IMG/VR virus record: IMGVR_UViG_3300020440_000010
Coordinates: 18,573-82,572 of that record
From: a virus
Lineage: Duplodnaviria > Caudoviricetes
Strand: one strand, 5' to 3'
Length of the DNA stretch: 64,000 nucleotides
The notes beneath the pieces were generated by a model, which saw only the letters and a list, made by a program, of their open reading frames with translations, did not search any database and was not told the DNA's origin. How positions within the stretch are numbered: position 1 is the first letter of the stretch; each line of letters starts with the position of its first letter. This document shows positions 1 to 64,000 of the stretch, one piece after another. The translations under genes and the position numbers were made by a program.

Positions 1-2
1 TG

Positions 3-293
3 AATTTTGGAGATTACAAAAGCGTTCACTCACATGATAAGATTGATGCTTTTGGAATTTTCTATGTTGATGTGGGTACAGAAACATCAGGCGGACATTT
101 AAAATTATATGATCCTAGATGGCAGAATCAAAAATCATTTGTAGGATCCAAACCATACATGGAAATAGTTCCCAAGAAAGGATTGCTAATTGCCGCTCCT
201 CATTATGTTTGGCACGAAGTCACTCCGTATGTTGGGGACTTGACAAGATTAAGTTTAGTGTGTAATATGCAGTTTAACGAAATAGTAGAATGA
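3..293 (+). CDS. 2OG-Fe(II) oxygenase-like protein, 5'-truncated by window edge
   Basis: Frame open from position 3: VHSHD ... FYVDVG ... LYDPR ... PHYVWHEV ... RLSLVCN, the HxH...H...R pattern of phage DSBH oxygenases. Confidence 0.7.
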   Translation, partial: NFGDYKSVHSHDKIDAFGIFYVDVGTETSGGHLKLYDPRWQNQKSFVGSKPYMEIVPKKGLLIAAPHYVWHEVTPYVGDLTRLSLVCNMQFNEIVE

Positions 294-1291
294 TAGAACA
301 CAACATTATTACAAAAACTAACAAACGAAGTATCCTTGGCGAGATCATTGTGACTCTGTTTGAGCAGTGTAATATGAGTTGTAAATTTTGTAATCAAGAT
401 CATAACAGCAAAGTAGGAATGGATACTATCAAAGACAAGTTACCGGTAGTAAAACGTGCAATAGAAAACATGAGCAAAACTAGAGAAATGTTTAGTGTGC
501 ATTTTATGGGCGGTGAAGTGTTTAGTGATTTAGTACCTGACAGTTGTTTTGATGATTACAAATATCTAGCAGACGAACTAGAAGCATGGAGTAAAGAAAA
601 CAACTACGATGTAGAAATATGCTTTACTACAAACTTTGTATATGAACAAACACATAGACTACAAAAACTACTAGACCAATGTCCACAGGTAAAATTGTTA
701 ACCAGTTACGATCCTAGTGGACGTTTTGGCCTAGGTCAATTAAATGTATTTAAAAAGAATGTAATAGCATTTGAAAAGTATATTAAGAGTGCAAATGTAA
801 TAATGACTAAACCTAATATAGATAAGTTCTTAAAAGGCAATACACCTTTCTTTGATTATCTCTATGATAGGTATGACATTTATTTTGATTATTACACACC
901 AGAAAAGAATAGAAAGTTGATGACTCCTAATGATGTTCAATTGCGTGACTTTATGATTTATATGTTTGACAACTATCCTAACTGTTTGCCATTCAAAGAT
1001 TATCCTAGTAAAATTAAAAAACGTATGACTTGCCAAGATACATTTACAATAATGCCAAGTGGCGATGCAGGCGGCTGTACTATTTTGTTATCACAAGATT
1101 TATCAGGGTACAAACCAACCAAAGAAGAAATGGAACAAAAATGGTTTGACGATTATAATTGTTTAGAATGTCCACACTTTCAGAGATGTTCAATGGGTTG
1201 TTTTTTAAGCAATCATCTAAAAAGTTTTAGAACACAGGAAGTGTGTTGGTTATCGGAGGTTTACGATTATGTTGATTCAAAAGAAGTTTGA
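290..1291 (+). CDS. Radical SAM protein with C-terminal Cys-rich (SPASM/twitch-like) region
   Basis: CNMSCKFC (CxxxCxxC), GGE motif (FMGGEVF), C-terminal CLECPHFQRCSMGC. Confidence 0.9.
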   Translation: MIEHNIITKTNKRSILGEIIVTLFEQCNMSCKFCNQDHNSKVGMDTIKDKLPVVKRAIENMSKTREMFSVHFMGGEVFSDLVPDSCFDDYKYLADELEAWSKENNYDVEICFTTNFVYEQTHRLQKLLDQCPQVKLLTSYDPSGRFGLGQLNVFKKNVIAFEKYIKSANVIMTKPNIDKFLKGNTPFFDYLYDRYDIYFDYYTPEKNRKLMTPNDVQLRDFMIYMFDNYPNCLPFKDYPSKIKKRMTCQDTFTIMPSGDAGGCTILLSQDLSGYKPTKEEMEQKWFDDYNCLECPHFQRCSMGCFLSNHLKSFRTQEVCWLSEVYDYVDSKEV

Positions 1292-1922
1292 TGCTAATAA
1301 TTTTTACAAGCATGGTTTTGATGTTGTTGAAATGCCAAAACAATTATCTACTTTACTGTGGGCACAGATATCTTTAGAAGATTGGAACCCCCACGGAGTA
1401 TATAAAAATGTTCCGTCATGGAGCATGAATAATGATATGGTAGTGGGTAGTGTTGACAGAAAGTATGATAGAAACAAAGAACAAGAAATGTGTAAAGAAA
1501 GTTTAGATAGAGTTCCGCTTATATACAAAGATACACTTACTGCTCTTTTTAACGAAGAATATTATAGAAACTGGTTTGTAAAAACTTGTGGGTACAATTG
1601 GGAAATGCGTTTTATTGATTTATGGAATGGCAGTGACAGTTTAGACTGGCATTGGGACGGAGTAGAAGACCATGACATTGGATTTTTAATTTACTTTACA
1701 GAAGAGCCTACATGGAACGAAGAGTGGGGAAGTGTGTTGAAAGTAGGAGAAAGAGATTGGCCAGATACTAATGTACAAAATGTTAGGAAAATTATTCCTT
1801 TAAATGGAACGGTGGTATTACTAAACAACATGAATCCTAGATTTGTTCATAGTGTAGATACACTGGTTGACACAACTAAAAATAGATATACAATAAATTG
1901 TGGAATAAGTTTATGGAATTAA
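1269..1922 (+). CDS. 2OG-Fe(II) oxygenase
   Basis: WHWDG (HxD) ... FVHSV ... RYTI; paralogous to the next two oxygenases. Confidence 0.85.
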   Translation: MLIQKKFDANNFYKHGFDVVEMPKQLSTLLWAQISLEDWNPHGVYKNVPSWSMNNDMVVGSVDRKYDRNKEQEMCKESLDRVPLIYKDTLTALFNEEYYRNWFVKTCGYNWEMRFIDLWNGSDSLDWHWDGVEDHDIGFLIYFTEEPTWNEEWGSVLKVGERDWPDTNVQNVRKIIPLNGTVVLLNNMNPRFVHSVDTLVDTTKNRYTINCGISLWN

Positions 1923-2533
1923 ATGTAGATAAATTTTGGACAGACGGGTATGATGTAACTACTCTTGATGATGAAAAGTATTCAATGTTGTGGAGTTTGA
2001 TACACAATGAGACTTGGGTAGATGGTATATTTCCTATTCAAAAGGTTGCTAGTTGGAGTAATACTACAAAAGAAAATTTAAAAGATAGAGTAGAAGATAT
2101 ATCCCCTAATTTAACAATGTGGAATGTGCCTGTAGAATACGATCAAATAATGAACGATATATGGAAAAGCGATTACTATCAAAAATTCTTTAGAGACTAT
2201 GCTAAAAAAGTAGGAAAGATAGAATATATTGATGTGTGGAATAAAACACCAGCACATGAATGGCACAGTCATACTCCTGATAATGTAGATTTAGTATTGT
2301 TAGTTTATCTAAATGAACAAGAGCAATGGAAACGTGAATGGGGCGGAGTACTGCAAGTAGGTACGAAAACAATTGAAACCAACGAAGTAGGAAACGTACA
2401 TTCTATTTTGCCAAACAATAAAACAGTAGTGCTTATCAATAATATCAACCCAAGAATTTTTCATAGTGTTACAGAACAAATATCTGAAAACAATAGATAT
2501 ACAATTGGAGCAGGAATTAAGTTATGGAACTAA
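1913..2533 (+). CDS. 2OG-Fe(II) oxygenase (HxH variant)
   Basis: WHSH ... IFHSV ... RYTI; ATG at 1913 preferred over the track's TTG at 1898. Confidence 0.8.
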   Translation: MELNVDKFWTDGYDVTTLDDEKYSMLWSLIHNETWVDGIFPIQKVASWSNTTKENLKDRVEDISPNLTMWNVPVEYDQIMNDIWKSDYYQKFFRDYAKKVGKIEYIDVWNKTPAHEWHSHTPDNVDLVLLVYLNEQEQWKREWGGVLQVGTKTIETNEVGNVHSILPNNKTVVLINNINPRIFHSVTEQISENNRYTIGAGIKLWN

Positions 2534-3630
2534 TTATAAAACCCACAGAATTGTGCAACTTTAAATGTACCTTTTGTTCTAGTACAAAGATTGCAGAGCA
2601 TGGTAAAGTAGTTTTAGACCATGAACACATTTTTAGATTCTTAAAAAGATATCCTAATACAAATACAATTATTGTTAATGGTGGTGACCCGTTGATGATG
2701 GATCCTGATTACTATTGGAAAATTATAGACTATCTTGACGAACACGAGATGTCAACAAGTATTGCGTTGACTACTAACCTTTGGCCTTTTTACAAGAAGC
2801 CTAGCAAATGGAAAGCATTGTTCAACAATGAAAGGATAGGCGTTACAACCAGTTTCAATTACGGTGATGGTAGATTAAAAGGAGACTTTAGTTTATTCAC
2901 AGTAGAAGACTTTTGGCGTGTAAGTGATGCTATGTTAGAACACTGTAACTATCGACCAGACTTTATTGCAGTTGTTACAGACAGCAATGATCACCTTGCT
3001 ATGAAAAATGTAGAACTTGCTGTTGAAATGAGTGACGGCGTAGAACCCGGCGGTACATTACATAACTTTGCTCGTAACAATAAAACTGGTGTTGAATGCA
3101 AATTAAATTATGCAATGAGCAGTGGAGAACAAGATAGACCATATCTACTATCCAAGATTTACAAAACTTATGTAGATATATGGGAAGCAGGATTGGCTCC
3201 ATGGGAGTTCAATACAAAACAAATGATGAAGCGTTTGAAAGGAAACGCTACCTCTTGTCCACAGAACAGACGCTGTGACGAAGGAATTAGAAGTATGAAT
3301 CCTGGCGGAGACTATTATAGTTGTGGTGCATTTGGTGATGATATGGAGAAACCAATAGATTTTGAAAAAGAAATGAATGGGGATTTCTTTACACCATTAC
3401 AGGATAGTTTTGAACTTGCAAGTATGAAAAAATCATGTTATACTTGTCCTATGTTTGAAATATGCAATGGTTGTAGAAAAACAGTTAAGGATTTCAAAAG
3501 ACACAAAGTTGTTGAAGCACACTGTAAAATAATGAAGACTGTTGCACCCAAAATACTAAAAGCAAACGGTTTGGAGGGAGTAGAAGTTACTCCGTATGTA
3601 AATGAAACTATTGAAACAAGACAAGCCTAA
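2524..3630 (+). CDS. Radical SAM/SPASM-domain protein
   Basis: CNFKCTFC, NGGDPL, C-terminal CPQNRRC...YSCG...CYTCPMFEICNGC. Confidence 0.92.
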   Translation: MELIIKPTELCNFKCTFCSSTKIAEHGKVVLDHEHIFRFLKRYPNTNTIIVNGGDPLMMDPDYYWKIIDYLDEHEMSTSIALTTNLWPFYKKPSKWKALFNNERIGVTTSFNYGDGRLKGDFSLFTVEDFWRVSDAMLEHCNYRPDFIAVVTDSNDHLAMKNVELAVEMSDGVEPGGTLHNFARNNKTGVECKLNYAMSSGEQDRPYLLSKIYKTYVDIWEAGLAPWEFNTKQMMKRLKGNATSCPQNRRCDEGIRSMNPGGDYYSCGAFGDDMEKPIDFEKEMNGDFFTPLQDSFELASMKKSCYTCPMFEICNGCRKTVKDFKRHKVVEAHCKIMKTVAPKILKANGLEGVEVTPYVNETIETRQA

Positions 3631-4354
3631 TATTAGAAGTTATTATGGTGATGGATATGATATTGTAGATGTTGATCTAAGTGTGATTGATCATCTTGGT
3701 TCTTATATACTACAGGAAAATTTTAGTGACAGTCCTCTACATCCAGGTATATCACAACCGGATTGGGACGCAGACTATACTAATATTACCAAAGAGTTTT
3801 ATGAAGCACAACAAAAGTATATTGATATACTTAAACCTTTGGTTGAAAAAGAAAACTATTTTGATTACTGGCGTACATTACGAGGACCATTTGATGAACT
3901 TATTGTAAGCATCAACAAAATGGATAAAGGTAGTAAGATGGATTGGCATTGGGACGGTTTTGATGGTAGTATGTTACAATTGATGTTGTATGTAAACTTA
4001 GAAGAAAGAACACGAGAAGATGGAGGATTTTTAGAAGTAGGTGTATCGTATGAACCTATGATAAACCAAGATGATCCTTTCCCACACTGGTCGCCTGAAA
4101 CAGGCTTAAACAAAGTTACTGGGCACGTGATGTCTAAGTGCAGTTATGTACCTAAGAATGATAAAGCAATTATATTAAACAATGATAATCCTTTGTATGT
4201 TCATAGAGTAACAGAATGCAAAACTGACAAACCTAGGTACAGTGTATTATTACAATGCGGATATAAAACACTTTGGGACGGAAACTCACTAAAGAACAAC
4301 GGTGGACAATATAAAGATCCACGTACAGGAATGATTACAAAATTAAACCTATGA
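3602..4354 (+). CDS. 2OG-Fe(II) oxygenase
   Basis: WHWDG ... YVHRV ... RYSV. Confidence 0.85.
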   Translation: MKLLKQDKPNIRSYYGDGYDIVDVDLSVIDHLGSYILQENFSDSPLHPGISQPDWDADYTNITKEFYEAQQKYIDILKPLVEKENYFDYWRTLRGPFDELIVSINKMDKGSKMDWHWDGFDGSMLQLMLYVNLEERTREDGGFLEVGVSYEPMINQDDPFPHWSPETGLNKVTGHVMSKCSYVPKNDKAIILNNDNPLYVHRVTECKTDKPRYSVLLQCGYKTLWDGNSLKNNGGQYKDPRTGMITKLNL

Positions 4355-4911
4355 AGAACAAACAATTTTCAAATGGCAGAATTCACGGATCAAGATTTGA
4401 AGAAGCAGTATATCATGACGGATATCTTGCATTTTCTGTAAGTCCTTTTGATCAAGACTTTGAAAATGAAATAGAGGATGGTGTACTACCTCATGTGAAA
4501 GTGTTGACTACTAAAGGCTATTGTCCTATCAGCAGTTGTCATGGTCATTACGAACACGGTAAATGGATGCCTTGGTATGTGATGATAGCACTAGGGGACA
4601 ATGCCGTGAAACAAAAACAAATAATACTAGATGCAATTAAAAACATACCAGGAATATATACTGAAACAAGAAAGCAAAGTGCTAATGTTATTAATGGTAA
4701 AACTGTATTTGACAAAGTTGATCTGGATAAAGAATATGAAGAATTGAATAAAATGTTTTTACGCAAAAACACAACTTGGGAATATTTGTATATCAGTTTG
4801 TTTCAACACAGAACAATTTACAATAAAATTGCAAAACTATTATTTTTTACACACAGTAAAAATAAATTATTTTATGCTTTAGAAAGATTACCAGATGAAC
4901 ATATCAATTAA
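4351..4911 (+). CDS. Hypothetical protein (PISSCHGH motif)
   Basis: 186-aa ORF coupled to neighbours (ATGA overlap); possible metal-binding SSCxGH motif. Confidence 0.6.
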   Translation: MKNKQFSNGRIHGSRFEEAVYHDGYLAFSVSPFDQDFENEIEDGVLPHVKVLTTKGYCPISSCHGHYEHGKWMPWYVMIALGDNAVKQKQIILDAIKNIPGIYTETRKQSANVINGKTVFDKVDLDKEYEELNKMFLRKNTTWEYLYISLFQHRTIYNKIAKLLFFTHSKNKLFYALERLPDEHIN

Positions 4912-5809
4912 TCCTAGTTATTTTTGTAATTTTCGTTGTGACTTCTGTTATCTAACGCCCGAGCAACTTGCAGATCAAAAGAAAATAGATTTGCAAAGAT
5001 TAGATGATATGTTAGCAGAAGTAAAAGAACAAGATGATATTCATCATATTGATTTATATGGAGGAGAGATAGGAGCATTAAAGAAAGATTACTTCTATGG
5101 TTTACGTGATGTAATAAGAAAATACTATGACAAGGACATTAATATAAACACAAACTTTTCTATGCTACACGATGGCTTCTTTGAAAAAGACTTTTACTTG
5201 AGTGTAAGTTATGACTTTGAAGCAAGAGAGAAGCATGAATTAGTATACAAAAACATGATGTTGTCACCAGTGCCTATCGCAGTATTAGTATTGGTATCTC
5301 CAACTATTTTACAAAAAGATGTAGATGAAATGATTAGAATGTTTAACCTTTGTACTCCTGTAAAAAGTGTAGAGTTAAAACCATATAGTATTAATCAAGC
5401 CAATGCTCATAATGTAACACACAAAGACTTTGAGCAACACGTAATTAAATGGATACAATCAAAAGAAGATATGCAATTTGCATTTATAAACGATTACAAG
5501 ATACAAGACAGTATTGAAAAAACTTACAATGCATTTAGTAACGATCATGTATATATTACTCCTAATGGTAAGTTTGGAGTACTGGAGTTTGACAAAGATG
5601 ACAAAGAATATTTTTTAGAACTAGACAGTTATAAAGATTACAAACTATGGGCAGACAAAGAGCCAGACGTTAATTGTAGTGATATCTGTAAGTCATGCAA
5701 ATACTATGGACACTGCCTAACAGAACACTATAGATACGTTAAGGATCTAGACAACGGATGTAACGGATATAAAGGACTATTAGAATTTTATGAAAGACTG
5801 GAAAGTTAG
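4895..5809 (+). CDS. Radical SAM protein with C-terminal Cys cluster
   Basis: CNFRCDFC, YGGEIG, C-terminal CSDICKSCKYYGHC...GCNG. Confidence 0.9.
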   Translation: MNISINPSYFCNFRCDFCYLTPEQLADQKKIDLQRLDDMLAEVKEQDDIHHIDLYGGEIGALKKDYFYGLRDVIRKYYDKDININTNFSMLHDGFFEKDFYLSVSYDFEAREKHELVYKNMMLSPVPIAVLVLVSPTILQKDVDEMIRMFNLCTPVKSVELKPYSINQANAHNVTHKDFEQHVIKWIQSKEDMQFAFINDYKIQDSIEKTYNAFSNDHVYITPNGKFGVLEFDKDDKEYFLELDSYKDYKLWADKEPDVNCSDICKSCKYYGHCLTEHYRYVKDLDNGCNGYKGLLEFYERLES

Positions 5810-6197
5810 ACAAGAAATATATCATAGGTTGAATAGCGATCACTCTGATGATTTAAACAGAGTAGAAATACAAGAGTGTCCTGATAGTCAATTACTTGAT
5901 TACGCAATCGAATATTTTACCAACGACAAACTAGGTTGGGTCTATCCTGCTAAGAGTTATGTAGTTGGAATTTGCTATGCACTCTGGTTGACCAAAGACT
6001 TTGGAGGCGGGTTCTATGAATATCTAAATGATCCTGAATTGCTGTATGGAAATGATCCCTATTTTGTTCCTTATGACAAAGATCAACAAACGTACGATAA
6101 TATTATCAACAGTGTAGGATTTGGATTCGATCAACGTCTTGGAGTCATACCTGATATACGCCATTACTATGAAGAGGAGTTTATGCTTAATGATTGA
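5790..6197 (+). CDS. Hypothetical protein, probable partner of the upstream radical SAM
   Basis: Overlaps rSAM stop; YPAKSYVVGICYA...NDPYFVPY. Confidence 0.6.
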   Translation: MKDWKVRQEIYHRLNSDHSDDLNRVEIQECPDSQLLDYAIEYFTNDKLGWVYPAKSYVVGICYALWLTKDFGGGFYEYLNDPELLYGNDPYFVPYDKDQQTYDNIINSVGFGFDQRLGVIPDIRHYYEEEFMLND

Positions 6198-6795
6198 AAC
6201 TAAAATAAGCAGTGATGGTGCCAACGAAGTTTTTATTAAGGCATCTGATCCACAAGCACTAGAGTATAAGTCTATGGTCCTAGCAGTTTGGCCTAACACA
6301 AATTTACAAGGATTACAAATGATTAGTTTTGACAAAACAAAAAACAAAGTCAATCTAACATTTGATGTGTATCCTAGTGAAGAGATCAAAAAAGAATTTG
6401 CTGTGGCAGACTATCATCAGTTCTGTGATTACTATGCTGTCGAATGTTTTATAGATTTACAATGGCGTGTACTAAAAGTATATGATCAAAATTTACCAAT
6501 GCACCCTTTACCTAGTTTACCAAAAGGAAGTAGGATAGATGTATTGAAAAGCGGAGTAGGTGTTTATTATGGTCGCAACGTAGAAGATTATAGAAAAGTT
6601 TATTTTCTACATGACGATATTGATTATGTAAAAGAGTTTTTCAATGATCTACAGTTACCAATTATTGTAAAGAAATACAAGTATGCAATATTTGGTTTGG
6701 AGTACAATGTTAAGACAATGAAATTACATCACATTTCGTACTATGATATACAGGATAAGGATAATATATATAGTAAGGATAGTTTAAAACAATGA
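6190..6795 (+). CDS. Hypothetical protein
   Basis: ATG at 6190 overlaps the upstream TAA, suggesting translational coupling. Confidence 0.6.
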   Translation: MIETKISSDGANEVFIKASDPQALEYKSMVLAVWPNTNLQGLQMISFDKTKNKVNLTFDVYPSEEIKKEFAVADYHQFCDYYAVECFIDLQWRVLKVYDQNLPMHPLPSLPKGSRIDVLKSGVGVYYGRNVEDYRKVYFLHDDIDYVKEFFNDLQLPIIVKKYKYAIFGLEYNVKTMKLHHISYYDIQDKDNIYSKDSLKQ

Positions 6796-7367
6796 CAACA
6801 GCAAATAAAAGAATAGCAGTAGTTGGAGCACACGGAGTAGGTAAAAATACAGTCTGTATAAAATTGTTGCAAAGAGAAAAGTTTGGACAACGCGGGATCA
6901 ATGTAACATATATGCCTGAAACTGTGAGAAGCACAATGTTTATGAATCATGATATACTTGCCAATGAAATAGGCGGCGACATCAACAGTTGTGCCTGGTT
7001 GTATCATAGACACTGGAGCCAAATGCTAGAACATGAATACAGTTGCGAAGTGTTTATTACAAAAAGATTACCATTAGACTATGTTGTATTCAACGAATGT
7101 GCATACGTAATGAAGATGTGCAAAGAAACACTACCTTTTCAGTATTTAGAATTAGCAGTTGAACAAGCAAAACAGTTTCATGAAGTTTATTTTGTAAGAC
7201 ATAATCCTGATCATGATTTGATTACAGATAGCATTAGACAGGGTCCAGCGGCTAGTGAAGAACTTCAACCTTTGTGGGACACAAACTACAAAAGAATAAT
7301 AGACGAATACGAAGTTCCTGTAATTGAAGGTACAGCAGGCGAACTACTAGAAAAGATTAAAGTATGA
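6792..7367 (+). CDS. P-loop nucleotide/NMP-kinase-like protein (AAA_28/NadR-like)
   Basis: IAVVGAHGVGKNT Walker A near the N-terminus; D..R lid-like segment. Confidence 0.7.
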   Translation: MTTANKRIAVVGAHGVGKNTVCIKLLQREKFGQRGINVTYMPETVRSTMFMNHDILANEIGGDINSCAWLYHRHWSQMLEHEYSCEVFITKRLPLDYVVFNECAYVMKMCKETLPFQYLELAVEQAKQFHEVYFVRHNPDHDLITDSIRQGPAASEELQPLWDTNYKRIIDEYEVPVIEGTAGELLEKIKV

Positions 7368-8656
7368 ATATAGTTATTGTTGGAGGCGGCACTGCCGGTT
7401 GGCTCACTGCTCTTTCACTACATAAGAAACATGATGTAACCTTAATAGAAAGTGAAATACCTACAATAGGAGTAGGTGAAAGCACAACTGACACTGTCAT
7501 ACGTTGGCTAAAGCAACGTGTGGATATGAAAGAATTTCACACAAAAACAAATAGCACATTTAAATTAGGTGTGCAGTTTGATAATTGGGTAAACAAAAAT
7601 GAAACTTACTATCATTTGTTTGGTGATGTAGAAGACAAAGTACCTAATGGAAAATTTAACCAAGTGGTAAGATACTGTTTTCAGAATGGTATAAACTTAG
7701 ATAATTTAAGTATATTTGACAAATGTAAAGAAGAAGATATGACTTGGGATAGTGTTGCTACCCATTGGGACAGTGTTGCAGTACCGGCCTATCTAAGACA
7801 AAAACTAGAACACAAAATATTAATAGTAAATGATACAGTCGAAAAGGTCCATTACGAAAACGAGTCTATTACAAAACTACAATTAGTCAATAGTACTGTT
7901 GAAGCAGATTTATATATAGACTGTACAGGATTTCATAGAGTTCTAACTAAAAATACAAATAATAAATGGATTGATTGGAACGCAAAAGGTCAAGTAGATC
8001 GTGCCCTAGTATGGCAAATGCCACACAAAGATACTATACCAACTTTTACTCAAGCAGAAGCATGGGACTATGGTTGGAGATGGAAAATACCTACCACTGA
8101 TCGACTGGGAAATGGTTACGTGTTTGACAGTGACTTTATAAGTGTAGAAGATGCAGAAAAAGAAATTAGAAAAAGAGTTGATTACAAAGGTCCTGTTAGA
8201 CTTATAGAATTTAATCCCGGAAGGATTGAACAAGTATATTATAAAAATATAGTAAGTTTAGGATTAAGTTCTCATTTTCTTGAACCACTTGAAGCAACAA
8301 ACTTTGATTTTTTAGTATATAATTTACAAAACTTAGATCTTGTTATAGAAGACAAAATAAATGTAGAACAATTTAATAAAAATGCAAACAGACTTGCTGA
8401 ATCTATTAGAGAATTTGTCAAAATGCATTACATAAACAACACAAACAATACTGCATTTTGGAAAGCACAAAACAAAAATCTGTGCGGAAATGCTATTAGG
8501 GTTATTGAAAATGCAGAAACCACTAATAACCTTGCACCAGGTGGATTATTTACAGATTACAATTGGTACAAAGTTGCTCAAGGTGTTGGCATAAAGAGTA
8601 AAAGCAAAAATGATGATGCTGAATTACTAGCATTATTCCAATTAGCATCCATCTAA
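7364..8656 (+). CDS. Tryptophan-halogenase-like flavin-dependent enzyme
   Basis: GGGTAGW (GxGxxG), IGVGEST, STFKLGVQF (catalytic Lys position), YIDCTGF, WRWKIP (WxWxIP), FLEPLEAT. Confidence 0.88.
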   Translation: MNIVIVGGGTAGWLTALSLHKKHDVTLIESEIPTIGVGESTTDTVIRWLKQRVDMKEFHTKTNSTFKLGVQFDNWVNKNETYYHLFGDVEDKVPNGKFNQVVRYCFQNGINLDNLSIFDKCKEEDMTWDSVATHWDSVAVPAYLRQKLEHKILIVNDTVEKVHYENESITKLQLVNSTVEADLYIDCTGFHRVLTKNTNNKWIDWNAKGQVDRALVWQMPHKDTIPTFTQAEAWDYGWRWKIPTTDRLGNGYVFDSDFISVEDAEKEIRKRVDYKGPVRLIEFNPGRIEQVYYKNIVSLGLSSHFLEPLEATNFDFLVYNLQNLDLVIEDKINVEQFNKNANRLAESIREFVKMHYINNTNNTAFWKAQNKNLCGNAIRVIENAETTNNLAPGGLFTDYNWYKVAQGVGIKSKSKNDDAELLALFQLASI

Positions 8657-8680
8657 AACAAATACAGATTAAATATTGCT

Positions 8681-9364
8681 ATGTTTAATCCGTTCAAAAT
8701 AAATCCAAATGCAGATGTGCAAAAAATTGATTTGCCATACTTCGAAAAATACTATTGGCAAATAGATGACTTCTATACAGATCCAAAAGCAGTTAATACT
8801 TTTTTAGATACAGAGTGTGAATACAAATTATTCAAGGAAGACGAACCAGGACTAAATGGTGTTAAGTTTGAAGACAAAAGACACGAAGGACATCACAAAG
8901 GCCTAGAAGCCGTAACTTTTGCTCTAATGGAAGTTTGTAAAGCAAACAAATGTAGAGACGAAGAAGATCTAATTATTACCAATACATTCAAAGTATTAGA
9001 TCCTGATTGGGGTAAACAATATAAAGATAACTGGTGGTGGCCTCATTTAGATTGGGGTTGGACTGCATTGATATATCTCAATGAAGAACCATGTGAAGGA
9101 ACAAACTTATATCACAAACCAGGTATGCCCAAAAACGCAGTACATGATGGTATAGATAAACTTATTAGACAAGGAGCCGCAAAACATAATGAATATGTAG
9201 ATCCTTGGACTACACGGGATAATTGGATACTAGGAGCAAATATTCCTAGCAAATTTAATAGAGCAATAATATTTCCAAGTAAAATATATCACGGTATGGC
9301 TATTGAAAGTGATCGTTGGACCAACGACACACGTAGAAATCAAGTAGTATTTTTTGAATATTAA
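8681..9364 (+). CDS. 2OG-Fe(II) oxygenase-like protein (DUF6445-like)
   Basis: IDDFY.DP, PHLD...LIYLN...GTNLY...FNRAIIF...YHG. Confidence 0.7.
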   Translation: MFNPFKINPNADVQKIDLPYFEKYYWQIDDFYTDPKAVNTFLDTECEYKLFKEDEPGLNGVKFEDKRHEGHHKGLEAVTFALMEVCKANKCRDEEDLIITNTFKVLDPDWGKQYKDNWWWPHLDWGWTALIYLNEEPCEGTNLYHKPGMPKNAVHDGIDKLIRQGAAKHNEYVDPWTTRDNWILGANIPSKFNRAIIFPSKIYHGMAIESDRWTNDTRRNQVVFFEY

Positions 9365-9400
9365 AAAAGGGCGATAGTTTCCTACCGCCCAGTTTTGTTT
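9363..9400. terminator. Bidirectional intrinsic terminator between convergent genes
   Basis: A6-GGGCGATAG-tttc-CTACCGCCC-agttttgttt. Confidence 0.75.
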
Positions 9401-9404
9401 ATTA

Positions 9405-9716
9405 TTATTTTTTTGAATTGTTTATAAAGTTGTAAAACTTTTCAGCAGTTTCTAATACATCATCAACTCCAGGAATATCTGGCATACCGACTTTGTTTAC
9501 GATCTCACCAGTCTTCTCATCACGAGCGGATGTAATTTCCCAACCATTCCATTTGCTTGAATATTCAAACTCCTTGAATTGTTTTGCCATGTCTAATACA
9601 TTGGTACGGATTTCGTAACCATTTTTATTAAACTGTACTTTGGGTAGTGTTTCACGCACTGATTGTGCTAGTTGTTCGGCACCTTTTTCGATACCTTCTT
9701 TAAACGTCTTGTTCAT
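9405..9716 (-). CDS. Hypothetical protein
   Basis: 103 aa, strong SD (AAGGAG), own promoter. Confidence 0.75.
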   Translation of the reverse strand: MNKTFKEGIEKGAEQLAQSVRETLPKVQFNKNGYEIRTNVLDMAKQFKEFEYSSKWNGWEITSARDEKTGEIVNKVGMPDIPGVDDVLETAEKFYNFINNSKK

Positions 9717-9756
9717 ACTGTTTCTCCTTTGTGTGTATGTGTGTTTAAGTTATATT

Positions 9757-9785
9757 ACTATAACATTTTTATTTAGTATTGTCAA
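9757..9785 (-). promoter_or_regulatory. Sigma70-type promoter
   Basis: TTGACA-17 nt-TATAGT with extended -10 TG on the minus strand. Confidence 0.7.
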
Positions 9786-9793
9786 GAGGTGAG

Positions 9794-9815
9794 TAAAGGC
9801 TCTTTCGAGCCTTTA
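9794..9815 (-). terminator. Hairpin ending the small-protein operon
   Basis: TAAAGGCTC-GAAA-GAGCCTTTA perfect 9-bp stem. Confidence 0.65.
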
Positions 9816-9818
9816 TTC

Positions 9819-9881
9819 TTATTTGGATTTTGGTTTTGGATTAGAAAGCATTTCGTTTTCTTCATCAGTATAAGGCCACAT
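9819..9881 (-). CDS. 20-aa small ORF MWPYTDEENEMLSNPKPKSK (not in track)
   Basis: GGAGG SD; TAATG overlap with the upstream ORF stop. Confidence 0.55.
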   Translation of the reverse strand: MWPYTDEENEMLSNPKPKSK

Positions 9882-9985
9882 TAGAACATTCCTCCATATT
9901 TCATTGCGTTTAGAATTAAAACAGCAAATAAGATAGACATCATTATTGCAATTGGTAGTAAACTCTGTATAAAGGTTTTAAGCAT
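9881..9985 (-). CDS. 34-aa single-TM small protein MLKTFIQSLLPIAIMMSILFAVLILNAMKYGGMF (not in track)
   Basis: AAGG upstream; overlaps the 84-aa ORF end; hydrophobic helix. Confidence 0.55.
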   Translation of the reverse strand: MLKTFIQSLLPIAIMMSILFAVLILNAMKYGGMF

Positions 9986-10232
9986 GAGCCTTACCTTTCC
10001 AAGTTGCTACACGTTTACCTCTCATGTAATGATCTCCAGGTTCATAAGAAGCCTTTTTATCGCGGTATTTTTCTAATCTAATAATTGCCGCTTTGCGAGT
10101 GTTACTTAACTTGGCTTTCTCTAGCATTAAAACTTTTGCTTGTTCATATAAACCTTGTTGTGCTAAATTGGCCGCCGCACGAGCATAACCCATTTGTGTT
10201 AAAGTATTTTTTATTCTTTGCCATATCAACAT
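9978..10232 (-). CDS. Small basic protein (MGYARAAANLAQQG motif)
   Basis: AGGAG SD; 84 aa. Confidence 0.7.
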   Translation of the reverse strand: MLIWQRIKNTLTQMGYARAAANLAQQGLYEQAKVLMLEKAKLSNTRKAAIIRLEKYRDKKASYEPGDHYMRGKRVATWKGKAHA

Positions 10233-10244
10233 TTTATCTCTCCT

Positions 10245-10427
10245 TTATCTGTAATATGCTTGTTTCTTTTGGAAGATTCCACCACCAATGTGTGATACCT
10301 TCCCGTGTTGGAGAAGTCGTTGGCGACGCTCCAAGTCAACAAGATCAACAGACTGAGACAGCCAACGTTCTTCGGGGCTGACAGTTGATTTTGCCAAAAG
10401 TTTTTTAAAGTAATTAAGAAGTCGCAT
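10245..10427 (-). CDS. DUF3563-like small protein
   Basis: EERWLSQSVDLVDLERRQRLL resembles the DUF3563 core (YL..A.D..DLE.R.R); AGGAGG SD; TAATG coupling. Confidence 0.55.
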   Translation of the reverse strand: MRLLNYFKKLLAKSTVSPEERWLSQSVDLVDLERRQRLLQHGKVSHIGGGIFQKKQAYYR

Positions 10428-10630
10428 TATGCTACCTCCTTTGTAGGCTTTGTCCAACCATTTAACTCGCTATGAGTTGGCGCCCTACCATTGTGATCTA
10501 ACATGAATTGATAAGCATATTGCCAATCATTCTTGTATTCAGTTCTGGCCCATGTGTATAGATCGTTACGAAACCTTTTACCGGCTCCGCATTTCATCCA
10601 AGACACTAGACCACTTATTAAGTGGTTCAT
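10427..10630 (-). CDS. Hypothetical protein, first gene of the small-protein operon
   Basis: AGGAG SD directly after the structured leader. Confidence 0.7.
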   Translation of the reverse strand: MNHLISGLVSWMKCGAGKRFRNDLYTWARTEYKNDWQYAYQFMLDHNGRAPTHSELNGWTKPTKEVA

Positions 10631-10631
10631 T

Positions 10632-10838
10632 TTTTTCTCCTATGTATTGGATGCTTAAGGAAAGCAATACCCCCTGTCTTTTCAGGGCGTCAGTGGTCTT
10701 TTCCACCGTCAATGCCACTTTGGGCATCGTCAATTGCTGTTTAAGGAGTGCTCTCAACTCCCCAGTCTCTCCTGGTGTATGTGTGTGTCGTAGTTGTCAG
10801 GCCTCTACTGGAACGTAAAAGTCTTTGCACTGCAACAT
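10632..10838 (-). ncRNA. Structured ~200-nt 5' leader RNA (unassigned motif)
   Basis: Closing stems CTTAA/TTAAG and AGCAAT/ATTGCT enclose three hairpins, each preceded by TGACG; two more hairpins upstream. Confidence 0.7.
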
Positions 10839-10841
10839 TCG

Positions 10842-10882
10842 TATTTATATACTACTATAACATTTCGCCTTAAAAAGGTCAA
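10842..10882 (-). promoter_or_regulatory. Tandem early (sigma70) and late (TATAAATA) promoter
   Basis: TTGACC-17-TATAGT followed by TATAAATA on the minus strand. Confidence 0.7.
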
Positions 10883-10966
10883 GTTTTTATTTGAGAGGAT
10901 GTGTTAAATTTTTTTTACAATTATTATAAAGGAGTTTTATTTTGCGATGATAAGTTCTAAATAATT

Positions 10967-11218
10967 GTGACTATGATGGACAAAAAGAAATGGCGAGCAA
11001 CTAAACGTAAGGCTCCTAAAGTGCCTGACGATACTTGTCCAATTATTGACGGTGTGTTAGATAGACTTGATGCTATACACAAAGGAAACAAAAAGCACAC
11101 ACAATTTCAACACGATCAAATAATCAAGAAAATGGAACAGATTAGAAAAGCCAACGAACAGTTACGTGAAAGCGGACACTATTGGTATGATTTGGCAAAA
11201 AGATTCCTTAAACCTTAA
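10967..11218 (+). CDS. Hypothetical protein
   Basis: 83-aa ORF after CTAAATA. Confidence 0.6.
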   Translation: MTMMDKKKWRATKRKAPKVPDDTCPIIDGVLDRLDAIHKGNKKHTQFQHDQIIKKMEQIRKANEQLRESGHYWYDLAKRFLKP

Positions 11219-11291
11219 CGTCTTGTTCATTGTGTGTTCATCGCCAATATGCTATATACTATTATAATATTAACCTTAACTGGAGATTGCA

Positions 11292-11369
11292 ATGGCTTGG
11301 ACAAAACCAATCATTACACAAATCTGTGTTGGCTTAGAAATTAATTCTTATGCCTGTGCAGAAAAATAG
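11292..11369 (+). CDS. pqqA: PQQ precursor peptide PqqA, MAWTKPIITQICVGLEINSYACAEK (not in track)
   Basis: GGAGA SD at 11282-11286; M.W.KP N-terminus and G.E(I/V)..Y (ExxxY) core characteristic of PqqA. Confidence 0.88.
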   Translation: MAWTKPIITQICVGLEINSYACAEK

Positions 11370-11397
11370 TTGACAATTTTGTTATAGATAGTATACT
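11370..11397 (+). promoter_or_regulatory. Sigma70-type promoter
   Basis: TTGACA-16-TATACT. Confidence 0.6.
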
Positions 11398-11419
11398 AAA
11401 ATTGTAATATTATTTTAAC

Positions 11420-11450
11420 GGAGCCAACCTTAGGGAAGGCTCCTTTTTTT
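11420..11450 (+). terminator. Intrinsic terminator downstream of pqqA
   Basis: GGAGCC-aaccttagggaa-GGCTCC-T7. Confidence 0.75.
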
Positions 11451-11465
11451 ATGAAAGGAGTTGTT

Positions 11466-11666
11466 ATGCATAGTACAAAACAATCAATGGACTGGCATAT
11501 ACAAGAAGTTTTAACCTGTGAACTGTTACGAGTAGATCCTAATAATGAAATGCTTGAAAAGTTTTTGGGTATGCAAAATCATTTTGGTGCAGAAATGCGT
11601 AAAATAAAAAAGTTTTATGAAGAACAAGGTAAATGGCCGCCTAGAGAGCCTGGGAGTTTATGCTAA
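11466..11666 (+). CDS. Hypothetical protein
   Basis: AAGGAG SD before ATG 11466. Confidence 0.65.
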   Translation: MHSTKQSMDWHIQEVLTCELLRVDPNNEMLEKFLGMQNHFGAEMRKIKKFYEEQGKWPPREPGSLC

Positions 11667-11854
11667 TGAAAACTTATACTTTAGAATTTGTGTTGTTTGG
11701 CTGGTTGGCTTATAACATAGCAATAGAAATAGTAAGTTGGTTTGAGCCAGAAGATGAACTACAAGCACCTACGCCTGTGGAAATGTCTCCTGCACAGCAA
11801 ATACTAGAAGGTGGTACTGACTATCCTATTACTGAGGAAAACTCCACAAGTTAA
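11660..11854 (+). CDS. Small membrane protein
   Basis: N-terminal hydrophobic segment. Confidence 0.55.
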   Translation: MLMKTYTLEFVLFGWLAYNIAIEIVSWFEPEDELQAPTPVEMSPAQQILEGGTDYPITEENSTS

Positions 11855-12654
11855 ATCTGTGGAGTTTCTAAACCGTCAACTAACTTTTTGATGTGTGTCA
11901 CATAGTCACCTATGTTATGATCAGTAAAGTTATCTATCTTACCTTTTTTCAACCCACGCCACATACCACGGAATCTGTCTTTGATTCTTTGGTATCCGGT
12001 TGGATTACGTTTGTTACCCCAAGTATTTAGATAATGTTCTGTGCCGTGATGTCGATATCCCATTATCCATAACGGCACTCTACATACTATATCATTATTG
12101 TTTACCCATCTGTGATGTGTGATACCAAGGCTACTTACATATCCTGGCCAACCCACTCTTGGCGAGCCATATGTGTAAAGTTCCTTAGGATCTAGTGTAT
12201 CTAAATGTAACAAACATCTCGAAGCCATTATAGTTGCCATTGCCGCTCCTAATGAGTGTCCACAAAACCAAAGGTCTTTTTTAGCATTTACAGATCTAAA
12301 TAAATCTTCAGTGATTGATGGCCAAAGTTCATCTACTTCTGTTTTAAATCCTGCATGGACTCTGCTTACAGTCTCAGCAATTACAGGCAGTGCATTTGCA
12401 TCTGCTTGAATGTCATTGTATTCTGTTGGTTGTGTTCCTCTACAAGCAATTACTATATCATTTTTGTTCATGAATCTGTAACTCTGAGCACCTTTGTTAT
12501 CGTAATACTCAACTGTGGTAAAGCCTAACAGTCTTGCTTGTTTGTGTGCTTTATCCTCTTTTAGGTATGATATCATACTCAATTCAGCAAAAAGCAAACT
12601 TCTTTCTTCGAAAGATAGTTCTACTATTGGTTTTTTTAACTTTGCACTATACAT
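11851..12654 (-). CDS. Lipase class 3 family alpha/beta hydrolase
   Basis: CGHSLGAAMA (GxSxG), YTYGSPRVG, RWVNNNDIVCRVP, C-terminal DH. Confidence 0.88.
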   Translation of the reverse strand: MYSAKLKKPIVELSFEERSLLFAELSMISYLKEDKAHKQARLLGFTTVEYYDNKGAQSYRFMNKNDIVIACRGTQPTEYNDIQADANALPVIAETVSRVHAGFKTEVDELWPSITEDLFRSVNAKKDLWFCGHSLGAAMATIMASRCLLHLDTLDPKELYTYGSPRVGWPGYVSSLGITHHRWVNNNDIVCRVPLWIMGYRHHGTEHYLNTWGNKRNPTGYQRIKDRFRGMWRGLKKGKIDNFTDHNIGDYVTHIKKLVDGLETPQI

Positions 12655-12720
12655 TGTACCTCCGCGTTCTCTTTACAATATTTACCTGCTATTTCTAATA
12701 AATATTAGAGAGGTAGTTAG

Positions 12721-12981
12721 ATGAAACGCACAACACGAAGTATATTACAAGAATTACATGATATTCAGGCCAAACCCGAGCCTGAAAATGTGGTTGACAG
12801 CAGAGCAGTTCATGTTATAGAATCAGCAATAAATGTTATTGCTATGATGCATGAAAACTTTGATAATGCTACTGCTAATGATTTGGAGAAGAGATTCATC
12901 AACAGTATAAAAAGTGGTGATCCACAGAAATTTGCTCGTGGCATTAAAAATATAAAAAAGGGCAAACCAGATGCAATTTAA
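12721..12981 (+). CDS. Hypothetical late protein
   Basis: ATAAATA at 12698 and GAGG SD. Confidence 0.7.
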   Translation: MKRTTRSILQELHDIQAKPEPENVVDSRAVHVIESAINVIAMMHENFDNATANDLEKRFINSIKSGDPQKFARGIKNIKKGKPDAI

Positions 12982-14197
12982 AGAACTAATAGCAGAAGAA
13001 GCCAAACAAAATAAACACCTAGAACACATCGAAGAAGAAATTCTCAATAGAGGATCTGCCGGTGCTGAAGATACAATGAATACTTTGATGCGTTTTTCAG
13101 ATATGCTAAAAGGTAGATCCAATAAAAAATTAAAAGTTACAGTTAAATGGGACGGTGCACCTGCAATAGTGTGTGGTACTGATCCGCAAACAAAAAAATT
13201 TTTCGTAAGCACAAAAGGAGCATTTGCTAACAAACCTAAATTAGCATTTACACAAGAAGATATAGAAAGTATCTTTCCAGACTACCTATGGGATAAATTA
13301 GGTCCATGTTTAGAACACTTATCTAAGTTAGGCATCAAAGGCGTTGTACAAGGCGATCTTATGTTTAATGAAGAAATGAAAAAAGAAACAGAAATAGATG
13401 GCAAACAGTACGTGGTATTCAAACCACAAAAAATTACATACGCATTTCCAATAGACAGTGAAGTAGGCAGACGTATAGTCAACGCAAAGTTAGGAATTAT
13501 TTTTCATACAAATTATACAGGCGATGCTATGAATGACATGGAGGCAGATTTTAACGTAGATGTTTCAGGTTTTAAAAACAACAAAGATGTTTGGTTTGAC
13601 GATGCAACATTTAAAGATGTGACTGGCAGTGTCTTACTTACAAAAAGTGAACAAGTTCAAGTGAAACAAGATTTGGCTGACGCAATGGCGGCCTATAAGG
13701 CTGTACCAAGCGACTTATTAGAAGCAGTAAAAAACAATAAAGATTTCGTGGTGTACTGGAAACGTACAGTTAACGATTATGTAAGGGCAAACAAACTACC
13801 TGGGGATCCTGATCAGTTCTTAAACGATTTCATCGATGTGTATAAGAATGTTATTCAGAAAGGAATTGCTGGATTAAAAAATCAGGATCCTGCCGCCCCT
13901 GCTGTAAAATCTAGAATGGACAAACTTGAAACACAAGTAAACCTAGTCAACGCAAATAGAAAAGGCCTAGCAAACATTATTAGATTTATGAAAGAAGTTT
14001 CTAATATTAAGTTGATGTTTATTAGAAAACTTAATAATATTGAAAGTGTAGCACAGTTCTACCAAGAGCCAGATGGATCATATACTGCGGCTAATCCAGA
14101 AGGATATGTTGCTGTTGATCATATAGGAAATGCTGTTAAATTTGTAGATAGATTAGAATTTAGCAGACGTAACTTTGGTGAAAAGGACTTTGGCTAA
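12971..14197 (+). CDS. DUF6267-like protein with ligase-type nucleotidyltransferase motifs
   Basis: KHLEHIEE, TVKWDGAP (KxDG), VQGDLM, PEGYV, KFVDR; conserved family in large marine T4-like phages. Confidence 0.65.
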   Translation: MQFKELIAEEAKQNKHLEHIEEEILNRGSAGAEDTMNTLMRFSDMLKGRSNKKLKVTVKWDGAPAIVCGTDPQTKKFFVSTKGAFANKPKLAFTQEDIESIFPDYLWDKLGPCLEHLSKLGIKGVVQGDLMFNEEMKKETEIDGKQYVVFKPQKITYAFPIDSEVGRRIVNAKLGIIFHTNYTGDAMNDMEADFNVDVSGFKNNKDVWFDDATFKDVTGSVLLTKSEQVQVKQDLADAMAAYKAVPSDLLEAVKNNKDFVVYWKRTVNDYVRANKLPGDPDQFLNDFIDVYKNVIQKGIAGLKNQDPAAPAVKSRMDKLETQVNLVNANRKGLANIIRFMKEVSNIKLMFIRKLNNIESVAQFYQEPDGSYTAANPEGYVAVDHIGNAVKFVDRLEFSRRNFGEKDFG

Positions 14198-15078
14198 TGA
14201 GCGAATTTAAGTTCTTTGATTATATAAGCGAAGGCAAATTAGTTCGCAACGATAGTTTACAACGCATGACATACACAGATGTCTGTGATTTAATTCTATT
14301 ATATTTTCTTGCTTTACAAACTATGCGTTTTTATCCAAGCAGTAGGAAATACGTACAGAATTATACCAAAGAAGTGTTGAAATGGAATGATTGGCATTAT
14401 CATAGAATGAGCGGTAATGACTTGTACAACTTATTAAACATTGTAGATGGTGAAGATAGATTAATAGACAAATTAAAAAATCCTAGCAGTGCAAAAACAC
14501 TAAGGCAAAGAACATATTTTCCTACCCTTGCTTGTAAAAGATTATTGAGAGATATGAGCAACGGTAAGAATCCTAGTTCAAGTGATGCAAGTGAATTAAT
14601 GAAAATAAACAATGCACTAAAAAATAGCAAATACAATTCACAGAGAAGAAGTGTTGCGAATTTTAATACACTATCTAATCAGGATAGAAAGAAAACAATT
14701 ACAGAAATAGAAATAAGTTTAAAAGCAAGAGGTAGAACTAGTGATCTACTTGACTATTACATAATGTTTGTTACAGCATATGATCTAGAAAGCGACAGAG
14801 CAGTTGATAGAGAGCCAGTGGTAAGTGTTCCTGATCCTATTGAAGCAGATGTGAAAGATATTAATATGCTAAGGTTACTAGGAGTGCCGACTAAAGATTT
14901 ACCATTTGCCTACAAAGTTTTAAGCCTAGCATCGCGTGGCATGGCAATACCTCCTAGGTTTGCAACAGCCTATAAACCTATCATGCAAATAGTAGATGAT
15001 ATTGTAAAAGCAGGTCCGGGATACGTAAATCTATTTAAACAAGTGCATAAAAGAGCACAATCTGCCAGAAATCGCTAA
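14197..15078 (+). CDS. Hypothetical (probable head-associated) protein
   Basis: 293 aa, coupled to the upstream gene. Confidence 0.65.
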   Translation: MSEFKFFDYISEGKLVRNDSLQRMTYTDVCDLILLYFLALQTMRFYPSSRKYVQNYTKEVLKWNDWHYHRMSGNDLYNLLNIVDGEDRLIDKLKNPSSAKTLRQRTYFPTLACKRLLRDMSNGKNPSSSDASELMKINNALKNSKYNSQRRSVANFNTLSNQDRKKTITEIEISLKARGRTSDLLDYYIMFVTAYDLESDRAVDREPVVSVPDPIEADVKDINMLRLLGVPTKDLPFAYKVLSLASRGMAIPPRFATAYKPIMQIVDDIVKAGPGYVNLFKQVHKRAQSARNR

Positions 15079-15184
15079 AAATCATTATATTATCGGTTTT
15101 TTCTTTCTACCATCTTATAAATACTATTAAGATTACCTACTGAGCGTAGGAATCGGTCATAAGAGTAAACAAAGGAGAAATAAA

Positions 15185-15571
15185 ATGGCTGGAATCACAA
15201 AAACAAATCCAAAAGTAGCGGATATCATTGGTGAATTAAGAGCATGGGGTAAAGAAGTTACTATGTTAGCAGTAGACTTCAACGTTGATGCTGATGGTTC
15301 AACTTTGGCAATGGAAGCGGCTTTAAATCAAATCTCAAGATACGGAAATATCGTAATGGCTGGTGCTGTATACGGTACAGGTCAACAAATTGACTTGATC
15401 ATCGAAGGCGACCTTGCTGGATCTGATTACGTATCTGCTGATGGTACAGTAACTGGTACAGTTGCACAGGCAATGGCAGAAGACCTAATAAACTTAGGTA
15501 CTGTTGATGGCGTTAACTTTGCAACAGGTACACCTGCTGTAACTATCAAATCAACTTTACAATTTGCGTAA
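15185..15571 (+). CDS. Probable abundant virion structural protein
   Basis: Own TATAAATA promoter (15116), AAGGAG SD, strong terminator, Ala/Gly/Thr/Val-rich. Confidence 0.6.
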   Translation: MAGITKTNPKVADIIGELRAWGKEVTMLAVDFNVDADGSTLAMEAALNQISRYGNIVMAGAVYGTGQQIDLIIEGDLAGSDYVSADGTVTGTVAQAMAEDLINLGTVDGVNFATGTPAVTIKSTLQFA

Positions 15572-15600
15572 TTTTTAATTACCGAATTGGTTACACTAAA

Positions 15601-15630
15601 GGGCGATCATTTATTGGTCGCCCTTTTTTT
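15601..15630 (+). terminator. Intrinsic terminator
   Basis: GGGCGATCA-tttat-TGGTCGCCC-T7. Confidence 0.85.
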
Positions 15631-15649
15631 ATGGCCACTAAATATTTGT

Positions 15650-16060
15650 ATGCGTATAGTAATAGAAACTCTTGTAGATATAACAAAGTCAGGTGTGAAA
15701 CGTAAAGGTCAGGGCGACGATGTCAAATTGGCTCAGCAAAGCAATTTCAATACCATGCAACAGGTTATTAATATGAGAAGTTTAATAAACGAGAACAGTG
15801 ATCCTTTTATAACTACAAAGGACATTACAGGGCAATTTGGTAACAAATACAAGGGAGAACACAAAGTTTGGACCTATGAATTTACCATTGACAGAGACGG
15901 TGTATATGCTACTGATAATGACGATGCAGGACTACTAAAAGAAGACTTTCAAGGTATACCTATAATAGGCGGACTTACAGAAACAGTGAGTAAACCTAGC
16001 ACATTTAAGGTAAAAGGTACTACCGATAAAAATACGTTAATCCAAATATTTGATAAATAA
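15650..16060 (+). CDS. Hypothetical late protein
   Basis: CTAAATA-5 nt-ATG at 15650; the track start lies within the terminator region. Confidence 0.7.
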   Translation: MRIVIETLVDITKSGVKRKGQGDDVKLAQQSNFNTMQQVINMRSLINENSDPFITTKDITGQFGNKYKGEHKVWTYEFTIDRDGVYATDNDDAGLLKEDFQGIPIIGGLTETVSKPSTFKVKGTTDKNTLIQIFDK

Positions 16061-16138
16061 ATTTGTAAAGGCAAAAAGCAAGGCAATCATAGGCTCCAAC
16101 GATAATTACCTCTGAGCGAGGATATGGAGAATGATATA

Positions 16139-16372
16139 ATGGCAACGGCCAATATAGAAAAAGAAAATTTAGAAGCACACGTAGAACTTTGTCAGCAAAG
16201 GTACGAAGTGCTAGAAAGAAGACTAGGTGGAGTTGAATCTAAGGTTCAGCACATACATGATGACCTAGGCAAATCCCACTCTTCACTGGTAAAAGTGATT
16301 ATTGGTTCTGCAGGAACAATCATTGCAGGACTTCTTTCAACAATCGTAGTAATACTCATCAACACACAATAG
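16139..16372 (+). CDS. Coiled-coil + C-terminal TM small protein
   Basis: LEAHVELCQQRYEVLERRL followed by a hydrophobic C-terminus; GGAGA SD. Confidence 0.65.
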   Translation: MATANIEKENLEAHVELCQQRYEVLERRLGGVESKVQHIHDDLGKSHSSLVKVIIGSAGTIIAGLLSTIVVILINTQ

Positions 16373-16386
16373 TACTAAATAGTAGT

Positions 16387-16665
16387 ATGAGACTACTAGA
16401 ACTTTTTAATGACCTTACGGAGAAGCAGATCTGGGGACGCACAGGTAAAAAACTAGTGCGTAAGTACAGATGTATGGGTGGTAAACGTCATGGACGTATT
16501 GTTTCAAACCCTGCACAATGTTTTGCTCCACCTAACATTCAACAGAAAATTAGAATGAAGATTACTAGAAAGAAACTAGGTAAAAGAATGGCTATGAGAT
16601 CTAGACGTACAAAACGTACTAATCCAGCAAGTAGAGCCTTAAAGCATTTGAATAGAAGAAAATGA
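16387..16665 (+). CDS. Highly basic protein (paralogue 1)
   Basis: RKYRCMGGKRHGRIVSNPAQCFAP; very K/R-rich. Confidence 0.7.
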   Translation: MRLLELFNDLTEKQIWGRTGKKLVRKYRCMGGKRHGRIVSNPAQCFAPPNIQQKIRMKITRKKLGKRMAMRSRRTKRTNPASRALKHLNRRK

Positions 16666-16994
16666 AGATAGCAGAGTTATTTGAAGCAGATACAATTTTC
16701 AAACGTGGTGGCGGTTCAGGCGGAACACGTAAAGGTAAAGTGCAATCACGTAAGTTTCGTTGCATGAGTGGTCCACGTAAAGGACGTATTGTTGCAAACG
16801 TAAGTACCTGTCATGCGCCTATTAAAGCAAGTGCTAAACAAAGAATGACAGTTACCAGAGCAAGAGCACCTAAAAAAGCATCATGGAAAGCAAAACTAAC
16901 TAAAAAAGGATCTGGTGTAAGTAGAACAGTTGCAAACTTAAATAAAGCAAAAGGTAGTTTGAAACCTAGAAAGATAAAGAAGGCAAGAGCATGA
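16662..16994 (+). CDS. Highly basic protein (paralogue 2)
   Basis: RKFRCMSGPRKGRIVANVSTCHAP. Confidence 0.7.
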   Translation: MKIAELFEADTIFKRGGGSGGTRKGKVQSRKFRCMSGPRKGRIVANVSTCHAPIKASAKQRMTVTRARAPKKASWKAKLTKKGSGVSRTVANLNKAKGSLKPRKIKKARA

Positions 16995-17350
16995 AGATAG
17001 TAGAAATAGCACCCATGGCAGTATCAGCCAAGAAAGCCATGGATCTTAAAAAGATAGCAACCGCCCAGGCTGATGGCCAAAAAACAACTGCTCAAGGATC
17101 TACAGGTACAACTGGTACAGTTAAGCCGGGTGATACAATTGGTAGAAATACTTCTACAAACCAAAATCAAATGGATTTTGTTAGAGGTGATGAATTAGAT
17201 ATACCTAATGTTGATAATCCAAACAAGCCTGAAAAGTATAAAGTACAAGCAGTGACTGGTAATGATGTTGAACTAGTACCAAAACAGAACAAGCCTGGTA
17301 TTCCAAAGAGTATTAAGTTTAAGAAGTCAGATCTGCCCAAGACAGTTTAA
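16991..17350 (+). CDS. Hypothetical protein
   Basis: ATGA-coupled ORF. Confidence 0.65.
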   Translation: MKIVEIAPMAVSAKKAMDLKKIATAQADGQKTTAQGSTGTTGTVKPGDTIGRNTSTNQNQMDFVRGDELDIPNVDNPNKPEKYKVQAVTGNDVELVPKQNKPGIPKSIKFKKSDLPKTV

Positions 17351-17369
17351 AAATCCTTTAATTAATAGT

Positions 17370-17858
17370 ATGAAACCCGAAGTCAGAAAACTGGTGGAAA
17401 ATTTTCGCACCACAGCGAAAAACGTCCAAAATGAATTAAAAGAAAAAGGATTCATATTACCTGTTGCCCATAATGGAGGCATTAAGTATTATCATCTTTG
17501 GGTAAAGAAAAACAGTAAGTTTATGTATGATATAAGAAATCTGCATAATCCTAAACTGTTTTACTATCATAATATATGTAATCATAAATTGGCTATTGCT
17601 ATCATGATATACGAAGCATTGGGCAAGAAATTTAATGCAAAACACATATTAGACTTGGATGATGCATACGCACACCACTTACAAAATATTAAAATATATA
17701 AATACCATAGTAGATTAGCGTCTAAAAGTGGCAACGTAGACAGATCAGATATAATAGAATCTAGGTGCGATTACCACTATAATGCATTAGAACCACTGAA
17801 AACAGAGGTACGTGGCGTTCTAAACGAGGCTGAAAAACTTATGTTCGACAATAAATAA
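17370..17858 (+). CDS. Hypothetical protein
   Basis: 162-aa ORF in the late cluster. Confidence 0.6.
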   Translation: MKPEVRKLVENFRTTAKNVQNELKEKGFILPVAHNGGIKYYHLWVKKNSKFMYDIRNLHNPKLFYYHNICNHKLAIAIMIYEALGKKFNAKHILDLDDAYAHHLQNIKIYKYHSRLASKSGNVDRSDIIESRCDYHYNALEPLKTEVRGVLNEAEKLMFDNK

Positions 17859-17879
17859 CAATGTTATAGGGGATAGTAA

Positions 17880-19358
17880 ATGAAAACAACAGATTTTTTA
17901 AAAGAAGTTACAGTAGAGGATCTTAACAAGAAATTGTACAAAGAACACAATACTACTGTAGATCTTGCCAAATACAGCAAGGAACAACTAGAAGCATACA
18001 GCAAACGTATTGATGCTAAACTAACACAATTCGAAACTTCATCTAAGTTCAATGACAGTTTAACAAACGAGTCATATCAAAAGATGCAACTTATCAAGCA
18101 ACTTGTAGAAACTGCTATCAACCAATATATTGAAAATCCCCTAGAAGCAGTTGACGAAGAAGACTTGGGTGATGATGTATTAGAAGTAGAAGCAACTGAT
18201 CAAGATGTTGCATCAGACTTCGCAGAAGACGAAAAAGAAGAAGAACCTAAAGACGACGATGAAGAAGACGAAGACAAAAGTCCTAATAATGTTTCTTCAA
18301 TGGCTATTGCGGCACTAAGACAAATGTTAGATGATCCAAGCAAACTAGGATTGGCACGTAGAGCATTAATGAAAATTACTGATCATGAAAAATTAAACAC
18401 AATTACTCCACAAGAGTTAGATGCTATTCGTGGTCCATTAGAAAAATTCTTTGTACCTATTTTAGATAAAGGTATGCAAGGTATAACAAGAACAAAACCT
18501 GTGCTAAAAACTTTAGGTGGCGGTGAGTCAGTTGAAGAAGGTGCATACGAAGGTTATCACAAAATGCCTTTGAAAGCAGATGTAATGAAATGCATCAAAG
18601 ATGGTATGTCAGAAGCACAAGTTTGTGAAAAATATAAAAAATGCAATCCAAAGGAAATGAAACTTATGGCATCATCATGCATGAAAGAATACAAAAGCAA
18701 AAACGAATCAATCATACGTGAAGGTAAAATGCCATCTAAAGCACACGTTAAGAAAATGTGTAAGGATGGAAAGTCTGAAGCAGAAATGTTAAAAATGCAC
18801 CCAGATGCAGATAAAGGTAAATTAAAGGCAATGATCAAAGATTGCAAAAAAGAACTTAAAGAATCAATCATTAATGAAGGCGAAGAAGACAAAGCGGCAT
18901 TGGTAATGGCGGCCAAGGATATGGTAGATAGATTTACTTCATTCTTAGAAGACGTTGCTGAAATGAGTGCTGAAGGAATGCTTGAACTACAAGATCAAAT
19001 TAGAGAAGAACTAGGACAAGAACAAGCAGAACAGTTTGTTAATACAGTAGGGCCTGCACTTGAAGGTACTATAGAAAATTTAAAACAATCACGTGAAGCA
19101 CTTAATGGTGGTGTTGGTATTATTACTGGCGAAGGTGCACCCACAGATACAATTGGCGCTGAGGAACCTGCTCCTGAAGTAGATCCAGAAGCACCTGCTG
19201 AAGAGCCAATGGATGCTCCTGCAGATGACGAATTTGGTGCCAGCGACCCGGCAATGGGTGGAGACGAACCAATGGGCAGAGAAAAGCGTGAAAGTTATAC
19301 TCCAAACAAAAAAACTGTTACTGAGTCAGCAAGAATTTTCAGCACATTAAGTAAGTAA
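17880..19358 (+). CDS. Acidic coiled-coil protein, possible prohead core/scaffold
   Basis: Very E/D-rich, several (I/L)xE sites, Pro/Ala/Glu tail, internal duplicated module. Confidence 0.5.
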   Translation: MKTTDFLKEVTVEDLNKKLYKEHNTTVDLAKYSKEQLEAYSKRIDAKLTQFETSSKFNDSLTNESYQKMQLIKQLVETAINQYIENPLEAVDEEDLGDDVLEVEATDQDVASDFAEDEKEEEPKDDDEEDEDKSPNNVSSMAIAALRQMLDDPSKLGLARRALMKITDHEKLNTITPQELDAIRGPLEKFFVPILDKGMQGITRTKPVLKTLGGGESVEEGAYEGYHKMPLKADVMKCIKDGMSEAQVCEKYKKCNPKEMKLMASSCMKEYKSKNESIIREGKMPSKAHVKKMCKDGKSEAEMLKMHPDADKGKLKAMIKDCKKELKESIINEGEEDKAALVMAAKDMVDRFTSFLEDVAEMSAEGMLELQDQIREELGQEQAEQFVNTVGPALEGTIENLKQSREALNGGVGIITGEGAPTDTIGAEEPAPEVDPEAPAEEPMDAPADDEFGASDPAMGGDEPMGREKRESYTPNKKTVTESARIFSTLSK

Positions 19359-19367
19359 GGAGGCACT

Positions 19368-19715
19368 ATGCGTCTTTACGAACTCACCCAAAATGATTCA
19401 GTACAAGATTTAGTAATCCTTTTCCGTAATCAAATCAAGAGAGCAGATTCAGAAAATGCTTTCGTTAATCTAAATTGGAATGCAATATCGAATCTAATGC
19501 GAGACATGGGTCATGGACCTTTTGATTACAATACTTTCAAGACAGCATTTGATACAACTCCTGAACTAAAAACTATTGTTCAAAATTACAATGCTGATGG
19601 CGTTACTCTACGTACTAAAACAGATGCGCCTAAAGGTGATGGTGTTGATGCTGACGTGGCTCCTACCAAAACTATAGACAAGATGGCAAAAAGAGCCGCA
19701 GGTAAACGTTTATAA
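19368..19715 (+). CDS. Hypothetical protein
   Basis: AGGAGG SD. Confidence 0.7.
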   Translation: MRLYELTQNDSVQDLVILFRNQIKRADSENAFVNLNWNAISNLMRDMGHGPFDYNTFKTAFDTTPELKTIVQNYNADGVTLRTKTDAPKGDGVDADVAPTKTIDKMAKRAAGKRL

Positions 19716-19767
19716 TACTTGACTTTCAGTACCAAAACAAGTTATAATATATTTTTAAGGAATAATC

Positions 19768-20469
19768 ATGACTGATCAACAACCGCCTATTATTAATAAT
19801 AAATTTGAATACCATAAATTAAAGCAGATAAATGATCCTGTTTTGAAACAAAGGGTATATGAAACTCCAGACGGAGAAAAATTACCAAGTGTCACTACCA
19901 TTCTGGGCAAAACAAAAGACATGACACATTTAATAGAATGGAAAAAACGTGTAGGCGAACAAGAAGCACAAAGAATTGTTACTGAAGCATCTGGTGTTGG
20001 TACAGCCATGCACAACAATCTTGAAAAATTTGTTAAAGGCGAACAACGAATGCCAGGTAAAAATCTAGTTCATGTAAAAGCAAATGCAATGGCAGATAAA
20101 ATTATTGAAAATGCTTTAAACCACGTTGACGAAATATGGGGTGTTGAAACGCAACTTTATTTTCCTGGTTTATATTCAGGTACAACAGATCTAGTAGGAA
20201 TATACAAAGGACAACCTGCTGTAATGGACTTTAAGCAAACAAATAAACCTAAAAAGAAAGAATGGGTAGACGATTACTTCTTACAATTAACTGCTTATAT
20301 CCTAGCACATAACGAAGTGTATGGTACAGATATTAAACAAGGGCATATATTCATGTGTAGCAGAGACGAACAATATCAACAATTTGACCTTTGGCCCCAC
20401 GAATTTGATATGTGGACTACAGAATGGTGCAATCGTGTAGAGGACTACTACAAGAAATATCATAAATAG
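19768..20469 (+). CDS. PD-(D/E)XK exonuclease (Cas4/MGME1-like)
   Basis: LPSVTTIL, GTAMH, SGTTDLVG...MDFKQ, LQLTAY. Confidence 0.85.
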   Translation: MTDQQPPIINNKFEYHKLKQINDPVLKQRVYETPDGEKLPSVTTILGKTKDMTHLIEWKKRVGEQEAQRIVTEASGVGTAMHNNLEKFVKGEQRMPGKNLVHVKANAMADKIIENALNHVDEIWGVETQLYFPGLYSGTTDLVGIYKGQPAVMDFKQTNKPKKKEWVDDYFLQLTAYILAHNEVYGTDIKQGHIFMCSRDEQYQQFDLWPHEFDMWTTEWCNRVEDYYKKYHK

Positions 20470-20487
20470 TAGTAAGGAAGAATTAAA

Positions 20488-22140
20488 ATGGCAGTTGTAC
20501 AAATATCAAAAATTCAACATAGACGTGGTAAAGCAGGTAGCAGTGCTATTCCGCAATTAGCAAGTGCTGAACTTGGCTGGGCAATTGATACACAAAAGTT
20601 ATACATAGGTAACGGATCTGTATCAGAAGGAGCACCAGGTGTAGGCAACACAGAAATATTAACAGAAAAAAGCAATATTTTTGAATTACTATCAACATAT
20701 ACATACAAAGGTCCTACAGAAGTAGTAAAGCAGACAGGCGAATTTATTGCAGAACCTATCAAAAGAACACTACAACAAAGACTAGATGATATTGTAAGCA
20801 TTAAGAGTTTTGGTGCTAAAGGTGATGGTACTACTGACGATACAAAAGCATTACAAAGAGCAGTGGATCAACTTTTTATAAACACAGACAAAGCAGACGA
20901 AAGAACAAGAGTTGGCTTACATATAGATGCAGGCGAATACAAAATTACAGATACAATTTACATTCCACCATTTGCTACATTAATAGGAGATGGTAAAGGC
21001 AAAACTAAAATTAAATTATATACAAATCCAGACGACCTAAGTCCGACTGCTAGATCTATTTTACAAACTGTAGATGGTACCAGCACACCTGGAAATTATG
21101 TTAAGTATTCTAACATTCAAAATTCTACTAGACCAAAACACATAGTGATTAGAGGAATGACTCTCGAGGTAGACAGTGCTGTCACTGTGCATAATGCAAT
21201 TTTAAAAGCAGACTGCATGACTGAAAGTTTAATTGACAGTGTTGAATTTGTAAGCGACTGGGAAAAAGATGATGGATATGATGCAACAAAAAGTGGTATT
21301 GAATTTAGAGCCATTGGTGCAACAACAAGTGAAAATGTCATCATACAAAACAGTGAATTTAGAATGGTTAGTGTTGGTATCTACAGTGTCCAAGATGTTA
21401 GAACAATTACAGTTGCAGATTCTTATTTTGATTTTATGCAGGTTGGTATTGATTTAGCAAGAACTAGTACAGGAACAGGTAATCAGGCACTAGGTCCTAG
21501 ACACTTTATAGTTAAGAACAATAAATTTAACAGAATTATGGATTTTGGTTTTGCAGTACACAAACCTGTAAGTACTTTAGAACCAATTGGACATATTTCT
21601 AATGCAAATATATATTTAGATGTTGGAAACAACATGAATGGACAAGACAGTCCGCAGACAAGTGTAATTAAATTTGCAGGTCCATTGTGTGAAAGCATTG
21701 GAGATACATTTGAGAGAGAAAGTGAAATTAATAAATCTACTTTAATTTCTGTACCTTTCAAACCTTTGGTTGATGGTTATCATTATACCAAAGGAAAAGT
21801 TAATGAATTTACTCTTTCAGAAGTAGATGCATTAACAACTTTTTCTAAACTTCCATTTACGGATAAGAAAATTGCTTATGTTGATTACTTAATTGTTAAA
21901 ACAACAGGAAGTGCTACTACTAGACAAGGTAGATTAACAATTACTATTCAAGATAACACTAATATAAACGTCACAGACAACTTTAGTCACACTGGCAGTT
22001 CAGATGGTGGTGTCGAGTTTGGTGCTGTTCTAGATGATTTAGATTCTACAGCAGGCAGTGAAACAGTGAATATTCAATACAGAAATCTTATCGGTAACGG
22101 AGTAGGCACCTTAACATACGCAATTAGTTATTTTGCTTAA
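20488..22140 (+). CDS. Virion (baseplate/tail) protein with pectate-lyase-like beta-helix
   Basis: N-terminal QHRRG...ELGWAIDTQKLYIG; SIKSFGAKGDGTTDDTKALQRA. Confidence 0.7.
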   Translation: MAVVQISKIQHRRGKAGSSAIPQLASAELGWAIDTQKLYIGNGSVSEGAPGVGNTEILTEKSNIFELLSTYTYKGPTEVVKQTGEFIAEPIKRTLQQRLDDIVSIKSFGAKGDGTTDDTKALQRAVDQLFINTDKADERTRVGLHIDAGEYKITDTIYIPPFATLIGDGKGKTKIKLYTNPDDLSPTARSILQTVDGTSTPGNYVKYSNIQNSTRPKHIVIRGMTLEVDSAVTVHNAILKADCMTESLIDSVEFVSDWEKDDGYDATKSGIEFRAIGATTSENVIIQNSEFRMVSVGIYSVQDVRTITVADSYFDFMQVGIDLARTSTGTGNQALGPRHFIVKNNKFNRIMDFGFAVHKPVSTLEPIGHISNANIYLDVGNNMNGQDSPQTSVIKFAGPLCESIGDTFERESEINKSTLISVPFKPLVDGYHYTKGKVNEFTLSEVDALTTFSKLPFTDKKIAYVDYLIVKTTGSATTRQGRLTITIQDNTNINVTDNFSHTGSSDGGVEFGAVLDDLDSTAGSETVNIQYRNLIGNGVGTLTYAISYFA

Positions 22141-22553
22141 TGTTTCTTGAGACAACAGTCGAGCAACGTATTCTGGCATGGAGAAAATTTAGAGAAAGCC
22201 TAGAAACTTGTGATAACCCTTTGCAGGAAACTATGGACTTCTGGTTTCAAGCACCAAGGATTAACAGGCTACTAGACCCATGGGATTCTCAACGGTGGAA
22301 CACTCCATGGGAACTTTTAAAGGAAAACCGGTTTTGTCCCGTAGCAATACCCCTTATGATGGGATGGACACTGAAGTTAACTACAAAGTTTTCCAAAGCA
22401 AATATTTTGATAAAAAGTATTATAGACATATCGTCACAAAGATACTATAATCTATTATATGTTGATGACAATGTTTTAAACTACGGCAGTACAGTTGAAA
22501 AGGAATACAACCTACAGTCTAATCTTGTTTGTCAGTATCAAACCAGGATTTGA
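22140..22553 (+). CDS. Hypothetical protein
   Basis: Coupled ORF, Trp-rich. Confidence 0.6.
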   Translation: MFLETTVEQRILAWRKFRESLETCDNPLQETMDFWFQAPRINRLLDPWDSQRWNTPWELLKENRFCPVAIPLMMGWTLKLTTKFSKANILIKSIIDISSQRYYNLLYVDDNVLNYGSTVEKEYNLQSNLVCQYQTRI

Positions 22554-22600
22554 TAAAACAAGTAAATACTGAATACGAAATAGAAATAGGCAGGAGAGAA

Positions 22601-24973
22601 ATGAACAAAGAAATTTTAATCACAAAACGTAATGGAAAAAAAGAAAAGTTAAATCTTGATAAGATCCATTTCGTTGTTGAAGAGGCTTGCGATAGCCTTA
22701 GCGGAGTAAGTGCATCTCAAATAGAAATGAATGCAGATTTACAATTTTACAGTGGTATGACCACAGATGAAATACAGAACATTTTAATTAGAAGTGCTAA
22801 TGATTTAATATCATTAGAAAATCCTAATTACCAGTATGCGGCGGCACGTTTACTTTTATATGGACTACATAAAAAAGTTTACAATCGTTATGAGCACCTA
22901 AACTTTGTTACAATGATTAACAAGAACATCGACCGAGGAGTATATGATCCTGCTATTAAAGAAAACTATACTCAGATCGAACTTAAAAAGATGAACACTT
23001 GGATTAAGCATGAACGTAACGAAGACTTTACCTATGCTGGACTAAGACAAGTTGTAGACAAATATCTCTGCCAAGATCGTAGCACAGGTGAAATTTATGA
23101 AACTCCGCAATTCATGTATATGATGATTGCGGCAACATTATTTGCTAACTATCCAAAGGACACACGTATGAACTACGTGAAGAAATATTATGACGCGACC
23201 TCACTTTTTAAAATCAACATTCCAACCCCAGTCATGGCTGGCGTACGTACTCCAATTAGGCAGTTTGCTAGTTGCGTATTGGTTGATGTTGACGATACTC
23301 TGCCTAGCATTTTTAGTAGTAACTCCGCTATTGGTTATTATATCGCTCAGCGAGCCGGTATTGGCATTAATTCGGGCCGGGTACGAGCGATTAATTCAAA
23401 AATTAGGGGCGGTGAAGTAGCACACACAGGAGTTGTTCCCTTCTTGAAAGTATATGAATCTACTGTAAGAAGTTGTACACAAAATGGTGTACGTGGTGGT
23501 AGTGCTACTACCCATTTCCCACTATGGCATTATGAAATTGAAGACATCCTAGTTCTTAAAAATAACAAAGGTACAGATGACAATCGTGTACGTAAACTAG
23601 ACTATTCAATTCAACTTAACAAAACAATGTATGAAAGATTGTTGGCCGGCAAAGATATTACTCTTTTCTCACCACATGACGTGCCAGATCTTTACGAAGC
23701 ATTTTTTAATGATCAAGATAAATTTGCAAAACTTTACGATCAGTATGAACGTAAAACTAGCATAAGAAAGAAAACTATCAAAGCAATGGATTTGTTTGGT
23801 GCACTTTTAAAAGAACGTGCAGAAACAGGACGTATCTATATTATGAATGTAGACCATTGTAATACACATAGTTCATTTAAAGACACAGTATACATGAGTA
23901 ACCTGTGTCAAGAAATTACATTACCCACAAAACCAATTAACCATATAGATGATGAAAATGGAGAAATTGCACTTTGTATCCTTTCCGCAATTAATGTAGG
24001 TTTAATCAATAAAATTGATGACCTTGAGCCATTGTGTGATTTAGCAGTAAGAGCCTTAGATGAAATTATTGATTATCAAGGTTATCCTGTAAAGGCCGCT
24101 GAAATAAGCACAAAGGCAAGAAGATCGTTAGGTATAGGTTACATTGGTCTTGCACACTATCTTGCAAAGAATAAAGTAAAATATTCTGATAAGAAAGCAT
24201 GGAAATTAGTGCATGACCTTACAGAAGCATTTCAATACTATCTATTAGTTGCTTCTAATGAATTAGCAAAAGAGAAAGGAAAGTGTGATGCTTTTGACAA
24301 GACAAAATATGCAGATGGTCAGTTACCAATCGACCACTATAAAAAAGAACTTGATGAAGTTATCAACACTACATTAAAATATGATTGGGAGGATCTTAGG
24401 AAGGATATCGTTGCACACGGTCTACGGAACTCAACATTGTCTGCACAAATGCCATCGGAGAGCAGTTCCGTTGTGTCAAATGCAACAAACGGAGTTGAAC
24501 CACCTAGAGACTTCTTGTCCATTAAGAAAAGTAAAAAAGGGCCTCTTAAGCAGATTGTTCCACAATATAATCAATTGAAAAACTTTTATACTTTGTTATG
24601 GGATATGCCTAACAACGAAGGATATATTAATATTGTTGCGGCAATGCAAAAGTTCTTCGATCAAGCAATTAGTGGTAACTGGTCATACAATCCTTTACAC
24701 TTTGAAAACAATGAAGTACCATTAAGTGTAATGATGAAAGATATGTTGACAACCTACAAAATGGGTTGGAAGACAAGTTACTATCAAAACACTTATGACT
24801 TCAAAGGTGAAGAAGAAACCGTACAACCAGCAGGTTTGGAAGAAACTGTTATTGACAAATCTGTAAATGGTGTTAGTATAAACGGTACAAATGGGGACCA
24901 TGTAAACGGGTCCAACGGTGAAAAAGTACCAGCAGAGCAGGAAGATGAACACTGCGATGCGTGTGCAATTTAA
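22601..24973 (+). CDS. nrdA: Ribonucleotide reductase class Ia alpha subunit
   Basis: ATP cone (ITKRNGKKE), TPVMAG, FASCVL, SNLCQEI, C-terminal CDAC; AGGAG SD before 22601. Confidence 0.97.
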   Translation: MNKEILITKRNGKKEKLNLDKIHFVVEEACDSLSGVSASQIEMNADLQFYSGMTTDEIQNILIRSANDLISLENPNYQYAAARLLLYGLHKKVYNRYEHLNFVTMINKNIDRGVYDPAIKENYTQIELKKMNTWIKHERNEDFTYAGLRQVVDKYLCQDRSTGEIYETPQFMYMMIAATLFANYPKDTRMNYVKKYYDATSLFKINIPTPVMAGVRTPIRQFASCVLVDVDDTLPSIFSSNSAIGYYIAQRAGIGINSGRVRAINSKIRGGEVAHTGVVPFLKVYESTVRSCTQNGVRGGSATTHFPLWHYEIEDILVLKNNKGTDDNRVRKLDYSIQLNKTMYERLLAGKDITLFSPHDVPDLYEAFFNDQDKFAKLYDQYERKTSIRKKTIKAMDLFGALLKERAETGRIYIMNVDHCNTHSSFKDTVYMSNLCQEITLPTKPINHIDDENGEIALCILSAINVGLINKIDDLEPLCDLAVRALDEIIDYQGYPVKAAEISTKARRSLGIGYIGLAHYLAKNKVKYSDKKAWKLVHDLTEAFQYYLLVASNELAKEKGKCDAFDKTKYADGQLPIDHYKKELDEVINTTLKYDWEDLRKDIVAHGLRNSTLSAQMPSESSSVVSNATNGVEPPRDFLSIKKSKKGPLKQIVPQYNQLKNFYTLLWDMPNNEGYINIVAAMQKFFDQAISGNWSYNPLHFENNEVPLSVMMKDMLTTYKMGWKTSYYQNTYDFKGEEETVQPAGLEETVIDKSVNGVSINGTNGDHVNGSNGEKVPAEQEDEHCDACAI

Positions 24974-25005
24974 TAAGTAAAGAGAAAAGAGAAAGAGAAA
25001 TATTA

Positions 25006-26109
25006 ATGGGTAAGACTGTCTTTAATAGAAAGAACGTAGACTTTACAAAAGAATATATGTTTTTTGGTGCTGACCAAAACACACAAAGATATGATGTCTT
25101 TAAATATCCTGAGTTTGATAAGTTGAATCAAACTATGCTAGGATACTTCTGGAGACCAGAAGAAGTGTCTTTGCAAAAGGACAGAGGTGATTATGCAGAG
25201 TTTACTGACGAACAAAAGCATATCTTTACTAGTAATTTAAAATATCAAACACTACTTGATAGTGTGCAAGGACGCGGACCTTGTCTAGCATTTTTGCCAT
25301 ATTGTTCTAATCCAGAACTAGAATCTTGTATTGTATGTTGGGACTTCCAAGAAACTATTCACAGTAGATCTTATACACACATTGTTAAAAATGTATATCC
25401 AGATCCTGCGGAAGTGTTCGATACTATTTTAACTGATGAAAAAATTGTTGAACGTGCAAACAGTGTATGTAAACACTATGATAAATTTTATGATATCGCT
25501 AATGAATACTTTAACAAAGGCAAAGGTGACATCAAAGAAGTTAAGAAGCAATTATACAGAGCAATGATGACTGTTAATATGCTTGAAGGTTTACGTTTTT
25601 ATGTTTCATTTGCTTGTACATTTGCCTTTGGCGAACTTAAACACATGGAAGGTTCTGCAAAAATTATTTCACTTATTGCTCGTGACGAAGCAACACACTT
25701 GAATTTATCAACACACATTATTAAACATTGGATGAAGGGTGAAGATGATCCTGCTATGAAAAAAGTTGCCGCTGAACTTGAAGAAGAAGTTTATGATATG
25801 TGGCGTGAATGTGTTGATGAAGAAAAACGTTGGGCAGACTATCTGTTTAAAGATGGTTCAATGATTGGGTTAAATGCTAACCTACTTCATGCTTATGTTG
25901 AATTCATAGCAAACAAAAGATTAAAGGCTTTAGGTCTTAAACCTTTGTATGATCGTCCCCTTAATCAAAACCCTTTACCATGGACACAACACTGGTTAAG
26001 TAGTAGTGGATTACAAGTTGCTCCACAAGAAACAGAAGTTGAATCTTACATTGTTGGCGGAGTAAAACAAGACGTGGTAGAAGATACATTTAAGGACTTT
26101 AAACTATGA
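25006..26109 (+). CDS. nrdB: Ribonucleotide reductase class Ia beta subunit
   Basis: FWRPEEVSL, ETIHSRSY, EGLRFYVSF, RDEATH, APQETEVESY. Confidence 0.97.
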   Translation: MGKTVFNRKNVDFTKEYMFFGADQNTQRYDVFKYPEFDKLNQTMLGYFWRPEEVSLQKDRGDYAEFTDEQKHIFTSNLKYQTLLDSVQGRGPCLAFLPYCSNPELESCIVCWDFQETIHSRSYTHIVKNVYPDPAEVFDTILTDEKIVERANSVCKHYDKFYDIANEYFNKGKGDIKEVKKQLYRAMMTVNMLEGLRFYVSFACTFAFGELKHMEGSAKIISLIARDEATHLNLSTHIIKHWMKGEDDPAMKKVAAELEEEVYDMWRECVDEEKRWADYLFKDGSMIGLNANLLHAYVEFIANKRLKALGLKPLYDRPLNQNPLPWTQHWLSSSGLQVAPQETEVESYIVGGVKQDVVEDTFKDFKL

Positions 26110-26360
26110 TAGAAATATGGGGTAAACCTGCCTGCGGTTATTGTGATGCCGCAAAAAGATTATGCGAACAAAGAGGTTGGAAATTTACATACAAACAACT
26201 TGGTGTAGATTTTGACCGCGAAAAAGTAATGGAGGAGTTTCCAACTGCAAGAACTTTTCCACAAATCAAAGTATACGGAAAGCCTGTTGGGGGTTATCAA
26301 GAATTTGAAAAATATATTGATGACACTGGCTACAACGGAACTGGACACTCATTAGGATAA
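26106..26360 (+). CDS. grx: Glutaredoxin
   Basis: CGYC, TFPQI, GGY. Confidence 0.9.
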   Translation: MIEIWGKPACGYCDAAKRLCEQRGWKFTYKQLGVDFDREKVMEEFPTARTFPQIKVYGKPVGGYQEFEKYIDDTGYNGTGHSLG

Positions 26361-26361
26361 T

Positions 26362-26673
26362 ATGTTAATACAAGCACCCTACAAAGTAAATGATGTAATT
26401 AGTATCAAACTGCAAACAGGCGAAGAACTTGTTTGTAAACTAATTGAAGAAAGTAATACACACCTAAAAGTAAAGACTCCTCTTACACTAGTAATGAGTC
26501 AACAAGGTTTAGGTATGCAACAGTATATGTTTACTACTGATCCTGATCAGCCTGTAAATATTGCTAAAGATAAAGTAATTGTTGTTCAAAAAACACGTAA
26601 AGACTTCTCTGATACATTCACTGAAAAGACATCTGGACTAGTTACTGCTCCACCTAACTTACAAGTAAAATAA
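26362..26673 (+). CDS. Conserved T4-like hypothetical protein (Sm-like fold suspected)
   Basis: ISIKLQTGEELVCKL pattern. Confidence 0.55.
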   Translation: MLIQAPYKVNDVISIKLQTGEELVCKLIEESNTHLKVKTPLTLVMSQQGLGMQQYMFTTDPDQPVNIAKDKVIVVQKTRKDFSDTFTEKTSGLVTAPPNLQVK

Positions 26674-26681
26674 ATAACTTT

Positions 26682-26873
26682 ATGCACAGGTTTGTGATAA
26701 AGGATAAAGGAGTTCTGACAACTTATAATAAGTTCGAAGATATACCTATGAAATTTGATCATGTCATTGAATTTCATCCGTATACTCCACCAGAGCCACA
26801 TACCGAAGAACAGCATAAAGAAATAGAGCAATGGCCTAGTAAGTTGCAAGAATTAATTAAGAGGGAAAGATAA
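26682..26873 (+). CDS. Small conserved phage protein
   Basis: FEDIPMKFDHVIEF...PPEPHTEEQH; late promoter. Confidence 0.65.
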   Translation: MHRFVIKDKGVLTTYNKFEDIPMKFDHVIEFHPYTPPEPHTEEQHKEIEQWPSKLQELIKRER

Positions 26874-27160
26874 TGCCTGCCATTACACGTAAAGGCGATA
26901 AAGATGTAACACACTGTTCAACTCCTGTGAGAGAAGAACATAGTCCTGATGTCTATGCTAATAACATACCAATATCAAGACAGGGTGATAACAATGACAG
27001 TCATCTACTACCAGGCGTACCTTGTCCATCACATCAAGCACCTATAACAACAGGATCAACAACTGTGTTTATTAATAACAAAGGTTGTGGTAGAATAGGT
27101 GATGCAGTAACAGGTTGTACTAGTGTTGCTGAAGGTAGTGAAAACTGCTTCGCAGGTTAA
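26873..27160 (+). CDS. PAAR-domain spike tip protein (gp5.4-like)
   Basis: TRKGD..H, SRQGD...H...H..PITTGSTTVFINNKGCGRIGD. Confidence 0.9.
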   Translation: MPAITRKGDKDVTHCSTPVREEHSPDVYANNIPISRQGDNNDSHLLPGVPCPSHQAPITTGSTTVFINNKGCGRIGDAVTGCTSVAEGSENCFAG

Positions 27161-27273
27161 TCAACTAACAGTTTAGAAAAAAGGTACCATAAAGCCAGTA
27201 CCGTCAAAATGAATTTTAAAGGATCTTGTCCTTTGGGTTTGAGAGTAGGTTTGGAAAATTCATATGGATTCAT
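27157..27273 (-). CDS. 38-aa small TM protein (not in track)
   Basis: MNPYEFSKPTLKPKGQDPLKFILTVLALWYLFSKLLVD, coupled to the upstream ORF. Confidence 0.45.
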   Translation of the reverse strand: MNPYEFSKPTLKPKGQDPLKFILTVLALWYLFSKLLVD

Positions 27274-27455
27274 GCCCTAGACCAAGCCACTGGTTTGCCG
27301 TGTATATCAACTACTAGATCACCTGTGTCTTTGTACTGAGCAACCATGATGCCCTTTCCTTTTCCTGCTATGTATCTACAAGGCTTTATTTCTCTTTCAC
27401 CATGAAACCGTTTTATATGGTTTGTGATTATACCTCGCGTCTTTTTACCTGCCAT
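27270..27455 (-). CDS. Small basic hypothetical protein
   Basis: Coupled in a minus-strand operon. Confidence 0.6.
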   Translation of the reverse strand: MAGKKTRGIITNHIKRFHGEREIKPCRYIAGKGKGIMVAQYKDTGDLVVDIHGKPVAWSRA

Positions 27456-27601
27456 TATCTACCTTGTCCATTGTAAAATTTATGGTTTCGTTTTTTATGC
27501 TTATTCATACTACTAAACTTACAAGATTTTTTCTTACTAGACTGGCTAGTTTTCTTAGGAGTACGAACGTGTGCTACATAATTTTTTGCTAATTTTGCCA
27601 T
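27455..27601 (-). CDS. 48-aa very basic protein (not in track)
   Basis: MAKLAKNYVAHVRTPKKTSQSSKKKSCKFSSMNKHKKRNHKFYNGQGR; KKTS...SSMNK...Y.GQGR is typical of marine T4-like small proteins. Confidence 0.7.
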   Translation of the reverse strand: MAKLAKNYVAHVRTPKKTSQSSKKKSCKFSSMNKHKKRNHKFYNGQGR

Positions 27602-27602
27602 G

Positions 27603-27806
27603 TTATCTACCTAACTTTTTCTTTCTACCTATAGGGAGTGCTTGGGTCATTCTGAATTCGTGTCCTTTTTTACCTGTCCACTCTACTATAACTGATTTAC
27701 TTTTTGTACCGCTTTGATAGGATTTAACGGCTTTTTTAAAACTTATATCTTCTTTGGTTTCAGTCTTATCACCATCTATAAAGGTGAAAGTCCTCATCTT
27801 TGCCAT
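27603..27806 (-). CDS. Small basic hypothetical protein
   Basis: AGGAGG SD. Confidence 0.65.
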   Translation of the reverse strand: MAKMRTFTFIDGDKTETKEDISFKKAVKSYQSGTKSKSVIVEWTGKKGHEFRMTQALPIGRKKKLGR

Positions 27807-27881
27807 AACCCTCCTTGGTTTGTTTTGGCTAATTTTTTAGACTTTAGTTATCATTTAAATTAAAAAACACGCACTTTATGA

Positions 27882-27912
27882 TTGACATCCAAAACAAATG
27901 GTGCTATAAATA
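27882..27912 (+). promoter_or_regulatory. Composite early/late promoter of tmRNA
   Basis: TTGACA-17-TATAAA, where the -10 also reads TATAAATA. Confidence 0.7.
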
Positions 27913-27916
27913 TAAG

Positions 27917-28220
27917 TGTAATTGTTGACAGCATCGTATGTCACAAGAGCAGGACCCCGGGGCGGTACCGGGCAGGTCCACCATAAACACATTGTTTTTT
28001 ATGGTTAGTAGTGTGTTTATGATGGGCCTGAAATAGGATCGACTGGCTTGTTAAGGGTGAAAGAGATTACCGGTAAGGTACGACCGAGCATTATATGGGG
28101 AGACTCATGCTACTGTCCAAAAACCATAAATGCAAACGATAATTTTGCATCTGAAGAGTTACGTCTAGCGGCGTAGTTCTACGGGGTTGGCAACTTACCT
28201 GGCAACAGAAAAGTTGCACT
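27917..28220 (+). ncRNA. ssrA: Circularly permuted (two-piece) tmRNA, alphaproteobacterial type
   Basis: Acceptor piece: T-arm CCCGG-GGCGGTA-CCGGG, CAGGTCC-A-CCA ending at 27983. Intervening hairpin. Coding piece starts GGGCCTGAAATAGGATCGAC at 28024 (G3.U70 pair). Outer ends approximate. Confidence 0.93.
28132..28176 (+). other. tmRNA tag reading frame (A)ANDNFASEELRLAA*
   Basis: GCA resume codon, ANDN start, LAA-stop ClpX degron. Confidence 0.9.
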
Positions 28221-28388
28221 TCTAAATACAATATTACAACAAAGCACATAGTAACGGTACAACAGGGCAATTACGCCTAAATAACAAAGAAGCAGACCGT
28301 ATAGTATTATCTCAAAGAGCAGTTGACCTAGTCCTGCTCTTTTTCTTTTATTTGCAGTTTCAATAAATACACATAGGAGAACCAGTTC

Positions 28389-30821
28389 ATGTCAGTAAAA
28401 GTAATTGATGGATTTAGATTAATTGTAGCCAAAAAAGGACAAACCAATATTGGCACAATTGAAGCAGATGCAGATAACGATACACTTACCTTAGAAGCAG
28501 GTAGTGGTATTAGTTTTACAGTAGATGCAAATGATGATAAAATCACAATAATAAACACAGTAGAATCAGAAGTCCTAGCGGCGGCAAGAGCCCCTATCTA
28601 TATTAGAGCAGATGATTCAACAATTAGAGAAGTGCGTGGCAGTGAGAGTTTTGGTATTGTTGGAACTGGTGCAGTAACTACATCAAGCAACGCAGAAGGT
28701 GATATTACAGTCAATGCAAGTACTGACCTTAGCACATATGACAATACTAGTTCTGGATTTATCACAGGAAATAATTTAGGTGACCGTGCAGATGTTACAA
28801 TTACTAGTATAAGCGACAATGATTTATTACAATATGATACTACAAGTGGAAAATGGCAAAATCAATCTATTACTAATGCCGGATTTGCAACAGTATCTAC
28901 AACAGGTTCTTACAACGATTTAACAAACAGACCAAATATTACTTTTTCAGGTGACGCTTCAGGAAATACAGGCGGTACACTTGGTGGTGGTGCAAGTACA
29001 GTTACTCTAGTTTTAGATAGTGTTGCTACTCCAGGAACATACAACGGAATTACTATTGATGCAAAAGGTCGTGTAACAAATATTAATGTTGCTGACTTTG
29101 AACAGGACACACTACAAACTGTAACTGATAGAGGCACAACAACAAATAATAATATAACAGTGGCAGGTTTAACAATAGGCAATATTGTTATGCCTACGAC
29201 ATTAGGTGCTGACGGAACAGTACTGAAAGTAAACAATGGTGTATTACAATTTGGAACAGACACTAATAGTTCATTTAACATTGTTGCAGATGATTCAACT
29301 GTTAGAAAAATTACACTAGGTGAAACAATTGGCGTACTTGGCACAGGTCCTATAACAACTTCAAGTGATGCAGAAGGCAATATTACAATTAACAGTAATC
29401 CAACAATTGATCAAGTTTTAGGAAATGGATCTATCACTACAAAAAGTATTCAAGTAGGACAAGTAATAGTTGGTTCAGAATATTCTTTACCTACAACTAA
29501 AGGAACAAACGGAACAGTTCTAGGGATGAACAATGGACAACTGCAATTTATTGCAGGTGGTTCCGGACAGGCTTTGCGAGTAAGAGCAGATGACAGTGCA
29601 GAACAAACTATCAATTCTGGAGAAGCACTTGCATTTTTAGGTGCTGGTAATGTAACAACATCTAGTAACGCAGAAGGAGAAATAACAATTACAAGTTCTC
29701 CTACACTGACAGATGTTTTAGCAAATGGAGCCAGTACTACGACAGCAGTAGACTTTCAAGGTAATGTAACAATAGGAAGTGACACCACAGATATTATTAC
29801 AGTTAACGGTGCGTTAGCAGGTAGATTTCCTTTATCATTTGAAGGACTTACTGACAACAGTATCTTTACAAGATTTGAAATTACAGATCCAACAGGAGGT
29901 CAAAACACTGTAACTTTTCCAGACGCAAGTGGTACAGTAGCATTTGTTGGAGCAGACATCAGCACATTCAATAACGATTCTAACTTTGTTTCAACCAGTG
30001 GCAATGTAGCAACTGCAACTGCATTACAGACTGCAAGAAACTTTGAAATCACAGGTGTTGTAACCGCCGGTGCACAATCATTTGATGGTTCAGGTAATTT
30101 AACATTAACAACACAATTTGCAAATCAAAATATCAGCCAATTTAACAATGACGCAGGATTTGTAACATCTGGTTTGACTACTGACACACCTATTAGCACA
30201 TTACCAAATGATGCAGGTTATATGAGCAAATGGTTTATTGGTGCTGATGACAGTTCCATGAAACAAGTAAATGGCGATGAAGCAATTAAAATTATGGGCA
30301 GTGGTGCGGTAAGCACAGCAAGTGATGCCGAAGGTAACATAACTGTAACTGCTTCAAACAATTTAAGTTCATACAACAACGATGCAGGATTTAACACAGA
30401 AAATGATACTATTACACTTACTGGAGATTTAAGTGGTAGTGGTAAAACAACTATCAATGCAACACTGTCCACAAACTTATCAAGTGTAGCACCAGGCACC
30501 TACAACTATGTCACAGTAGATACCAAAGGTATTGTTCAGAGTGCAAGTTTAAAATCTTACATTGAAGCAGGTACGTTACTAGAACAAGATCTTAAAGGCA
30601 GTGTATTTGCAGATGATTCTAGTGTAGTAATTGATGGTGTGTCGGGTAATATTGTTGGTACAGTTACAGGAACTACCACAGGTACTATTGCACCTGGAAC
30701 AACTGCACCTAGTGCCGATACTGATGCAGGTACAACTGGTGAAATAAGAGTAGATGACAACTATATCTATGTGAAAACATCTACCGTTTGGAAAAGAATT
30801 ACGTTGCAAGGATTTGTATAG
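28389..30821 (+). CDS. Tail-fibre-like virion protein with internal repeats
   Basis: 4x ADDS...G.G..TTSS.AEG.IT and 5x IS.F.ND.GF repeats; T/G/S/N-rich; late promoter. Confidence 0.7.
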   Translation: MSVKVIDGFRLIVAKKGQTNIGTIEADADNDTLTLEAGSGISFTVDANDDKITIINTVESEVLAAARAPIYIRADDSTIREVRGSESFGIVGTGAVTTSSNAEGDITVNASTDLSTYDNTSSGFITGNNLGDRADVTITSISDNDLLQYDTTSGKWQNQSITNAGFATVSTTGSYNDLTNRPNITFSGDASGNTGGTLGGGASTVTLVLDSVATPGTYNGITIDAKGRVTNINVADFEQDTLQTVTDRGTTTNNNITVAGLTIGNIVMPTTLGADGTVLKVNNGVLQFGTDTNSSFNIVADDSTVRKITLGETIGVLGTGPITTSSDAEGNITINSNPTIDQVLGNGSITTKSIQVGQVIVGSEYSLPTTKGTNGTVLGMNNGQLQFIAGGSGQALRVRADDSAEQTINSGEALAFLGAGNVTTSSNAEGEITITSSPTLTDVLANGASTTTAVDFQGNVTIGSDTTDIITVNGALAGRFPLSFEGLTDNSIFTRFEITDPTGGQNTVTFPDASGTVAFVGADISTFNNDSNFVSTSGNVATATALQTARNFEITGVVTAGAQSFDGSGNLTLTTQFANQNISQFNNDAGFVTSGLTTDTPISTLPNDAGYMSKWFIGADDSSMKQVNGDEAIKIMGSGAVSTASDAEGNITVTASNNLSSYNNDAGFNTENDTITLTGDLSGSGKTTINATLSTNLSSVAPGTYNYVTVDTKGIVQSASLKSYIEAGTLLEQDLKGSVFADDSSVVIDGVSGNIVGTVTGTTTGTIAPGTTAPSADTDAGTTGEIRVDDNYIYVKTSTVWKRITLQGFV

Positions 30822-30824
30822 TAG

Positions 30825-31250
30825 ATGGAAACACACGTTTATAGAGCAAAAGTATTAAGAATAGTTGATGGTGATACCATTGACGTTGATTTGGATTTAG
30901 GTTTTACGGTTTGGATGCGTAAACAAAGAATACGTTTAGCAGGAATCGATACACCTGAATCTAGAACAAGAAACAAGGAGGAAAAGAAAAGAGGCTTATT
31001 ATCAAAGGCAAAGTTAAAGGAGTTATGTCCTACAGGCAGTACAATTAAAGTAAAAACAGAACTAGATAAAGAAAGAGGCAAGTTTGGCAGAATATTAGGC
31101 ACACTAATAAATTCAGAAGAAACAAATATTAATCAATTTTTAATTGAAAACAATTATGCGGTTGCATATCATGGGCAATCCAAAAGCGATATTGAACAAG
31201 CACACCAAACCAATGCCATTCTTCTTAGAGAACGTGGCGAAATTGAATAA
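30825..31250 (+). CDS. Thermonuclease (SNase-like)
   Basis: RIVDGDTIDV, RIRLAGIDTPES, KFGRILG. Confidence 0.9.
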   Translation: METHVYRAKVLRIVDGDTIDVDLDLGFTVWMRKQRIRLAGIDTPESRTRNKEEKKRGLLSKAKLKELCPTGSTIKVKTELDKERGKFGRILGTLINSEETNINQFLIENNYAVAYHGQSKSDIEQAHQTNAILLRERGEIE

Positions 31251-31356
31251 TTGGTAAAATTGGTAAAATCTACACTTGACTAAATCCTAGTTCTGTATTA
31301 TTATAAGGTATTACTGGTATTAATGGTAATACTAAAGAAATATAACGGAGGCTAAA

Positions 31357-31662
31357 ATGGCAAAAAGCAAAGAGGTACTTGATAACATTAAGTCTATCTG
31401 CAAGAACACTTGGGGAGATGAAAATGTTTATGAAGGCCCATCAGGCAAATATAAATGGGAAGTAGGCAGAGATACAGGCAATGGTATCATCAATGGCGTA
31501 GTAAGAAAATTTATTGCTGAAGATAAAGAAGGCAATGAAATTTACACAGTCGCAGGTTCATTTAAAATCGATCACGATGGTAATGTTACAAGATGGACTG
31601 GACTTCCGAGAAGGTTTCAAAAAGAAGCAAGTGAATTGGCTAAATCTGTGAATGGTGACTAG
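31357..31662 (+). CDS. Hypothetical protein
   Basis: GGAGG SD, early promoter upstream. Confidence 0.7.
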   Translation: MAKSKEVLDNIKSICKNTWGDENVYEGPSGKYKWEVGRDTGNGIINGVVRKFIAEDKEGNEIYTVAGSFKIDHDGNVTRWTGLPRRFQKEASELAKSVNGD

Positions 31663-31864
31663 TATGTTATTTGACACAAGACATACAGTCCCATCAGATA
31701 TTGCTAAAGATATTTGGATTGAGAAACTTAATAAAATTGATAAGGTTTTCGATTCTATTCAATCAAGCAATCACCAAAGTGGTTGGGCATTAGATTATTG
31801 GACAGGAGTAAGACGAAAACTACTAGAACAGTTAAGGATAATAGATGCAGAAGGAAAAAATTAA
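31652..31864 (+). CDS. Hypothetical protein
   Basis: Coupled small ORF. Confidence 0.55.
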   Translation: MVTSMLFDTRHTVPSDIAKDIWIEKLNKIDKVFDSIQSSNHQSGWALDYWTGVRRKLLEQLRIIDAEGKN

Positions 31865-32516
31865 AAAAATTAATTGGAAAAAAGTTAAAATTACTTTTTA
31901 TAAAGTGTTAGCAAGTGTTGTAATTATAACATCTGCTTTTGGTTTTGGAACTTTCAAACCTAATCATTTTGTAGTAGAAAAGATTGAGACTAGAGTTGAA
32001 GTTAAACTTATTAAACAAGCAATAGATCTAGGATTACATACTCCTAATTTTGTGTACAGTGACGATGAAACTTTTATTGCCGCAGTCAATAAGTGTGTGG
32101 CATATCTAAACTATACCACAGATCCTGCACAACGTATTCCAACTGCAATTATTATTGCCATGGCAGGTATTGAATCTGCTTGGGGGAATAGTAGATTCGC
32201 AACAGAAGGTAATGCACTTTTTGGAGTAAGAACTTGGAGTTTGGATAAAGTTCCTCATATGAAAGCAAAAGGTAATCCAAATGCAAGTTGGGGTGTAAAG
32301 AAATATGAAAATAAGTGCGATAGTATTAAAGATATGATTGCTATTATCAACAGACATCCAGCATATAAAGAATTTAGAATAGAACGTGATAGACAAAGAC
32401 TTGACAATAACAAAATATGGAATTATAATAAACTTATGCCTTTATTAAGTGCATGGAGCACTAACGAAAAATATGCAAATATAATCTTAAGAACTATTAA
32501 GGAGAGAAATCTATAA
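31845..32516 (+). CDS. Glucosaminidase-family (Bax-like) cell-wall hydrolase with N-terminal TM
   Basis: AMAGIESAWGNSRFATEGNALFGVRTW; LSAWST..KY. Confidence 0.8.
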   Translation: MQKEKIKKINWKKVKITFYKVLASVVIITSAFGFGTFKPNHFVVEKIETRVEVKLIKQAIDLGLHTPNFVYSDDETFIAAVNKCVAYLNYTTDPAQRIPTAIIIAMAGIESAWGNSRFATEGNALFGVRTWSLDKVPHMKAKGNPNASWGVKKYENKCDSIKDMIAIINRHPAYKEFRIERDRQRLDNNKIWNYNKLMPLLSAWSTNEKYANIILRTIKERNL

Positions 32517-32980
32517 TGACAATGCATCTAGCACGTGGGTTGACAACACTTAATCTATCCAAAAAGAAAAAGAAAGTTAAAGTGACCAAAGGTAAAATTG
32601 AACGTTGGACAGAACAGTGTCGCAAACATAACAAAGAGATGAAACGTCTCGGACTACCCGATCATATGATGACAGTAGATGATTATATAGATTATATACA
32701 CGGCAGACACAAATCCAAAACACAACCAAGGGCAGTGCAAACACCTTGGCACCAAACAGGTAATGAATTTAAAAGAACAACTGAACACATTCCAAGTGGA
32801 GTCAGTAAACACAGTTTTCAACCTGCTCTTAAAAAAGAGCCACTGCAATACACAGGTGAACGTAAATTGGTAGGAATCGCTACAATGCACAAATCCAATA
32901 TGGTTCCAATCTTTGCAGATGATGACGATAAGACAGGTAGAAATGCGGCAACAGAGATTGCCAAAATGAGAAGGAATTGA
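32516..32980 (+). CDS. Conserved T4-like hypothetical protein
   Basis: LVGIATMHKSNMVPIF motif. Confidence 0.65.
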   Translation: MTMHLARGLTTLNLSKKKKKVKVTKGKIERWTEQCRKHNKEMKRLGLPDHMMTVDDYIDYIHGRHKSKTQPRAVQTPWHQTGNEFKRTTEHIPSGVSKHSFQPALKKEPLQYTGERKLVGIATMHKSNMVPIFADDDDKTGRNAATEIAKMRRN

Positions 32981-33046
32981 TATCTTTATGGTTGACAAAA
33001 CCGGTAATGATGTTAATATAACAATATAGGCTTAAAAAGGAGGCTA

Positions 33047-33538
33047 ATGATGAAAGGCGTAAAAAATGCATTGATGGTAAGTGTACTTGCAGTCACACTA
33101 GGTGCTTGTAGTACAATGACTACCGTTGCAGAAAGAGACACTTATGCTGAACCTAATTGGTATGCAAAGTGTAAACAAATTGGAAACGAAGGTGGTTTTC
33201 TTTTCTGGTTTGGTACTGATTATGTTTATGCTTGTGGTAAAGGTGTAAGCACATTTGACCAAGCGGCTGTGGCTCAAGCAAAGACTTTCGCACTTAAAGG
33301 TGTTGCAGAAAGAATCCACAGTAACATAAAAGCATCTACAAAAGTAGACATCAAAGACGAAACTAAAGTAAGTAGAACTACTGTAGAACATATTGTAAAC
33401 AAAACAGTTGTAAGACAGCAGTTAGAAGATGAAAAGTACACATACAAGTATGGCGGAAAGTTTCATACTTTTATGAGACTTAAGATCGAAAAAGAAGTCT
33501 TTGAAACTTTGATCAACGAAGCAAAAGCGGTACAGTAA
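33047..33538 (+). CDS. Lipoprotein (LPP20-like)
   Basis: Lipobox TLGA-C; P.WY...YACGKG...A...A..A. Confidence 0.7.
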   Translation: MMKGVKNALMVSVLAVTLGACSTMTTVAERDTYAEPNWYAKCKQIGNEGGFLFWFGTDYVYACGKGVSTFDQAAVAQAKTFALKGVAERIHSNIKASTKVDIKDETKVSRTTVEHIVNKTVVRQQLEDEKYTYKYGGKFHTFMRLKIEKEVFETLINEAKAVQ

Positions 33539-33539
33539 C

Positions 33540-33899
33540 ATGAGAGTTCTTTTGTTACTGTCCGTAATCGTTGGTTTGAATGCTTGTTCTAGTGTAAAGC
33601 AACCTGACTTAGACATTATGTCTAGCAAGAAACAATATTGTCACACAGAGCAGGTTGTAGTACACGATAAAGAAAAAGGTAAATCAGACGAAGTAGCAAG
33701 TAGAACTGTATTGACTTGTAGTGATCAAACTGATCCTATGGAAAATAAGTTAGTCAAAATGGGTGTTGCTGATAGGTGTGGTTATTTTCATGATACAATT
33801 AACATAGGAGGACAAAGTGTTTGGTATAAACAAATGGCGTGTTTCGTCGGTGACCAAGCAACAGGCCGTTGGGTTCTTATTGAAAACCCTACTTGGTAG
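33540..33899 (+). CDS. Lipoprotein
   Basis: Lipobox LNA-C. Confidence 0.7.
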   Translation: MRVLLLLSVIVGLNACSSVKQPDLDIMSSKKQYCHTEQVVVHDKEKGKSDEVASRTVLTCSDQTDPMENKLVKMGVADRCGYFHDTINIGGQSVWYKQMACFVGDQATGRWVLIENPTW

Positions 33900-34299
33900 T
33901 TGTTTTATATTTCTTATAGGTTGCAGTAGCAATCCAAGTCCTGTCAATAAAAATATTATCGTGCATAGCAATCACAAACATATTGACAGCACATATATGA
34001 TGGCGTGGAAAATATTCGAAGACATGAAATGGAATCTGCCTTATAATTCAACTAGGTTGCATAACCAAAGTGTTGTGATGGCAGTAAAACGTGCTCAGAA
34101 CGGTCAAATGGTAGAATGGTTTGACGAAAAGAACGGGGCAATGGGTTATACAAAAATTTTAATTACACATCCAATAAGTGGTGGATATTGCAGACAAGCA
34201 GAAACTAAAGTTCAGTTTAACGGAAACAAACGAACTTGGATTTACAAGGCTTGTACTATTGACGAAGGAGCATCGTTCAATATTGAAATCACTGGATAA
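33817..34299 (+). CDS. Lipoprotein with 17-kDa surface-antigen-like C-terminus (true start probably ~33880)
   Basis: Lipobox LIG-C; GQMVEW...GGYCRQ...ACT. Confidence 0.6.
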   Translation: MFGINKWRVSSVTKQQAVGFLLKTLLGSCFIFLIGCSSNPSPVNKNIIVHSNHKHIDSTYMMAWKIFEDMKWNLPYNSTRLHNQSVVMAVKRAQNGQMVEWFDEKNGAMGYTKILITHPISGGYCRQAETKVQFNGNKRTWIYKACTIDEGASFNIEITG

Positions 34300-34367
34300 A
34301 ATTTTAATTGACTTTTACTCATAAACCGTATATATTTTAATCAAACAAATAGAGGTTAAATATACAT

Positions 34368-36251
34368 ATGATTTTAGGAATTATTACTTTATTATCCGCA
34401 CTAACAATATCAGCGGTTGCGATATATTACAGTGTGGCAGGATTGGCGGCAATTTTTGCGGCCGCAGTGGTTCCCATTATAATAATGGGTGTCGCACTAG
34501 AAGTAGGTAAATTAGTTACCGCAGTATGGCTTCACAAACATTGGAGTCGTGCAGTATGGTGGTTAAAAACCTATCTAAGTATTGCAGTAGTAGTACTAAT
34601 GTTTATTACGTCAATGGGTATATTTGGTTACCTATCTAAAGCACATATTGAACAAACAAGTTTATCACAAGAACAAGTAGCATTAATTGGTACCCTTGAA
34701 GACAAGGAAAGTAGATCAACGTTCAAAATAGATCGTTGGACAGAAGAAATGAGCAAACTCATGAAAGGTGAGGATGTTCGGGTAGATAATTTAATTGCTA
34801 ATGAGCAAGAAGAACTTGATAAAATTAATGCTCTTATCAAACAAGAAAAAGACGATGTAAGAGTTGATTTTGACAAGCAAATACAACTACAAAACGATAG
34901 ATTAAAACAAGCCGCAGAACGTAAAGAAGCAGACATTAATGCCGCGGCTGAGAGATTTAAAAATAGTTTAGGCGGTGGAGCAAAATACGACAAAGCAGTT
35001 GAAGTTGCAAAAGCAAACGAATTATCTGTTGCTTCGGCGGCACAAAAAGAAATACAACGTATTAATGGTTTGCTAAACGATGCACTTGCTAAAGTTGAAG
35101 AAAAGTATGCAGATCAAATTAAAAATATACAAACTAGAATTACAGATCTACGTAATCAAGCAAACAATAAAACAGTTGATATAGAATCTAGAGTTAAAGA
35201 ACTTGAAGGGTTTATTGATAGTGAACAACTTATTATTGATCAAGTCAGAGAACAAAAGTTTGAATACGAAAAAGAATACCGTAAATTAGAAGCAGAAGTA
35301 GGCCCAATCAAATACATAGCAGAATTTATTTACGGAGATCAAGCAGATCAAAACTTATTAGAGGCCGCAGTGCGATGGGTAATAATTGTTATTATCTTTG
35401 TGTTTGACCCACTTGCGGTGCTACTGCTTATTGCTTCGCAGTATACTTTCCAATGGGCAAGAGGCAAAGAAGGCGGTAGTTTGCCGGGAAAGCCAGATCC
35501 TGATCCAGAAGATCCTAACGACCCGGACGAACCTCCATACACAGAAGAAGAGTGGAACGAAGCACACAGACATAATCAAGAATTTGATGGAGCAAAAAAA
35601 ATTGCTACAAACGTTCCACCAACAATATCCGAATATGAAAGAAGCATTAATGTTGAAGACGAAGAGCAAAAATTTGAAAAGTCACAACATAGTAGTCAAT
35701 TGCTAATGTTCAATGATATAGATCCTTTACCAATGAAGGATAGAGAATTTTTTGGTGAAGATGAAGAAGTTGCACTACCTCATCCAGATCAGCAATCACT
35801 AGACTTTGATGAGAAACGTGAAGATGAAACTGAAGAAGAATATCTTAAACGTGTATGGAAAAAAGAACATCCACAATCTACAATTGAACATCAAAAAAGA
35901 TTACTTCAAGAAGGTAACATAGAAAGTTTACCTTGGGAAAAGGTTTCTGAAACTATTGAAGATATGAAGTCTGAAGGTGAATGGCCCAAAGGTGAAGAAG
36001 AAGATGACTTGGATAAATGGAACGAATGGGTAGAGGCCGCAAACAAACAAGCAGAACAAAATCCAGAAAAAGGCAAATACACAGAAGTAATTGAACCACA
36101 AGGATTCGTTCAGAACGAAGAACAACATCAAGGCGAATGGAATAAAATACAAAAAGCAAGGCGGTTAAAAGAATTGGAAATTACAGAAAAAGAATATAGA
36201 CAAAGAGCCGGGGAGAAACAAAAAGAGGAAAAAAGTGTCGCAAAAAATTAA
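34368..36251 (+). CDS. Membrane protein with long coiled coil and acidic tail
   Basis: Three N-terminal TMs, coiled coil, TM (VIIVIIFVFDPLAV), E/D-rich tail. Confidence 0.75.
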   Translation: MILGIITLLSALTISAVAIYYSVAGLAAIFAAAVVPIIIMGVALEVGKLVTAVWLHKHWSRAVWWLKTYLSIAVVVLMFITSMGIFGYLSKAHIEQTSLSQEQVALIGTLEDKESRSTFKIDRWTEEMSKLMKGEDVRVDNLIANEQEELDKINALIKQEKDDVRVDFDKQIQLQNDRLKQAAERKEADINAAAERFKNSLGGGAKYDKAVEVAKANELSVASAAQKEIQRINGLLNDALAKVEEKYADQIKNIQTRITDLRNQANNKTVDIESRVKELEGFIDSEQLIIDQVREQKFEYEKEYRKLEAEVGPIKYIAEFIYGDQADQNLLEAAVRWVIIVIIFVFDPLAVLLLIASQYTFQWARGKEGGSLPGKPDPDPEDPNDPDEPPYTEEEWNEAHRHNQEFDGAKKIATNVPPTISEYERSINVEDEEQKFEKSQHSSQLLMFNDIDPLPMKDREFFGEDEEVALPHPDQQSLDFDEKREDETEEEYLKRVWKKEHPQSTIEHQKRLLQEGNIESLPWEKVSETIEDMKSEGEWPKGEEEDDLDKWNEWVEAANKQAEQNPEKGKYTEVIEPQGFVQNEEQHQGEWNKIQKARRLKELEITEKEYRQRAGEKQKEEKSVAKN

Positions 36252-36627
36252 TTTAATTTCACCACCGGACAAACTACACAATAACAATTTTACCTTTAAT
36301 CTTGTTAACACCACTCCAAAAGAACAAGAAGAAGTATCTATGTTTCTAGCAAAGAATGGTCGTAGTGAGGAAATAAATGTTTACGTCTATAACAACGAAG
36401 CAAATCCTACATGGTTGCTAGATATTGTAGATGGCAAAAATAATACGTATATTAATCTTGACAACACCGGTGATATTAGTGTAAAATATACTAGTTATAT
36501 GTTAAGTAAAGGAAATGTTTATTACTCTACAAGCGATAAGAATAGCGAAGAAATTTACGGAATAATAAACAAAAATCTTGTAACAGACGTGGCAACATTT
36601 TTAGGTAAGATATATGCAGAAAGATAA
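36235..36627 (+). CDS. Hypothetical protein
   Basis: Coupled to clpX. Confidence 0.6.
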
Positions 36628-37861
36628 AAAGAATTGGACTTGCGACTTTTGTGGTAAGAAAAGAGACGAAGTACATAAATTAATTGTTGGGTCAGATGCT
36701 TCTATTTGTAATGAGTGTGTAAGTCTTTGCACAAACATTTTAAGTGAAGAAAAACTAGCAAAAATTAAAAAAGAAAAAGGATTTGATCTTAAGAGACTTA
36801 ATCCTGAGATAATCAAAAAAACATTAGACGAACACGTAATTGGTCAAGAACAAGCAAAGATCAGTTTAAGTGTTGCAGTAAGTCAACATTATAAAAAACT
36901 TTATAATCCTAGTAAAGATTTAAAATTAGATAAAACAAATGTTATGTTAATGGGTCCTACTGGTTCTGGTAAAACATTACTTGCCCAAACTATTGCAGAC
37001 TATCTAAATGTTCCGTTTGCAATTTGTGATGCAACTACATTGACTGAAGCAGGTTATGTTGGTGATGATGTTGAAAGTATTATTACAAGACTGATGAATG
37101 AAGCAGAAGGTGATGTAGAACAAGCAGAACGTGGTATTGTTTTTATAGACGAAGTAGATAAAATTACTAAGAAAGCACAGAATGTTTCAATTACTAGAGA
37201 TGTAAGCGGTGAAGGTGTACAACAAGGATTACTAAAAATTGTTGAAGGTACTAAAGTTCGTATTGCCGCAAGTGGTATGAAAAGAAAGAATCCACAAGCA
37301 GAAATGGTTGAAATAGATACATCAAATATATTGTTTATAGTTGGTGGTGCATTTATTGGATTAGAAAAAATTGTAGAAGATAGACTTAATAAAGGTGGAA
37401 TGGGTTTTGGTGTTGATATTAAAGATGCTGAAAAGGAACAAGACCTAAGTGAAGTACAACCAGAGGACTTAATTAAGTTTGGTTTCATTCCTGAATTTAT
37501 TGGTCGTTTTGGCTTAATTAGTCACGTTAAGGAGTTGACAGAAAGTCAATTAGTTAGTATAATGAAAGAACCAAAGAACGCAATAGTTAAACAATATCAA
37601 TATTTGTTTAAACTTGATGGTGTTGATTTGGAATTGACAAACGATGCAATGAATAGTATAGCCGGAAAAGCAAAAGCATTAAAGACAAATGCTAGAGGAT
37701 TAAAAAGCATTATGGAAGACATATTACTACAATGGCAATACAAATCAACCTCGTTGGTTAAAAAAGGGTTGACAGGCATAACAATCAATAAGGATTGTGT
37801 TGAGGAACCTGATAAGGCACTATTATTATATAAGAAGGAAGAGAATGGCAAAAAGGACTAA
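36614..37861 (+). CDS. clpX: ATP-dependent Clp protease ATPase subunit ClpX
   Basis: C4 zinc finger [41 protein letters not shown] loop. Confidence 0.95.
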
Positions 37862-38114
37862 AATAAGCACAATGGCAAACGTCAGAGATGGCGAATACGG
37901 ATTATCAGTAAAGGTACGTGGAGACAGTCCACAGGACTTTATGAAGGCTTTAAGAAAGTTCAAACGTAAGGTTGCTGACAGTGGATTGCTTAAAGAAATC
38001 AAGGATAAGCAATACTATCAAAAACCATCTGATAAAAGACGTGAGAAAAAGAAGGCCGCAAGAATTAGGCAGTTAAAAGCATTGGCACAACAGAAAAAAG
38101 ATCTAGGGTATTAA
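37845..38114 (+). CDS. rpsU: Ribosomal protein bS21
   Basis: [31 protein letters not shown]. Confidence 0.88.
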
Positions 38115-38115
38115 A

Positions 38116-38652
38116 ATGTCAACACACGCAATGGTTGACCTAGAAACGTTAGGCACAAAACCAAATTGTGTAATACTAACACTAGGTGCAATTAAATTTA
38201 ATCCACAATCAGACGAAGAACCTAAAGACGGCATCTATCAAAAATTTGATGTCGACGAACAAGTTGCTCTAGGTAGATCACAGGACGATAGCACACTCGA
38301 GTGGTGGGCAAAGCAACCTAAGAATATTCAAGATGAAGCATTTACAGATGAAGGTAGAATATCACCTTTACAAGCAACAAAAGAACTAAACAAGTTTCTT
38401 GTTGGTGTTGACGTAGTATGGGCACAAGGACCTGCTTTTGATATTGTAATTTTAGAAAACTTATATCAGCAACTTGGTTTGCCGTTGCCTTGGAACTTCT
38501 GGCAAATCAGAGACAGCAGAACTTTGTTTAGTTTACTTGACAAAGATCCACGTAAAGCAATTCAACAAGAAGCACACAATGCCTTAGCAGACTGTTATTT
38601 TCAAGCAAAGTGTGTACAACAGGCATATAAGAGAATTGGAGTGCCTGCGTGA
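38116..38652 (+). CDS. DEDDh 3'-5' exonuclease (Rv2179c-like)
   Basis: MVDLETLG, FDIVIL, RDSRTL, HNALAD. Confidence 0.85.
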   Translation: MSTHAMVDLETLGTKPNCVILTLGAIKFNPQSDEEPKDGIYQKFDVDEQVALGRSQDDSTLEWWAKQPKNIQDEAFTDEGRISPLQATKELNKFLVGVDVVWAQGPAFDIVILENLYQQLGLPLPWNFWQIRDSRTLFSLLDKDPRKAIQQEAHNALADCYFQAKCVQQAYKRIGVPA

Positions 38653-39224
38653 GAACAGATTATTTTGCCACACCAGTATACAAGTTTGACATTGTATATG
38701 ACAACGATAAATTAGAAAACTGGATTCGTGGTATAAACAAAAATGTATCAAAGAACATACATGGTGGTTTTCAAAGTTTTGAAAAAGAAACTATGGAATA
38801 CCAATTACCTTATAATTTTGCAGACTTAGAAAGTATGTTACAAGAAAAAATTAATATTGTTACAAAAGATTTAGATATAGGTGATTGTAGACTGCAAAAC
38901 TATTGGGGTAATGTAAATCCTCAAGGCAGTTGTAATGATACACACAATCACCCTAATGCATTGTTAGTAGCAAATTATTATGTTAGTGCTCCTGGTAGTG
39001 ATATGGGAGATCTAATTGTGCATAGAGATGATGAAGCACAATACTATGTTTCACAGATTGCAAAAAGAAATAATATTACAGAAAGACAAATTAATATTAC
39101 ACCCTACACAGGTTTGTTTGTTGTGTTTCCTGGTTGGGTAAAGCATTCAGTAAACACAAACTTAAACAGTAAAGATAGAATATCAATCTCGCTCAACTAC
39201 GGAAGGATTAAAAATGAGAATTGA
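38649..39224 (+). CDS. 2OG-Fe(II) oxygenase (TIGR02466-like)
   Basis: HNHP...YYV...FPGWVKHSV...RISISLN. Confidence 0.85.
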   Translation: MRTDYFATPVYKFDIVYDNDKLENWIRGINKNVSKNIHGGFQSFEKETMEYQLPYNFADLESMLQEKINIVTKDLDIGDCRLQNYWGNVNPQGSCNDTHNHPNALLVANYYVSAPGSDMGDLIVHRDDEAQYYVSQIAKRNNITERQINITPYTGLFVVFPGWVKHSVNTNLNSKDRISISLNYGRIKNEN

Positions 39225-40326
39225 CCAAGACATGAAACTAGATTTTAAAGACGTACTATTCAAACCTAAAAGGTCTAAACTTGAAAGTCGTAGAGATGTT
39301 GATATGCATAGAACATTTAAGTTTCATAACAGTGGTAAAGAGTGGACTGGCATTCCTATTATGGCAAGTAATATGGACGGGGTTGGTACATTTGAAATTG
39401 CAAAAGTTTTGCAACAACATAAGATGTTGACTGTGTTAAGAAAACATTACACACAGGAAGATTGGAAAGAAGCAGTAGGCTCAGGACTTAAATTAAAATA
39501 TGTTTCAGTATGCACAGGAACAGGTGTAATATGGGATCCAGATGCTCCTGACTATGCTACAATGAAAGCAGTATTACAGAACTATCCTGATATTCCTTTT
39601 ATCACAGTAGATGTAGCAAATGCCTACCATGAAAACTTTGGAGAGTTTATTGCAAGGCTTAGAGATGAATATCCTGAGAAAACTATTATAGCAGGTAATG
39701 TCATTACTGCTGAAATGACAGAAGAACTAATTATTAGAGGTGCTGACATTGTTAAGTGTGGCATTGGTCCTGGCTCTGTGTGTACTACACGATTAATGAC
39801 AGGCGTAGGAGTTCCACAACTTTCAGGTATTATTGAATGTGCAGATGCGGCCAACGGTATCGGTGGACACATAATTGCAGATGGCGGTTGTGTATACCCC
39901 GGTGATGTAGCAAAGGCTCTTGGAGCAGGTGCACATTTTGTTATGCTTGGTGGTATGTTAGCAGGACACAAAGAAGGTGGTGGTAATGTTATTACAAAAC
40001 ACACTGCTACTGGTGGTGCTCACAAACTAGATAATGGCACTTATATTCCACATTTTGAAGAAAAACAGTTTGTACAGTTTTATGGAATGAGTTCAGATGC
40101 CGCAATGGAAAAGCATGGTAGCAGAAAAGATGGTTACAGAGGTGCTGAAGGCAAACTTGTTTCTATTCCTTACAAAGGAGAAGTAGAACGTACACTGACT
40201 GAAATCCTTGGAGGAGTAAGAAGTGCTTGTACGTATATAGGTGCTAAAAGGATTAAGGATATGCCTAAGTGCACCACTTTTACACGATGCACTCAGCAAG
40301 TTAATACTGTATTCGGAAACGTTTAA
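39214..40326 (+). CDS. guaC: GMP reductase
   Basis: KLDFKDVLFKPKRS, DVANAY, KCGIGPGSVCTTR, ADGGC, FYGMSS, EGK. Confidence 0.95.
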   Translation: MRIDQDMKLDFKDVLFKPKRSKLESRRDVDMHRTFKFHNSGKEWTGIPIMASNMDGVGTFEIAKVLQQHKMLTVLRKHYTQEDWKEAVGSGLKLKYVSVCTGTGVIWDPDAPDYATMKAVLQNYPDIPFITVDVANAYHENFGEFIARLRDEYPEKTIIAGNVITAEMTEELIIRGADIVKCGIGPGSVCTTRLMTGVGVPQLSGIIECADAANGIGGHIIADGGCVYPGDVAKALGAGAHFVMLGGMLAGHKEGGGNVITKHTATGGAHKLDNGTYIPHFEEKQFVQFYGMSSDAAMEKHGSRKDGYRGAEGKLVSIPYKGEVERTLTEILGGVRSACTYIGAKRIKDMPKCTTFTRCTQQVNTVFGNV

Positions 40327-40746
40327 TTATTTTAACCAAGCAATTTTTTCGCCGGCTTTAACTCTACGTTCTTGTTCAGCAACTGAACCAGGGAATCTCC
40401 ATGCCCATATGGCTACCAATGCCATAAAGCCTCCACTCCACATTACTGCTTTAATATTCTCAGTTGTGAACCAAAGAAAGATGAGTGACGAAGCCATCAC
40501 TGCAATCATTAGGTATTTTCCTTTAGTAGGAAATACTTTCTTTTGTACCCAATTGGTTAAGAATGGGCCAAAGTATTTGTGATTGTATAACCAATCGTGC
40601 ATTCTCTTAGAACTCTTTGCAAAACAATATGCCGCAAAAACTAAGAAGATAGAAAAAGGAATTCCCGGAACAACAACACCAACGTATGCCATACCCAAGG
40701 ACACAAAGCCTAATCCCATCCATATATATTTTTTTATTTTATTCAT
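40327..40746 (-). CDS. ybaN: YbaN/DUF454 family inner-membrane protein
   Basis: [37 protein letters not shown]. Confidence 0.88.
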
Positions 40747-41936
40747 TTTATCTCATTCCATTTTAAAACTAGTTTTAACTTATCAACCAAATCGTCCATC
40801 ATAGCATCTGAATGATTTGGTGTTGGAGTAAAACGTAGTCTTTCTGTACCTACTGCAACAGTAGGATAGTTAATAGGTTGTACATATATGCCATGTTTGT
40901 ACAACAGGTCATCGGAGATATTTTTACATTTTTTGGCATCTCCAATTATTAAAGGAACAATATGAGTAGGGTTATCCATTAATGGAAATCCTGCATCTTT
41001 AAATTTAGACTTAAGAGTATTTGCTCTTTCCATAATGGAATCTCTCAAATCTGGATGTTCCTTGACATATCTTACACTAGCCAAAGCACCAGCACATAAT
41101 ACTGGACTCAAACTAGTTGTAAAAATAAAAGCAGGTGCTAGTGACCTAATACCGTCTATAAAAGGCGTCTTAGACGCAATATAACCGCCCTGTACGCCGA
41201 ATGCTTTCGCTAGGGTGCCGTTTACTATGTCTATGTCCTCAACCCCCTTTAAATCGCAAATTCCACCGCCTTTTTCACCATACAAGCCTACCGCATGGAC
41301 TTCATCCAAAAAGGTTAATGCTTTGTATTTTTTGGCTAATTTTACAATTTCTTTTATTGGACTGATATCTCCGTCCATTGAATATACACTTTCAAAAACA
41401 ATCATTTTGGGTCCTTTGATTGTCTTTAGATGCTTTTCAAGATCTTTTAAATCATTGTGTTTCCAAATTACTTTGTTTGCTTTTGAATGTCTTATGCCCT
41501 GTATGATCGAACTATGATTTTCACTATCACTAATATAAGTTATATCTGGAATGAATCGTGGAATAGTTTCTAATGTAGTTTCGTTGGCATTAAAGGCACT
41601 AGTGAATAGTAGTGCCGATTCTTTGTTATGTAATTTTGCTAATTCATGTTCAAGTGCTACATGATAATGAGTAGTACCAGATATATTTCTAGTTCCACCC
41701 GAACCTGCTCCTGATTGTTCTAGTGCAGTTTTCATTGCATCTATAACAAACTGATGCTGTCCCATACCTAAGTAATCGTTAGAACACCAATTTACAATTT
41801 TTTTGATTGCGTACTTTGAATACCATATTGCATTTGGAAATTCGCCGCACTCTCGCAAAATATCGTTGAATACTCTATATTTGCCGTCGGCTTTAAGGCC
41901 ATTTAACACCTCTTCAAATTTATCTAAATGTTCCAT
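40743..41936 (-). CDS. hemA: 5-aminolevulinate synthase (Shemin/C4 pathway)
   Basis: [45 protein letters not shown] (PLP Lys), FIFTTS. Confidence 0.95.
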
Positions 41937-42055
41937 TATTATTCCAAATTATATACGCACATAATATTTAGTGATAATTTGGCAAAAAAATTACTATCTG
42001 ACTCTTGTAATTTTAAAAAAAAGTATTATATTATTAGTATGCAACAATTAAGTTG

Positions 42056-42127
42056 TATAAATACAAGTGTAAGATGCTTGATAGGTCTTACATTAATAAC
42101 TTGCTTAATAAGGAGGACAAGAAAATG
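42056..42127 (+). promoter_or_regulatory. Late promoter plus ROSE-like RNA thermometer in the hsp20 5' UTR
   Basis: TATAAATA 42056-63; 9-bp hairpin 42066-94; CTT(G)CTT-aat-AAGGAG SD-sequestering hairpin containing UUGCU. Confidence 0.7.
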
Positions 42128-42577
42128 ACAAACAAATCCCTATCAATTTTTAATCAACTTAGACCTGTAACAGTAGGATTCGACCCTATCTTTGATAGAT
42201 TCGAAAGAATGTTTGAAGATGATTTCTTCAACGCACCTACTTTTAACAGTAACTATCCACCATACAATATTGTAAAGACAGGTGACTATACCTACAATAT
42301 TGAATTGGCACTTGCTGGTTTTGGCAAAAAGGATATTGATGTAACATACGAAAATAGTATGGTAACAGTCAAATCAATCCAAGAAGCCAAATCAGAGGAC
42401 AAAGAAACTGACGGTGTATTACACAGAGGTATTTCTAAAAGACAATTTACAAAGTCTTTTTCAATTGCTGATGATGTAGAAGTTAAAGGTGCTGAGTTGA
42501 AAGATGGATTGCTTTCGATCTCTCTGGAAAGAATTATTCCAGAAAGTAAAAAGGCAAGATCTATCGAAGTAAAGTAA
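42125..42577 (+). CDS. hsp20: Small heat-shock protein Hsp20/IbpA family
   Basis: NYPPYNI, IELALAGF, LHRGIS.R.F.KSF, LKDGLL. Confidence 0.95.
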   Translation: MTNKSLSIFNQLRPVTVGFDPIFDRFERMFEDDFFNAPTFNSNYPPYNIVKTGDYTYNIELALAGFGKKDIDVTYENSMVTVKSIQEAKSEDKETDGVLHRGISKRQFTKSFSIADDVEVKGAELKDGLLSISLERIIPESKKARSIEVK

Positions 42578-42585
42578 GCAAAAAG

Positions 42586-42620
42586 ATTGTTGGGGGAAAT
42601 TGGACGTTTCCCCCACAATT
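42586..42620 (+). terminator. GC-rich hairpin after hsp20
   Basis: TTGT-T-GGGGGAAA-ttggacg-TTTCCCCC-ACAA; weak U tail. Confidence 0.5.
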
Positions 42621-42679
42621 AACTGTTGCTTTATTTTAACTTATATGCTATATTAAATATACTAATAGGAAGGTACAAT

Positions 42680-42988
42680 ATGACAAATCCATCAACTGCA
42701 ACTGTAGAAAAAGAAGCAGTAATAGACAGTATTAAAGAACCAGGTCTTTACAAGGTAGTATTTTGTAATGATAACTTAACTCCAATGGATTTTGTTGTCC
42801 AAGTTCTTCAAGATGTGTTTAGACACAGCAAAACAAAAGCAGAAGCAATTATGCTAGAAATACACAACAAGGGCGAAGGAGTCGCTGGTATATTTGTGTA
42901 TGAGATAGCGGAACAGAAGGGTGTAGAAACTACTGTGGCCGCTCGTGAACAAGGTTATCCGCTCGCAATTAAAGTCGAACCTGTCTAA
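42680..42988 (+). CDS. clpS: N-degron adaptor ClpS
   Basis: YKVVFCNDNLTPMDFVV..L..VF...A..IML.IH..G. Confidence 0.9.
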   Translation: MTNPSTATVEKEAVIDSIKEPGLYKVVFCNDNLTPMDFVVQVLQDVFRHSKTKAEAIMLEIHNKGEGVAGIFVYEIAEQKGVETTVAAREQGYPLAIKVEPV

Positions 42989-43005
42989 GTCTTTTAAATA
43001 GTAGT

Positions 43006-43545
43006 ATGACTACTTTGAAAGAACTTACATGGGAACATCATAAAAACGCAGAACGTCAGGATTTTGTTAAAGTCCTAATGGGAGGATCCATAGATCCTAA
43101 ACTGTATGCTACATTTTTATTCAATCAACACCCGTGTTACAATTTATTAGAAACTATGGCTATGGGCCATGGATTGCTCAACGACATTCAAGAAATAAGA
43201 AGAGCACCACAAATTCACACAGATTTTTTAGAATTATGGAAGGACGAAAAAGAACTTCCAAAATTGCTTGATAGCACTAACAAATACATATATCATTTAA
43301 GAACTATTATGGATGATCCACACAAATTGATGGCACATATCTACGTCAGACACATGGGTGATCTAAGCGGTGGACAAATGATTAAAAAGAAAGTTCCAGG
43401 CAAAGGAACTATGTATGACTTTGAAGGTGACATACCTGCTATCAAAGATAAGATTAGAACTAAAATAGACAACACCATGGCGGAAGAAGCAAAACTTGTT
43501 TTTGATTTTGCCACTAATACATTTAAAGAATTAATGGAGATATAA
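43006..43545 (+). CDS. hemO: Heme oxygenase (HemO/Ho1 type)
   Basis: LKELT..HH..AE, HIYVRHMGDLSGGQ. Confidence 0.92.
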   Translation: MTTLKELTWEHHKNAERQDFVKVLMGGSIDPKLYATFLFNQHPCYNLLETMAMGHGLLNDIQEIRRAPQIHTDFLELWKDEKELPKLLDSTNKYIYHLRTIMDDPHKLMAHIYVRHMGDLSGGQMIKKKVPGKGTMYDFEGDIPAIKDKIRTKIDNTMAEEAKLVFDFATNTFKELMEI

Positions 43546-44240
43546 TGAGTATTATTTGGGACAAACTGATTTCATGCAAAGATGAAATAATTGATATATT
43601 CGATGAGCACTGTGGAGAGATAGAAGAGCCTGGCATGAGCCAGTTTAATCAACCAGACAATGGTTGGATCAATAGAGTATGGGCAAACGCAGATGTGCGT
43701 AGGGCACACATTGATGTTGTTGATGTTAGAGAAACAAAAGGTCTTTGGATGATGCACGTCTGTTGTTTTCCTGTTCTTACAAACGATGCACCAATATATG
43801 GCTTTGATGTTATTGCAGGCAAAAATAAAATGACAGGTGCTTTTCATGATTTCTCACCAAGTGCTGGCGGAGAAGATCATCCTATGGTAGAATGGTATGT
43901 AGATGCAGTTAAAGATTTTATTCCAACCAAACAACGTAAATTACCCGAGTGGGCAACAAACATTTTCACAGAAAGCATGATTGCCGCAGGTAACGTAAGC
44001 ACAGACGAAGAAGCAACTGCTATTGTGGATCTTGCACTTAACAATCTACGTGTATGGTTTGAAAGTGTAGGTGAATACACAGGCAACAGCACAGTTGATT
44101 TTACAGCAGGATGCCAGAACTGGTACTGCCATAATCAGCAACAGAATCCACATACACCACGTGTAATGAAATCTCTAGGTTTAAAAGAAGCAGATGTAGA
44201 CCTATTCTGCACCGACGCACTGTTTCCTAAAATAAAATAA
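43545..44240 (+). CDS. pcyX: Ferredoxin-dependent bilin reductase, PcyX-like
   Basis: RRAHIDVVD, LWMMHVCCFP...PIYGFDVIAG...AFHDFS, LPEWA.IF, HTPRVMKSLG; coupled to hemO. Confidence 0.85.
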   Translation: MSIIWDKLISCKDEIIDIFDEHCGEIEEPGMSQFNQPDNGWINRVWANADVRRAHIDVVDVRETKGLWMMHVCCFPVLTNDAPIYGFDVIAGKNKMTGAFHDFSPSAGGEDHPMVEWYVDAVKDFIPTKQRKLPEWATNIFTESMIAAGNVSTDEEATAIVDLALNNLRVWFESVGEYTGNSTVDFTAGCQNWYCHNQQQNPHTPRVMKSLGLKEADVDLFCTDALFPKIK

Positions 44241-44251
44241 ATAACTGTGTT

Positions 44252-45781
44252 ATGAGAGCACTAGAATTCACAAGATTAATCGAAGAGCCAGTTACTCAGC
44301 AAGATCTTGACAGAGTCCAAAGCGGAAAGCCTGTTGATCCTGAGTTAGAAAAAGCACTAGCAGATCTACAGCCTAAAGCAGAACAAGATCCTAGTGTGTT
44401 TGCTAAAGCCAAAGAAATTGTTGCAAAATATCTAAAGCAACTACAACAGGTTGCTAAAACAGAATCAGCAGAAGTATTAGAAGATAATCCAACACCTGTG
44501 GTACAAGGTGGTATAAGAAGTATCAGTTCTGAAATTACTCAACAGTATGATAGATTCGAAGCGATTGTTAACCAAAGAATCTTGGATCTAGGTTTAGATA
44601 TGCAGGATGATAAGGTTAAAACTATTAGAGACATGATGTTGAGAGACATTAGAGATCTAAGTGCAAGACGTGTTGAAAAAGGTCGTGACGAAGGACGTGA
44701 AGAAGCAAGAAAAGAATCACAAAAAGCAATTCAGACACTTAACAGCGAAATGAAAATACTTGCAAAAAAAGTAGCAAACTACATTGATCCTGATGATGGA
44801 GTAAAATACAACAGCAAAGAAAAGAAGAAACAAGCAAATGCTTTAAAAGCCTTAGAAGGTTTGAAAAGTGGTTTGTTGGCTTTGTTCTTTAATAAAGTTT
44901 ATTTGGAAGGGCAATTAACTGAAGAACAGGTAATCAATTTTGTTAAGGATTGTGTTGCTGGCAATGTTCTTAATATGCCTAGATTAATTAAAGCAAAACA
45001 AGGTGTAATTGATGATTATGTAGTTAAGCACAAAGATGTTTATGATGTAGTTGTACAAGACCTAATTAACTTCAAAGGTGAAGCAGGAACAGGTGGTGCA
45101 TTAGGACCAGCAGAAATTTTATTAAGTGCAATTGGTTCACCTGTATCAACAGGCACAGGCGGAGTCAAAGGAGACCTTGCTGTAAAAATGGACGGAACTA
45201 CTGTTGGAGTTGAGGTGAAGGCCGGTTCACAAGCAAAAACCAGTGGTGCTAGATTAAATGGCACAGCGATTCAAGACGGCAAAGGTGCGTTAGCAAATTT
45301 CAAAAAACTTTATGCTGACCTAGGAATTACCGTAGAAGATCTTGATAAAGGATCATATACAATAAGTGAACAAAAACTAAAAATACTTAATGAAAAGTTA
45401 GCAACATTTGATAATGAAAAATTAAATCAATATGTTGTTGGAGTATTAAAAGCATTGGTAACAAATTATGACGAAGTTTACGAAGAAAAATCAAATGAAA
45501 TAAAACAAAAAATAGATGCTTCTATACAACCTGGCACAGAAGGTGGACCTATTATTTTTACTGAATTTAGAAATCTTATTACATACGTACAATTAATAAG
45601 TTATAATCTTACCGACGGTGTTGCAACTATCATGACTGTGGATACAGGAAAGAGATCATTTACAGTTACAAATTCGCCTGAAGAATTTATTGATCAAATT
45701 GGAAAAGGACACGTTCAAGCGGCATCATTATCCATTACAGCCGACCCACAAACGGCTAGTTTTCATTGGCGCAGTGCATAA
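44252..45781 (+). CDS. Late protein with C-terminal PD-(D/E)XK-like motif
   Basis: GPAEILL...KGDL....VEVKAG; ATAAATA promoter. Confidence 0.55.
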   Translation: MRALEFTRLIEEPVTQQDLDRVQSGKPVDPELEKALADLQPKAEQDPSVFAKAKEIVAKYLKQLQQVAKTESAEVLEDNPTPVVQGGIRSISSEITQQYDRFEAIVNQRILDLGLDMQDDKVKTIRDMMLRDIRDLSARRVEKGRDEGREEARKESQKAIQTLNSEMKILAKKVANYIDPDDGVKYNSKEKKKQANALKALEGLKSGLLALFFNKVYLEGQLTEEQVINFVKDCVAGNVLNMPRLIKAKQGVIDDYVVKHKDVYDVVVQDLINFKGEAGTGGALGPAEILLSAIGSPVSTGTGGVKGDLAVKMDGTTVGVEVKAGSQAKTSGARLNGTAIQDGKGALANFKKLYADLGITVEDLDKGSYTISEQKLKILNEKLATFDNEKLNQYVVGVLKALVTNYDEVYEEKSNEIKQKIDASIQPGTEGGPIIFTEFRNLITYVQLISYNLTDGVATIMTVDTGKRSFTVTNSPEEFIDQIGKGHVQAASLSITADPQTASFHWRSA

Positions 45782-45853
45782 TTTTTCTTGACTTATCCCC
45801 TATAATCATTATATACTTAAATACTGCTGGACAGCACCAGATTTGGAGATATA

Positions 45854-46438
45854 ATGAACAAAACAGAACACACAACTAAAGACGGTGATTCAATAGTCAT
45901 ATTTGATGACCTGTTTGACTATTCAAACAGAATGCTTTGGATGACCACTTTGTATAACAGTAATTTACAGTTTGGCATATCATATGACAGTCAAGTATCA
46001 GATCAAACAAGTGTAAGTGGTTTAGGTACCCATTGGCGACACACTGACTGGGATAACTTTGGTCTTGGCAGACACAAGAACTGGATGGAAGTACAAAAAG
46101 TATTAGAAGGTAGACAGTTCCAAAGAGCATGGCTTAATGTTTCTACAGGTAAAGAAATGTATAGATGGCACGCCGATCATAATCTCAACGAAGCAAAAAG
46201 TATTTTATATTACCCAAATCTTAAATGGAATTCTGAATGGGATGGACAAACTGTGTTTAAAGATAGAGATGCAAAAAACTACGAGTATTGTGTAGATTAT
46301 GTCCCGGGAAGAGTAGTGGTATTTGATAGCATTATACCACACAAAGCAGTTCATGGCAATCACGAAGCACCTTGCCATAGAATGATAATCAACGCAGTGT
46401 TTTGGTCAGATAACACTGACTTACCATTAGAGTTTTAA
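45854..46438 (+). CDS. 2OG-Fe(II) oxygenase (prolyl-hydroxylase-like)
   Basis: WHAD...LYY...W..EWDGQT...PGRVVVFDS.IPH...R. Confidence 0.85.
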   Translation: MNKTEHTTKDGDSIVIFDDLFDYSNRMLWMTTLYNSNLQFGISYDSQVSDQTSVSGLGTHWRHTDWDNFGLGRHKNWMEVQKVLEGRQFQRAWLNVSTGKEMYRWHADHNLNEAKSILYYPNLKWNSEWDGQTVFKDRDAKNYEYCVDYVPGRVVVFDSIIPHKAVHGNHEAPCHRMIINAVFWSDNTDLPLEF

Positions 46439-46448
46439 GGAGGAACAA

Positions 46449-46661
46449 ATGGCAAAAGAGTACAACAGAGACAATATGATTGAAGCAATCAAAGAACACG
46501 CCAGAGGACACATTGCCAAACACGCAATGAACGTGGAAGTGTATTTGAAAAGTTCAGCAGGAGTTGGAGAGCATCCAGACATTTTGGAAGCAATCGAAAA
46601 AGAACTTAAAATTATTGCTGAATACCACGATCAATTGGAAGTATTAGACAAATATTTCTAG
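46449..46661 (+). CDS. Conserved small phage protein
   Basis: H..N.EVYL....GVGEHPDI.EAIE.EL. Confidence 0.7.
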   Translation: MAKEYNRDNMIEAIKEHARGHIAKHAMNVEVYLKSSAGVGEHPDILEAIEKELKIIAEYHDQLEVLDKYF

Positions 46662-46689
46662 TTGACAATTGGAGCAGATATGTTATACT
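46662..46689 (+). promoter_or_regulatory. Sigma70-type promoter for tRNA-Arg
   Basis: TTGACA-16-TATACT with extended -10 TG. Confidence 0.7.
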
Positions 46690-46697
46690 ACACTTAT

Positions 46698-46774
46698 CTG
46701 CTCGTAGTTCAGTTGGATAGAACATCAGTTTGCGGAACTGGAGGTCGGAGGTTCGAATCCTCCCGAGCAGGCCA
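46698..46774 (+). tRNA. tRNA-Arg(GCG)
   Basis: Cloverleaf CTGCTCG/CGAGCAG, anticodon loop TT-GCG-GA, TTCGAAT T-loop, encoded CCA. Confidence 0.92.
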
Positions 46775-46786
46775 GAAAGTGAAAAA

Positions 46787-47020
46787 ATGACAGAATTTAG
46801 AAATGGTATACTAAACACACTGAGAAACTTAATGTCAAAGGGTTCTTTGACTCTTGCTATCATTTACACACTAGGTCATATCTGTATCGCAATGGCGGTG
46901 GTCTATACACTTACAGGATCTAGTATATGGGAAGCAGGATTAGTTGCTTTAGTTGAACCCACAATAAATGGTGTTTGGTTTTACATCTTACACAAGACTT
47001 GGTCCTATTTTAGGAAATAA
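46787..47020 (+). CDS. DUF2061-like membrane protein
   Basis: YTLGHICIAM.V...LTG...A..VA.VEP..N.VWFY...K.W. Confidence 0.75.
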   Translation: MTEFRNGILNTLRNLMSKGSLTLAIIYTLGHICIAMAVVYTLTGSSIWEAGLVALVEPTINGVWFYILHKTWSYFRK

Positions 47021-47030
47021 GGAGATTTAA

Positions 47031-47219
47031 TTGCAGATTTTATGGCATTTATTACTGACCGTGTGTTCTGGGTCTAGTTGTTTAGAACAAGATATACAGT
47101 GGTTTGAAAACAAGCAGTCTTGCGAAATTATACGAACACAGTATATTGAAATACCAACAGATGGTGATTGGGATACTGTTAATTACGTGTGTAAACCTAT
47201 TAATTCAGTAGGCACTTGA
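47031..47219 (+). CDS. Small secreted Cys-containing protein
   Basis: AGGAG SD, TTG start, 4 Cys. Confidence 0.55.
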   Translation: MQILWHLLLTVCSGSSCLEQDIQWFENKQSCEIIRTQYIEIPTDGDWDTVNYVCKPINSVGT

Positions 47220-47285
47220 TCCGTCGGACACCATAACTTTATAATCCTTATATTTGGCTAAATAATTGCAAATAGAGGATTTCAA

Positions 47286-49034
47286 ATGGCAGACAATTAT
47301 ATTACCAATTACAACGGGTCTATAAGTGCTTTATCGCAGAACCTAGACGTTAACGGACAGAATATACAAGGTGCTGAAGTAAGCATTAGAACCAACGCCA
47401 GTAATGGTGATATTATAATTCAGCCTAACGGAACTGGTGATGTTATTATCAACGGTTTTAAGTTTCCTAGAACAGATGGCAATCAGTTTGAATTTTTACA
47501 AACAGATGGCAGTGGTAACCTAGCATTTAATAGAACACCAGTAGGTGGTGGTGGTAGTGGAAGTGGCAATTACTACTGGCAAATAGCCGCAGATGATTCC
47601 ACAGCAATACCTGTGTTGAGCGATAACATTATTAAATTTATAGGTGGAGATGGTATTACAACTGCTACAGATCAAGATGGTAATTTAACACTCAATCAAG
47701 CACCGCAGAATTTTTCCGTTACAGGTGAAGCATCAGCATCAGCAGTATCATACAATGGTACAGGTGCAGTAGCATTAAACGTAACACTGGATCATAATGC
47801 ACTTGATGATCAATACCTTAGACTAGATGGCACAACACAACCAGCCGGAGCAATTAATTTTAATTCACAAAATATTACAAACGGTGGAACATTTACAGCC
47901 TCTAGTTTTGTAGGAGCACTTACAGGTAATGTACAAGGTGATGTTACAGGTGATGTCACTGGCAATGTAAGTGGTACAGCCGGTGCAGTTGATTTTCCTA
48001 ATGTCACAAACAAGCCTACCACAGTTGCAGGCTATGGAATTACAGATGCACTTGCACTATCCAGTCTAAGTGTAGGAGCAGATGCTTCTGCAAGTGGCAG
48101 TGGTGGAATAGCATTTAATGACTCAAGCGGAGTGTTCACTTATACTCCACCTGATTTATCAAGTTATCTTACTGCTGAATCAGATACTTTGGATTTGGTT
48201 ACAGACAGAGGTGCAACAACCACTAACAACATAACAGTTGGAAGTGTTACAACAACTGGAACAAATACACTTGTTGGTACTGAAATTAAAATTGTTGGTA
48301 ATAAAATCGAAACTATTAATTCAAATTCCAACATAAATTTAGAACCTGCAGGCACTGGTGTTGTAGAAATTACAAGCGGTGTTACTGTTCCTGACACAAA
48401 AACTGTTGTATTTGGTAATGGTAATTCAATAGCAAGTAATGGTACTGGTGTACTTGAAACATCCACAACAACAAATAGAATTAAAGCAGATACATTTGAA
48501 GTTAAGAACAGTGCAAATGATGAAACACTATTAACGGCGGCAAACGCAGGTCCTGTTACACTGTATTATGATAACAGTTCTAAACTTAACACAACTAACA
48601 CTGGGGTAAACATTGGTGGTGGAATCACAGTGCAAAATGATGTTGAAGCAACAGGAAATTTAGGTAGTGCAAATCTTACAAGTGGCAGAGTTACTTTTGC
48701 AACCACAGGAGGAGTACTTACTGATAATGCTAAACTTACATTTAATGGAGCAACACTAGATATCAATGGCTCTGTAGATGCAACTGTATTTTTGACAGAA
48801 GGTCTTAGAATTACTCAAAATGATATTTCAAGCACACGATCAAACGAACCTTTAACTATTGCGGCAAATGGTACAGGTAATGTGCAAATTGATGATCCTA
48901 CAATAATTGGTGCTACACTACAGACAACTGTAGGAGGTGATGGCGGAGGTAGTGGACTACCTGCAACGCCTGTAACATATTTAAGAATTAGTATTAACGG
49001 AACAGAATACAAAATTCCGCTATACAACACGTAA
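47286..49034 (+). CDS. Tail-fibre-like virion protein
   Basis: T/G/N/S-rich; shares AADDS and TL..VTDRG.TT.NNITV modules with 28389..30821. Confidence 0.7.
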   Translation: MADNYITNYNGSISALSQNLDVNGQNIQGAEVSIRTNASNGDIIIQPNGTGDVIINGFKFPRTDGNQFEFLQTDGSGNLAFNRTPVGGGGSGSGNYYWQIAADDSTAIPVLSDNIIKFIGGDGITTATDQDGNLTLNQAPQNFSVTGEASASAVSYNGTGAVALNVTLDHNALDDQYLRLDGTTQPAGAINFNSQNITNGGTFTASSFVGALTGNVQGDVTGDVTGNVSGTAGAVDFPNVTNKPTTVAGYGITDALALSSLSVGADASASGSGGIAFNDSSGVFTYTPPDLSSYLTAESDTLDLVTDRGATTTNNITVGSVTTTGTNTLVGTEIKIVGNKIETINSNSNINLEPAGTGVVEITSGVTVPDTKTVVFGNGNSIASNGTGVLETSTTTNRIKADTFEVKNSANDETLLTAANAGPVTLYYDNSSKLNTTNTGVNIGGGITVQNDVEATGNLGSANLTSGRVTFATTGGVLTDNAKLTFNGATLDINGSVDATVFLTEGLRITQNDISSTRSNEPLTIAANGTGNVQIDDPTIIGATLQTTVGGDGGGSGLPATPVTYLRISINGTEYKIPLYNT

Positions 49035-49043
49035 GGATAGAAC

Positions 49044-49550
49044 ATGACAGACTTTATACAAAATGTAAATTTAAGTTGGGATAGCACAGATACAAGTCCT
49101 GTTCTTGCAGGTGACTTAGATGTCAATGGTAATAATATTGTAAGCATTAACAACGGTGATATAAATTTAGTTCCAGATGGCAGTGGCAGAATAATTTTAG
49201 ACACTGTAAAAGTTGAAGGTAATACTTTAAGTACAGTCAACGGACAAGCATTAAACTTTAATGACAATGTTACATTTGCAGGCGACGTAACTGTAACTGG
49301 TGCTTTTGAAGCCACAACATCAGGTACTCCTACTTTAGAAAGTGTTGGAGATATTAACATAGAACCAGCAGGAAAATTAGTAGTGGATGCACCTATAGTT
49401 TTAAAAAGTTATACAGTAGCACAACTTCAAGTGCTAGGTTCAACAGCAGGTGCAATAGCATACGCAACAGATGAAAGTGGAGGTGCTCAGCCTTGTTTCT
49501 TTGATGGAACAAACTGGCGTAGATTTACTGATAGAGTTGTAATTTCCTAG
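49044..49550 (+). CDS. Short tail-fibre-like protein
   Basis: DTSPVLAGDLDVNG; C-terminal A.A.DE.GG..P.F.DG.NWR. Confidence 0.65.
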   Translation: MTDFIQNVNLSWDSTDTSPVLAGDLDVNGNNIVSINNGDINLVPDGSGRIILDTVKVEGNTLSTVNGQALNFNDNVTFAGDVTVTGAFEATTSGTPTLESVGDINIEPAGKLVVDAPIVLKSYTVAQLQVLGSTAGAIAYATDESGGAQPCFFDGTNWRRFTDRVVIS

Positions 49551-49558
49551 GAGATAAA

Positions 49559-51220
49559 ATGTCTGAAAAACAATATCAGGTAGCAGTTGAACAAGACCAC
49601 GTAGCAGATGTAGATGCTGAATTAAGAAGAAGCAGTGGCAGTAGCACTATTCCAAACAGAAGTGTAGATGTTGCAGATGCGAGAACAAACAGCAAAAGAA
49701 TTACTCACTATGCCCTTACTGCCGAAGAAGCAGAAAAACTAAGACAAGATCCTAGAGTAAAAGGCGTTGAACTTACCAAAGAAGAACGCGAGGCTGTGCC
49801 TTTGGAACAGCGTGGTGACCAGAGAGATACTAATATATTTGACACACTTGATTATGATTTAGGTCAAGGTGACTTTGATAAAACTGTAGACAGTGGCACA
49901 GATTTGAATTGGGGATTTATGCGTCACACTCGCAGACTTGATCCTTGGAATGGAGCAGGTGGTACTGTAACTACAAACCACAGAAGTGCAATAGATGGCA
50001 CAGGTGTTGATATTGTAATATCAGATGACGGCAGTGAAACTGGACATCCTGAATGGCTATCAGAAGATGGTAGCACATCAAGATTTCAACAGATAGATTG
50101 GTATGCAGGTGCAGGCGTTTCAGGAACAATGCCCACTAATTTCTATGACGTAACATCAGGTCATGGTGCTCACGTAATGGGAACAGCAGGTGGACTATAC
50201 CACGGTTGGGCCAAAGGTGCTCATCTTTACAGTATGAAAACTTTAGACAGTGGTGCAATTAGTCCTAGTGCAAGTACTAGTTCTTTTGATCTAATTAGAT
50301 TATGGCATAAAAATAAACCAGTAGATCCTGAAACAGGATTTAAAAGACCAACAGTAGTAAATGCAAGTTGGGGTAGTTTGTTTGGTATGGGTCAATCTAG
50401 CAATACATGGAATCTTAATTATAGAGGAACAAATTACACTAATCAAACTGTTGGTGGCAACATATATGGCTTTGTGGGAAGATATAGATCAGACTTTGGT
50501 CAATTTGTTCATCCTTACAGCAATCCTATATACGAAACTGAAATCGAAGATATGCAAGATGAAGGAGTACATTTTGTTACTTCTGCAGGAAACTATCAGA
50601 GTTATATAGCCGCCGTAGGAGATCAAGATTACAATAACCAAACAACTTCACCTTTTTCATACTTTTATCATAGAGGTGGATTGGGTGGCACTTTATCTAA
50701 TGCAATCACAGTTGGAAACATTAACAACAACAACGGTGGCGGAGGTGCAAGTTCTACTGAAGAAACAAAAGCAGACAGTTCTGAATGTGGTCCAGGAGTT
50801 ACTATATGGGCGGCCGGTACTAGTATTATTAGTGCAGGATTTCAAGAAGCATCTTTTGGAAATACTTACACCTATGGTTATAGTGGAAACAGTGGAAATA
50901 CATATGGAAGTTTAGTTATAAGTGGAACTAGCATGGCATCACCACAAGTGTGTGGAGCATTGGCTTGTTACTTACAAACTAATCCAGGTGCAACACCACA
51001 GCAGGGCAGAGAATGGTTGGAAGAACAAGCAACTAGAGGTTTATTATATTACACATCTCAGACTGATTATAGAAACAGTTATAATTGTGCTGACCCTGAT
51101 AGAAGAATACTTTACATTCCTTATTGGAACAAACATATTAGAAGGCTAAACAATAAAGAAGCCTTTACAAAAAGCACCGTAAAAATGACCGGTGTTGGAC
51201 TTAAATTTAAAAAGAACTAG
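49559..51220 (+). CDS. Subtilisin-like serine protease (S8)
   Basis: VDIVISDDG (Asp), GHGAHVMGTAGG (His), SAGN, SGTSMASPQVCG (Ser); N-terminal prodomain. Confidence 0.92.
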   Translation: MSEKQYQVAVEQDHVADVDAELRRSSGSSTIPNRSVDVADARTNSKRITHYALTAEEAEKLRQDPRVKGVELTKEEREAVPLEQRGDQRDTNIFDTLDYDLGQGDFDKTVDSGTDLNWGFMRHTRRLDPWNGAGGTVTTNHRSAIDGTGVDIVISDDGSETGHPEWLSEDGSTSRFQQIDWYAGAGVSGTMPTNFYDVTSGHGAHVMGTAGGLYHGWAKGAHLYSMKTLDSGAISPSASTSSFDLIRLWHKNKPVDPETGFKRPTVVNASWGSLFGMGQSSNTWNLNYRGTNYTNQTVGGNIYGFVGRYRSDFGQFVHPYSNPIYETEIEDMQDEGVHFVTSAGNYQSYIAAVGDQDYNNQTTSPFSYFYHRGGLGGTLSNAITVGNINNNNGGGGASSTEETKADSSECGPGVTIWAAGTSIISAGFQEASFGNTYTYGYSGNSGNTYGSLVISGTSMASPQVCGALACYLQTNPGATPQQGREWLEEQATRGLLYYTSQTDYRNSYNCADPDRRILYIPYWNKHIRRLNNKEAFTKSTVKMTGVGLKFKKN

Positions 51221-51474
51221 TATACGTATAAAATATTATATTTCTTAATCTTAGCAATTAAGTTAGTTCTTCCAATGCCTAGTATTTTTGCGGCATGGGT
51301 TCGATTGCCATTAGCAGTGTCTAACGCATTATGTATTCTTGCTTTTTCAAGACTTTCTACTTCTGAAGGCAAAGATTCATCATTTTTGAATTGTTGGTCA
51401 AACCATAGGGTATCAAAAAAGTCGAAAAATTCTGTCTGTTCTTTGAAATTTGTATCAGTATCTATATGTTTCAT
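51217..51474 (-). CDS. Fis/NtrC-type HTH protein
   Basis: RIHNALDTANGNRTHAAKILGIGRTNL..KIKKY. Confidence 0.85.
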   Translation of the reverse strand: MKHIDTDTNFKEQTEFFDFFDTLWFDQQFKNDESLPSEVESLEKARIHNALDTANGNRTHAAKILGIGRTNLIAKIKKYNILYVY

Positions 51475-51719
51475 ATCTGTATTGCTTCTCCTCTAGGTAG
51501 GTAATTAGGCATATTTCTTTCAGGAACACAGTAAACCATCTCGATTGGTCTAGTGCCATAGTTTCGCTGAACATTTACGATTATAGATTCTGGATTTTCC
51601 CGTGCCCATACTTGACATTTTTCAATGCTTTCGAATTCGGGTTCAGTAAAGATAAACAAGTCTCTTTCACCGTTAGGTCCTGCGCCTAGCATCAGTACCA
51701 CCAATAAAGTTTTTAACAT
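51471..51719 (-). CDS. Small secreted/membrane protein
   Basis: N-terminal hydrophobic helix, AGGAG SD. Confidence 0.65.
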   Translation of the reverse strand: MLKTLLVVLMLGAGPNGERDLFIFTEPEFESIEKCQVWARENPESIIVNVQRNYGTRPIEMVYCVPERNMPNYLPRGEAIQI

Positions 51720-51864
51720 TTACTCTCTCCTATTATGTACGTATATTATTTATTAAAAAACTAGAATGCACACATTAAGTGGACAATATAATACATAGGT
51801 GTAAATATTTTTACACTAAATGATAAATATCTATAGTTAACTAATCGAGCAAGGGTAAAGAAAT

Positions 51865-52416
51865 ATGAGAGAATTGAAGATTATTCTGATAGCGGCTCTT
51901 AGCATTTTTATGGTTGAAACCGCATTCGCTGAAACAAACACTGTAACTTCAACTGTTACAGGAACAACTACGGTTGATAAAACACCACCAACTGCCTCTG
52001 CTCCTAACGTAATGATTAACAATCAGGATGTGTGTTCAACAGGAACCAGTGCCGCAGTACAAACACAGGTATTTGGTATTGCAGGTGGAACAACTATACG
52101 AGATCTAAACTGTGAAAGATTAAAATTATCCAGATCATTATATGGTATGGGTATGAAGGTTGCCGCAGTATCCTTATTATGCCAAGATGCACGAGTATTT
52201 GAAGCAATGGAAATGGCAGGAACACCTTGTCCGTACAAAGGTAAAATTGGTATTGAGGCGGCTAAGGCTTGGGCAGAAAATCCAGAGAAACGTCCTGACT
52301 ATGAGAAATGGTTAAAAGAAAATGATCTTGAAGCATACGAAAAAGAATGGAAAAATAAAGCGACTACTTGGGCAACTGGCCTTGGCGCTCTTGGTTTCCT
52401 TTTATTCCTACTCTAG
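51865..52416 (+). CDS. Exported protein with C-terminal TM (4 Cys)
   Basis: Signal peptide AFA; DLNCERLKLSRSL...KVAAVSLLCQD. Confidence 0.75.
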   Translation: MRELKIILIAALSIFMVETAFAETNTVTSTVTGTTTVDKTPPTASAPNVMINNQDVCSTGTSAAVQTQVFGIAGGTTIRDLNCERLKLSRSLYGMGMKVAAVSLLCQDARVFEAMEMAGTPCPYKGKIGIEAAKAWAENPEKRPDYEKWLKENDLEAYEKEWKNKATTWATGLGALGFLLFLL

Positions 52417-54358
52417 TTTAGCATACGATCAACAGTATCAAGTAGGTGATACAGGACCTAACGGTGGTACAGTAACATCTGTTGATGTAACATCTGCTAT
52501 TACAGGAACTGAAGTTACTCTCAATGGTGGCTTTGAAGATACAACTACAACAACTCAGTATACCGAAACAGTAATAGAACAAATATCAACTTCTGAAACA
52601 ACTACACAGACTACAACACAATTAGTTTCTACAACAACTTCAAACTTTGCACCAACTATTAATAGTGCAAGTAATGCCGCAGGAGATTGGTCAACTGAAG
52701 GTAGAATAAAGTTACAAGGCGAATCACAATGTGGAACAGGTGGATCAAGTGCAACTGTTGGTGCAGGTCAAGCCTGTACAGGTTACCAACACAGTAATAG
52801 TAACAGTCTTGTAGCAAATACCAATAATCATAACTTCACGGCATTGGGTGGAGGTACTATTACTACCCCTCTGGGCGAATTGACTCTAGATATGACTGTC
52901 GCGGAGATACAAGCAGGGTTTACATTGAACCATGGTGTTGATGTACAATCACATAGGTCAAACCTAACTGTGCCTTTGTGTTCAGCAACCACTACTGACT
53001 GTAAGGACGTATTTAGAATCACTACAAAACTTAGAAGTGGTTGCGGCGGTAACGGCTGTACGGTGATTGGTGAATATTCAAATAGTGTAACACTAGATTA
53101 CAGTGGCACACAAACACATTCGTTTAGTCATAATATTGGACCAAACAACTACACAGAGATATGGGGAGAGATGGAACTGTGGGGAGTTGACGCAGGATAC
53201 CACTCAGGTTTTTATGGTCCTGTGTTTAGCGATCCTTTCATGACACTAACATATGATGCTATAACAACTATTACACAAGAGATAACAAACATTATATTAA
53301 GTAACCAAGAAACAGTTTACAATACAAGTGAGTCAGTACTTACAAGTGTTTACATAGGTGATCCTATTGCTGATACTATTGTAGTTGAGCCTATTGACTA
53401 TACAGAAGTAGATTCATTTGAAATAGAAATAGTAGACAGTAATGGCGGCGGTATTGAATTAGAATTTACAGTTGAAGTAGACGAAACAGCCAATGTAGCA
53501 ACTGTAGAAATGAGTTCAACAAACTTAGATACAGGCGTTGTTCAGGTAGAAAGCATAGCAGAAATTAGTTTAGACTTCGAAATGGATACAGGCGCAACTG
53601 AAATGCCAGAGATTACTGTTGCAGAAATTGAAGCAGACATTGGATCACAGATTGATAGTGCTGTTGCCGATGCTGTTGCAGAAATAGAAATAGATGTAGG
53701 CCCAACTGAAAACATAGAAGTAGCAAGTGTAAATACTAGTGAAGGAAATACTGATGGGCCAGAATCGACACAGGAAGTTTCCGAAACAGAAAGTTCAAGC
53801 ACCTCAGAGTCAACAGTGGAGGCGGAGAACGTACAAGAGTCCAGTGAAAATGCTGAACAGCCAGTGGAGGAAAGTGGAAGTGAATCAGAAGGGTCAGACA
53901 GTGGAGACACTGATTCTGGAGAGAATACCAGTGGGGCAGAAACCAAATCCGAAGCCGGAGATAAAGAAGGTGGAGATAGTAACAAAGACTCTTCCAGCGG
54001 AAAAAAGTCTAAAGGAAAAGGAGGCTCTACTAAATCAAAACAAGAACAAAAAAGAGAGTACGTTGAAAAGAAGATCGCAGAGTCCAAGCAGAAGATCGCA
54101 ACTAGAATCCTCGCCGCAATGGCAGACACGTACAGTGCGATAAACGAAACTACTAAAATTGCACTAATGCAAAGCCTAGCAGATCAGGATAATTTTAACA
54201 AATATATAGCACAAAAGAACGCAGATTTGCCTAGTTGGTATGCAGATACACAAGTTTATCAAGATATGCCACAATTACTAGACCCTGCATCTGTGCTTTA
54301 TAATATGGCACAAGACAAGATCATGGAAGAAATGATCATGCAACAATACAAAGAGTAG
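52322..54358 (+). CDS. Large exported acidic/Thr-rich protein (exact start uncertain)
   Basis: Signal-like KRLLGQLALALLVSFYSYSSLA; E/S-rich linker. Confidence 0.7.
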   Translation: MILKHTKKNGKIKRLLGQLALALLVSFYSYSSLAYDQQYQVGDTGPNGGTVTSVDVTSAITGTEVTLNGGFEDTTTTTQYTETVIEQISTSETTTQTTTQLVSTTTSNFAPTINSASNAAGDWSTEGRIKLQGESQCGTGGSSATVGAGQACTGYQHSNSNSLVANTNNHNFTALGGGTITTPLGELTLDMTVAEIQAGFTLNHGVDVQSHRSNLTVPLCSATTTDCKDVFRITTKLRSGCGGNGCTVIGEYSNSVTLDYSGTQTHSFSHNIGPNNYTEIWGEMELWGVDAGYHSGFYGPVFSDPFMTLTYDAITTITQEITNIILSNQETVYNTSESVLTSVYIGDPIADTIVVEPIDYTEVDSFEIEIVDSNGGGIELEFTVEVDETANVATVEMSSTNLDTGVVQVESIAEISLDFEMDTGATEMPEITVAEIEADIGSQIDSAVADAVAEIEIDVGPTENIEVASVNTSEGNTDGPESTQEVSETESSSTSESTVEAENVQESSENAEQPVEESGSESEGSDSGDTDSGENTSGAETKSEAGDKEGGDSNKDSSSGKKSKGKGGSTKSKQEQKREYVEKKIAESKQKIATRILAAMADTYSAINETTKIALMQSLADQDNFNKYIAQKNADLPSWYADTQVYQDMPQLLDPASVLYNMAQDKIMEEMIMQQYKE

Positions 54359-54381
54359 TATAAATACAATAGGAGAACATT

Positions 54382-54852
54382 ATGGCAGAAATAGAATATA
54401 AAGGTATTAAAATAGGTGGTAGCAAACTATTATTAGTTCTACCTTTGATAGGTACAATAATGGGTGGACTATGGGGAGGTTTTGAACTGTTTAGCAGATA
54501 CCAAGCCATGGAAGCCAAAATAGATTCTTATGTTGCTCCAGACCTAAGTGGCTTTGATAAGCGCCTTGCAGTGATTGAAGAAGAAATTACATTCATGAAA
54601 GAAGAACTAGAACTTGTTGTAGGAGTTACTAGAGATCTTAAAGGTGACATGAAAGGCGATATTAGAAGAATTGAAACTATTGTTGAAGATACAGAAACAA
54701 AAGTAAAAGAAGACTCAAGAGAACTTAATAGAGATATAAATGATGCTATTAAAACTATCAAGCAAGATATGAAAGAACTTGATGAAAAGATTAGCAAACA
54801 AATTAAAAAGGCTCTTGAAAATCCGTTAGCCGACATGGCAACAAGCAAATAA
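54382..54852 (+). CDS. N-terminally anchored coiled-coil protein
   Basis: TM then heptad-rich region; TATAAATA promoter. Confidence 0.75.
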   Translation: MAEIEYKGIKIGGSKLLLVLPLIGTIMGGLWGGFELFSRYQAMEAKIDSYVAPDLSGFDKRLAVIEEEITFMKEELELVVGVTRDLKGDMKGDIRRIETIVEDTETKVKEDSRELNRDINDAIKTIKQDMKELDEKISKQIKKALENPLADMATSK

Positions 54853-54861
54853 GGAGTAGAT

Positions 54862-55122
54862 ATGTCAGAAAAAATAATCAAAGTAGAAAAAGTTGCTAGA
54901 GTTGAAGATGAAGGTTGGGTAGAATCTAAAGCAGAACGCAAAAAAGTAGAAGCAGGTGAAGTTACATTACCTGATGGTATTAACCCTACAGAAATTGCAG
55001 AAAGCAAAGATGTTTCTGAACCTGATAATTTACATCAGCCAACAGATGCAAACGGTGAACCGTTACCAATTTCTGCTTCTAAACTTCCAAAAAATTATAC
55101 TAACAGTAAAGTTAAAAAGTAA
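54862..55122 (+). CDS. Hypothetical acidic protein
   Basis: AGGAG SD. Confidence 0.6.
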   Translation: MSEKIIKVEKVARVEDEGWVESKAERKKVEAGEVTLPDGINPTEIAESKDVSEPDNLHQPTDANGEPLPISASKLPKNYTNSKVKK

Positions 55123-55454
55123 TACGTAGCAAAGTGTAAACTTTGATCAGCGGATTGCAAGGCCCAAAAAGTCTTATGTTGTGTTGTAATTTCAAACTTC
55201 TTAATCACAGATGTTTTGGCAAAATCAATATGCCAATGTGCTATATGATCAATTAAGCATAGCACAATAGCAAATTGTAAATCAACAAAAAATAAAGCAA
55301 TAAGCAAAGTCAATACACTATGGTGTAGATAGTGTGTTTGACTGTATAAATCTAAATATTTTTGCTTGTTGGCACCACTTACAAAATACCTCTGTAGCAT
55401 TAAATCTGCAACCGTGTGTTTTAACAGTAGCAGAAAAAAGAACAGTAAGTACAT
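55095..55454 (-). CDS. DUF3307-like membrane protein
   Basis: KH..ADL.LQ...H..HH...H..HWHID..K...DQ.LH. Confidence 0.75.
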   Translation of the reverse strand: MYLLFFFLLLLKHTVADLMLQRYFVSGANKQKYLDLYSQTHYLHHSVLTLLIALFFVDLQFAIVLCLIDHIAHWHIDFAKTSVIKKFEITTQHKTFWALQSADQSLHFATYYFLTLLLV

Positions 55455-55563
55455 TTGATAATCTCGCTCGACGGGGTATCCACTTTTATTTACCAAAAAA
55501 ATTATTTTTGAGTTGACACACATCAACTTAGGTGTTATTATGAGTATAATGTTTTGGAGCAAA

Positions 55564-55640
55564 CCGCTCGTAGCACAACTGGATAGAGCAACGGCCTTCT
55601 AAGCCGTAGGTTGCAGGTTCGAGTCCTGCCGAGCGGGCCA
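55564..55640 (+). tRNA. tRNA-Arg(TCT)
   Basis: CCGCTCG/CGAGCGG, loop CT-TCT-AA, encoded CCA. Confidence 0.93.
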
Positions 55641-55703
55641 AAACACAATGAGCATCTGTATATTTGACATTGTATAAATATACGTATATTATTATAAGGA
55701 CAT

Positions 55704-56264
55704 ATGAAAAGATTTGAAAATTTTACAGCAGATGACAGAATAGACGTTTCGCTTTTAGAAAACGATATACATTATTTGACTGGAGATATAGCAGAAGAAA
55801 ATATTGGTAATGCTATTAAATGGATTGTTAGTGCTAATTTAACCAAGAAACCAAAACGTACTTTAGAATTATATATTAACAGCACAGGTGGTGATTTGTA
55901 CCAAGCATTTGCTTTGATTGATATAATGAAAGAAAGTTATCACACAATAAGCACTGTTGGAGTTGGAGCGGTAATGAGTGCCGCCTTTTTAATTTTTGTA
56001 AGTGGAAAACAGGGTTACAGATACATAGGAAAAAACACAGGTATAATGAACCATCAACATTCAGACGCTATGGAATCAAAGATGCATGACATGAGAAGTG
56101 CTATGAAAGAAAATGCAAACTGTGAACTAAGAAGTTTTAACATAATTAGAGAAGCCTGTGGAATGAGTTTGACCGATGTACGTAAAAAATTTAATGATAA
56201 AAGCGATCAATATTTTACGGCAAAACAATTAATTGATTTAAAACTAGCAGACGAGATTTTATAA
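55704..56264 (+). CDS. Divergent ClpP-family protease
   Basis: YINSTGG, AVMSAA (Ser), IMNHQ (His), DQYFTA (Asp). Confidence 0.85.
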   Translation: MKRFENFTADDRIDVSLLENDIHYLTGDIAEENIGNAIKWIVSANLTKKPKRTLELYINSTGGDLYQAFALIDIMKESYHTISTVGVGAVMSAAFLIFVSGKQGYRYIGKNTGIMNHQHSDAMESKMHDMRSAMKENANCELRSFNIIREACGMSLTDVRKKFNDKSDQYFTAKQLIDLKLADEIL

Positions 56265-56509
56265 TGCATTATGAATATGAAGATTACCGATCGAAGCCAC
56301 CTAAACCAGATCTTGGTCCGTGGTTAACTTATTCCATACCGGAGTATTTTGCAATTGATTACATTTTAAAAATGTTTTTTATTTTGTTTTTACTACCATA
56401 TCTTTTCGGATTTGTTTTTACTGTTATGGGATTTTTCTTAAATACTATTTTTGTTGACTATATCCTTTATTGGAGTTACAAACGAAAAATAGATCAAATG
56501 TGGAGTTAA
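56264..56509 (+). CDS. Small membrane protein
   Basis: Hydrophobic F/L-rich segments. Confidence 0.6.
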   Translation: MHYEYEDYRSKPPKPDLGPWLTYSIPEYFAIDYILKMFFILFLLPYLFGFVFTVMGFFLNTIFVDYILYWSYKRKIDQMWS

Positions 56510-56510
56510 T

Positions 56511-57002
56511 GTGCAAAAATTTAAAGACAATATAAACGAATTTTTTCGTTGGGTTAAAGGAACTGAATTAGTTGAACTAGACGATATAGATGTTTCTGAA
56601 GATCCTGTTAGACCAGAACTTACATTAGGTTGGAGAATAACCAATGGCAGAAAAATATTTGGTTTAAAGTTTGAGGAAGAGATTGAAGGAATTATTTGTG
56701 TGGCATTTACAAATGATATTCCCCACAGTGTTAAAGAACTAGACATGATGAGTGAACTTGCACATCTTAAAGATCAAAAGAATATTGCTATTGCATACAC
56801 TGTATGGAGTAGGAAAAAAGGTGCAGGAAAAGAGATAATTAATAAAGTAATTGAATACGCAAAGAAAAATGGTATTGAAAGAGTGATAACTTTATCTCCG
56901 TTGACTCCTATGGCAACACACTTTCATATTCGTAATGGAGCAAAGGTCATTAGCATTAACAGTACCACACAAAATTTTGAGTATAAGTTAGGAGAAAAAT
57001 AA
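56511..57002 (+). CDS. Possible GNAT-fold protein
   Basis: YTVWSRKKGAGKEII...A.....TLSP...A..FH.RNGA resembles acetyl-CoA-binding motifs. Confidence 0.45.
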   Translation: MQKFKDNINEFFRWVKGTELVELDDIDVSEDPVRPELTLGWRITNGRKIFGLKFEEEIEGIICVAFTNDIPHSVKELDMMSELAHLKDQKNIAIAYTVWSRKKGAGKEIINKVIEYAKKNGIERVITLSPLTPMATHFHIRNGAKVISINSTTQNFEYKLGEK

Positions 57003-57445
57003 TGCCTCTTAGATCATTTGGTTGTGAAGATTGTGAATTTGAGTGGGATGAACTGGTACCCATGGACGGTACCGCTGAAACTTGTCCAAACTGTGGTAAG
57101 ACAAATATAAAAACTATGATTACATCTGCTCCTGTTGTTAGAACACCAGAGTACGAATGGAGTTCGCACGATAAGAAAGAAATTCAAGTTAAAACTTTAA
57201 GTGATAGACACGCCACAGAAATGACTGTTGGATATGCACCTAAAGAAGACACTGCTATAAAAATACCCGGCAGTGATATCCAGCACTATGCTGAATATGA
57301 AAAATCTGTGTCAGTGCTACACAAAGAAGATTATGATCCTCGCGAACGCAATTATAAACAAAAAAAAGAAATTGAGAAAATAATGAAGGGTCCTAAAACC
57401 TTTAGTATGCCTTCATCTACTAAAACTTCACGTAAACCTAAGTAA
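57002..57445 (+). CDS. FmdB-like zinc-ribbon protein
   Basis: MP...F.CEDC...E.L........CPNCG. Confidence 0.75.
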   Translation: MPLRSFGCEDCEFEWDELVPMDGTAETCPNCGKTNIKTMITSAPVVRTPEYEWSSHDKKEIQVKTLSDRHATEMTVGYAPKEDTAIKIPGSDIQHYAEYEKSVSVLHKEDYDPRERNYKQKKEIEKIMKGPKTFSMPSSTKTSRKPK

Positions 57446-57453
57446 ATACAATC

Positions 57454-58158
57454 ATGCATTTAGCAGAGATATTACAACCCGTCGATCGTGAAGAACTTGC
57501 TAAAGCATTAGAACCTTTTCTAATGTATCTAGGAAGTGGTGATCAACCTCTCAAGCCTAAACACATAGCAAAAAAACTTGAACAAACACTAAAACAATTT
57601 GGCGTAGACGAAGTCAAAGTTATTACAAGCAAAGAAGTAGATAGTGGAGATATGAACATGAACGCCGCATACGATCCGCATGATGATGAAGATGGATTTG
57701 ATCCATTCAGTATTGATCTTGTTTTTAGTGTTAAAGATAAAAATTTAGAATTTACAAAAGACGGTATTGCAAATATCAGAGATAGGGTATTAGACGCACT
57801 TGAACATGAAATGATCCATATGCGACAATATAGGTCGAGGAGTTTTGTTAGACAAAGAGATTACAAAACTAAAGACAAAGAACCTGATGTAAAACGTGCA
57901 AAAGAATATCTAGGCAATGATGATGAAATAGAAGCATTTGCAAAAAACATCAGTGCCGAATTGTTGCGTAAAAGAGACAAACAAACCGCAATAGATTTGT
58001 TACGCAAAGTAACACAAACAGCAGGACTGAAAGACGAACTAGGATATTTGTTATCACCTAACCTTTTAGGATATCTTGCTGTATGGGGTTTTAACACAAA
58101 ACATCCTGTAATAAAAAAATTATTAAAAAAAGTATATAATAATATAGAAAACAGTTGA
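57454..58158 (+). CDS. Late protein with HExxH (zincin-like) motif
   Basis: LEHEMIH..Q...EIEAF; GTAAATA promoter. Confidence 0.55.
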   Translation: MHLAEILQPVDREELAKALEPFLMYLGSGDQPLKPKHIAKKLEQTLKQFGVDEVKVITSKEVDSGDMNMNAAYDPHDDEDGFDPFSIDLVFSVKDKNLEFTKDGIANIRDRVLDALEHEMIHMRQYRSRSFVRQRDYKTKDKEPDVKRAKEYLGNDDEIEAFAKNISAELLRKRDKQTAIDLLRKVTQTAGLKDELGYLLSPNLLGYLAVWGFNTKHPVIKKLLKKVYNNIENS

Positions 58159-58183
58159 CAACAATACCATTCGGTAGTATAGT
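58155..58183 (+). promoter_or_regulatory. Sigma70-type promoter for tRNA-Leu
   Basis: TTGACA-17-TATAGT. Confidence 0.7.
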
Positions 58184-58228
58184 ATACATATAGTTAGAGC
58201 AGAGAAGGAACTTACAATTAGTTTTATC

Positions 58229-58314
58229 GCGAGCATGGCGGAATAGGTAGACGCAACGGACTTAAAATCCGTTGACCATTGGTCGTGAGAGTTCGAGTCT
58301 CTCTGCTCGCACCA
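58229..58314 (+). tRNA. tRNA-Leu(TAA)
   Basis: GCGAGCA/TGCTCGC, loop CT-TAA-AA, variable arm, A73, encoded CCA. Confidence 0.93.
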
Positions 58315-58456
58315 ATAGGGAACGAGTATAAACGTGGTTAGGCCTGGCCCCTAGATAAAAGTTCAGGCGGGAAATTGGGAGGCGCCCTCGAGAAAGGTCT
58401 CAGCAAGTCCTGAGCATGACTTTAAACTGCTCTACTATAAGAGAAAGGATATAGTT

Positions 58457-58879
58457 ATGAAAAATTTTATAGTAGTTGGATTGGCCCTTGGCTCAAGTTT
58501 CATTGCCAATAATGCCTATGCCTATCAAAATACAACAGGTACAATAACTGATCATTACAAAACAGTTATTGATCGTACACCTTACAGTGTAGAAGTTTGT
58601 ACTCATGTTGAAGTTGACACAAAACCTAAACTTGGTGGTCTTGATGTTGAAGGTATGATAGTAGGCGGCATTATTGGTAATCAAATAGGCGACAGTAAAG
58701 GCAATGGCGCCGCTGGGGCACTGCTTGGTGGATTATTTGCAAACCAAGATGAAAAAACTTTGCAACGTAAGTGTAGTACTGAAACAAGGTACAACGAAGT
58801 TAGCAAAGAAATGTATAGTCATAGTACTATTACATTTGCCTATAATGGAAAGGACTATAAAGTAACTTTTCAAAAATAA
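58457..58879 (+). CDS. Glycine-zipper 2TM exported protein (YcfJ-like)
   Basis: Signal peptide; IVGGIIGNQIG...GAAGALLGG. Confidence 0.8.
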   Translation: MKNFIVVGLALGSSFIANNAYAYQNTTGTITDHYKTVIDRTPYSVEVCTHVEVDTKPKLGGLDVEGMIVGGIIGNQIGDSKGNGAAGALLGGLFANQDEKTLQRKCSTETRYNEVSKEMYSHSTITFAYNGKDYKVTFQK

Positions 58880-58884
58880 GATAC

Positions 58885-58958
58885 GGGGGAGAAGTGTTAC
58901 GGTAGCACGGCTGGTTCCAACCCAGCAGGATGGGGTTCAATTCCTTGCTCCTCTGCCA
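58885..58958 (+). tRNA. tRNA-Trp(CCA)
   Basis: Anticodon arm GCTGG-TT-CCA-AC-CCAGC, G73, encoded CCA; G.U-rich acceptor and T stems. Confidence 0.82.
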
Positions 58959-58974
58959 ATTCGGAAAGTACAGT

Positions 58975-59151
58975 ATGTGGGAAACATGGTGTAAAACAAT
59001 AGGAAGTAAAGCATATGACGAAGATAACAATCGTTCTGACAGAGTGGCAATCCTTCGTACTCTTTGGGTGGTGTTGCACATTCTTACTTGCCTTGCTATT
59101 ATCTTAAATGCAATAGCAAACCATGGTTGGGGTCTAATAGGCATTACATAG
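58975..59151 (+). CDS. Small membrane protein
   Basis: W.K.IGSKA....SD.VAI.RT...H..TC..II. Confidence 0.65.
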   Translation: MWETWCKTIGSKAYDEDNNRSDRVAILRTLWVVLHILTCLAIILNAIANHGWGLIGIT

Positions 59152-59187
59152 TAAACAACAAACACAATCTATTAAGAGGAGTTTATT

Positions 59188-59421
59188 ATGAAATGGATTA
59201 ATGTTAATGAAAGACTACCCCAAGTAGGAGAACCTTGTTGGTACTTCTTTGATATGGTAGGTACTCATAGAGGCTTTTACGGAGGCCTCTATATTGATGA
59301 AGATGGAAAGGAATGGGAAGGAATGAGTATATTCTACTGTGATTATGGATTCTTAACCGGTGACGTTACTCACTGGCATCCGGATCAAGAAGAATGTCCT
59401 AGCGATCCTGTTCTAAATTAA
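59188..59421 (+). CDS. DUF551-like small phage protein
   Basis: KWINVNERLP ... VTHW. Confidence 0.7.
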   Translation: MKWINVNERLPQVGEPCWYFFDMVGTHRGFYGGLYIDEDGKEWEGMSIFYCDYGFLTGDVTHWHPDQEECPSDPVLN

Positions 59422-59428
59422 AGTTAGT

Positions 59429-59522
59429 GGTCCTGTAGTTTAATGGTAAAACACCCGGCTTATACTCGGCACAGTCTCCAGATTAGAGAGCGATGTGGGT
59501 TCGACTCCCGCCAGGACTACCA
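59429..59522 (+). tRNA. tRNA-Ile(TAT) with 24-nt variable region
   Basis: GGTCCTG/CAGGACT, D-arm GTTT/AAAC, loop CT-TAT-AC, T-arm GTGGG-TTCGACT-CCCGC, A73, CCA. Confidence 0.8.
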
Positions 59523-59530
59523 ACTAATGG

Positions 59531-59558
59531 TTGACAAACAATGCAACGATGCTATACT
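59531..59558 (+). promoter_or_regulatory. Sigma70-type promoter
   Basis: TTGACA-16-TATACT with extended -10 TG. Confidence 0.65.
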
Positions 59559-59585
59559 GAATTTATATTAATTAAGGAGAGTATT

Positions 59586-59768
59586 ATGGATATGGAACAG
59601 TTTGTAGAAATGATCGCAAGAATGAACTATGAAGAACGCAATGAGTTTGCGGAAACATTAGTTAAAAAGTGGCCCGATCTTGCAAAGCAAATTATGAATT
59701 TGATTTCTATTTACGATATGGCTGAGGCACATAAGAACGAAGATCAATTAGAAATCTTCGCTAAATAG
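59586..59768 (+). CDS. Hypothetical protein
   Basis: AAGGAG SD. Confidence 0.65.
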   Translation: MDMEQFVEMIARMNYEERNEFAETLVKKWPDLAKQIMNLISIYDMAEAHKNEDQLEIFAK

Positions 59769-59772
59769 GTGT

Positions 59773-60015
59773 ATGCGATTCAAACTTAAAACACCTTCCG
59801 GACCGGCTGTAATGACAGGCGAAATTGTAAAACGTTACAAAGTGATTCCTCTTAATCACGCAACCAAACAAGACGTAACACAATTTTGGACATGGTTAAA
59901 GTATGAATTCCCACTTATGGACAAAAATCCAAATGCTAAAGTTTTTGGCAGTAACTCTAATGATTTGAATAAAATAAAGTCACAATGGGGAACAAAGTTC
60001 TCCTTTGAAGGCTAA
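59773..60015 (+). CDS. Hypothetical protein
   Basis: 80-aa ORF. Confidence 0.55.
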   Translation: MRFKLKTPSGPAVMTGEIVKRYKVIPLNHATKQDVTQFWTWLKYEFPLMDKNPNAKVFGSNSNDLNKIKSQWGTKFSFEG

Positions 60016-60082
60016 ACCAGAATCATTCAGGTTGATTTTCTAAGAAAACATATATATACTTTGTATTACATATTTTTACTTT

Positions 60083-61384
60083 ATGAATGATATACCTGAT
60101 TTTTTAAAAGAGAGAACAGTGGCACAAAAAAGAAAAGTTTACAAAACAAAGACATTAGAGCCTAAGTATGAAGACTTAGATAAATTTAGTGGTCAACAAT
60201 ATTCAAGATTTAAAGATACTGCATTGACCTACTATCGTTTGGAATGCAAAAACACAGATTACAAACAATGGACTATAGATTACTTAGAAAATTTTAATTA
60301 TTCTGAACACAAAGATGTTGTAGATATTGTTCGGAAAAATCCTGAACGAGAATTCAATTGTACATTGGGTGGGATATGCAGAATGCTTTCCAAAGGATTA
60401 CCTGATTATTATGAACCTTACGCAAAATACTGGCTAGAACTGCCCGGCACAATGGGCGAAATAAAGCCTATGTCCGAGTTTGTTAAAAAACAAATTGACT
60501 TACTAGTTGAAAAAGGCAAACTTATTGTAGAAGAAAAAGAAGAAGAGAAGAAGCAGGAAGAAGAAAAAGCAAAGAACGTTTACAAGCCTAGCATACAAGA
60601 ACGTATTGCAATGGCTATACCTCATATGACAGATGCTATTGATCAAGCACTTGATGATTTCACAGAAGGTAAAATTGTAGACTTCAAACAATTGAAACCA
60701 TTAAATTATTTTAGACAAAAGGATGTCAAACAACCTCATGCTAAATTAATTCAAGATCACTATGAACCTGCATTTGAAGAAATGAGAGAACTGTTAAATC
60801 CACCTGATACTTCAAAAATGACTGATGTAGAAAAAGACTGGCATCAACAACTCAAAGATGGATACTCACACTATGATAAAAGGCAACTTAAAAAATTACA
60901 TGATTTTTACCAAACAGTGCTTATTGCTTGTAACAGTATTATTGCAGAACGTAAAGCAAATCGTAAACCAAGAAAGGTTAGCAGAAAAGCACCTGAGCAA
61001 ATTGTTAAAAAATTGAAGTACAAGATTTCCGATGAAAAGTATGGTGCAAGTGTAGAAGCACATAAATTTATTTCGGCAAATATGCTTTTGGTTTTCAATT
61101 GCAAAAATAGGAAATTGGGCGTATACTATACAAGTAATGAAGATCCATTAGGACAAGAAAGAGAAGGAACGGGTCTTTATTTGAAAGGACAGACTATTCA
61201 AAGATTTAATGAAAAGGAATCAGTTTGGAAAGTTTTAAGAAAGCCAGTTGAGCAACTTGAAGAAGTACGTAATTTAAATACACGTAGAAAGTTTGAAAAC
61301 TGGTGGGAGTCAGTGAAAACTACTCCAACAAAAATGAACGGACGTATTAACAACGAAACACTACTGATAGGAGTATACAGATGA
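60083..61384 (+). CDS. Conserved large-phage hypothetical protein
   Basis: 433 aa; C-terminal [11 protein letters not shown]...LRKP...NGRIN..T. Confidence 0.7.
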
Positions 61385-61974
61385 GTGAACTAATACCAAT
61401 GGTGGTTGAAAAAACCCAAAATGGTGAAAGAGCATATGACATTTTTAGTCGTTTGCTAAAAGATAGAATTGTGTTTTTAAATGGAATGGTGCATGACGGA
61501 GTAGCACATTCAATTACTGCACAATTAATTTTATTAGAAAGTGAAAACGGAAATAAACCAATTCACTTCTATATTAACAGTCCAGGAGGTATTGTAACTT
61601 CTGGTATGGCAATCTATGATACTATGCAATATATCAAATGTCCTATTCATACTTATGTAATGGGTCATGCCGCTAGTATGGGATCATTACTTGCTCAAGC
61701 AGGTGCTGAAGGACATAGATTTATGTTGCCACACGCAAGGCATATGATACATCAACCTAGTGGCGGCTACACAGGCCAAGCAACAGATATCAGTATTCAT
61801 GCAGAAGAAATACTTAGAGTGAAAAAAGAACTTACACAAATCTATGTAGAGCATAATACAAAAGGTAAAACATTTGATGAACTTGCTAAAGATATGGAAC
61901 GAGATAACTTCTTAACAGCAGAAGAATGTATTGAATATGGATTGTGTGATAAGATCCTGAATAAGAGAGACTAA
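61381..61974 (+). CDS. clpP: ATP-dependent Clp protease proteolytic subunit
   Basis: [28 protein letters not shown] (Ser), MIHQP (His), RDNFL (Asp). Confidence 0.96.
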
Positions 61975-63080
61975 TGCCGGTAGCAACCTTTGACAAGCCA
62001 ATTGATAATATAAGGGTATCTCAACTAGATATCAAAAAAGGAGAGTTCCCTGGCGAGTGGGTCAAAGGTGGTCCTATACAAGAGTTCAGTAGTACAGGTA
62101 TATTAGACAAAGCAAAAGATGTTTCATTAACTGTGATAGATAACATGATAGTCGTCAAGGCAATTAAGACAGAATCTATACAGGGTAAAATTGATTTTAC
62201 TGATAATGTTACATTTAAACAAGATGTACTTGTTGTAGGAAAACTAGAAGTAGATGAACTTATAACAAAGCAACTGGTTGCTGATGAAAAAACAGATAGA
62301 CAGTATATAGAATTCAGTCATAAAAACAAAAGACAAAGCAGTGTTGGTACAGGATTTATTTGGACTAGTCCTAAACAATACACTAGACAGTTTGTATATT
62401 TGAATAAACCTGATAGATTTTATAGTACTGAACCTATTGAACTACATAAAGACAAAGACTTTATGATAGGTCAGCAATCGGTATTAAGTCAAAATACTCT
62501 AGGCAGTAGTGTTGTTAATAGTAGTCTGCAAAAAGTTGGAAAGTTAAAAAATCTAAATGTTACTGGTCGTGTAGAAATAGGTGAACATATTTTTTACGAT
62601 CCTAATCTTGATAGGATAGGTATTGGCACTGATAAACCTGCAGGTGACATAGGGTTATACAATTTTGAATACGATACAAACTTTATTATTACTTCTGATG
62701 AAGGACAAATTAAAGTGGGTGCTTATAATAATAAAACACTCACTTTAATTACAGATGATCAAAATAGACTTTCAATAGATCATAAGGGAAGTTTAACTGT
62801 TGGCTCACAGGGTAACGAAGATCTTACACACAATATTTGGGGTAAGGTTGGTATAGGCATTAAAAATCCACAGCATTCAATAGATGCAGTTGGTAATATA
62901 AAATTTCAAAATCGCATATTTACAGTTGGTGAAAGACCTCCAACAAAAGGTAAATGGAATAAAGGCGATACAGTGTGGAACACTAATCCAAGAGAAGATG
63001 CTCCAATTGGTTGGGTATGCACTATAGGTGGAAATCCAGGACAATGGAACAGTTTTGGATTTGTAGGCAAGCCATACTAG
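61974..63080 (+). CDS. Probable virion protein (tail-fibre-like C-terminus)
   Basis: RIGIGT, KVGIGIKNP repeats; W.KGD.VWN.NP....GWVC. Confidence 0.55.
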   Translation: MPVATFDKPIDNIRVSQLDIKKGEFPGEWVKGGPIQEFSSTGILDKAKDVSLTVIDNMIVVKAIKTESIQGKIDFTDNVTFKQDVLVVGKLEVDELITKQLVADEKTDRQYIEFSHKNKRQSSVGTGFIWTSPKQYTRQFVYLNKPDRFYSTEPIELHKDKDFMIGQQSVLSQNTLGSSVVNSSLQKVGKLKNLNVTGRVEIGEHIFYDPNLDRIGIGTDKPAGDIGLYNFEYDTNFIITSDEGQIKVGAYNNKTLTLITDDQNRLSIDHKGSLTVGSQGNEDLTHNIWGKVGIGIKNPQHSIDAVGNIKFQNRIFTVGERPPTKGKWNKGDTVWNTNPREDAPIGWVCTIGGNPGQWNSFGFVGKPY

Positions 63081-63119
63081 TACCAGTTTATACAAAAAAT
63101 TAAAATCATAAATATTGGT

Positions 63120-63461
63120 ATGAAACAGGATAAAAATATAATATTTCTAAAAAAGAACATTCCTAACAGAATTAAAAAGCAAGTTCGTGCTTGGGATATG
63201 TTCGCTAAACTAGGACCCTTAGGTTTTGTAATAATTGGATTGGTAATGCATTCAACACAGATGATGGATGTAAAGTCTATACTATGGCTAGGTTTAGGAG
63301 TATTTGTAGTAACAGCAGTTACTTGGTGGTTCTGGACAATAGCAACAATAGGGCATATATCTGATAGAGTACACAAAGCAGAAAGCGGTGTACAAGAAGT
63401 TCTAACTGAAATTAAAATTATAAGACAAATTTTTCAAGACATCAAAAAAGACAATAAGTAA
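63120..63461 (+). CDS. Two-TM membrane protein
   Basis: Two hydrophobic helices, ATAAATA promoter. Confidence 0.65.
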   Translation: MKQDKNIIFLKKNIPNRIKKQVRAWDMFAKLGPLGFVIIGLVMHSTQMMDVKSILWLGLGVFVVTAVTWWFWTIATIGHISDRVHKAESGVQEVLTEIKIIRQIFQDIKKDNK

Positions 63462-63465
63462 TAGC

Positions 63466-64000
63466 ATGAGTTATATCAGTGTTATTGGTAATGGCGAAAG
63501 TCGTAAGAATTTTGATTTATATAGTCTTACTTTTCTGGGTAAGACTGTAGGCACTAATGCAGTGCATAGAGATTTTATACCCGACTATCTAGTTTGTGCT
63601 GATCGCAGAATGGTAAGCGAAGCAGTAAACAATAACTATTCTAATCCTGTATACACACGCAGTGATTGGAGAGCAAGTTTTAGTTATTGGAAGAATGTTT
63701 TAACTGTTCCGGATCTACCATATAAAGGCGACAAAAGACCTGATGATAGTTTTCAGTGGGGCAGTGGTGGACACGCACTAAATTTAGCCTGTACGTTTGA
63801 TCCACAGTTTGTAGTTATGATTGGCTTTGATTTGTATAGTAAAGATAAACTATTCAACAATATATACAAAGATACAGAACATTATAATGAGTCGAGGAAA
63901 GATGCTACTGATCCAAGTTATTGGATATATCAAACTGCTAAACTATTTGAACATTATCCAAAAGTAAAATTTATTCAAATACAACCTGATGATTGGGATT
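63466..64000 (+). CDS. Glycosyltransferase/MptE-like (DUF115-type) protein, runs off window
   Basis: VIGNGESR...VGTNA..RDF.PDYLVCAD...GSG..A...A....MIGFDL. Confidence 0.55.
   Translation, partial: MSYISVIGNGESRKNFDLYSLTFLGKTVGTNAVHRDFIPDYLVCADRRMVSEAVNNNYSNPVYTRSDWRASFSYWKNVLTVPDLPYKGDKRPDDSFQWGSGGHALNLACTFDPQFVVMIGFDLYSKDKLFNNIYKDTEHYNESRKDATDPSYWIYQTAKLFEHYPKVKFIQIQPDDWD

Follow-up and report, generated by a model that had tools for sequence, protein, structure and literature searches.

What do the enzymes encoded in the run of overlapping genes at the start of this phage sequence act on, and which of them belong together? The window, i.e., the whole 64,000-nt stretch of DNA that was analyzed, is part of a longer viral contig (L006), in which the coordinate equals the window coordinate plus 18572. 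Thirteen ORFs occupy positions 3 to 9364:

3-293, plus strand: 2OG-Fe(II) oxygenase, C-terminal half (Pfam 2OG-FeII_Oxy_5, 34 bits, cut-off 27); the full gene is contig 18308-18865, 185 aa
290-1291, plus strand: rSAM-B, core; radical SAM enzyme with CxxxCxxC and a 7-Cys SPASM-type C-terminus (phrog_1802, 5e-37)
1269-1922, plus strand: 2OG oxygenase paralogue 1, accessory; DG[YF]D / NNxNP type (Pfam 2OG-FeII_Oxy_4, 1e-8)
1898-2533, plus strand: 2OG oxygenase paralogue 2, accessory (Pfam 2OG-FeII_Oxy_4, 1e-7; 33% identity to paralogue 1)
2524-3630, plus strand: rSAM-C, core; SPASM-type C-terminus, passes Pfam Radical_SAM and matches the NCBIfam SPASM domain
3602-4354, plus strand: 2OG oxygenase paralogue 3, accessory (Pfam 2OG-FeII_Oxy_3, 26.6 bits, just below the cut-off of 27)
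4351-4911, plus strand: 186-aa protein, sporadic member
4895-5809, plus strand: rSAM-D, core; passes Pfam Radical_SAM, with a shorter auxiliary-cluster motif, CX2CX5CX3H...C
5790-6197, plus strand: 135-aa protein, core; always follows rSAM-D (phrog_20737, 5e-48)
6121-6795, plus strand: 224-aa protein, extended member
6792-7367, plus strand: P-loop NTPase, kinase-like, lineage-specific; Walker A GAHGVGKNT
7364-8656, plus strand: flavin-dependent halogenase, short form of 430 aa, lineage-specific (Pfam Trp_halogenase, 7e-87)
8681-9364, plus strand: DUF6445 protein, last gene of the run; HxD...H pattern (Pfam DUF6445, 28 bits, cut-off 24)
9369-9390, no strand assigned: GC-rich hairpin (9-bp stem, 6 GC pairs; minus-strand T-run) that separates the run from the convergent gene 9405-9716

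The ORF list and the junctions bear out the tightly overlapping tailoring operon described in the initial annotation. Successive genes overlap by 4, 23, 25, 10, 29, 4, 17, 20, 77, 4, and 4 nt, and the single gap, of 24 nt, precedes 8681. The true start of paralogue 2 is probably ATG 1913, which shrinks the 25-nt overlap to 10, and that of the 224-aa protein is probably one of the inner ATGs at 6169 or 6190, which reduce the 77-nt overlap to 29 or 8. The hairpin is likely a terminator. The same annotation was right about three CxxxCxxC rSAMs with Cys-rich C-termini (290-1291, 2524-3630, and 4895-5809) and about five 2OG oxygenases, namely, the three paralogues, the 2OG-FeII_Oxy_5 protein, and the HxD...H protein with DUF6445, which is likely a double-stranded beta-helix oxygenase. 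The kinship that it saw among the three paralogues was recovered as common D/H-G-Y/F-D and NNxNPxxxHxV motifs and BLASTP values of 1e-10 to 7e-34 (2e-10 for paralogue 3 versus the other two). Its halogenase-like enzyme is supported by the Pfam match and by the motifs GGGTAG, GWRWKIP, Lys in TFKLG, and FLEPLE, which all align to solved Trp halogenases (the best PDB match is 6e-50, and Lys, WxWxIP, and Glu fall in register). As for its P-loop kinase, the Walker A motif stands, but the kinase assignment is weak: family matches are all subthreshold (AAA_28, E 0.003; phrog thymidylate kinase, 4e-4), and no match was found in the PDB.

The genes at 3-9364 are the end of a ∼19-kb run that begins upstream of the window. 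Its upstream part, of ∼14 kb, adds the fourth rSAM, a cupin, three further 2OG genes, and two further halogenases; the run also contains a gene for an ATP-dependent DNA ligase. Five of the upstream genes matter for what follows:

Contig 14316-14834: cupin Fe(II) oxygenase, first gene of the conserved order
Contig 14804-15910: rSAM-A, the fourth rSAM
Contig 15910-16467: tail protein, ∼185 aa, between rSAM-A and P2, 2.1 kb before window base 1
Contig 16440-17201: P2, non-enzymatic-looking
Contig 17185-18276: P3, non-enzymatic-looking

The genes are translationally coupled, with ATGA and TAATG overlaps linking rSAM-A, the tail gene, and P2.

We then looked into the conservation of this arrangement in 87 related loci, comprising 80 IMG/VR contigs, 3 MAG contigs, and 4 isolate lineages (Atu_ph07, Phosso, RSL2/RSF1, and pPa_SNUABM_DT01, hereafter DT01). 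The order cupin, rSAM-A, tail protein, P2, (P3), rSAM-B, rSAM-C, rSAM-D, 135-aa protein was fixed in 87/87, with 28 to 92% protein identity. The initial annotation had allowed for homologues shuffled without synteny or a co-occurring substrate; instead, both the order and a candidate substrate were kept in every locus. Some Bdellovibrionota chromosomes also carry the system: tail genes of this kind again neighbor the four rSAMs, P2, and the 135-aa protein, in shuffled gene order and orientation; these chromosomal copies rule out a phage-only system. The genes at 3-9364 are the back half of a widely conserved, unstudied gene set of giant phages and predatory Bdellovibrio-like bacteria.

All four rSAMs carry auxiliary-cluster Cys motifs typical of peptide- or protein-modifying SPASM enzymes, which supports the RiPP- or protein-modification-type pathway proposed at the outset. 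The window rSAMs have the SPASM-like C-terminal motif CX2CX5CX2-3C, in the variant CX2CX5CX3H for rSAM-D, and rSAM-A aligns with the SPASM region of anSME (E 7e-7). rSAM-B falls below the Pfam Radical_SAM cut-off; residues C248, C263, C291, C294, C300, C304, and C319 are invariant, and orthologues were found in 78/87 loci and as Atu_ph07 gp168, RSF1 ORF075, and DT01_00062. The most conserved enzyme of the system is rSAM-C (1379 clusters matched at E<=1e-10), with 51 to 65% identity to its counterparts in Phosso, Atu_ph07 (gp165), RSF1 (ORF079), and DT01 (DT01_00060) and 47 to 60% to Bdellovibrionota chromosomal genes. Orthologues of rSAM-D (invariant C265, C268, C274, H278, and C289) are present in 69/87 loci, at 43 to 52% identity in the isolates, and the 135-aa protein, with 21 invariant residues, in 65/87 loci plus Phosso, DT01, RSF1, and Bdellovibrionota. 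Each rSAM forms a separate orthologous group (37 to 65% identity across phages) and the four groups are only distant paralogues (hhalign probability, 95.6 to 96.5%; E about 1e-8 to 1e-9), which rules out recent paralogy among the window rSAMs; together with rSAM-A, they make up four old orthologous groups. Their scores lie far under the cut-offs of every curated maturase family in NCBIfam, so that the chemistry of known enzymes is not transferable. No RiPP recognition element (RRE) was detected in any rSAM, P2, or the 135-aa protein, and neither P2 nor the body of the tail protein matched any solved fold.

The initial annotation saw no substrate in the operon and suggested that it might lie upstream. 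Indeed, none was found within the window, and the best candidate is the tail protein. Its C-terminus consists of 16 residues, CHxSCHxxCHxSRGRR, in which each of the three CH pairs and the terminal RxRR are retained in 119/120 database homologues and in every one of the 88 loci. The Ser at +3 shows some variation (A or N in 5/120 members), which weakens any Cys/His-to-Ser cross-link model. The tail is encoded by 74 distinct 51-nt versions, in which Cys and His each use both of their codons and Ser uses the AGY as well as the TCN family; selection therefore acts on the peptide and not on the DNA. The body has a conserved N-terminus and lacks Cys in 100/113 members, and the same tail closes unrelated bodies (P0249, with an N-terminal Gly_rich_2 domain, P0258, and P0262). 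The repeats number three, or four in some Bdellovibrionota. An AF2 model gave a confident body (pLDDT 88) and a disordered tail (pLDDT 47 to 63), which would therefore be accessible.

The Atu_ph07 homologue is gp170, whose calculated mass (31.89 kDa) agrees with the proteome table entry. The virion proteome of this phage contains gp170 (8 peptides, 35% coverage), whereas the rSAMs, the cupin, and P2 were not detected, and gp170 peaks in gel band 1 with 75- to 139-kDa proteins, while other ∼30-kDa proteins peak in band 8 (PMC6102473 Table S5). gp170 thus runs far above its monomer mass, which can also be explained by an SDS-stable fiber-like oligomer. In the only relative with proteomic data, the tail protein is accordingly part of the virion. 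This favors the virion protein among the substrates first envisaged (a peptide, a virion protein, or nucleic acid); nothing supports the nucleic acid.

We propose, with a probability of roughly 0.55, that the four rSAMs and the cupin/2OG oxygenases mature the Cys-His tail of this virion protein encoded upstream of the window, probably by cross-linking. Window positions 3-6197 would be the distal part of a conserved maturation system whose proximal part lies directly upstream. The four SPASM/twitch-type rSAMs would act on the disordered 16-residue C-terminus, assisted by the cupin, the 2OG oxygenases, P2, and P3. The most likely chemistry would be radical cross-links at the three Cys, yielding thioethers of the sactionine or ranthionine kind, and/or cross-links at the neighboring His and Ser. 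The product may be a rigid knot, perhaps metal-binding, and the matured protein would then be built into the virion. Four rSAMs stand beside three tail Cys, a mismatch in number that we counted against the scheme.

Cys-His pairs four residues apart could bind metal without modification. The tail may then itself be a metal or iron-sulfur site and no substrate, either in a metal-tipped fiber- or spike-like virion protein or as a cluster or electron carrier for the rSAMs, which would act on P3, another virion protein, or a small molecule; we consider this unlikely. His-based metal sites do occur at phage fiber or spike tips (gp37 of T4 and gpV of phage P2). The three Cys and three His at i, i+4, and i+8 would align on one helix face and would give six ligands per layer in a trimer, and AF2 places a short helix at residues 180 to 183. 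Stable fiber trimers typically run at a high apparent mass on SDS gels, and a protein with a Peptidase_S74 fiber-chaperone domain adjoins the system in one Bdellovibrionota chromosome. However, a plain metal site leaves it unexplained that four distinct SPASM rSAMs, the cupin, P2, and the 135-aa protein stay adjacent in every genome, even where the order is shuffled; an electron carrier conflicts with a tail protein found in virions from which the enzymes are absent; and a tail carried by unrelated bodies resembles a portable tag for recognition or modification.

The remaining genes of the run are distributed differently. The oxygenase at 3-293 sits between P3 and rSAM-B, with similar genes in 15/87 loci, and paralogue 1 flanks rSAM-B in about 17 metagenomic loci, with no homologue found in isolated phages. 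The 186-aa protein has same-position homologues in 12/87 loci and no match in Pfam, PHROG, or NCBIfam. The two closest relatives, L012 and L013, have homologues of the 224-aa protein, which matched no family in family-profile searches; further homologues lie next to the system in Bdellovibrionota (L139, 30% identity, E 6e-12; L099, L104, and L112). The halogenase and most 2OG genes are found only in L012 and L013, as is, among the 87 loci, the P-loop protein; for the DUF6445 protein, the 87 loci yielded no homologue. These genes, i.e., those for the halogenases, the P-loop protein, the DUF6445 protein, and most 2OGs (6.8 to 9.4 kb and further upstream), are add-ons of this phage lineage, and the earlier placement of halogenase, P-loop protein, and most 2OGs in the same pathway is not supported.

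These add-ons bear on another reading, in which the enzymes would produce or decorate a small molecule, namely, a secondary metabolite that is halogenated and hydroxylated, or would alter a nucleic-acid base (DNA hypermodification via the P-loop kinase), the tail protein being unrelated cargo. We regard it as quite improbable for the system and, if restricted to the accessory genes at 6792-9364, as a tentative possibility. Such a metabolite has reportedly been proposed by Iyer et al. for cyanophage halogenase/2OG clusters, and the halogenase family is common to cyanophages and pelagiphages. The run includes genes for an ATP-dependent DNA ligase and a kinase-like P-loop protein, and thymidine hypermodification pathways employ rSAM enzymes and kinases (PMC8989533). 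However, the halogenases, P-loop protein, and ligase are missing from 85/87 related loci and from every isolate relative and therefore cannot define the conserved system; the SPASM/twitch-type motifs of all four rSAMs mostly mark peptide or protein maturases; and none of the genes conserved with the rSAMs is of a nucleotide-handling, glycosyl, carrier-protein, or transporter type. Cofactor biogenesis, in which the cross-linked tail would be cut off and trimmed to a redox or metal-binding cofactor and the 170-aa body discarded as a leader, has a precedent in the SPASM rSAMs PqqE and MftC, whose targets are residues at the C-terminus of a precursor, and would suit a tail portable between bodies, but it is very improbable given that the system has no conserved protease or peptidase, that the body, unlike a leader, folds well, has a conserved N-terminus, and occurs in virions, and that no rSAM scores at the PqqE or MftC level (NCBIfam).

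Maturation of the virion-protein tail can be compared with known systems. The SPASM rSAM CrpC of Methanococcus voltae puts ranthionine cross-links on CrpA, an adjacently encoded, full-size Cys-rich protein (PMC13692751). In both cases, a SPASM-type rSAM is encoded beside a folded protein whose Cys are the shown (Crp) or proposed (here) targets; the link was found through gene adjacency. Unlike CrpA/CrpC, the present set combines four distinct rSAMs with a cupin and 2OG oxygenases; its proposed target is a 16-residue Cys-His repeat at the C-terminus instead of a Cys-rich body, no RRE turned up, jumbo phages and Bdellovibrionota are the hosts, and the product is a virion protein. In QhpC/QhpD/QhpG, a SPASM rSAM likewise cross-links a protein subunit (the quinohemoprotein amine dehydrogenase gamma-subunit) at Cys, and a flavoenzyme of halogenase/monooxygenase fold is involved. 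In NCBIfam, rSAM-B weakly matches the QhpD family (TIGR03906, E 7e-4, 18 versus a cut-off of 453 bits), and the N-terminus of the halogenase weakly matches QhpG (32 versus 240 bits). In contrast to Qhp, the tail offers no Trp or Asp/Glu partner, there is no QhpE-type protease, and the flavoenzymes retain the halogenase Lys and WxWxIP and are lineage-specific.

Short Cys repeats beside SPASM rSAMs also recall sactipeptide and ranthipeptide RiPPs (PapB/freyrasin with repeated CxxxD, CteB, and SCIFF), and NCBIfam gave weak matches to PapB, RumMC, and GggB, all at less than one tenth of the family cut-offs. This system differs in its 185-aa folded virion-protein precursor, the lack of leader/RRE logic, its four enzymes, and the motif CHxS. 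The uncharacterized HxsABCD system, reportedly described by Haft and Basu in 2011, is said to pair SPASM rSAMs with a His- and Ser-rich repeat peptide; rSAM-C matches HxsC at 1e-6 (27 versus a cut-off of 268 bits, NCBIfam), whereas the repeats here hold invariant Cys and are C-terminal on a folded protein. Finally, a halogenase amid many 2OG genes in a marine phage resembles the cyanophage and pelagiphage 2OG/tryptophan-halogenase islands of the VirX1 class. The halogenase at 7364-8656 matches VirX1 (PDB 6qgm) at 3e-36, and its phage relatives, at 30 to 34% identity, are those of cyanophages and pelagiphages. The halogenase-bearing genomes found were, unlike this one, not among the holders of the tail protein and the four-rSAM set; in this phage, the halogenase/2OG island forms part of one and the same run of overlapping genes.

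Thirteen plus-strand ORFs are packed into window positions 3-9364, and 10 of their 12 junctions overlap by 4 to 29 nt (two TTG-started ORFs were taken from inner ATGs), the single gap of 24 nt lying before the last gene. Family searches bore out the three CxxxCxxC enzymes with Cys-rich C termini that the initial annotation had read here, as well as three paralogous 2-oxoglutarate (2OG) oxygenases bearing the motifs it had quoted, two further oxygenase-like genes, which complete the five it had counted, and a flavin-dependent halogenase (Pfam, 7e-87). As for the kinase it had also named, a P-loop protein is indeed present, and its assignment as a kinase is sub-threshold only. The features to which we refer are as follows, with rSAM standing for radical SAM.

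3-293, plus strand, 2OG oxygenase, C-terminal end only (end of a 185-aa gene cut by the window)
290-1291, plus strand, rSAM-B
1269-1922, plus strand, 2OG oxygenase
1898-2533, plus strand, 2OG oxygenase
2524-3630, plus strand, rSAM-C
3602-4354, plus strand, 2OG oxygenase
4895-5809, plus strand, rSAM-D
5790-6197, plus strand, 135-aa protein
6121-6795, plus strand, 224-aa protein
7364-8656, plus strand, halogenase
8681-9364, plus strand, DUF6445 oxygenase-like gene (family search)

The window takes up bases 18573 to 82572 of an 82.6-kb IMG/VR contig, and we examined the upstream 18.5 kb as L006, whose numbering is the window coordinate plus 18572. The operon is cut by the window edge and begins in L006: 29 consecutive plus-strand genes run from about L006 8929 to window 9364 with no gap above 31 nt. 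The upstream genes comprise two tandem halogenases, three 2OG oxygenases, a cupin, a fourth rSAM (rSAM-A), three proteins without family match, and the 2OG gene cut by the window. Farther upstream lie three more 2OG genes and an ATP-dependent DNA ligase gene (L006 6929-8257), located amid the oxygenase/halogenase run on the same strand and with overlapping starts and stops. The initial annotation had supposed that the substrate might be encoded upstream; retrieval of this sequence and of related loci revealed a conserved ORF with a Cys-His tail at L006 15910-16467. Promoter and terminator scans gave counts no higher than those of shuffled sequence, and their sole stand-out was a GC-rich hairpin at 9369-9390, between the gene run and a convergent gene.

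We then looked into the conservation of these genes across phages. rSAM-C is 51 to 65% identical to genes in 15 isolate records, all of them jumbo phages of 222 to 490 kb (Agrobacterium phage Atu_ph07, Sinorhizobium phage Phosso, the Ralstonia/Burkholderia RSL2/RSF1/FLC/S13 group, and Pseudomonas phage pPa_SNUABM_DT01), and their neighborhoods share one gene set according to annotations and all-against-all BLAST. Near-identical DNA was found in none of the isolated phages. An IMG/VR search with the 185-aa tail protein gave 121 loci, of which 80 were kept, together with 3 MAG contigs. With the four isolate lineages, the order cupin, rSAM-A, 185-aa tail protein, P2, P3-position gene (345 to 405 aa), rSAM-B, rSAM-C, rSAM-D, 135-aa protein was found in 87 of 87 loci, usually with a 2OG-FeII_Oxy_5 gene near this core. 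rSAM-C forms 1379 protein clusters at 90% identity, and rSAM-B is 50 to 57% identical to that of this phage where DG[YF]D-type 2OG genes flank it and about 30% identical elsewhere. The halogenases, the P-loop protein, the ligase, and most 2OG genes were, among the 87 loci, confined to the two nearest relatives, L012 and L013. Very probably, the tail protein works as one functional unit with the four rSAMs, the cupin, P2, P3, and the 135-aa protein.

Members of the radical SAM superfamily bind a SAM-cleaving [4Fe-4S] cluster through a CxxxCxxC motif near the N terminus of a partial TIM barrel, and this motif is invariant in all four groups. rSAM-C and rSAM-D pass the Pfam Radical_SAM cut-off of 29.5 bits, with rSAM-B and rSAM-A at 19.7 and 29.0 bits. 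SPASM domains carry seven C-terminal cysteines (CX9-15GX4C...CX2CX5CX3C...C) that hold two auxiliary clusters, twitch domains being the partial form. The C-terminal Cys motifs place rSAM-A to -D in the SPASM/twitch subfamily, with full SPASM-type sets in group A (CX2CX5CX3C and four other invariant Cys), group B (exactly seven invariant Cys), and group C (CX2CX5CX2C and other Cys) and a shorter, twitch-like set in group D (only CX2CX5C, H, and C). The NCBIfam SPASM domain TIGR04085 gave 21.9 bits with rSAM-C (cut-off, 27), and rSAM-A aligns to the SPASM region of anSME (E value, 7e-7). The three rSAMs of the window belong to three of four separate orthologous groups, which are distant paralogues (profile comparison, probability of 95.6 to 96.5%) and resemble each other more closely than they do any curated family or solved structure. 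Against the PDB, sequence and profile searches with the four rSAMs yielded only weak matches to the N-terminal core or the SPASM region, and all matches to the curated maturase families of NCBIfam were far under cut-off, so that no family name can be assigned. An identity as anSME was rejected (TIGR03942, 43.5 bits for a cut-off of 349). The anSME target motif is (C/S)xPxR or CxAxR, and since the last tail repeat reads CHASR in this phage and CH[GSND]SR elsewhere, this motif is not kept. Additional rSAM genes were seen in two isolates: pPa_SNUABM_DT01 has six in a row (L007 11274-14234), two beyond the core four, and in Phosso a further rSAM-B paralogue lies 5 kb downstream (L008 16487-17404).

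We then analyzed the tail protein. L006 15910-16467 encodes 185 residues that end in VTICHSSCHSNCHASRGRR, and RSF1 ORF071, Atu_ph07 gp170, Phosso 289, and DT01_00065 have the same ending on highly divergent bodies. In 119 of 120 database homologues, the three Cys-His pairs and the closing RxRR are all conserved, and across the 120 the Ser at Cys+3 is nearly, not fully, fixed; the body is devoid of Cys in 100 of 113 members. Each of 88 loci contains exactly one tail-bearing gene, and across them the tail is encoded by 74 distinct 51-nt versions, in which either Cys codon, either His codon, and Ser codons of both families occur. The peptide is therefore under selection. AlphaFold2 confidently predicted an alpha/beta body (pLDDT, 88) and a disordered tail. 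Neither the body nor P2 had a convincing match among solved structures (Foldseek PDB, E values of >0.2), and VIA-align against ∼48,000 chains also gave none for the two (best Z, 3.8 [rmsd 5.5, 129 aligned] and 4.8 [rmsd 2.5, 52 aligned, N-terminal 55 residues only]). A BFVD fold search with the same two proteins returned uncharacterised family members only, and the ESM Atlas gave no usable look-alike of the tail protein or the 135-aa protein. Three uncharacterised proteins of 504 to 660 aa from Myoviridae sp. ctijX18 (A0A8S5USJ7, A0A8S5USJ8, and A0A8S5USV2) have the fold of the tail protein body (BFVD, Foldseek E values of 1e-4 to 3e-3). The 16-residue ending also terminates longer unrelated proteins (tail-bearing forms of 450 to 590 aa, one protein with an N-terminal Gly_rich_2 domain), so that the tail behaves like a portable tag. 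An IMG/VR search for loci related to the long tail-bearing proteins P0249, P0258, and P0262 found none.

Published data place this protein in a virion. Among the Atu_ph07 virion proteins identified by ESI-MS/MS, gp170 is entered with a mass of 31.89 kDa and is covered to 35% by 8 unique peptides (PMC6102473, Table S5). The homologue translated from the Atu_ph07 record also has a calculated mass of 31.89 kDa, so the identification is secure. gp170 was present in gel bands 1 to 9, with peak abundance in band 1 (PMC6102473, Table S5), and on that gel proteins of ∼30 kDa peak in band 8 and those of 75 to 139 kDa in band 1 (PMC6102473). gp170 therefore runs several-fold over its monomer mass after boiling in SDS, a migration that is compatible with covalent cross-linking and with a very stable oligomer alike and is not proof of modification. 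The virion list contains none of the three rSAMs and neither the cupin nor the P2 homologue (PMC6102473, Table S5), and the virion data thus agree with an enzyme set that matures a structural protein.

Next, we evaluated the occurrence of the system in bacteria. When 185,579 species genomes were scanned at the protein level, only three MAG contigs came up. Scanning with the back-translated tail gave 47 stretches (chance expectation of ∼0.1, an estimate that assumes even base composition), ∼40 of which are real tails at ORF ends, mostly in Bdellovibrionota, on contigs that include ones of 1.29, 2.45, and 2.84 Mb. In the Bdellovibrionota loci, the tail gene adjoins the genes for rSAM-A to -D, P2, the 135-aa protein, and, in some cases, the 224-aa protein, in shuffled order and orientation; some of these loci carry two tail-bearing paralogues in tandem or have four CH repeats. 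The latter were seen in two Bacteriovoracia MAGs (L121 1383-1433 and L129 714-764), which have CHxSCHSSCHGSCHGSRGRR in place of three repeats, so the repeat number can vary. An rSAM-C orthologue of 47 to 60% identity was found in 5/5 chosen and 11/301 sampled Bdellovibrionota genomes. On one Halobacteriovoraceae chromosome (L139), the system is flanked by housekeeping genes and by a 413-aa protein (L139 6768-8006, minus strand), encoded two genes from rSAM-D, with a Peptidase_S74 (endosialidase/tail-fibre intramolecular chaperone) domain. Its neighbor in another genome is a surface-type RCC1/Big_2 protein of 2355 aa. From the tail loci, the rSAM-C orthologues, and the housekeeping flanks, we conclude that this is an accessory chromosomal system of some predatory bacteria, in addition to giant phages, and the tail scan and the orthologues led us to reject a phage-only system. 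In a Rhodobacteraceae bin (Water_Bin34), three 8-kb loci (L109, L119, and L136) contain tandem pairs of 125- to 140-aa proteins with the same CH tail on a different body and no rSAM homologue; they may be phage contigs within the bin or represent a split arrangement.

We propose, with a probability of roughly 0.6, that the tail is the substrate of the enzymes. SPASM enzymes mostly act on peptides or proteins, and no segment other than the tail is invariant, disordered, and Cys-bearing at once; moreover, the tail is portable between bodies, and the tail protein enters the virion while the enzymes stay out. A recent precedent is a SPASM rSAM that installs thioethers on a full-size protein encoded nearby (PMC13692751). 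Candidate chemistries would be thioether links from the three tail Cys, His-centred cyclophane-type links (H-x-S/N spacing), Cys oxidation, or cupin-catalyzed hydroxylation of His or Arg. The cupin has invariant H101, D103, H141, and K116 (HxD...H plus Lys) and weak similarity to MINA53 and JMJD5.

Classical RiPP pathways use a short precursor made of a leader and a core, which is recognized by an RRE (PqqD-like) domain and whose leader is cut by a protease. Such a pathway was rejected, the candidate substrate being a 185-aa folded protein (pLDDT, 88). No PqqD/RRE domain was matched in any protein of the system, even at E values of ≤10 for P2, P3, and the 135-aa protein; the rSAMs open directly with the cluster motif; and no protease is conserved with the system in the 87 loci. 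The system is RiPP-like in its working and should not be classed as a RiPP system. A wider and rather doubtful reading would be a dedicated four-rSAM machine common to jumbo phages and predatory Bdellovibrionota, building a cross-linked, possibly metal-binding Cys-His knot on the C terminus of proteins that the attacking particle or cell displays.

To our knowledge, radical SAM/SPASM maturases have been described almost exclusively for peptide natural products, apart from a few cases that concern cofactors or enzyme subunits, and a protein substrate was experimentally shown only very recently. A SPASM rSAM acting on a neighboring protein is already known as a kind of system; what is new is the architecture of four enzymes, the Cys-His tag, and the setting in virions and predators. 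Our literature search on jumbo phages, Bdellovibrio, and rSAM/SPASM/RiPP systems found gene lists only, and neither a functional study nor any account of the system or its tail motif. The isolate-phage papers name the genes radical SAM, Fe-S oxidoreductase, cupin, or 2OG, with speculative roles or "function unknown." If the wider reading of a shared four-rSAM machine is true, this would be, as far as the literature found goes, the first radical-SAM-matured virion protein, and its tail would be a portable 16-residue maturation tag that viruses have traded with bacteria preying on Gram-negative cells. The link to Bdellovibrionota may reflect a common tool against bacterial envelopes. Since the system is abundant and strictly syntenic in phages, its apparent target is a component of the virus particle, and cultivable phages of Agrobacterium, Sinorhizobium, Ralstonia, Burkholderia, and Pseudomonas contain it, a new post-translational chemistry and layer of virion assembly would be directly testable. 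For annotation, we suggest that structural-protein maturation accounts, at least in part, for the many rSAM/2OG genes of marine giant phages that are labelled "auxiliary metabolic."

The remaining enzymes were evaluated in the same way. Fe(II)/2OG and cupin oxygenases have an HxD/E...H facial triad in a double-stranded beta-helix; membership is predicted here by matches to Pfam 2OG-FeII_Oxy_3, _4, and _5, and the three paralogous 2OG oxygenases contain HWDG...HSV. Flavin-dependent (tryptophan-type) halogenases are recognized by a GxGxxG FAD site, WxWxIP, and a catalytic Lys and Glu (K79 and E346 in PrnA). The 7364-8656 product belongs to this family (PF04820, 292 bits), and its GGGTAG, TFKLG, GWRWKIP, and FLEPLE align with their counterparts in PDB 9luq, so that all catalytic motifs are kept in a protein of 430 aa, ∼100 residues shorter than the solved tryptophan halogenases (500 to 550 aa). 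The two tandem full-length genes of the same family at L006 9222-12378 (523 and 532 aa) share 53% identity with each other and ∼30% with the 430-aa copy, and no flavin reductase was seen near them. The conserved Trp of the tail protein was rejected as a halogenase target, as it is missing in some members, e.g., that of L009. P-loop nucleoside and nucleotide kinases are recognized by Walker A, lid, and substrate-site motifs together with family-level similarity. The P-loop protein has a Walker A motif, a sub-threshold match to AAA_28 (18 bits; cut-off, 27), a weak match to the thymidylate kinase family phrog_2107 (E value, 4e-4), and no PDB match below an E value of 0.4. The phage relatives of the halogenase are cyanophage and pelagiphage genes, and a halogenated metabolite has been proposed for the halogenase islands of these phages (PMC7824862). 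On the basis of this kinship and of the variable Trp, we take 6792-9364, together with the halogenases and 2OGs upstream, to be a lineage-specific island that is fused with the core operon. Past the gene run, the ORF convergent with the operon (9405-9716, minus strand, 103 aa) weakly matches, with its last 15 residues, the "gene 1 ring forming protein" family (23 bits; cut-off, 22.6). Farther on are a class-3 lipase gene within this phage genome (11851-12654, minus strand; Pfam Lipase_3, 2e-19) and a member of the large conserved phage family DUF6267/phrog_455 (12971-14197, plus strand; 6e-99).

What the first reader, a model, noticed from the sequence alone, without database searches (positions are those of the whole stretch)
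10632..10838. Unassigned multi-hairpin leader RNA with three TGACG-hairpin repeats
Seen on the minus strand after a dual early/late promoter: CTTAA-ac-AGCAAT [TGACG-ATGCC-caaagt-GGCAT][TGACG-GTGG-aaaaga-CCAC][TGACG-CCCTG-aaaaga-CAGGG] ggt-ATTGCT-ttcc-TTAAG. The three stems differ in sequence but keep pairing, the linker (UGACG) is identical, and the loops are similar (xAAAGx). Upstream are hairpins CCAG-gagaga-CTGG and GGAGT-tgagagc-ACTCC with GAGAG-type loops. Inference: a repeated protein-binding array (sponge or translational operator, CsrB-like logic) or a new cis-regulatory RNA controlling the small-protein operon. I could not match it to a riboswitch class I know.
Basis: partly seen in the sequence, partly recalled or inferred. 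Interest (0 to 1): 0.76.

Follow-up and report, generated by a model that had tools for sequence, protein, structure and literature searches.

The report
Hairpin-array leader RNA of phage microprotein operon
The flagged stretch is a real, strongly conserved folded RNA leader, absent from the RNA catalogues, that sits once per genome in front of the same tiny-protein operon in hundreds of uncultured giant marine phages and most likely controls how much of those proteins is translated.

Summary
On the minus strand (about 10838-10631), three UGACG-linked hairpins lie inside a closing stem, with two more hairpins upstream.

It is not chance. It is always followed by one small-protein family, here ORF1 at 10427-10630. 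All five hairpins show compensatory changes: 95-97% of cells paired, 0 of 500 shuffles as good.

Rfam 15 has no match for the window or for seven homologues, and cultured-phage records have none.

The repeated unit is GAC-R, then a helix starting C-G and G.U, then a purine hexaloop (R-A-N-A-G-A) closed by G-C. Hairpin A upstream is a fourth copy. Copy number varies from 1 to 4 between phages.

A 3' hairpin presenting UUUCC overlaps the closing stem. A further hairpin starts at the G of the AUG.

There is one copy per genome, including a complete 342.6-kb phage.

Best reading: a cis translational operator whose repeated hairpins bind a protein, perhaps an operon microprotein. The binder and the switch are inferred, not shown.

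The outer CTTAA/TTAAG stem is not supported.

This scan has already reported the same family on other genomes (e1-5732399, e1-5804043, e1-5713533, e1-5406397, e1-5839518).

The parts
10854..10882 (-). Sigma70-like promoter TTGACC-17 nt-TATAGT with TG before the -10 hexamer
   Evidence: Consensus scan, 10 of 12 matches. This is a match only; function was not tested.
10842..10849 (-). T4-type late-promoter-like TATAAATA. The predicted transcript start is a few bases downstream, at about 10836-10838.
   Evidence: ATAAATA lies upstream of 122 of 133 distinct homologous leaders, against 6% of control pieces.
10786..10837 (-). 5'-proximal hairpin domain of the leader (inner hairpin CUUUUAC-GUUCCA-GUAGAGG at 10802-10821)
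   Evidence: Minimum-free-energy fold. ACGUUCCAGUAG recurs in L012, L047 and L115. Not tested by covariation.
10776..10790 (-). CA-rich single-stranded spacer (CGACACACACAUACA); the C at 10775 closes hairpin A
   Evidence: ACACA-N-AGACAC/ACAC is conserved in the window-type subfamily.
10762..10775 (-). Hairpin A, CCAG-GAGAGA-CUGG: a fourth copy of the repeated unit (5' flank ACA, loop R-A-N-A-G-A closed by G-C)
   Evidence: 100% paired with compensatory changes (helix 1). Unit catalogue.
10745..10761 (-). Hairpin B, GGAGU-UGAGAGC-ACUCC (variable loop)
   Evidence: Four of five pairs show changes on both sides in A3. It is replaced by GGCAU/AUGCC, GCGCA/UGCGU or GCGGA/UCCGU in other loci.
10733..10738 (-). 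P1 5' strand, AGCAAU
   Evidence: Pairs with 10663-10668. Only one-sided C/U and A/G changes opposite G and U; 82-98% paired. Absent in some subfamilies.
10710..10729 (-). Unit 1: CG-AUGCC-CAAAGU-GGCAU-UG (UGACG linker at 10728-10732)
   Evidence: Helix 4: 100% paired, 3 pairs with double changes.
10691..10708 (-). Unit 2: CG-GUGG-AAAAGA-CCAC-UG (UGACG at 10707-10711)
   Evidence: Helix 5: 100% paired, 2 pairs with double changes. The invariant G.U second pair makes the fold strand-specific.
10670..10689 (-). Unit 3: C-G-CCCUG-AAAAGA-CAGGG-G-G (UGACG at 10688-10692), followed by the invariant GGU
   Evidence: Helix 6: 98.5% paired, 2 pairs with double changes. In 61 distinct cores the last unit is always followed by GGUAU.
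10663..10668 (-). P1 3' strand, AUUGCU (overlaps H2)
10652..10666 (-). H2 hairpin UGCUU-UCCUU-AAGCA, presenting a pyrimidine CC loop. It is mutually exclusive with P1.
   Evidence: Invariant in the main type. The equivalent hairpin in the L002-type subfamily shows compensatory changes: GGAUG/CAUCC, GGAUGC/GUAUCC, GGAUUC/GAAUCC. The H2 state (-75.0) and the P1 state (-73.1 kcal/mol) are nearly isoenergetic.
10636..10641 (-). Shine-Dalgarno AGGAGA. It can pair with UUCCU (10658-10662) or UCC (10649-10651).
   Evidence: Sequence. In the RNAfold ensemble the two G are paired with probability 0.99. The SD is predicted paired in most homologues, but with varying partners.
10609..10628 (-). Hairpin that starts at the G of the AUG (G-A..CCACUU-AAU-AAGUGG-U-C)
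   Evidence: 96.4% paired in 32 sequences but almost invariant, so covariation cannot test it. The analogous AUG-sequestering hairpin of the short-ORF1 subfamily does covary.
10427..10630 (-). ORF1: 67-aa microprotein of the family L-T-W-A-K/R-T-E-Y-x-x-D-W-x-Y-A-Y. This gene is always linked to the leader.
   Evidence: All 115 downstream ORFs form one family. 192 clusters in the profile search. No Pfam, PHROG, PDB or Atlas match. Predicted helical, pLDDT 73.5.
10245..10427 (-). ORF2: 60-aa DUF3563 protein. Its start overlaps the ORF1 stop (UAAUG).
   Evidence: PF12086, 28.4 bits against a cut-off of 26.9. In other loci this slot holds a DUF1127 protein.
9405..10232 (-). Further operon microproteins: ORF3 (84 aa, 9978-10232), ORF4 (34 aa, hydrophobic, 9881-9985) and ORF5 (103 aa, 9405-9716)
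   Evidence: Homologues sit at the same positions in 156, 47 and 42 loci respectively.

Best explanation
This is the 5' leader (about 205 nt) of a late-transcribed microprotein operon of an uncultured giant marine phage. It belongs to a large, uncatalogued family of modular structured leader RNAs.

Shown:
- The RNA folds into a series of hairpins built on one repeated unit. The unit is a GAC-R flank, then a helix opening with C-G and a G.U (or purine.G) pair, then 4-5 variable base pairs, then an R-A-N-A-G-A hexaloop closed by G-C.
- The window has four copies of this unit (hairpin A plus three units); other phages have one to four.
- The array is followed by an invariant GGUAU and by hairpin H2, which presents UUUCC next to the Shine-Dalgarno sequence.
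- A further potential hairpin starts at the AUG.

Inferred:
- The repeated loops are binding sites for a protein, most economically one of the microproteins encoded downstream, with ORF1 the prime suspect because the linkage is to ORF1.
- Occupancy shifts the balance between two nearly isoenergetic folds.
- With the closing stem P1 formed, H2 cannot form. Its UUCCU is then free to pair with the SD AGGAG, so translation is off.
- With H2 formed, the SD is more accessible, so translation is on.
- The element would therefore act in cis as a translational, probably autoregulatory, operator.
For: Family and linkage:
- All 115 downstream ORFs belong to one family.
- 116 of 123 distinct ORF1 gene contexts carry the leader.
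- There is one copy per genome, including a complete 342.6-kb genome with terminal repeats.
- Within this contig the unit occurs nowhere else.

Structure:
- A1 (29 sequences): 97.2% paired, 85 double-change cells against 27.6 in shuffles, covariation 0.317 against 0.108, 0 of 500 shuffles as high; slid controls 0.014-0.038.
- A3 (window type, 14 sequences): 95.6% paired, 14 pairs with double changes, 0 of 500.
- 99 distinct units with 55 different stem pairs share the same loop and closing pair.
- The invariant G.U pairs make the fold specific to the transcribed strand.

Against a fixed ligand pocket: hairpin number varies from 1 to 4, a variant unit CCGG-GGAAGU-UCCGG exists, and P1 is missing in some subfamilies.

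Translation level:
- H2 shows compensatory changes in the L002-type subfamily.
- P1 and H2 share UGCU and differ by 1.9 kcal/mol. In the P1 state UUCCU pairs with AGGAG.
- The AUG-sequestering hairpin of the short-ORF1 subfamily covaries at the cost of amino-acid conservation: 0.331 against 0.163, 0 of 500.
- No U-tract terminator follows the leader.

Some operon partners belong to DUF1127, a family with one member shown to bind RNA (PMC8034643).
Against: - No binding partner is identified. ORF1 has no recognisable RNA-binding fold or family and is only mildly basic.
- P1 is supported by one-sided changes only and is absent from minimal leaders such as L142 and L135, so the P1/H2 switch cannot be general.
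- The anti-SD reading of the H2 loop is weakened by variants (GUCCUC, GACCUU, AACCAC) that pair poorly with GGAG.
- There is no covariation between the hairpin loops and the H2 element.
- RNAfold places the SD with different partners in different homologues.
- Expression evidence is limited to contigs from RNA libraries.
Confidence: 0.45

Rival explanations
1. Constitutive stability and translation element. The hairpins protect the late mRNA from 5' decay and shape the ribosome-binding region for very high expression, without any dedicated ligand or regulator.
For: - A 5'-terminal hairpin domain and a CA-rich spacer precede the array.
- The leader sits behind a conserved late-type promoter.
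- There is no terminator.
- The number of hairpins is flexible.
Against: Stability hairpins need no invariant loops. Here the hexaloop, its G-C closing pair, the GAC-R flank, GGUAU and the CC of H2 are conserved across 99 units with 55 different stems. That points to specific recognition.
Confidence: 0.2
2. Processed stable RNA acting in trans. The leader or its hairpin array is cut off and accumulates as an sRNA or sponge that titrates a host or phage RNA-binding protein. This would be analogous to the cuckoo/CcsR RNAs made from DUF1127 transcripts, or to CsrB.
For: - It is a repeated hairpin array with identical loops.
- In many loci it is co-transcribed with DUF1127 genes.
- CcsR RNAs are processed from the UTRs of DUF1127 genes (PMC8034643).
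- Short contigs from RNA libraries cover just the leader, which is a weak hint only.
Against: - It is strictly single-copy and always directly abuts the SD of ORF1.
- Contigs cannot show RNA ends or levels.
- There is no CCUCCUCCC or GGA loop motif and no Rfam ar14 or CsrB match.
Confidence: 0.15
3. Small-molecule or ion riboswitch whose aptamer is the conserved core: the last hairpin, GGUAU and H2.
For: - More than 20 nearly invariant nucleotides lie in a core of about 45 nt next to the SD.
- Alternative P1/H2 pairing resembles an expression platform.
- GG and CC are invariant and could form a pseudoknot (inference).
Against: - The architecture varies: 1-4 hairpins, optional P1, and three different H2 solutions.
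- The downstream genes are microproteins of unknown function, not transporters or enzymes.
- It matches no known riboswitch class.
Confidence: 0.12
4. Type III toxin-antitoxin-like module. Tandem RNA repeats upstream of a protein that processes and binds them.
For: Tandem 19-21-nt hairpin units lie directly upstream of a protein gene, and the element is phage-borne.
Against: - The units differ in stem sequence rather than being identical direct repeats.
- Some leaders have a single unit.
- ORF1 is 55-75 aa and helical, far smaller than ToxN-type endoribonucleases.
- No terminator lies between the repeats and the gene.
Confidence: 0.02
5. DNA-level repeats (operator sites for a DNA-binding protein), or chance.
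For: TGACG is a short word and is not enriched in the window overall.
Against: - Compensatory changes keep the pairing.
- Invariant G.U pairs exist only on the transcribed strand.
- The position is always between promoter and SD.
- The element is conserved in more than 130 distinct leaders.
Confidence: 0.01

Closest known systems
CIN1 loci of Alphaproteobacteria: cuckoo/CcsR RNAs (Rfam ar14 and relatives) with the DUF1127 protein CcaF1 (PMC8034643)
   Same: - Tandem hairpin RNA modules are co-transcribed, in a 5' or 3' UTR, with tiny proteins.
- Module copy number varies.
- A pyrimidine-rich CC loop is present (H2).
- DUF1127 genes sit in many homologous phage operons.
- CcaF1 binds RNA.
   Different: - CcsR hairpins carry CCUCCUCCC loops and act in trans after RNase E processing. 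Here the repeated loops are purine-rich R-A-N-A-G-A.
- The element abuts the SD of a different microprotein (ORF1).
- The window's own operon has DUF3563, not DUF1127.
- There is no ar14 match.
CsrB/RsmZ-type protein-sponge RNAs
   Same: Arrays of short hairpins with one conserved loop motif and differing stems, giving multivalent protein binding as the operating logic.
   Different: - The CsrA/RsmE sites are defined by GGA in the loop. Here the loops are AAAAGA, CAAAGA or GAnAGA.
- The element is a cis leader with 1-4 units, not a free-standing sRNA with many sites.
Phage translational operators (MS2/Q-beta coat protein-replicase hairpin; T4 gp32, gp43 and RegA operators)
   Same: - A phage mRNA leader or initiation-region hairpin is recognised by a phage protein to repress translation.
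- A hairpin includes or touches the start codon.
   Different: - Those operators are single sites. Here a repeated module lies upstream of the SD, together with a separate 3' hairpin.
- The binder is unknown.
Lambdoid nut sites (boxA + boxB hairpin bound by N)
   Same: - Short G-C-rich stems carry a purine-rich GAAAA/GAAGA-like loop just downstream of a promoter.
- Unit 3 (CCCUG-AAAAGA-CAGGG) resembles lambda boxB. This resemblance is from my own recall and was not tested.
   Different: - These are hexaloops, often without the 5' G.
- There are several copies.
- No boxA consensus is present.
- No terminators needing antitermination are seen in the short operon.
Guanidine-II (mini-ykkC) tandem-hairpin riboswitch
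   Same: Two or more small hairpins with a conserved loop and variable stems lie upstream of an SD.
   Different: - Mini-ykkC loops are ACGR tetraloops that pair with each other. The purine hexaloops here are not self-complementary.
- No Rfam match.
- The downstream genes are unrelated.
uORF-dependent attenuation leader of a Sinorhizobium DUF1127 gene (bioRxiv 10.1101/2025.01.31.635925)
   Same: Post-transcriptional control of a tiny-protein gene by its leader, involving RBS pairing with a C-rich segment.
   Different: - That mechanism needs a translated uORF and premature termination.
- Here ORF1 is a conserved protein, not a uORF, and no terminator follows the leader.

Membership tests
Any Rfam 15 family | Covariance-model match at or near the family's gathering score | tested here: not met
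   Nothing in the region at gathering threshold. With E up to 10 there were only chance hits: Flavi_CRE at 19.1 bits against 42, and snoR128. Seven homologous loci gave no match at E up to 1.
Cuckoo/CcsR (ar14) RNAs | Two hairpins, each with a CCUCCUCCC anti-SD loop (PMC8034643) | tested here: not met
   The loops are CAAAGU, AAAAGA and GAGAGA. H2's loop is UCCUU. No ar14 hit.
Cuckoo/CcsR (ar14) RNAs | Adjacency to a DUF1127 gene (the CIN1 context) | tested here: inconclusive
   DUF1127 is the second gene in many homologous loci (44-46 bits). In the window that slot is DUF3563, and the RNA is tied to ORF1.
CsrB/RsmZ-type sponge | GGA (ANGGA) motif in the hairpin loops | tested here: not met
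   None of the 99 catalogued unit loops contains GGA inside the loop. Only the variant GGAAGU unit does.
Metabolite riboswitch (generic) | Fixed aptamer architecture with a conserved junction or pocket across members | tested here: inconclusive
   The core (last hairpin, GGUAU, H2) is conserved. But hairpin number, P1 and the H2 register all vary.
Type III toxin-antitoxin RNA (ToxI-like) | Identical tandem direct repeats, a terminator, then an endoribonuclease toxin of about 170 aa | tested here: not met
   Unit stems differ. There is no terminator. ORF1 is 55-75 aa.
Protein-binding translational operator (functional class, not a sequence family) | A specific protein binds the leader and changes translation | not testable with these tools
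   Only indirect support is available: invariant loops on variable stems, proximity to the SD and AUG hairpins, and strict linkage to ORF1.

The most novel reading that the evidence does not exclude
The repeated GAC-R/R-A-N-A-G-A hairpins are a multivalent operator for a previously unknown RNA-binding microprotein, either the ORF1 family or its DUF3563/DUF1127 partner. Giant marine phages would then carry a self-contained RNA-microprotein feedback module. Alternatively, the array is released as a sponge that captures a host RNA-binding protein late in infection.
Probability: 0.25. Interest if true: 0.8.

Novelty: new variant of a known kind. Interest (0 to 1): 0.7.

Why it matters
Structured cis-regulatory RNAs of phages are few, and those of uncultured giant marine phages are essentially unknown.

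This is a well-defined, abundant family with strong covariation, a clear modular grammar and a fixed genetic partner. That makes it a ready-made system for finding a new RNA-protein (or RNA-ligand) recognition pair.

It also gives a first handle on the function of the DUF1127/DUF3563-type microproteins that these phages share with Alphaproteobacteria.

It deserves an Rfam entry. It may already be among the 10,006 unnamed candidates of PMC10690425, which I could not check.

Tried and rejected
- **Rfam:** three scans found nothing.
- **Cultured phages (INPHARED):** blastn found nothing even at E up to 10.
- **PHROGs, Pfam, Foldseek-PDB and ESM Atlas for ORF1:** nothing.
- **Outer CTTAA/TTAAG stem:** 82.6% paired but zero covariation, and it breaks whenever the 5' side changes. 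Rejected.
- **Kissing or pseudoknot pairing between the purine hexaloops and the CUUUCC of H2:** the complementarity exists (GGAAAG:CUUUCC), but loop variants and H2 variants do not co-vary. Not supported.
- **H2 loop as a strict anti-SD:** variants GUCCUC, GACCUU and AACCAC pair poorly with GGAG, and RNAfold gives the SD different partners in different homologues. Kept only as an inference for the window type.
- **Metatranscriptome contigs:**
  - RNA-library contigs cover the leader and ORF1-3, including one 807-nt contig spanning 9962-10762.
  - Contig depth (88-178 for leader pieces against 17 for the coding piece in one run) cannot rank parts of a transcript.
  - The uncovered promoter region proves nothing.
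  - DNA carry-over cannot be excluded.
  - I draw no conclusion on a discrete sRNA.
- **GTDB genomes:** 61 pattern matches, of which all but four are chance hits in unrelated genes. The four real ones sit on contigs of three MAGs, probably mis-binned phage DNA.
- **Supplement of PMC10690425:** not held, so I could not check whether the motif is among its unnamed candidates.
- **Papers:** none found on DUF3563, or on DUF1127 in marine phages.
- **Covariance model:** not built. The pattern scans and pair counts already answered the questions it would have served.

Full report
**1. What is in the window**

- A sigma70-like promoter, TTGACC-17-TATAGT (10882-10854; 10 of 12 matches, TG-extended), is followed at once by TATAAATA (10849-10842).
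- Next come a 5' hairpin domain (about 10837-10786) and a CA-rich spacer.
- Then hairpin A, CCAG-GAGAGA-CUGG (10775-10762), and hairpin B, GGAGU-UGAGAGC-ACUCC (10761-10745).
- Then AGCAAU (10738-10733).
- Then three hairpins, each preceded by UGACG (10729-10710, 10708-10691, 10689-10670).
- Then GGU and AUUGCU (10668-10663).
- Then UGCUU-UCCUU-AAGCA (H2, 10666-10652).
- Then the SD AGGAGA (10641-10636) and the AUG of a 67-codon ORF (10630-10628).

TGACG as a word is not enriched in the window: 55 found against 51 expected. But the three consecutive TGACG-plus-hairpin units are unique in the 82.6-kb contig. G-[RANAGA]-C hairpins occur only here; shuffles give a mean of 1.5.

The 91-nt core folds into the proposed junction with z = -4.0. 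The 207-nt leader has z = -3.7.

**2. It is a large family**

- ORF1 led to two related viral loci whose upstream regions share the 3' part of the leader.
These gave 71 distinct leaders.
- Every downstream ORF (115 of 115) belongs to one family of 55-75-aa proteins, with the motif L-T-W/Y-A-K-T-E-Y-x-x-D-W-x-Y-A-Y.
- A second scan was blind to the RNA. It brought in divergent leaders.
- Of 123 distinct ORF1 contexts, 116 carry a recognisable leader.
- ATAAATA lies upstream of 122 of 133 distinct leaders, against 6% of control pieces.
- Large records hold exactly one copy. One of them is a complete 342.6-kb genome with terminal repeats.
- Cultured-phage records have no match.
- GTDB genomes have only four true matches, on MAG contigs that look like binned phage DNA.
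- The ORF1 profile finds 192 clusters at 50% identity.

**3. Structure**

- On 29 leaders of the commonest class, the five helices are 97.2% paired. There are 85 double-change cells (shuffles 27.6) and a covariation score of 0.317 (shuffles 0.108; 0 of 500 as high; slid controls 0.014-0.038).
- On the 14 leaders of the window's own three-unit class, 95.6% are paired and 14 pairs show changes on both sides (0 of 500). The three unit helices are 98.5-100% paired.
- The invariant G.U pairs would be A.C mismatches on the other strand. That fixes the structure to the transcribed strand.

- **Linker.** Each unit helix extends into the 'linker': the CG of UGACG pairs with the UG of the next UGACG. 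Neighbouring helices are therefore separated by one A.
- **Unit grammar.** Across all loci the unit is a GAC-R flank, then a helix opening with C-G followed by G.U (or a purine.G mismatch in the last unit and in hairpin A), then 4-5 free pairs, then a hexaloop R-A-N-A-G-A closed by G-C. There are 99 distinct units with 55 different stem pairs. Hairpin A is therefore a fourth copy.
- **Copy number.** The number of units inside the array runs from 0 to 3. A variant unit, CCGG-GGAAGU-UCCGG, often replaces the last one, and some subfamilies insert another covarying hairpin.

The closing stem P1 (AGCAAU/AUUGCU) shows only one-sided C/U and A/G changes opposite G and U. It is 82-98% paired and is absent from minimal leaders.

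The outer CTTAA/TTAAG stem has no support.

**4. The 3' end and the initiation region**

- Everything upstream converges on an invariant GGUAU followed by hairpin H2, whose loop always holds CC.
- In the main type H2 never varies. In the L002-type subfamily a hairpin around the same CUUUCC is built differently and shows compensatory changes: GGAUG/CAUCC, GGAUGC/GUAUCC, GGAUUC/GAAUCC.
- H2 and P1 share UGCU and so exclude each other. For the window, the H2 state (-75.0) and the P1 state (-73.1 kcal/mol) are close. In the P1 state the freed UUCCU pairs with the SD AGGAG.
- The two G of the SD are paired with probability 0.99 in the ensemble. Across homologues, though, the predicted partner varies, and several H2 loop variants pair poorly with GGAG.
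- A further hairpin sits on the start codon. In the short-ORF1 subfamily the AUG is inside a 7-bp stem that covaries while residues 2-5 of the protein change freely: 86.5% paired, covariation 0.331 against 0.163, 0 of 500.
- In the window's subfamily a hairpin from the G of AUG (10628) to 10609 is 96.4% paired but too invariant to test.
- No terminator follows the leader.
- Together these features point to control of translation initiation rather than of transcription.

**5. What it most likely does**

The features that need explaining are:
- identical loops and closing pairs on freely varying stems;
- a variable number of units;
- strict single-copy linkage to one microprotein gene;
- a conserved hairpin next to the SD;
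- a structured start site.

These fit a cis-acting translational operator with several binding sites for one protein. The cheapest candidate is a product of the operon itself, giving autoregulation.

ORF1 is predicted to be a small helical protein (pLDDT 73.5) with no known relatives.

The operon partner is DUF3563 in the window and DUF1127 in many other loci. DUF1127 includes CcaF1, an RNA-binding protein tied to tandem hairpin RNAs (PMC8034643).

The binder, and the direction of the P1/H2 switch, are inferences.

The rivals are a passive stability or expression element, a processed trans-acting RNA, and a riboswitch. All remain open. DNA-level repeats and a type III toxin-antitoxin system are effectively excluded.

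**6. Expression**

Seventeen runs on record as RNA (marine, seawater and salt-marsh metatranscriptomes) hold parts of the stretch.

Their contigs cover the leader and ORF1-3, including one 807-nt contig from 9962 to 10762. That is compatible with a leader-operon transcript.

Contigs cannot give ends, strand or level, and DNA carry-over is possible.

**7. Known or new**

- Nothing in Rfam 15 matches.
- A large IMG/VR screen (PMC10690425) may list this motif among its 10,006 unnamed candidates. Its supplement is not held.
- This scan has already reported the same family from other genomes, with the same conclusion. My analysis was done independently of those notes and agrees with them.
- What this report adds:
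  - the grammar of the repeated unit;
  - the identification of hairpin A as a further copy;
  - the covariation of H2 in the divergent subfamily;
  - the P1/H2 overlap;
  - the start-codon hairpin;
  - the one-copy-per-genome count;
  - the point that the linkage is to ORF1 rather than to DUF1127.

**Verdict**

The finding is real and is a member of a large uncatalogued family. It is a new variant of the known kind 'structured cis-regulatory leader / protein-binding hairpin array'. The mechanism is only partly resolved.

Noticed in passing
L104, L065, L033, L068 and about 100 other loci, 150-250 nt upstream of the leader; not present in window 10883-10990: A dyad, TGC-N7-GCA (often ATGC-N7-GCAT, as in a LysR-type box), lies upstream of the promoter in 101 of 133 homologous leaders. 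The window's own upstream region lacks it. No control frequency was computed; by rough estimate about 8% would be expected by chance.
   Followed up: partly
window 10245-10427 (-); L004:2190-2450, L072:2359-2601, L142:10400-10633: The second gene of the operon is a DUF3563 protein in the window's subfamily but a DUF1127 protein in the short-ORF1 subfamily. A third family (G-R-A-R-A-A-A-E-L..G-Y-H-x-E-A-K-A-L-M, window ORF3) is shared by both.
   Followed up: partly
L003-L188 (alignment A5), -1 to +17 relative to the ORF1 start: In the short-ORF1 subfamily the start codon is buried in a 7-bp hairpin that covaries (GGCA/UGCU, GUUU/AAAC, GACU/AGUU, GAUG/CAUC) while the encoded residues 2-5 change. 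The MKNV/MKKV subgroup instead places the AUG in the loop or stem of a CACU/AGUG-type hairpin.
   Followed up: partly
L244 (PBPT01000016.1, 335-kb contig) and L213, both in one Neomarinimicrobiota MAG; L222 in a Flavobacteriales MAG: The leader-ORF1 module sits on contigs of bacterial MAGs, one of them 335 kb long. These are probably giant-phage genomes binned with cellular DNA.
   Followed up: no
window 27878-28220 (+) and 46698-59519 (+): Rfam finds an alphaproteobacterial-type permuted tmRNA (125 bits) and five tRNA genes in the window. This is consistent with a large phage of an alphaproteobacterial host.
   Followed up: no
window 9405-9716 (-): The 103-aa last gene of the operon has a short hit just above Pfam's cut-off to 'Gene 1 ring forming protein' (PF24182, 23.1 bits against 22.6, 15 residues). 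It is conserved at the same position in 42 loci.
   Followed up: no
L144:3090-3237 (-): One three-unit leader has its P1 5' strand replaced (UAUCACGGGAA instead of ACAAAGCGAA). It carries the H2 variant AUGCU-AACCAUAA-AGCAU, so P1 cannot form there. This is a natural test case for whether P1 matters.
   Followed up: no
window 10967-11218 (+): A divergently transcribed 83-aa protein has a very basic N-terminus (KKKWRATKRKAPK) and weak coiled-coil/H-NS-like hits. It is not conserved next to the leader in L001, where a different gene occupies that side.
   Followed up: partly

Follow-up and report, generated by a model that had tools for sequence, protein, structure and literature searches.

Does a 25-codon open reading frame (ORF) in a large marine tailed phage encode PqqA, the precursor peptide of the PQQ cofactor, and which enzymes would use the peptide? 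In PQQ synthesis, PqqD binds the leader of PqqA, PqqE cross-links a Glu and a Tyr of the peptide, and PqqB and PqqC finish the cofactor. One PqqA peptide is consumed per PQQ molecule, and PQQ is a stable, reusable cofactor. Canonical PqqA (e.g. of Klebsiella or Methylorubrum) is small and combines a W-x-K-P leader with an E-x3-Y core, and the phage peptide has the same features. Canonical pqqA is the first gene of a pqqABCDE operon in a cellular genome, whereas the phage pqqA is neither in an operon of this kind nor in a cellular genome.

The analysed stretch of 64,000 nucleotides (the window) corresponds to bases 18573-82572 of the 82,572-bp IMG/VR virus record IMGVR_UViG_3300020440_000010, which is ~30% complete according to CheckV. 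A preliminary description, made from the letters of the window, proposed that the ORF encodes PqqA and feeds the PQQ pathway of the host.

Identification of the pqqA gene

The features at and around the ORF are as follows.

11241-11268 (+): promoter-like sequence TCGCCA-16 nt-TATAAT, ending 24 nt before the pqqA ATG (consensus scan, 10/12)
11282-11286 (+): Shine-Dalgarno sequence GGAGA, 5 nt before the ATG (read from the sequence)
11292-11369 (+): pqqA, 25 codons and stop, translation MAWTKPIITQICVGLEINSYACAEK (PF08042 and TIGR02107)
11370-11397 (+): near-consensus promoter-like sequence TTGACA-16-TATACT, overlapping the A/U-rich hairpin (scan, 11/12)
11373-11405 (+): A/U-rich hairpin directly after the pqqA stop (fold)
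11420-11450 (+): intrinsic-terminator-like hairpin GGAGCC...GGCUCC with U7, just before the next gene (fold)
11466-11666 (+): gene of a conserved 66-aa protein family, MQSTKQ.MDWHIQEVL..E.LRLDP.N...NHHGA

The Shine-Dalgarno sequence and the 25 codons are located exactly as the preliminary description had them. No other coding sequence is apparent between ORFs 10967-11218 and 11451/11466-11666, where only short chance ORFs overlap the 25 codons. The peptide has the leader residues W3, K5 and P6 and the cross-linking pair E16 and Y20, and its length of 25 aa is within the ~20-40 of PqqA. PF08042 matches the peptide with 30.3 bits (gathering cutoff 21.1; model positions 1-19 of 19), and the NCBIfam model TIGR02107 matches it with 37 bits (cutoff 20; model positions 1-21 of 21). 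In the six-frame HMM search of the whole record, a single PqqA match was detected (34.9 bits, E = 2.1e-9). The pattern M-x-W-x-K-P-x7-G-x-E-x3-Y is found once in the window and in none of 100 shuffles. The proposed identity, which had been read from the M.W.KP start and the ExxxY core, is thus borne out: the residues are present and both curated models score above their cutoffs, including TIGR02107, which had been suggested as the check.

No pqqB, pqqC, pqqD or pqqE was found in the whole 82.6-kb record, in agreement with the earlier observation for the window, and xoxF or another viral methanol dehydrogenase gene was also absent from the record. As the record is ~30% complete, the part of the genome outside it could in principle contain pqqB-E.

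Genomic setting of pqqA

Viral genes are located on both sides of pqqA, including those of the virion protein phrog_11854, DUF6267, tail proteins and ribonucleotide reductase (RNR), tRNA genes and a tmRNA gene. The record encodes tail-spike and tail-fibre-like proteins, virion proteins, RNR, an exonuclease and DUF6267. The RNA genes are as follows.

27878-28220 (+): alphaproteobacteria-type permuted tmRNA (RF01849, 125 bits; tag ANDNFASEELRLAA)
46698, 55564, 58229, 58885 and 59429 (+): five tRNA genes, Arg-GCG, Arg-TCT, Leu-TAA, Trp-CCA and Ile-TAT

The DUF6267 gene is common to the Kyanoviridae myoviruses Melnitz and HTVC008M and to many cyanophages, with ~37% identity. In the megablast search of window 9000-14000, no match to cultured phages was obtained, and the structural protein 17880-19358 had no match among them. 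Judging from these searches, there is no close cultured relative of the window phage. Syntenic relatives of ~81 kb are rated just 21-22% complete, and therefore the window phage group is probably jumbo-sized.

Window 290-9364 (+) is tightly packed with genes of three radical SAM enzymes (one with a weak SPASM domain), several 2OG-Fe(II) oxygenases, DUF6445 and a flavin monooxygenase/halogenase-like protein (phrog_2928; weak N-terminal QhpG/LodB-like matches). It looks like a tailoring cluster. A class 3 lipase (PF01764, 70 bits) is encoded at window 11851-12654 (-), two genes downstream of pqqA. The relative L068 has a version with 82% identity, and the contig G001:C5 described below one with 55%. 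This lipase is an unusual cargo gene for a phage.

Distribution and conservation of viral pqqA

IMG/VR was searched with a degenerate DNA pattern for M-x-W-x-K-P-x7-G-x-E-x3-Y. The in-frame pattern gave at least 120 viral loci, each of which, among those listed, encodes a clean PqqA of 24-25 residues. A GGAG-type Shine-Dalgarno sequence precedes nearly all of these copies. As a control, the same pattern shifted by 1 nt gave two loci, one unrelated and one with an M-A-W-x-K-P start followed by stop codons. The peptides are divided into two classes. Class A peptides (25 aa, ...VGLEINSYACAEK) are alphaproteobacterial-looking, and the window peptide belongs to them. Class B peptides (24 aa, ...RFGFEVTMY...) are gamma/beta-like in look and account for 81 of the first 120 viral loci listed. 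A scan specific for class A raised the total of distinct class A viral loci to at least 129, those listed having 29-40% GC. Neither pqqB-E nor xoxF was present in the at least 120 viral pqqA loci listed or in the at least 129 class A loci listed; in contrast, 88 of 120 cellular loci with the same pattern show pqqB-E in the fetched flank.

The gene order of the window is found at seven loci: pqqA, the 66-aa gene, a 64-aa gene, the gene of an 86-aa virion protein, DUF6267 and structural genes. The flanking proteins of these loci are 26-82% identical to those of the window. In order to avoid the bias of the pattern, 65 loci were collected via the neighbouring 66-aa gene and were scanned with an HMM built from cellular peptides only. 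In this set, pqqA was detected in 15 of the 16 close relatives with enough upstream sequence, and 37 loci had a PqqA match. Glu16 and Tyr20 are kept in all 37, and no broken copy was found among them. One of the 15 relatives (L374) has a W-N-T-P variant, which is outside the DNA patterns used. The dN/dS ratio is ~0.08 (0.07-0.09) overall and 0.013 for V13-Y20, and the sets derived from the pattern gave 0.07 and 0.19. The synonymous differences are near saturation (pS ~0.6), and each core residue uses two to four different codons. According to the conserved positions, the dN/dS values and the intact Glu16 and Tyr20, the gene is real and is maintained by selection in phages. Conservation in relatives had been named beforehand as a test of the gene, and the outcome is positive, with the same position in seven relatives, presence in 15 of 16 evaluable ones and dN/dS of 0.07-0.09. 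In the sequence available, pqqA is absent from the close relative L378 and from the 46.7-kb relative G001:C5, which indicates that it is dispensable in some lineages.

The 66-aa protein has no relative in Pfam, PHROG or PDB, and just two near-identical relatives were found in the databases. Its gene directly follows pqqA in the window and in seven of the first 39 class A loci listed, and lies ~530 nt downstream of pqqA in a second phage group. Ten further loci with this direct succession came from the set collected via the 66-aa gene, where it is the next gene after pqqA in 17 of the 37 loci with a PqqA match. Among the fetched viral pqqA loci, it occurs in class A only, at varying distances and in 16 of the at least 129 listed. 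We examined the idea that the protein is a hidden PqqD-like chaperone; an obligate partnership with PqqA was rejected on the basis of the missing domain relationship, the two database relatives and this small share of the class A loci.

Signals around pqqA

The TATA-rich part of the candidate promoter at 11241-11268 is partly conserved in syntenic relatives. The phage pqqA is expressed-looking.

Two hairpins follow the stop codon, and together they have a folding energy of -22.4 kcal/mol (z = -3.6 against shuffles). The A/U-rich hairpin at 11373-11405 is conserved in nine syntenic sequences, with two pairs changed on both sides. The second hairpin (11420-11443), followed by U7 at 11444-11450, corresponds to the terminator that had been described after the ORF; it was not listed by the simple terminator scan, because its loop is longer than 8 nt. 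Its stem is identical in the window and seven relatives, L375 and L381 having one loop substitution each. The relative L376, on the same contig as L119, has a different GC hairpin with a T-run at this position. The promoter-like site in this region, TTGACA-16/17-TATA[CT]T, is strictly conserved directly 3' of the pqqA stop and directly 5' of the terminator hairpin. The site and then the hairpin lie ~20 nt ahead of the next gene, and a promoter running straight into a terminator is an odd arrangement. The element directly after the pqqA stop could act as an RNA structure or as a promoter, the covariation being weak. The whole of 11370-11450 might stabilise the 3' end as a hairpin, might be a tiny RNA or might work as an attenuator.

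At other loci, a GC-rich motif, TGTGGACCGCGGTCA..AGACAACCGGCAC, is located 31-36 nt before the W codon of pqqA (L010, L024, L029, L068, L077, L105 and L119), and a variant of it is present in L034, L069 and L115. The motif was found in two phage groups and is absent from the window and from the host loci. An apparent compensatory change in it (CCG..CGG to TCG..CGA) suggests a stem.

The likely host

The class A core was scanned across 185,579 species genomes, and many alphaproteobacteria were matched. The closest cellular PqqA peptides share 19-20 of 23 residues, counted from W3, with the phage peptide, and have the same length and the same ACAEK end. They are encoded by marine alphaproteobacteria with genomes of 1.2-2 Mb and 26-36% GC, and no other cellular match exceeds 17 of 23 residues. 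A full-scoring PqqC was detected in 16 of 21 of the closest marine genomes. In one of them (G014), pqqA is followed by the genes of PqqB, C, D and E beside xoxF, xoxG and xoxJ (a XoxF-type dehydrogenase, a methanol-related cytochrome c and a MoxJ-like protein), and all score above the NCBIfam cutoffs. The preliminary description had made the pqqBCDE genes of the predicted host a point to be checked; in the lineage with the closest PqqA peptides, the putative host, they are present (16/21 for pqqC; the operon of G014), together with the PQQ-dependent XoxF.

The lineage name of two host-like genomes, MED657 and TMED13, was taken from the literature. Both are placed in TMED127/Methylaequorales, TMED13 being a genus of that order (Glass et al. 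2025, PMC12542740), and MED657 is one of the "Clade X" MAGs (PMC11996626). The members have small genomes and are probably obligate methylotrophs, with xoxF5 accounting for 16-57% of transcripts (PMC12542740). This uncultured order was seen only in 2025 to be behind the most highly transcribed methanol dehydrogenase genes of the open ocean (PMC12542740).

The TMED127 genomes examined (G001, G010, G012 and G017; loci L252-L263) have one to four pqqA copies each. Some copies form pairs on opposite strands, with ~850 bp between the two (G010:C5, L139). The spare copies stand alone in the chromosome, on long contigs where no neighbouring gene is phage-like. L130 (NZMJ01000006.1, 'Maricaulis sp.' MAG IN14) departs from this; it is a 36%-GC contig with a class A pqqA. 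Its flanks match the viral loci L004, L070, L081 and L102, so the contig probably comes from a phage and was placed in this larger MAG (about 4.1 Mb) by mis-binning. TMED127 has pqqBCDE and xoxF next to one of its copies, whereas the phage pqqA is among phage genes and adjoins none of pqqB, C, D and E. Operon context is typical of PqqA and is not a strict requirement, since TMED127 genomes also hold stand-alone copies. The chromosomal peptides have the same length and the same ACAEK C-terminus as the phage peptide and 19-20 of 23 residues in common with it. The phage PqqA differs from them at I7, T9, Q10 and C12, and many synonymous sites differ too. A TMED127-type chromosomal pqqA is presumably the source of the phage gene.

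The phage tmRNA is of the alphaproteobacterial type and is divergent from the genuine TMED127 tmRNAs (~205 bits, tag ANDNEMALAA). Its 3' part matches the tmRNA of the related phage contig G001:C5 (46,675 bp; L364-L366) exactly over 36 nt. This contig is binned in MED657 and is syntenic with the window end to end (35 protein matches, 33-79% identity). A second phage-like contig binned there, G001:C3 (14,835 bp; L367), likewise keeps the gene order of the window and has 12 protein matches of 33-79% identity. pqqA was not found in either contig. G001:C5 was considered as a prophage; it is phage-like end to end with no host flank, and was therefore taken as a co-binned contig only. Its co-binning in MED657 is weak evidence of the host, and not evidence of integration. 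According to the similarity of the 23-residue peptide, the alpha-type tmRNA and the co-binned relative, the host most likely belongs to TMED127/Methylaequorales.

Role of the phage peptide

From the sequence comparisons above, we consider it probable that the orphan pqqA of this large marine tailed phage feeds precursor to the PQQ pathway of its host, most likely a member of TMED127/Methylaequorales. The lanthanide methanol dehydrogenase XoxF5, the dominant enzyme of the host, would receive PQQ made by PqqB-E. By its W-x-K-P leader and Glu-x3-Tyr core, the phage peptide would be bound by the host PqqD and cross-linked by the host PqqE, and PqqB and PqqC would finish the cofactor. The PQQ supply, and hence the energy derived from methanol, would be sustained or raised during infection. 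XoxF (and glucose dehydrogenase) would thereby be kept supplied in an oligotroph that grows slowly and in which the infection is long. The peptide most likely serves as additional substrate of the host pathway, because all features of PqqA are kept and the peptide is near-identical to those of the host spare copies. As PQQ is stable and reusable, it is not obvious that the precursor supply is limiting within one infection cycle.

Enzymes of the phage itself might take the place of the host pathway. Radical_SAM domains are present in ORFs 2524-3630 and 4895-5809 (weak in 290-1291), so that radical SAM domains and several 2OG oxygenases are located 2-11 kb upstream of pqqA, and PqqE itself is an rSAM/SPASM enzyme. 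The tailoring enzymes of window 1-9364 could then act on the PqqA-like peptide and yield PQQ, or a different product, without the host PqqB-E. However, the matches to peptide maturases are generic (18-43 bits against cutoffs of 300-700) and do not include PqqE, a PqqD/RRE domain was not detected, and genes on the opposite strand lie between the cluster and pqqA. Moreover, homologues of window ORFs 1-9364 are present in no class A pqqA locus examined, and the rSAM ORF has no homologue in the pqqA-bearing relatives, which are 80.7, 81.8 and 45.8 kb long. By the profile scores and the relatives, the radical SAM cluster is neither PqqE-like nor travelling with pqqA. Processing by the phage enzymes is thus very unlikely, and its consequence, a virus-encoded non-canonical route to PQQ or a new quinone/RiPP product, is a shade less likely again. 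Another view is that pqqA came from host contamination or a recent passive pick-up, or is a remnant in decay that does nothing for the phage. In favour of this, the gene is tiny, resembles that of the host and is missing from some relatives; nevertheless, phage genes flank it on both sides, divergent relatives have it at the same position, and none of the 37 loci with a match holds a broken copy. In addition, the peptide is conserved while its synonymous sites are near saturation, and many synonymous differences separate it from the host copies. The selection and synteny data largely refute this view, and we give it almost no credence.

The peptide might instead act against the host pathway, binding PqqD/PqqE unproductively as a decoy or inhibitor and stopping PQQ synthesis, e.g. 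for redirecting resources. An orphan precursor encoded without its enzymes could in principle titrate the chaperone, and the W-x-K-P leader is conserved. A decoy, however, does not need both Glu16 and Tyr20, and these two residues, like the entire V13-Y20 core, never vary among the copies that were collected without requiring them. The near-identity of the host spare copies points to the same use in phage and host, and the loss of the main energy enzyme of the host would be costly for the phage. Inhibition is therefore improbable, though it is the least improbable of the alternatives considered here. Finally, pqqA might be a regulatory leader peptide or have another role outside PQQ synthesis, e.g. 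controlling the 66-aa gene via the hairpin and the terminator. The conserved hairpin and terminator between the two genes are consistent with such control, and so is the direct succession of the two genes in the window and in part of the class A loci. Attenuation leaders, on the other hand, are not so constrained as this peptide, which is conserved as PqqA and matches the host PqqA, and the 66-aa gene accompanies only 16 of the at least 129 class A pqqA loci at varying distances. A role of this kind is highly improbable. The supply of precursor to the host PqqB-E is accordingly the reading that we prefer.

Comparison with known phages and significance

A virus-encoded PqqA was described in the Lake Baikal methylotroph phages (VP_266), and the same auxiliary role was proposed (Coutinho et al. 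2020, Microbiome 8:163, PMC7678222). In VP_266, the PqqA gene on a viral contig was read as aiding PQQ-dependent methanol oxidation, as it is here. The Coutinho phages are from freshwater with predicted methylotroph hosts, whereas the window phage is marine, has the alpha-type 25-aa peptide and likely infects TMED127. Viral pqqA has thus been known since 2020, and the mechanism is not new. The alpha-type viral PqqA and the likely TMED127 host are the new points. In the literature searched, no phage was described for TMED127, and Glass et al. 2025 (PMC12542740) do not mention phage. One listed paper that touches on both subjects names TMED127 a single time, where genome recovery is discussed.

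Among cultured phages, Melnitz (MZ577097.1) has an unannotated orphan pqqA at 76140-76196, which scores above the TIGR02107 cutoff. pqqA is absent from the SAR11 phage HTVC008M and the Prochlorococcus phage P-TIM40. This distribution among cultured relatives, in which pqqA follows the host, is a further hint at the host of the window phage. Melnitz is a marine T4-like (Kyanoviridae) phage of a streamlined methylotroph, and has the DUF6267 gene in common with the window (~37%). Its host is OM43 (Methylophilales) and its record is 141.5 kb, whereas the window phage likely has an alphaproteobacterial host, is much more divergent and is probably far larger. A tblastn search of the peptide against cultured phages gave no match; the same search missed the Melnitz pqqA found by HMM, so it is uninformative.

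Genes of 25 codons are missed by standard annotation, and pqqA is another case. The alpha-type orphan pqqA, present in at least 129 marine viral contigs, is a marker for candidate phages of TMED127, some of which are apparently jumbo-sized. The one to four pqqA copies per host genome, together with the phage copy, hint that the supply of precursor peptide limits PQQ-dependent methanol oxidation in the host as well as in the course of infection.
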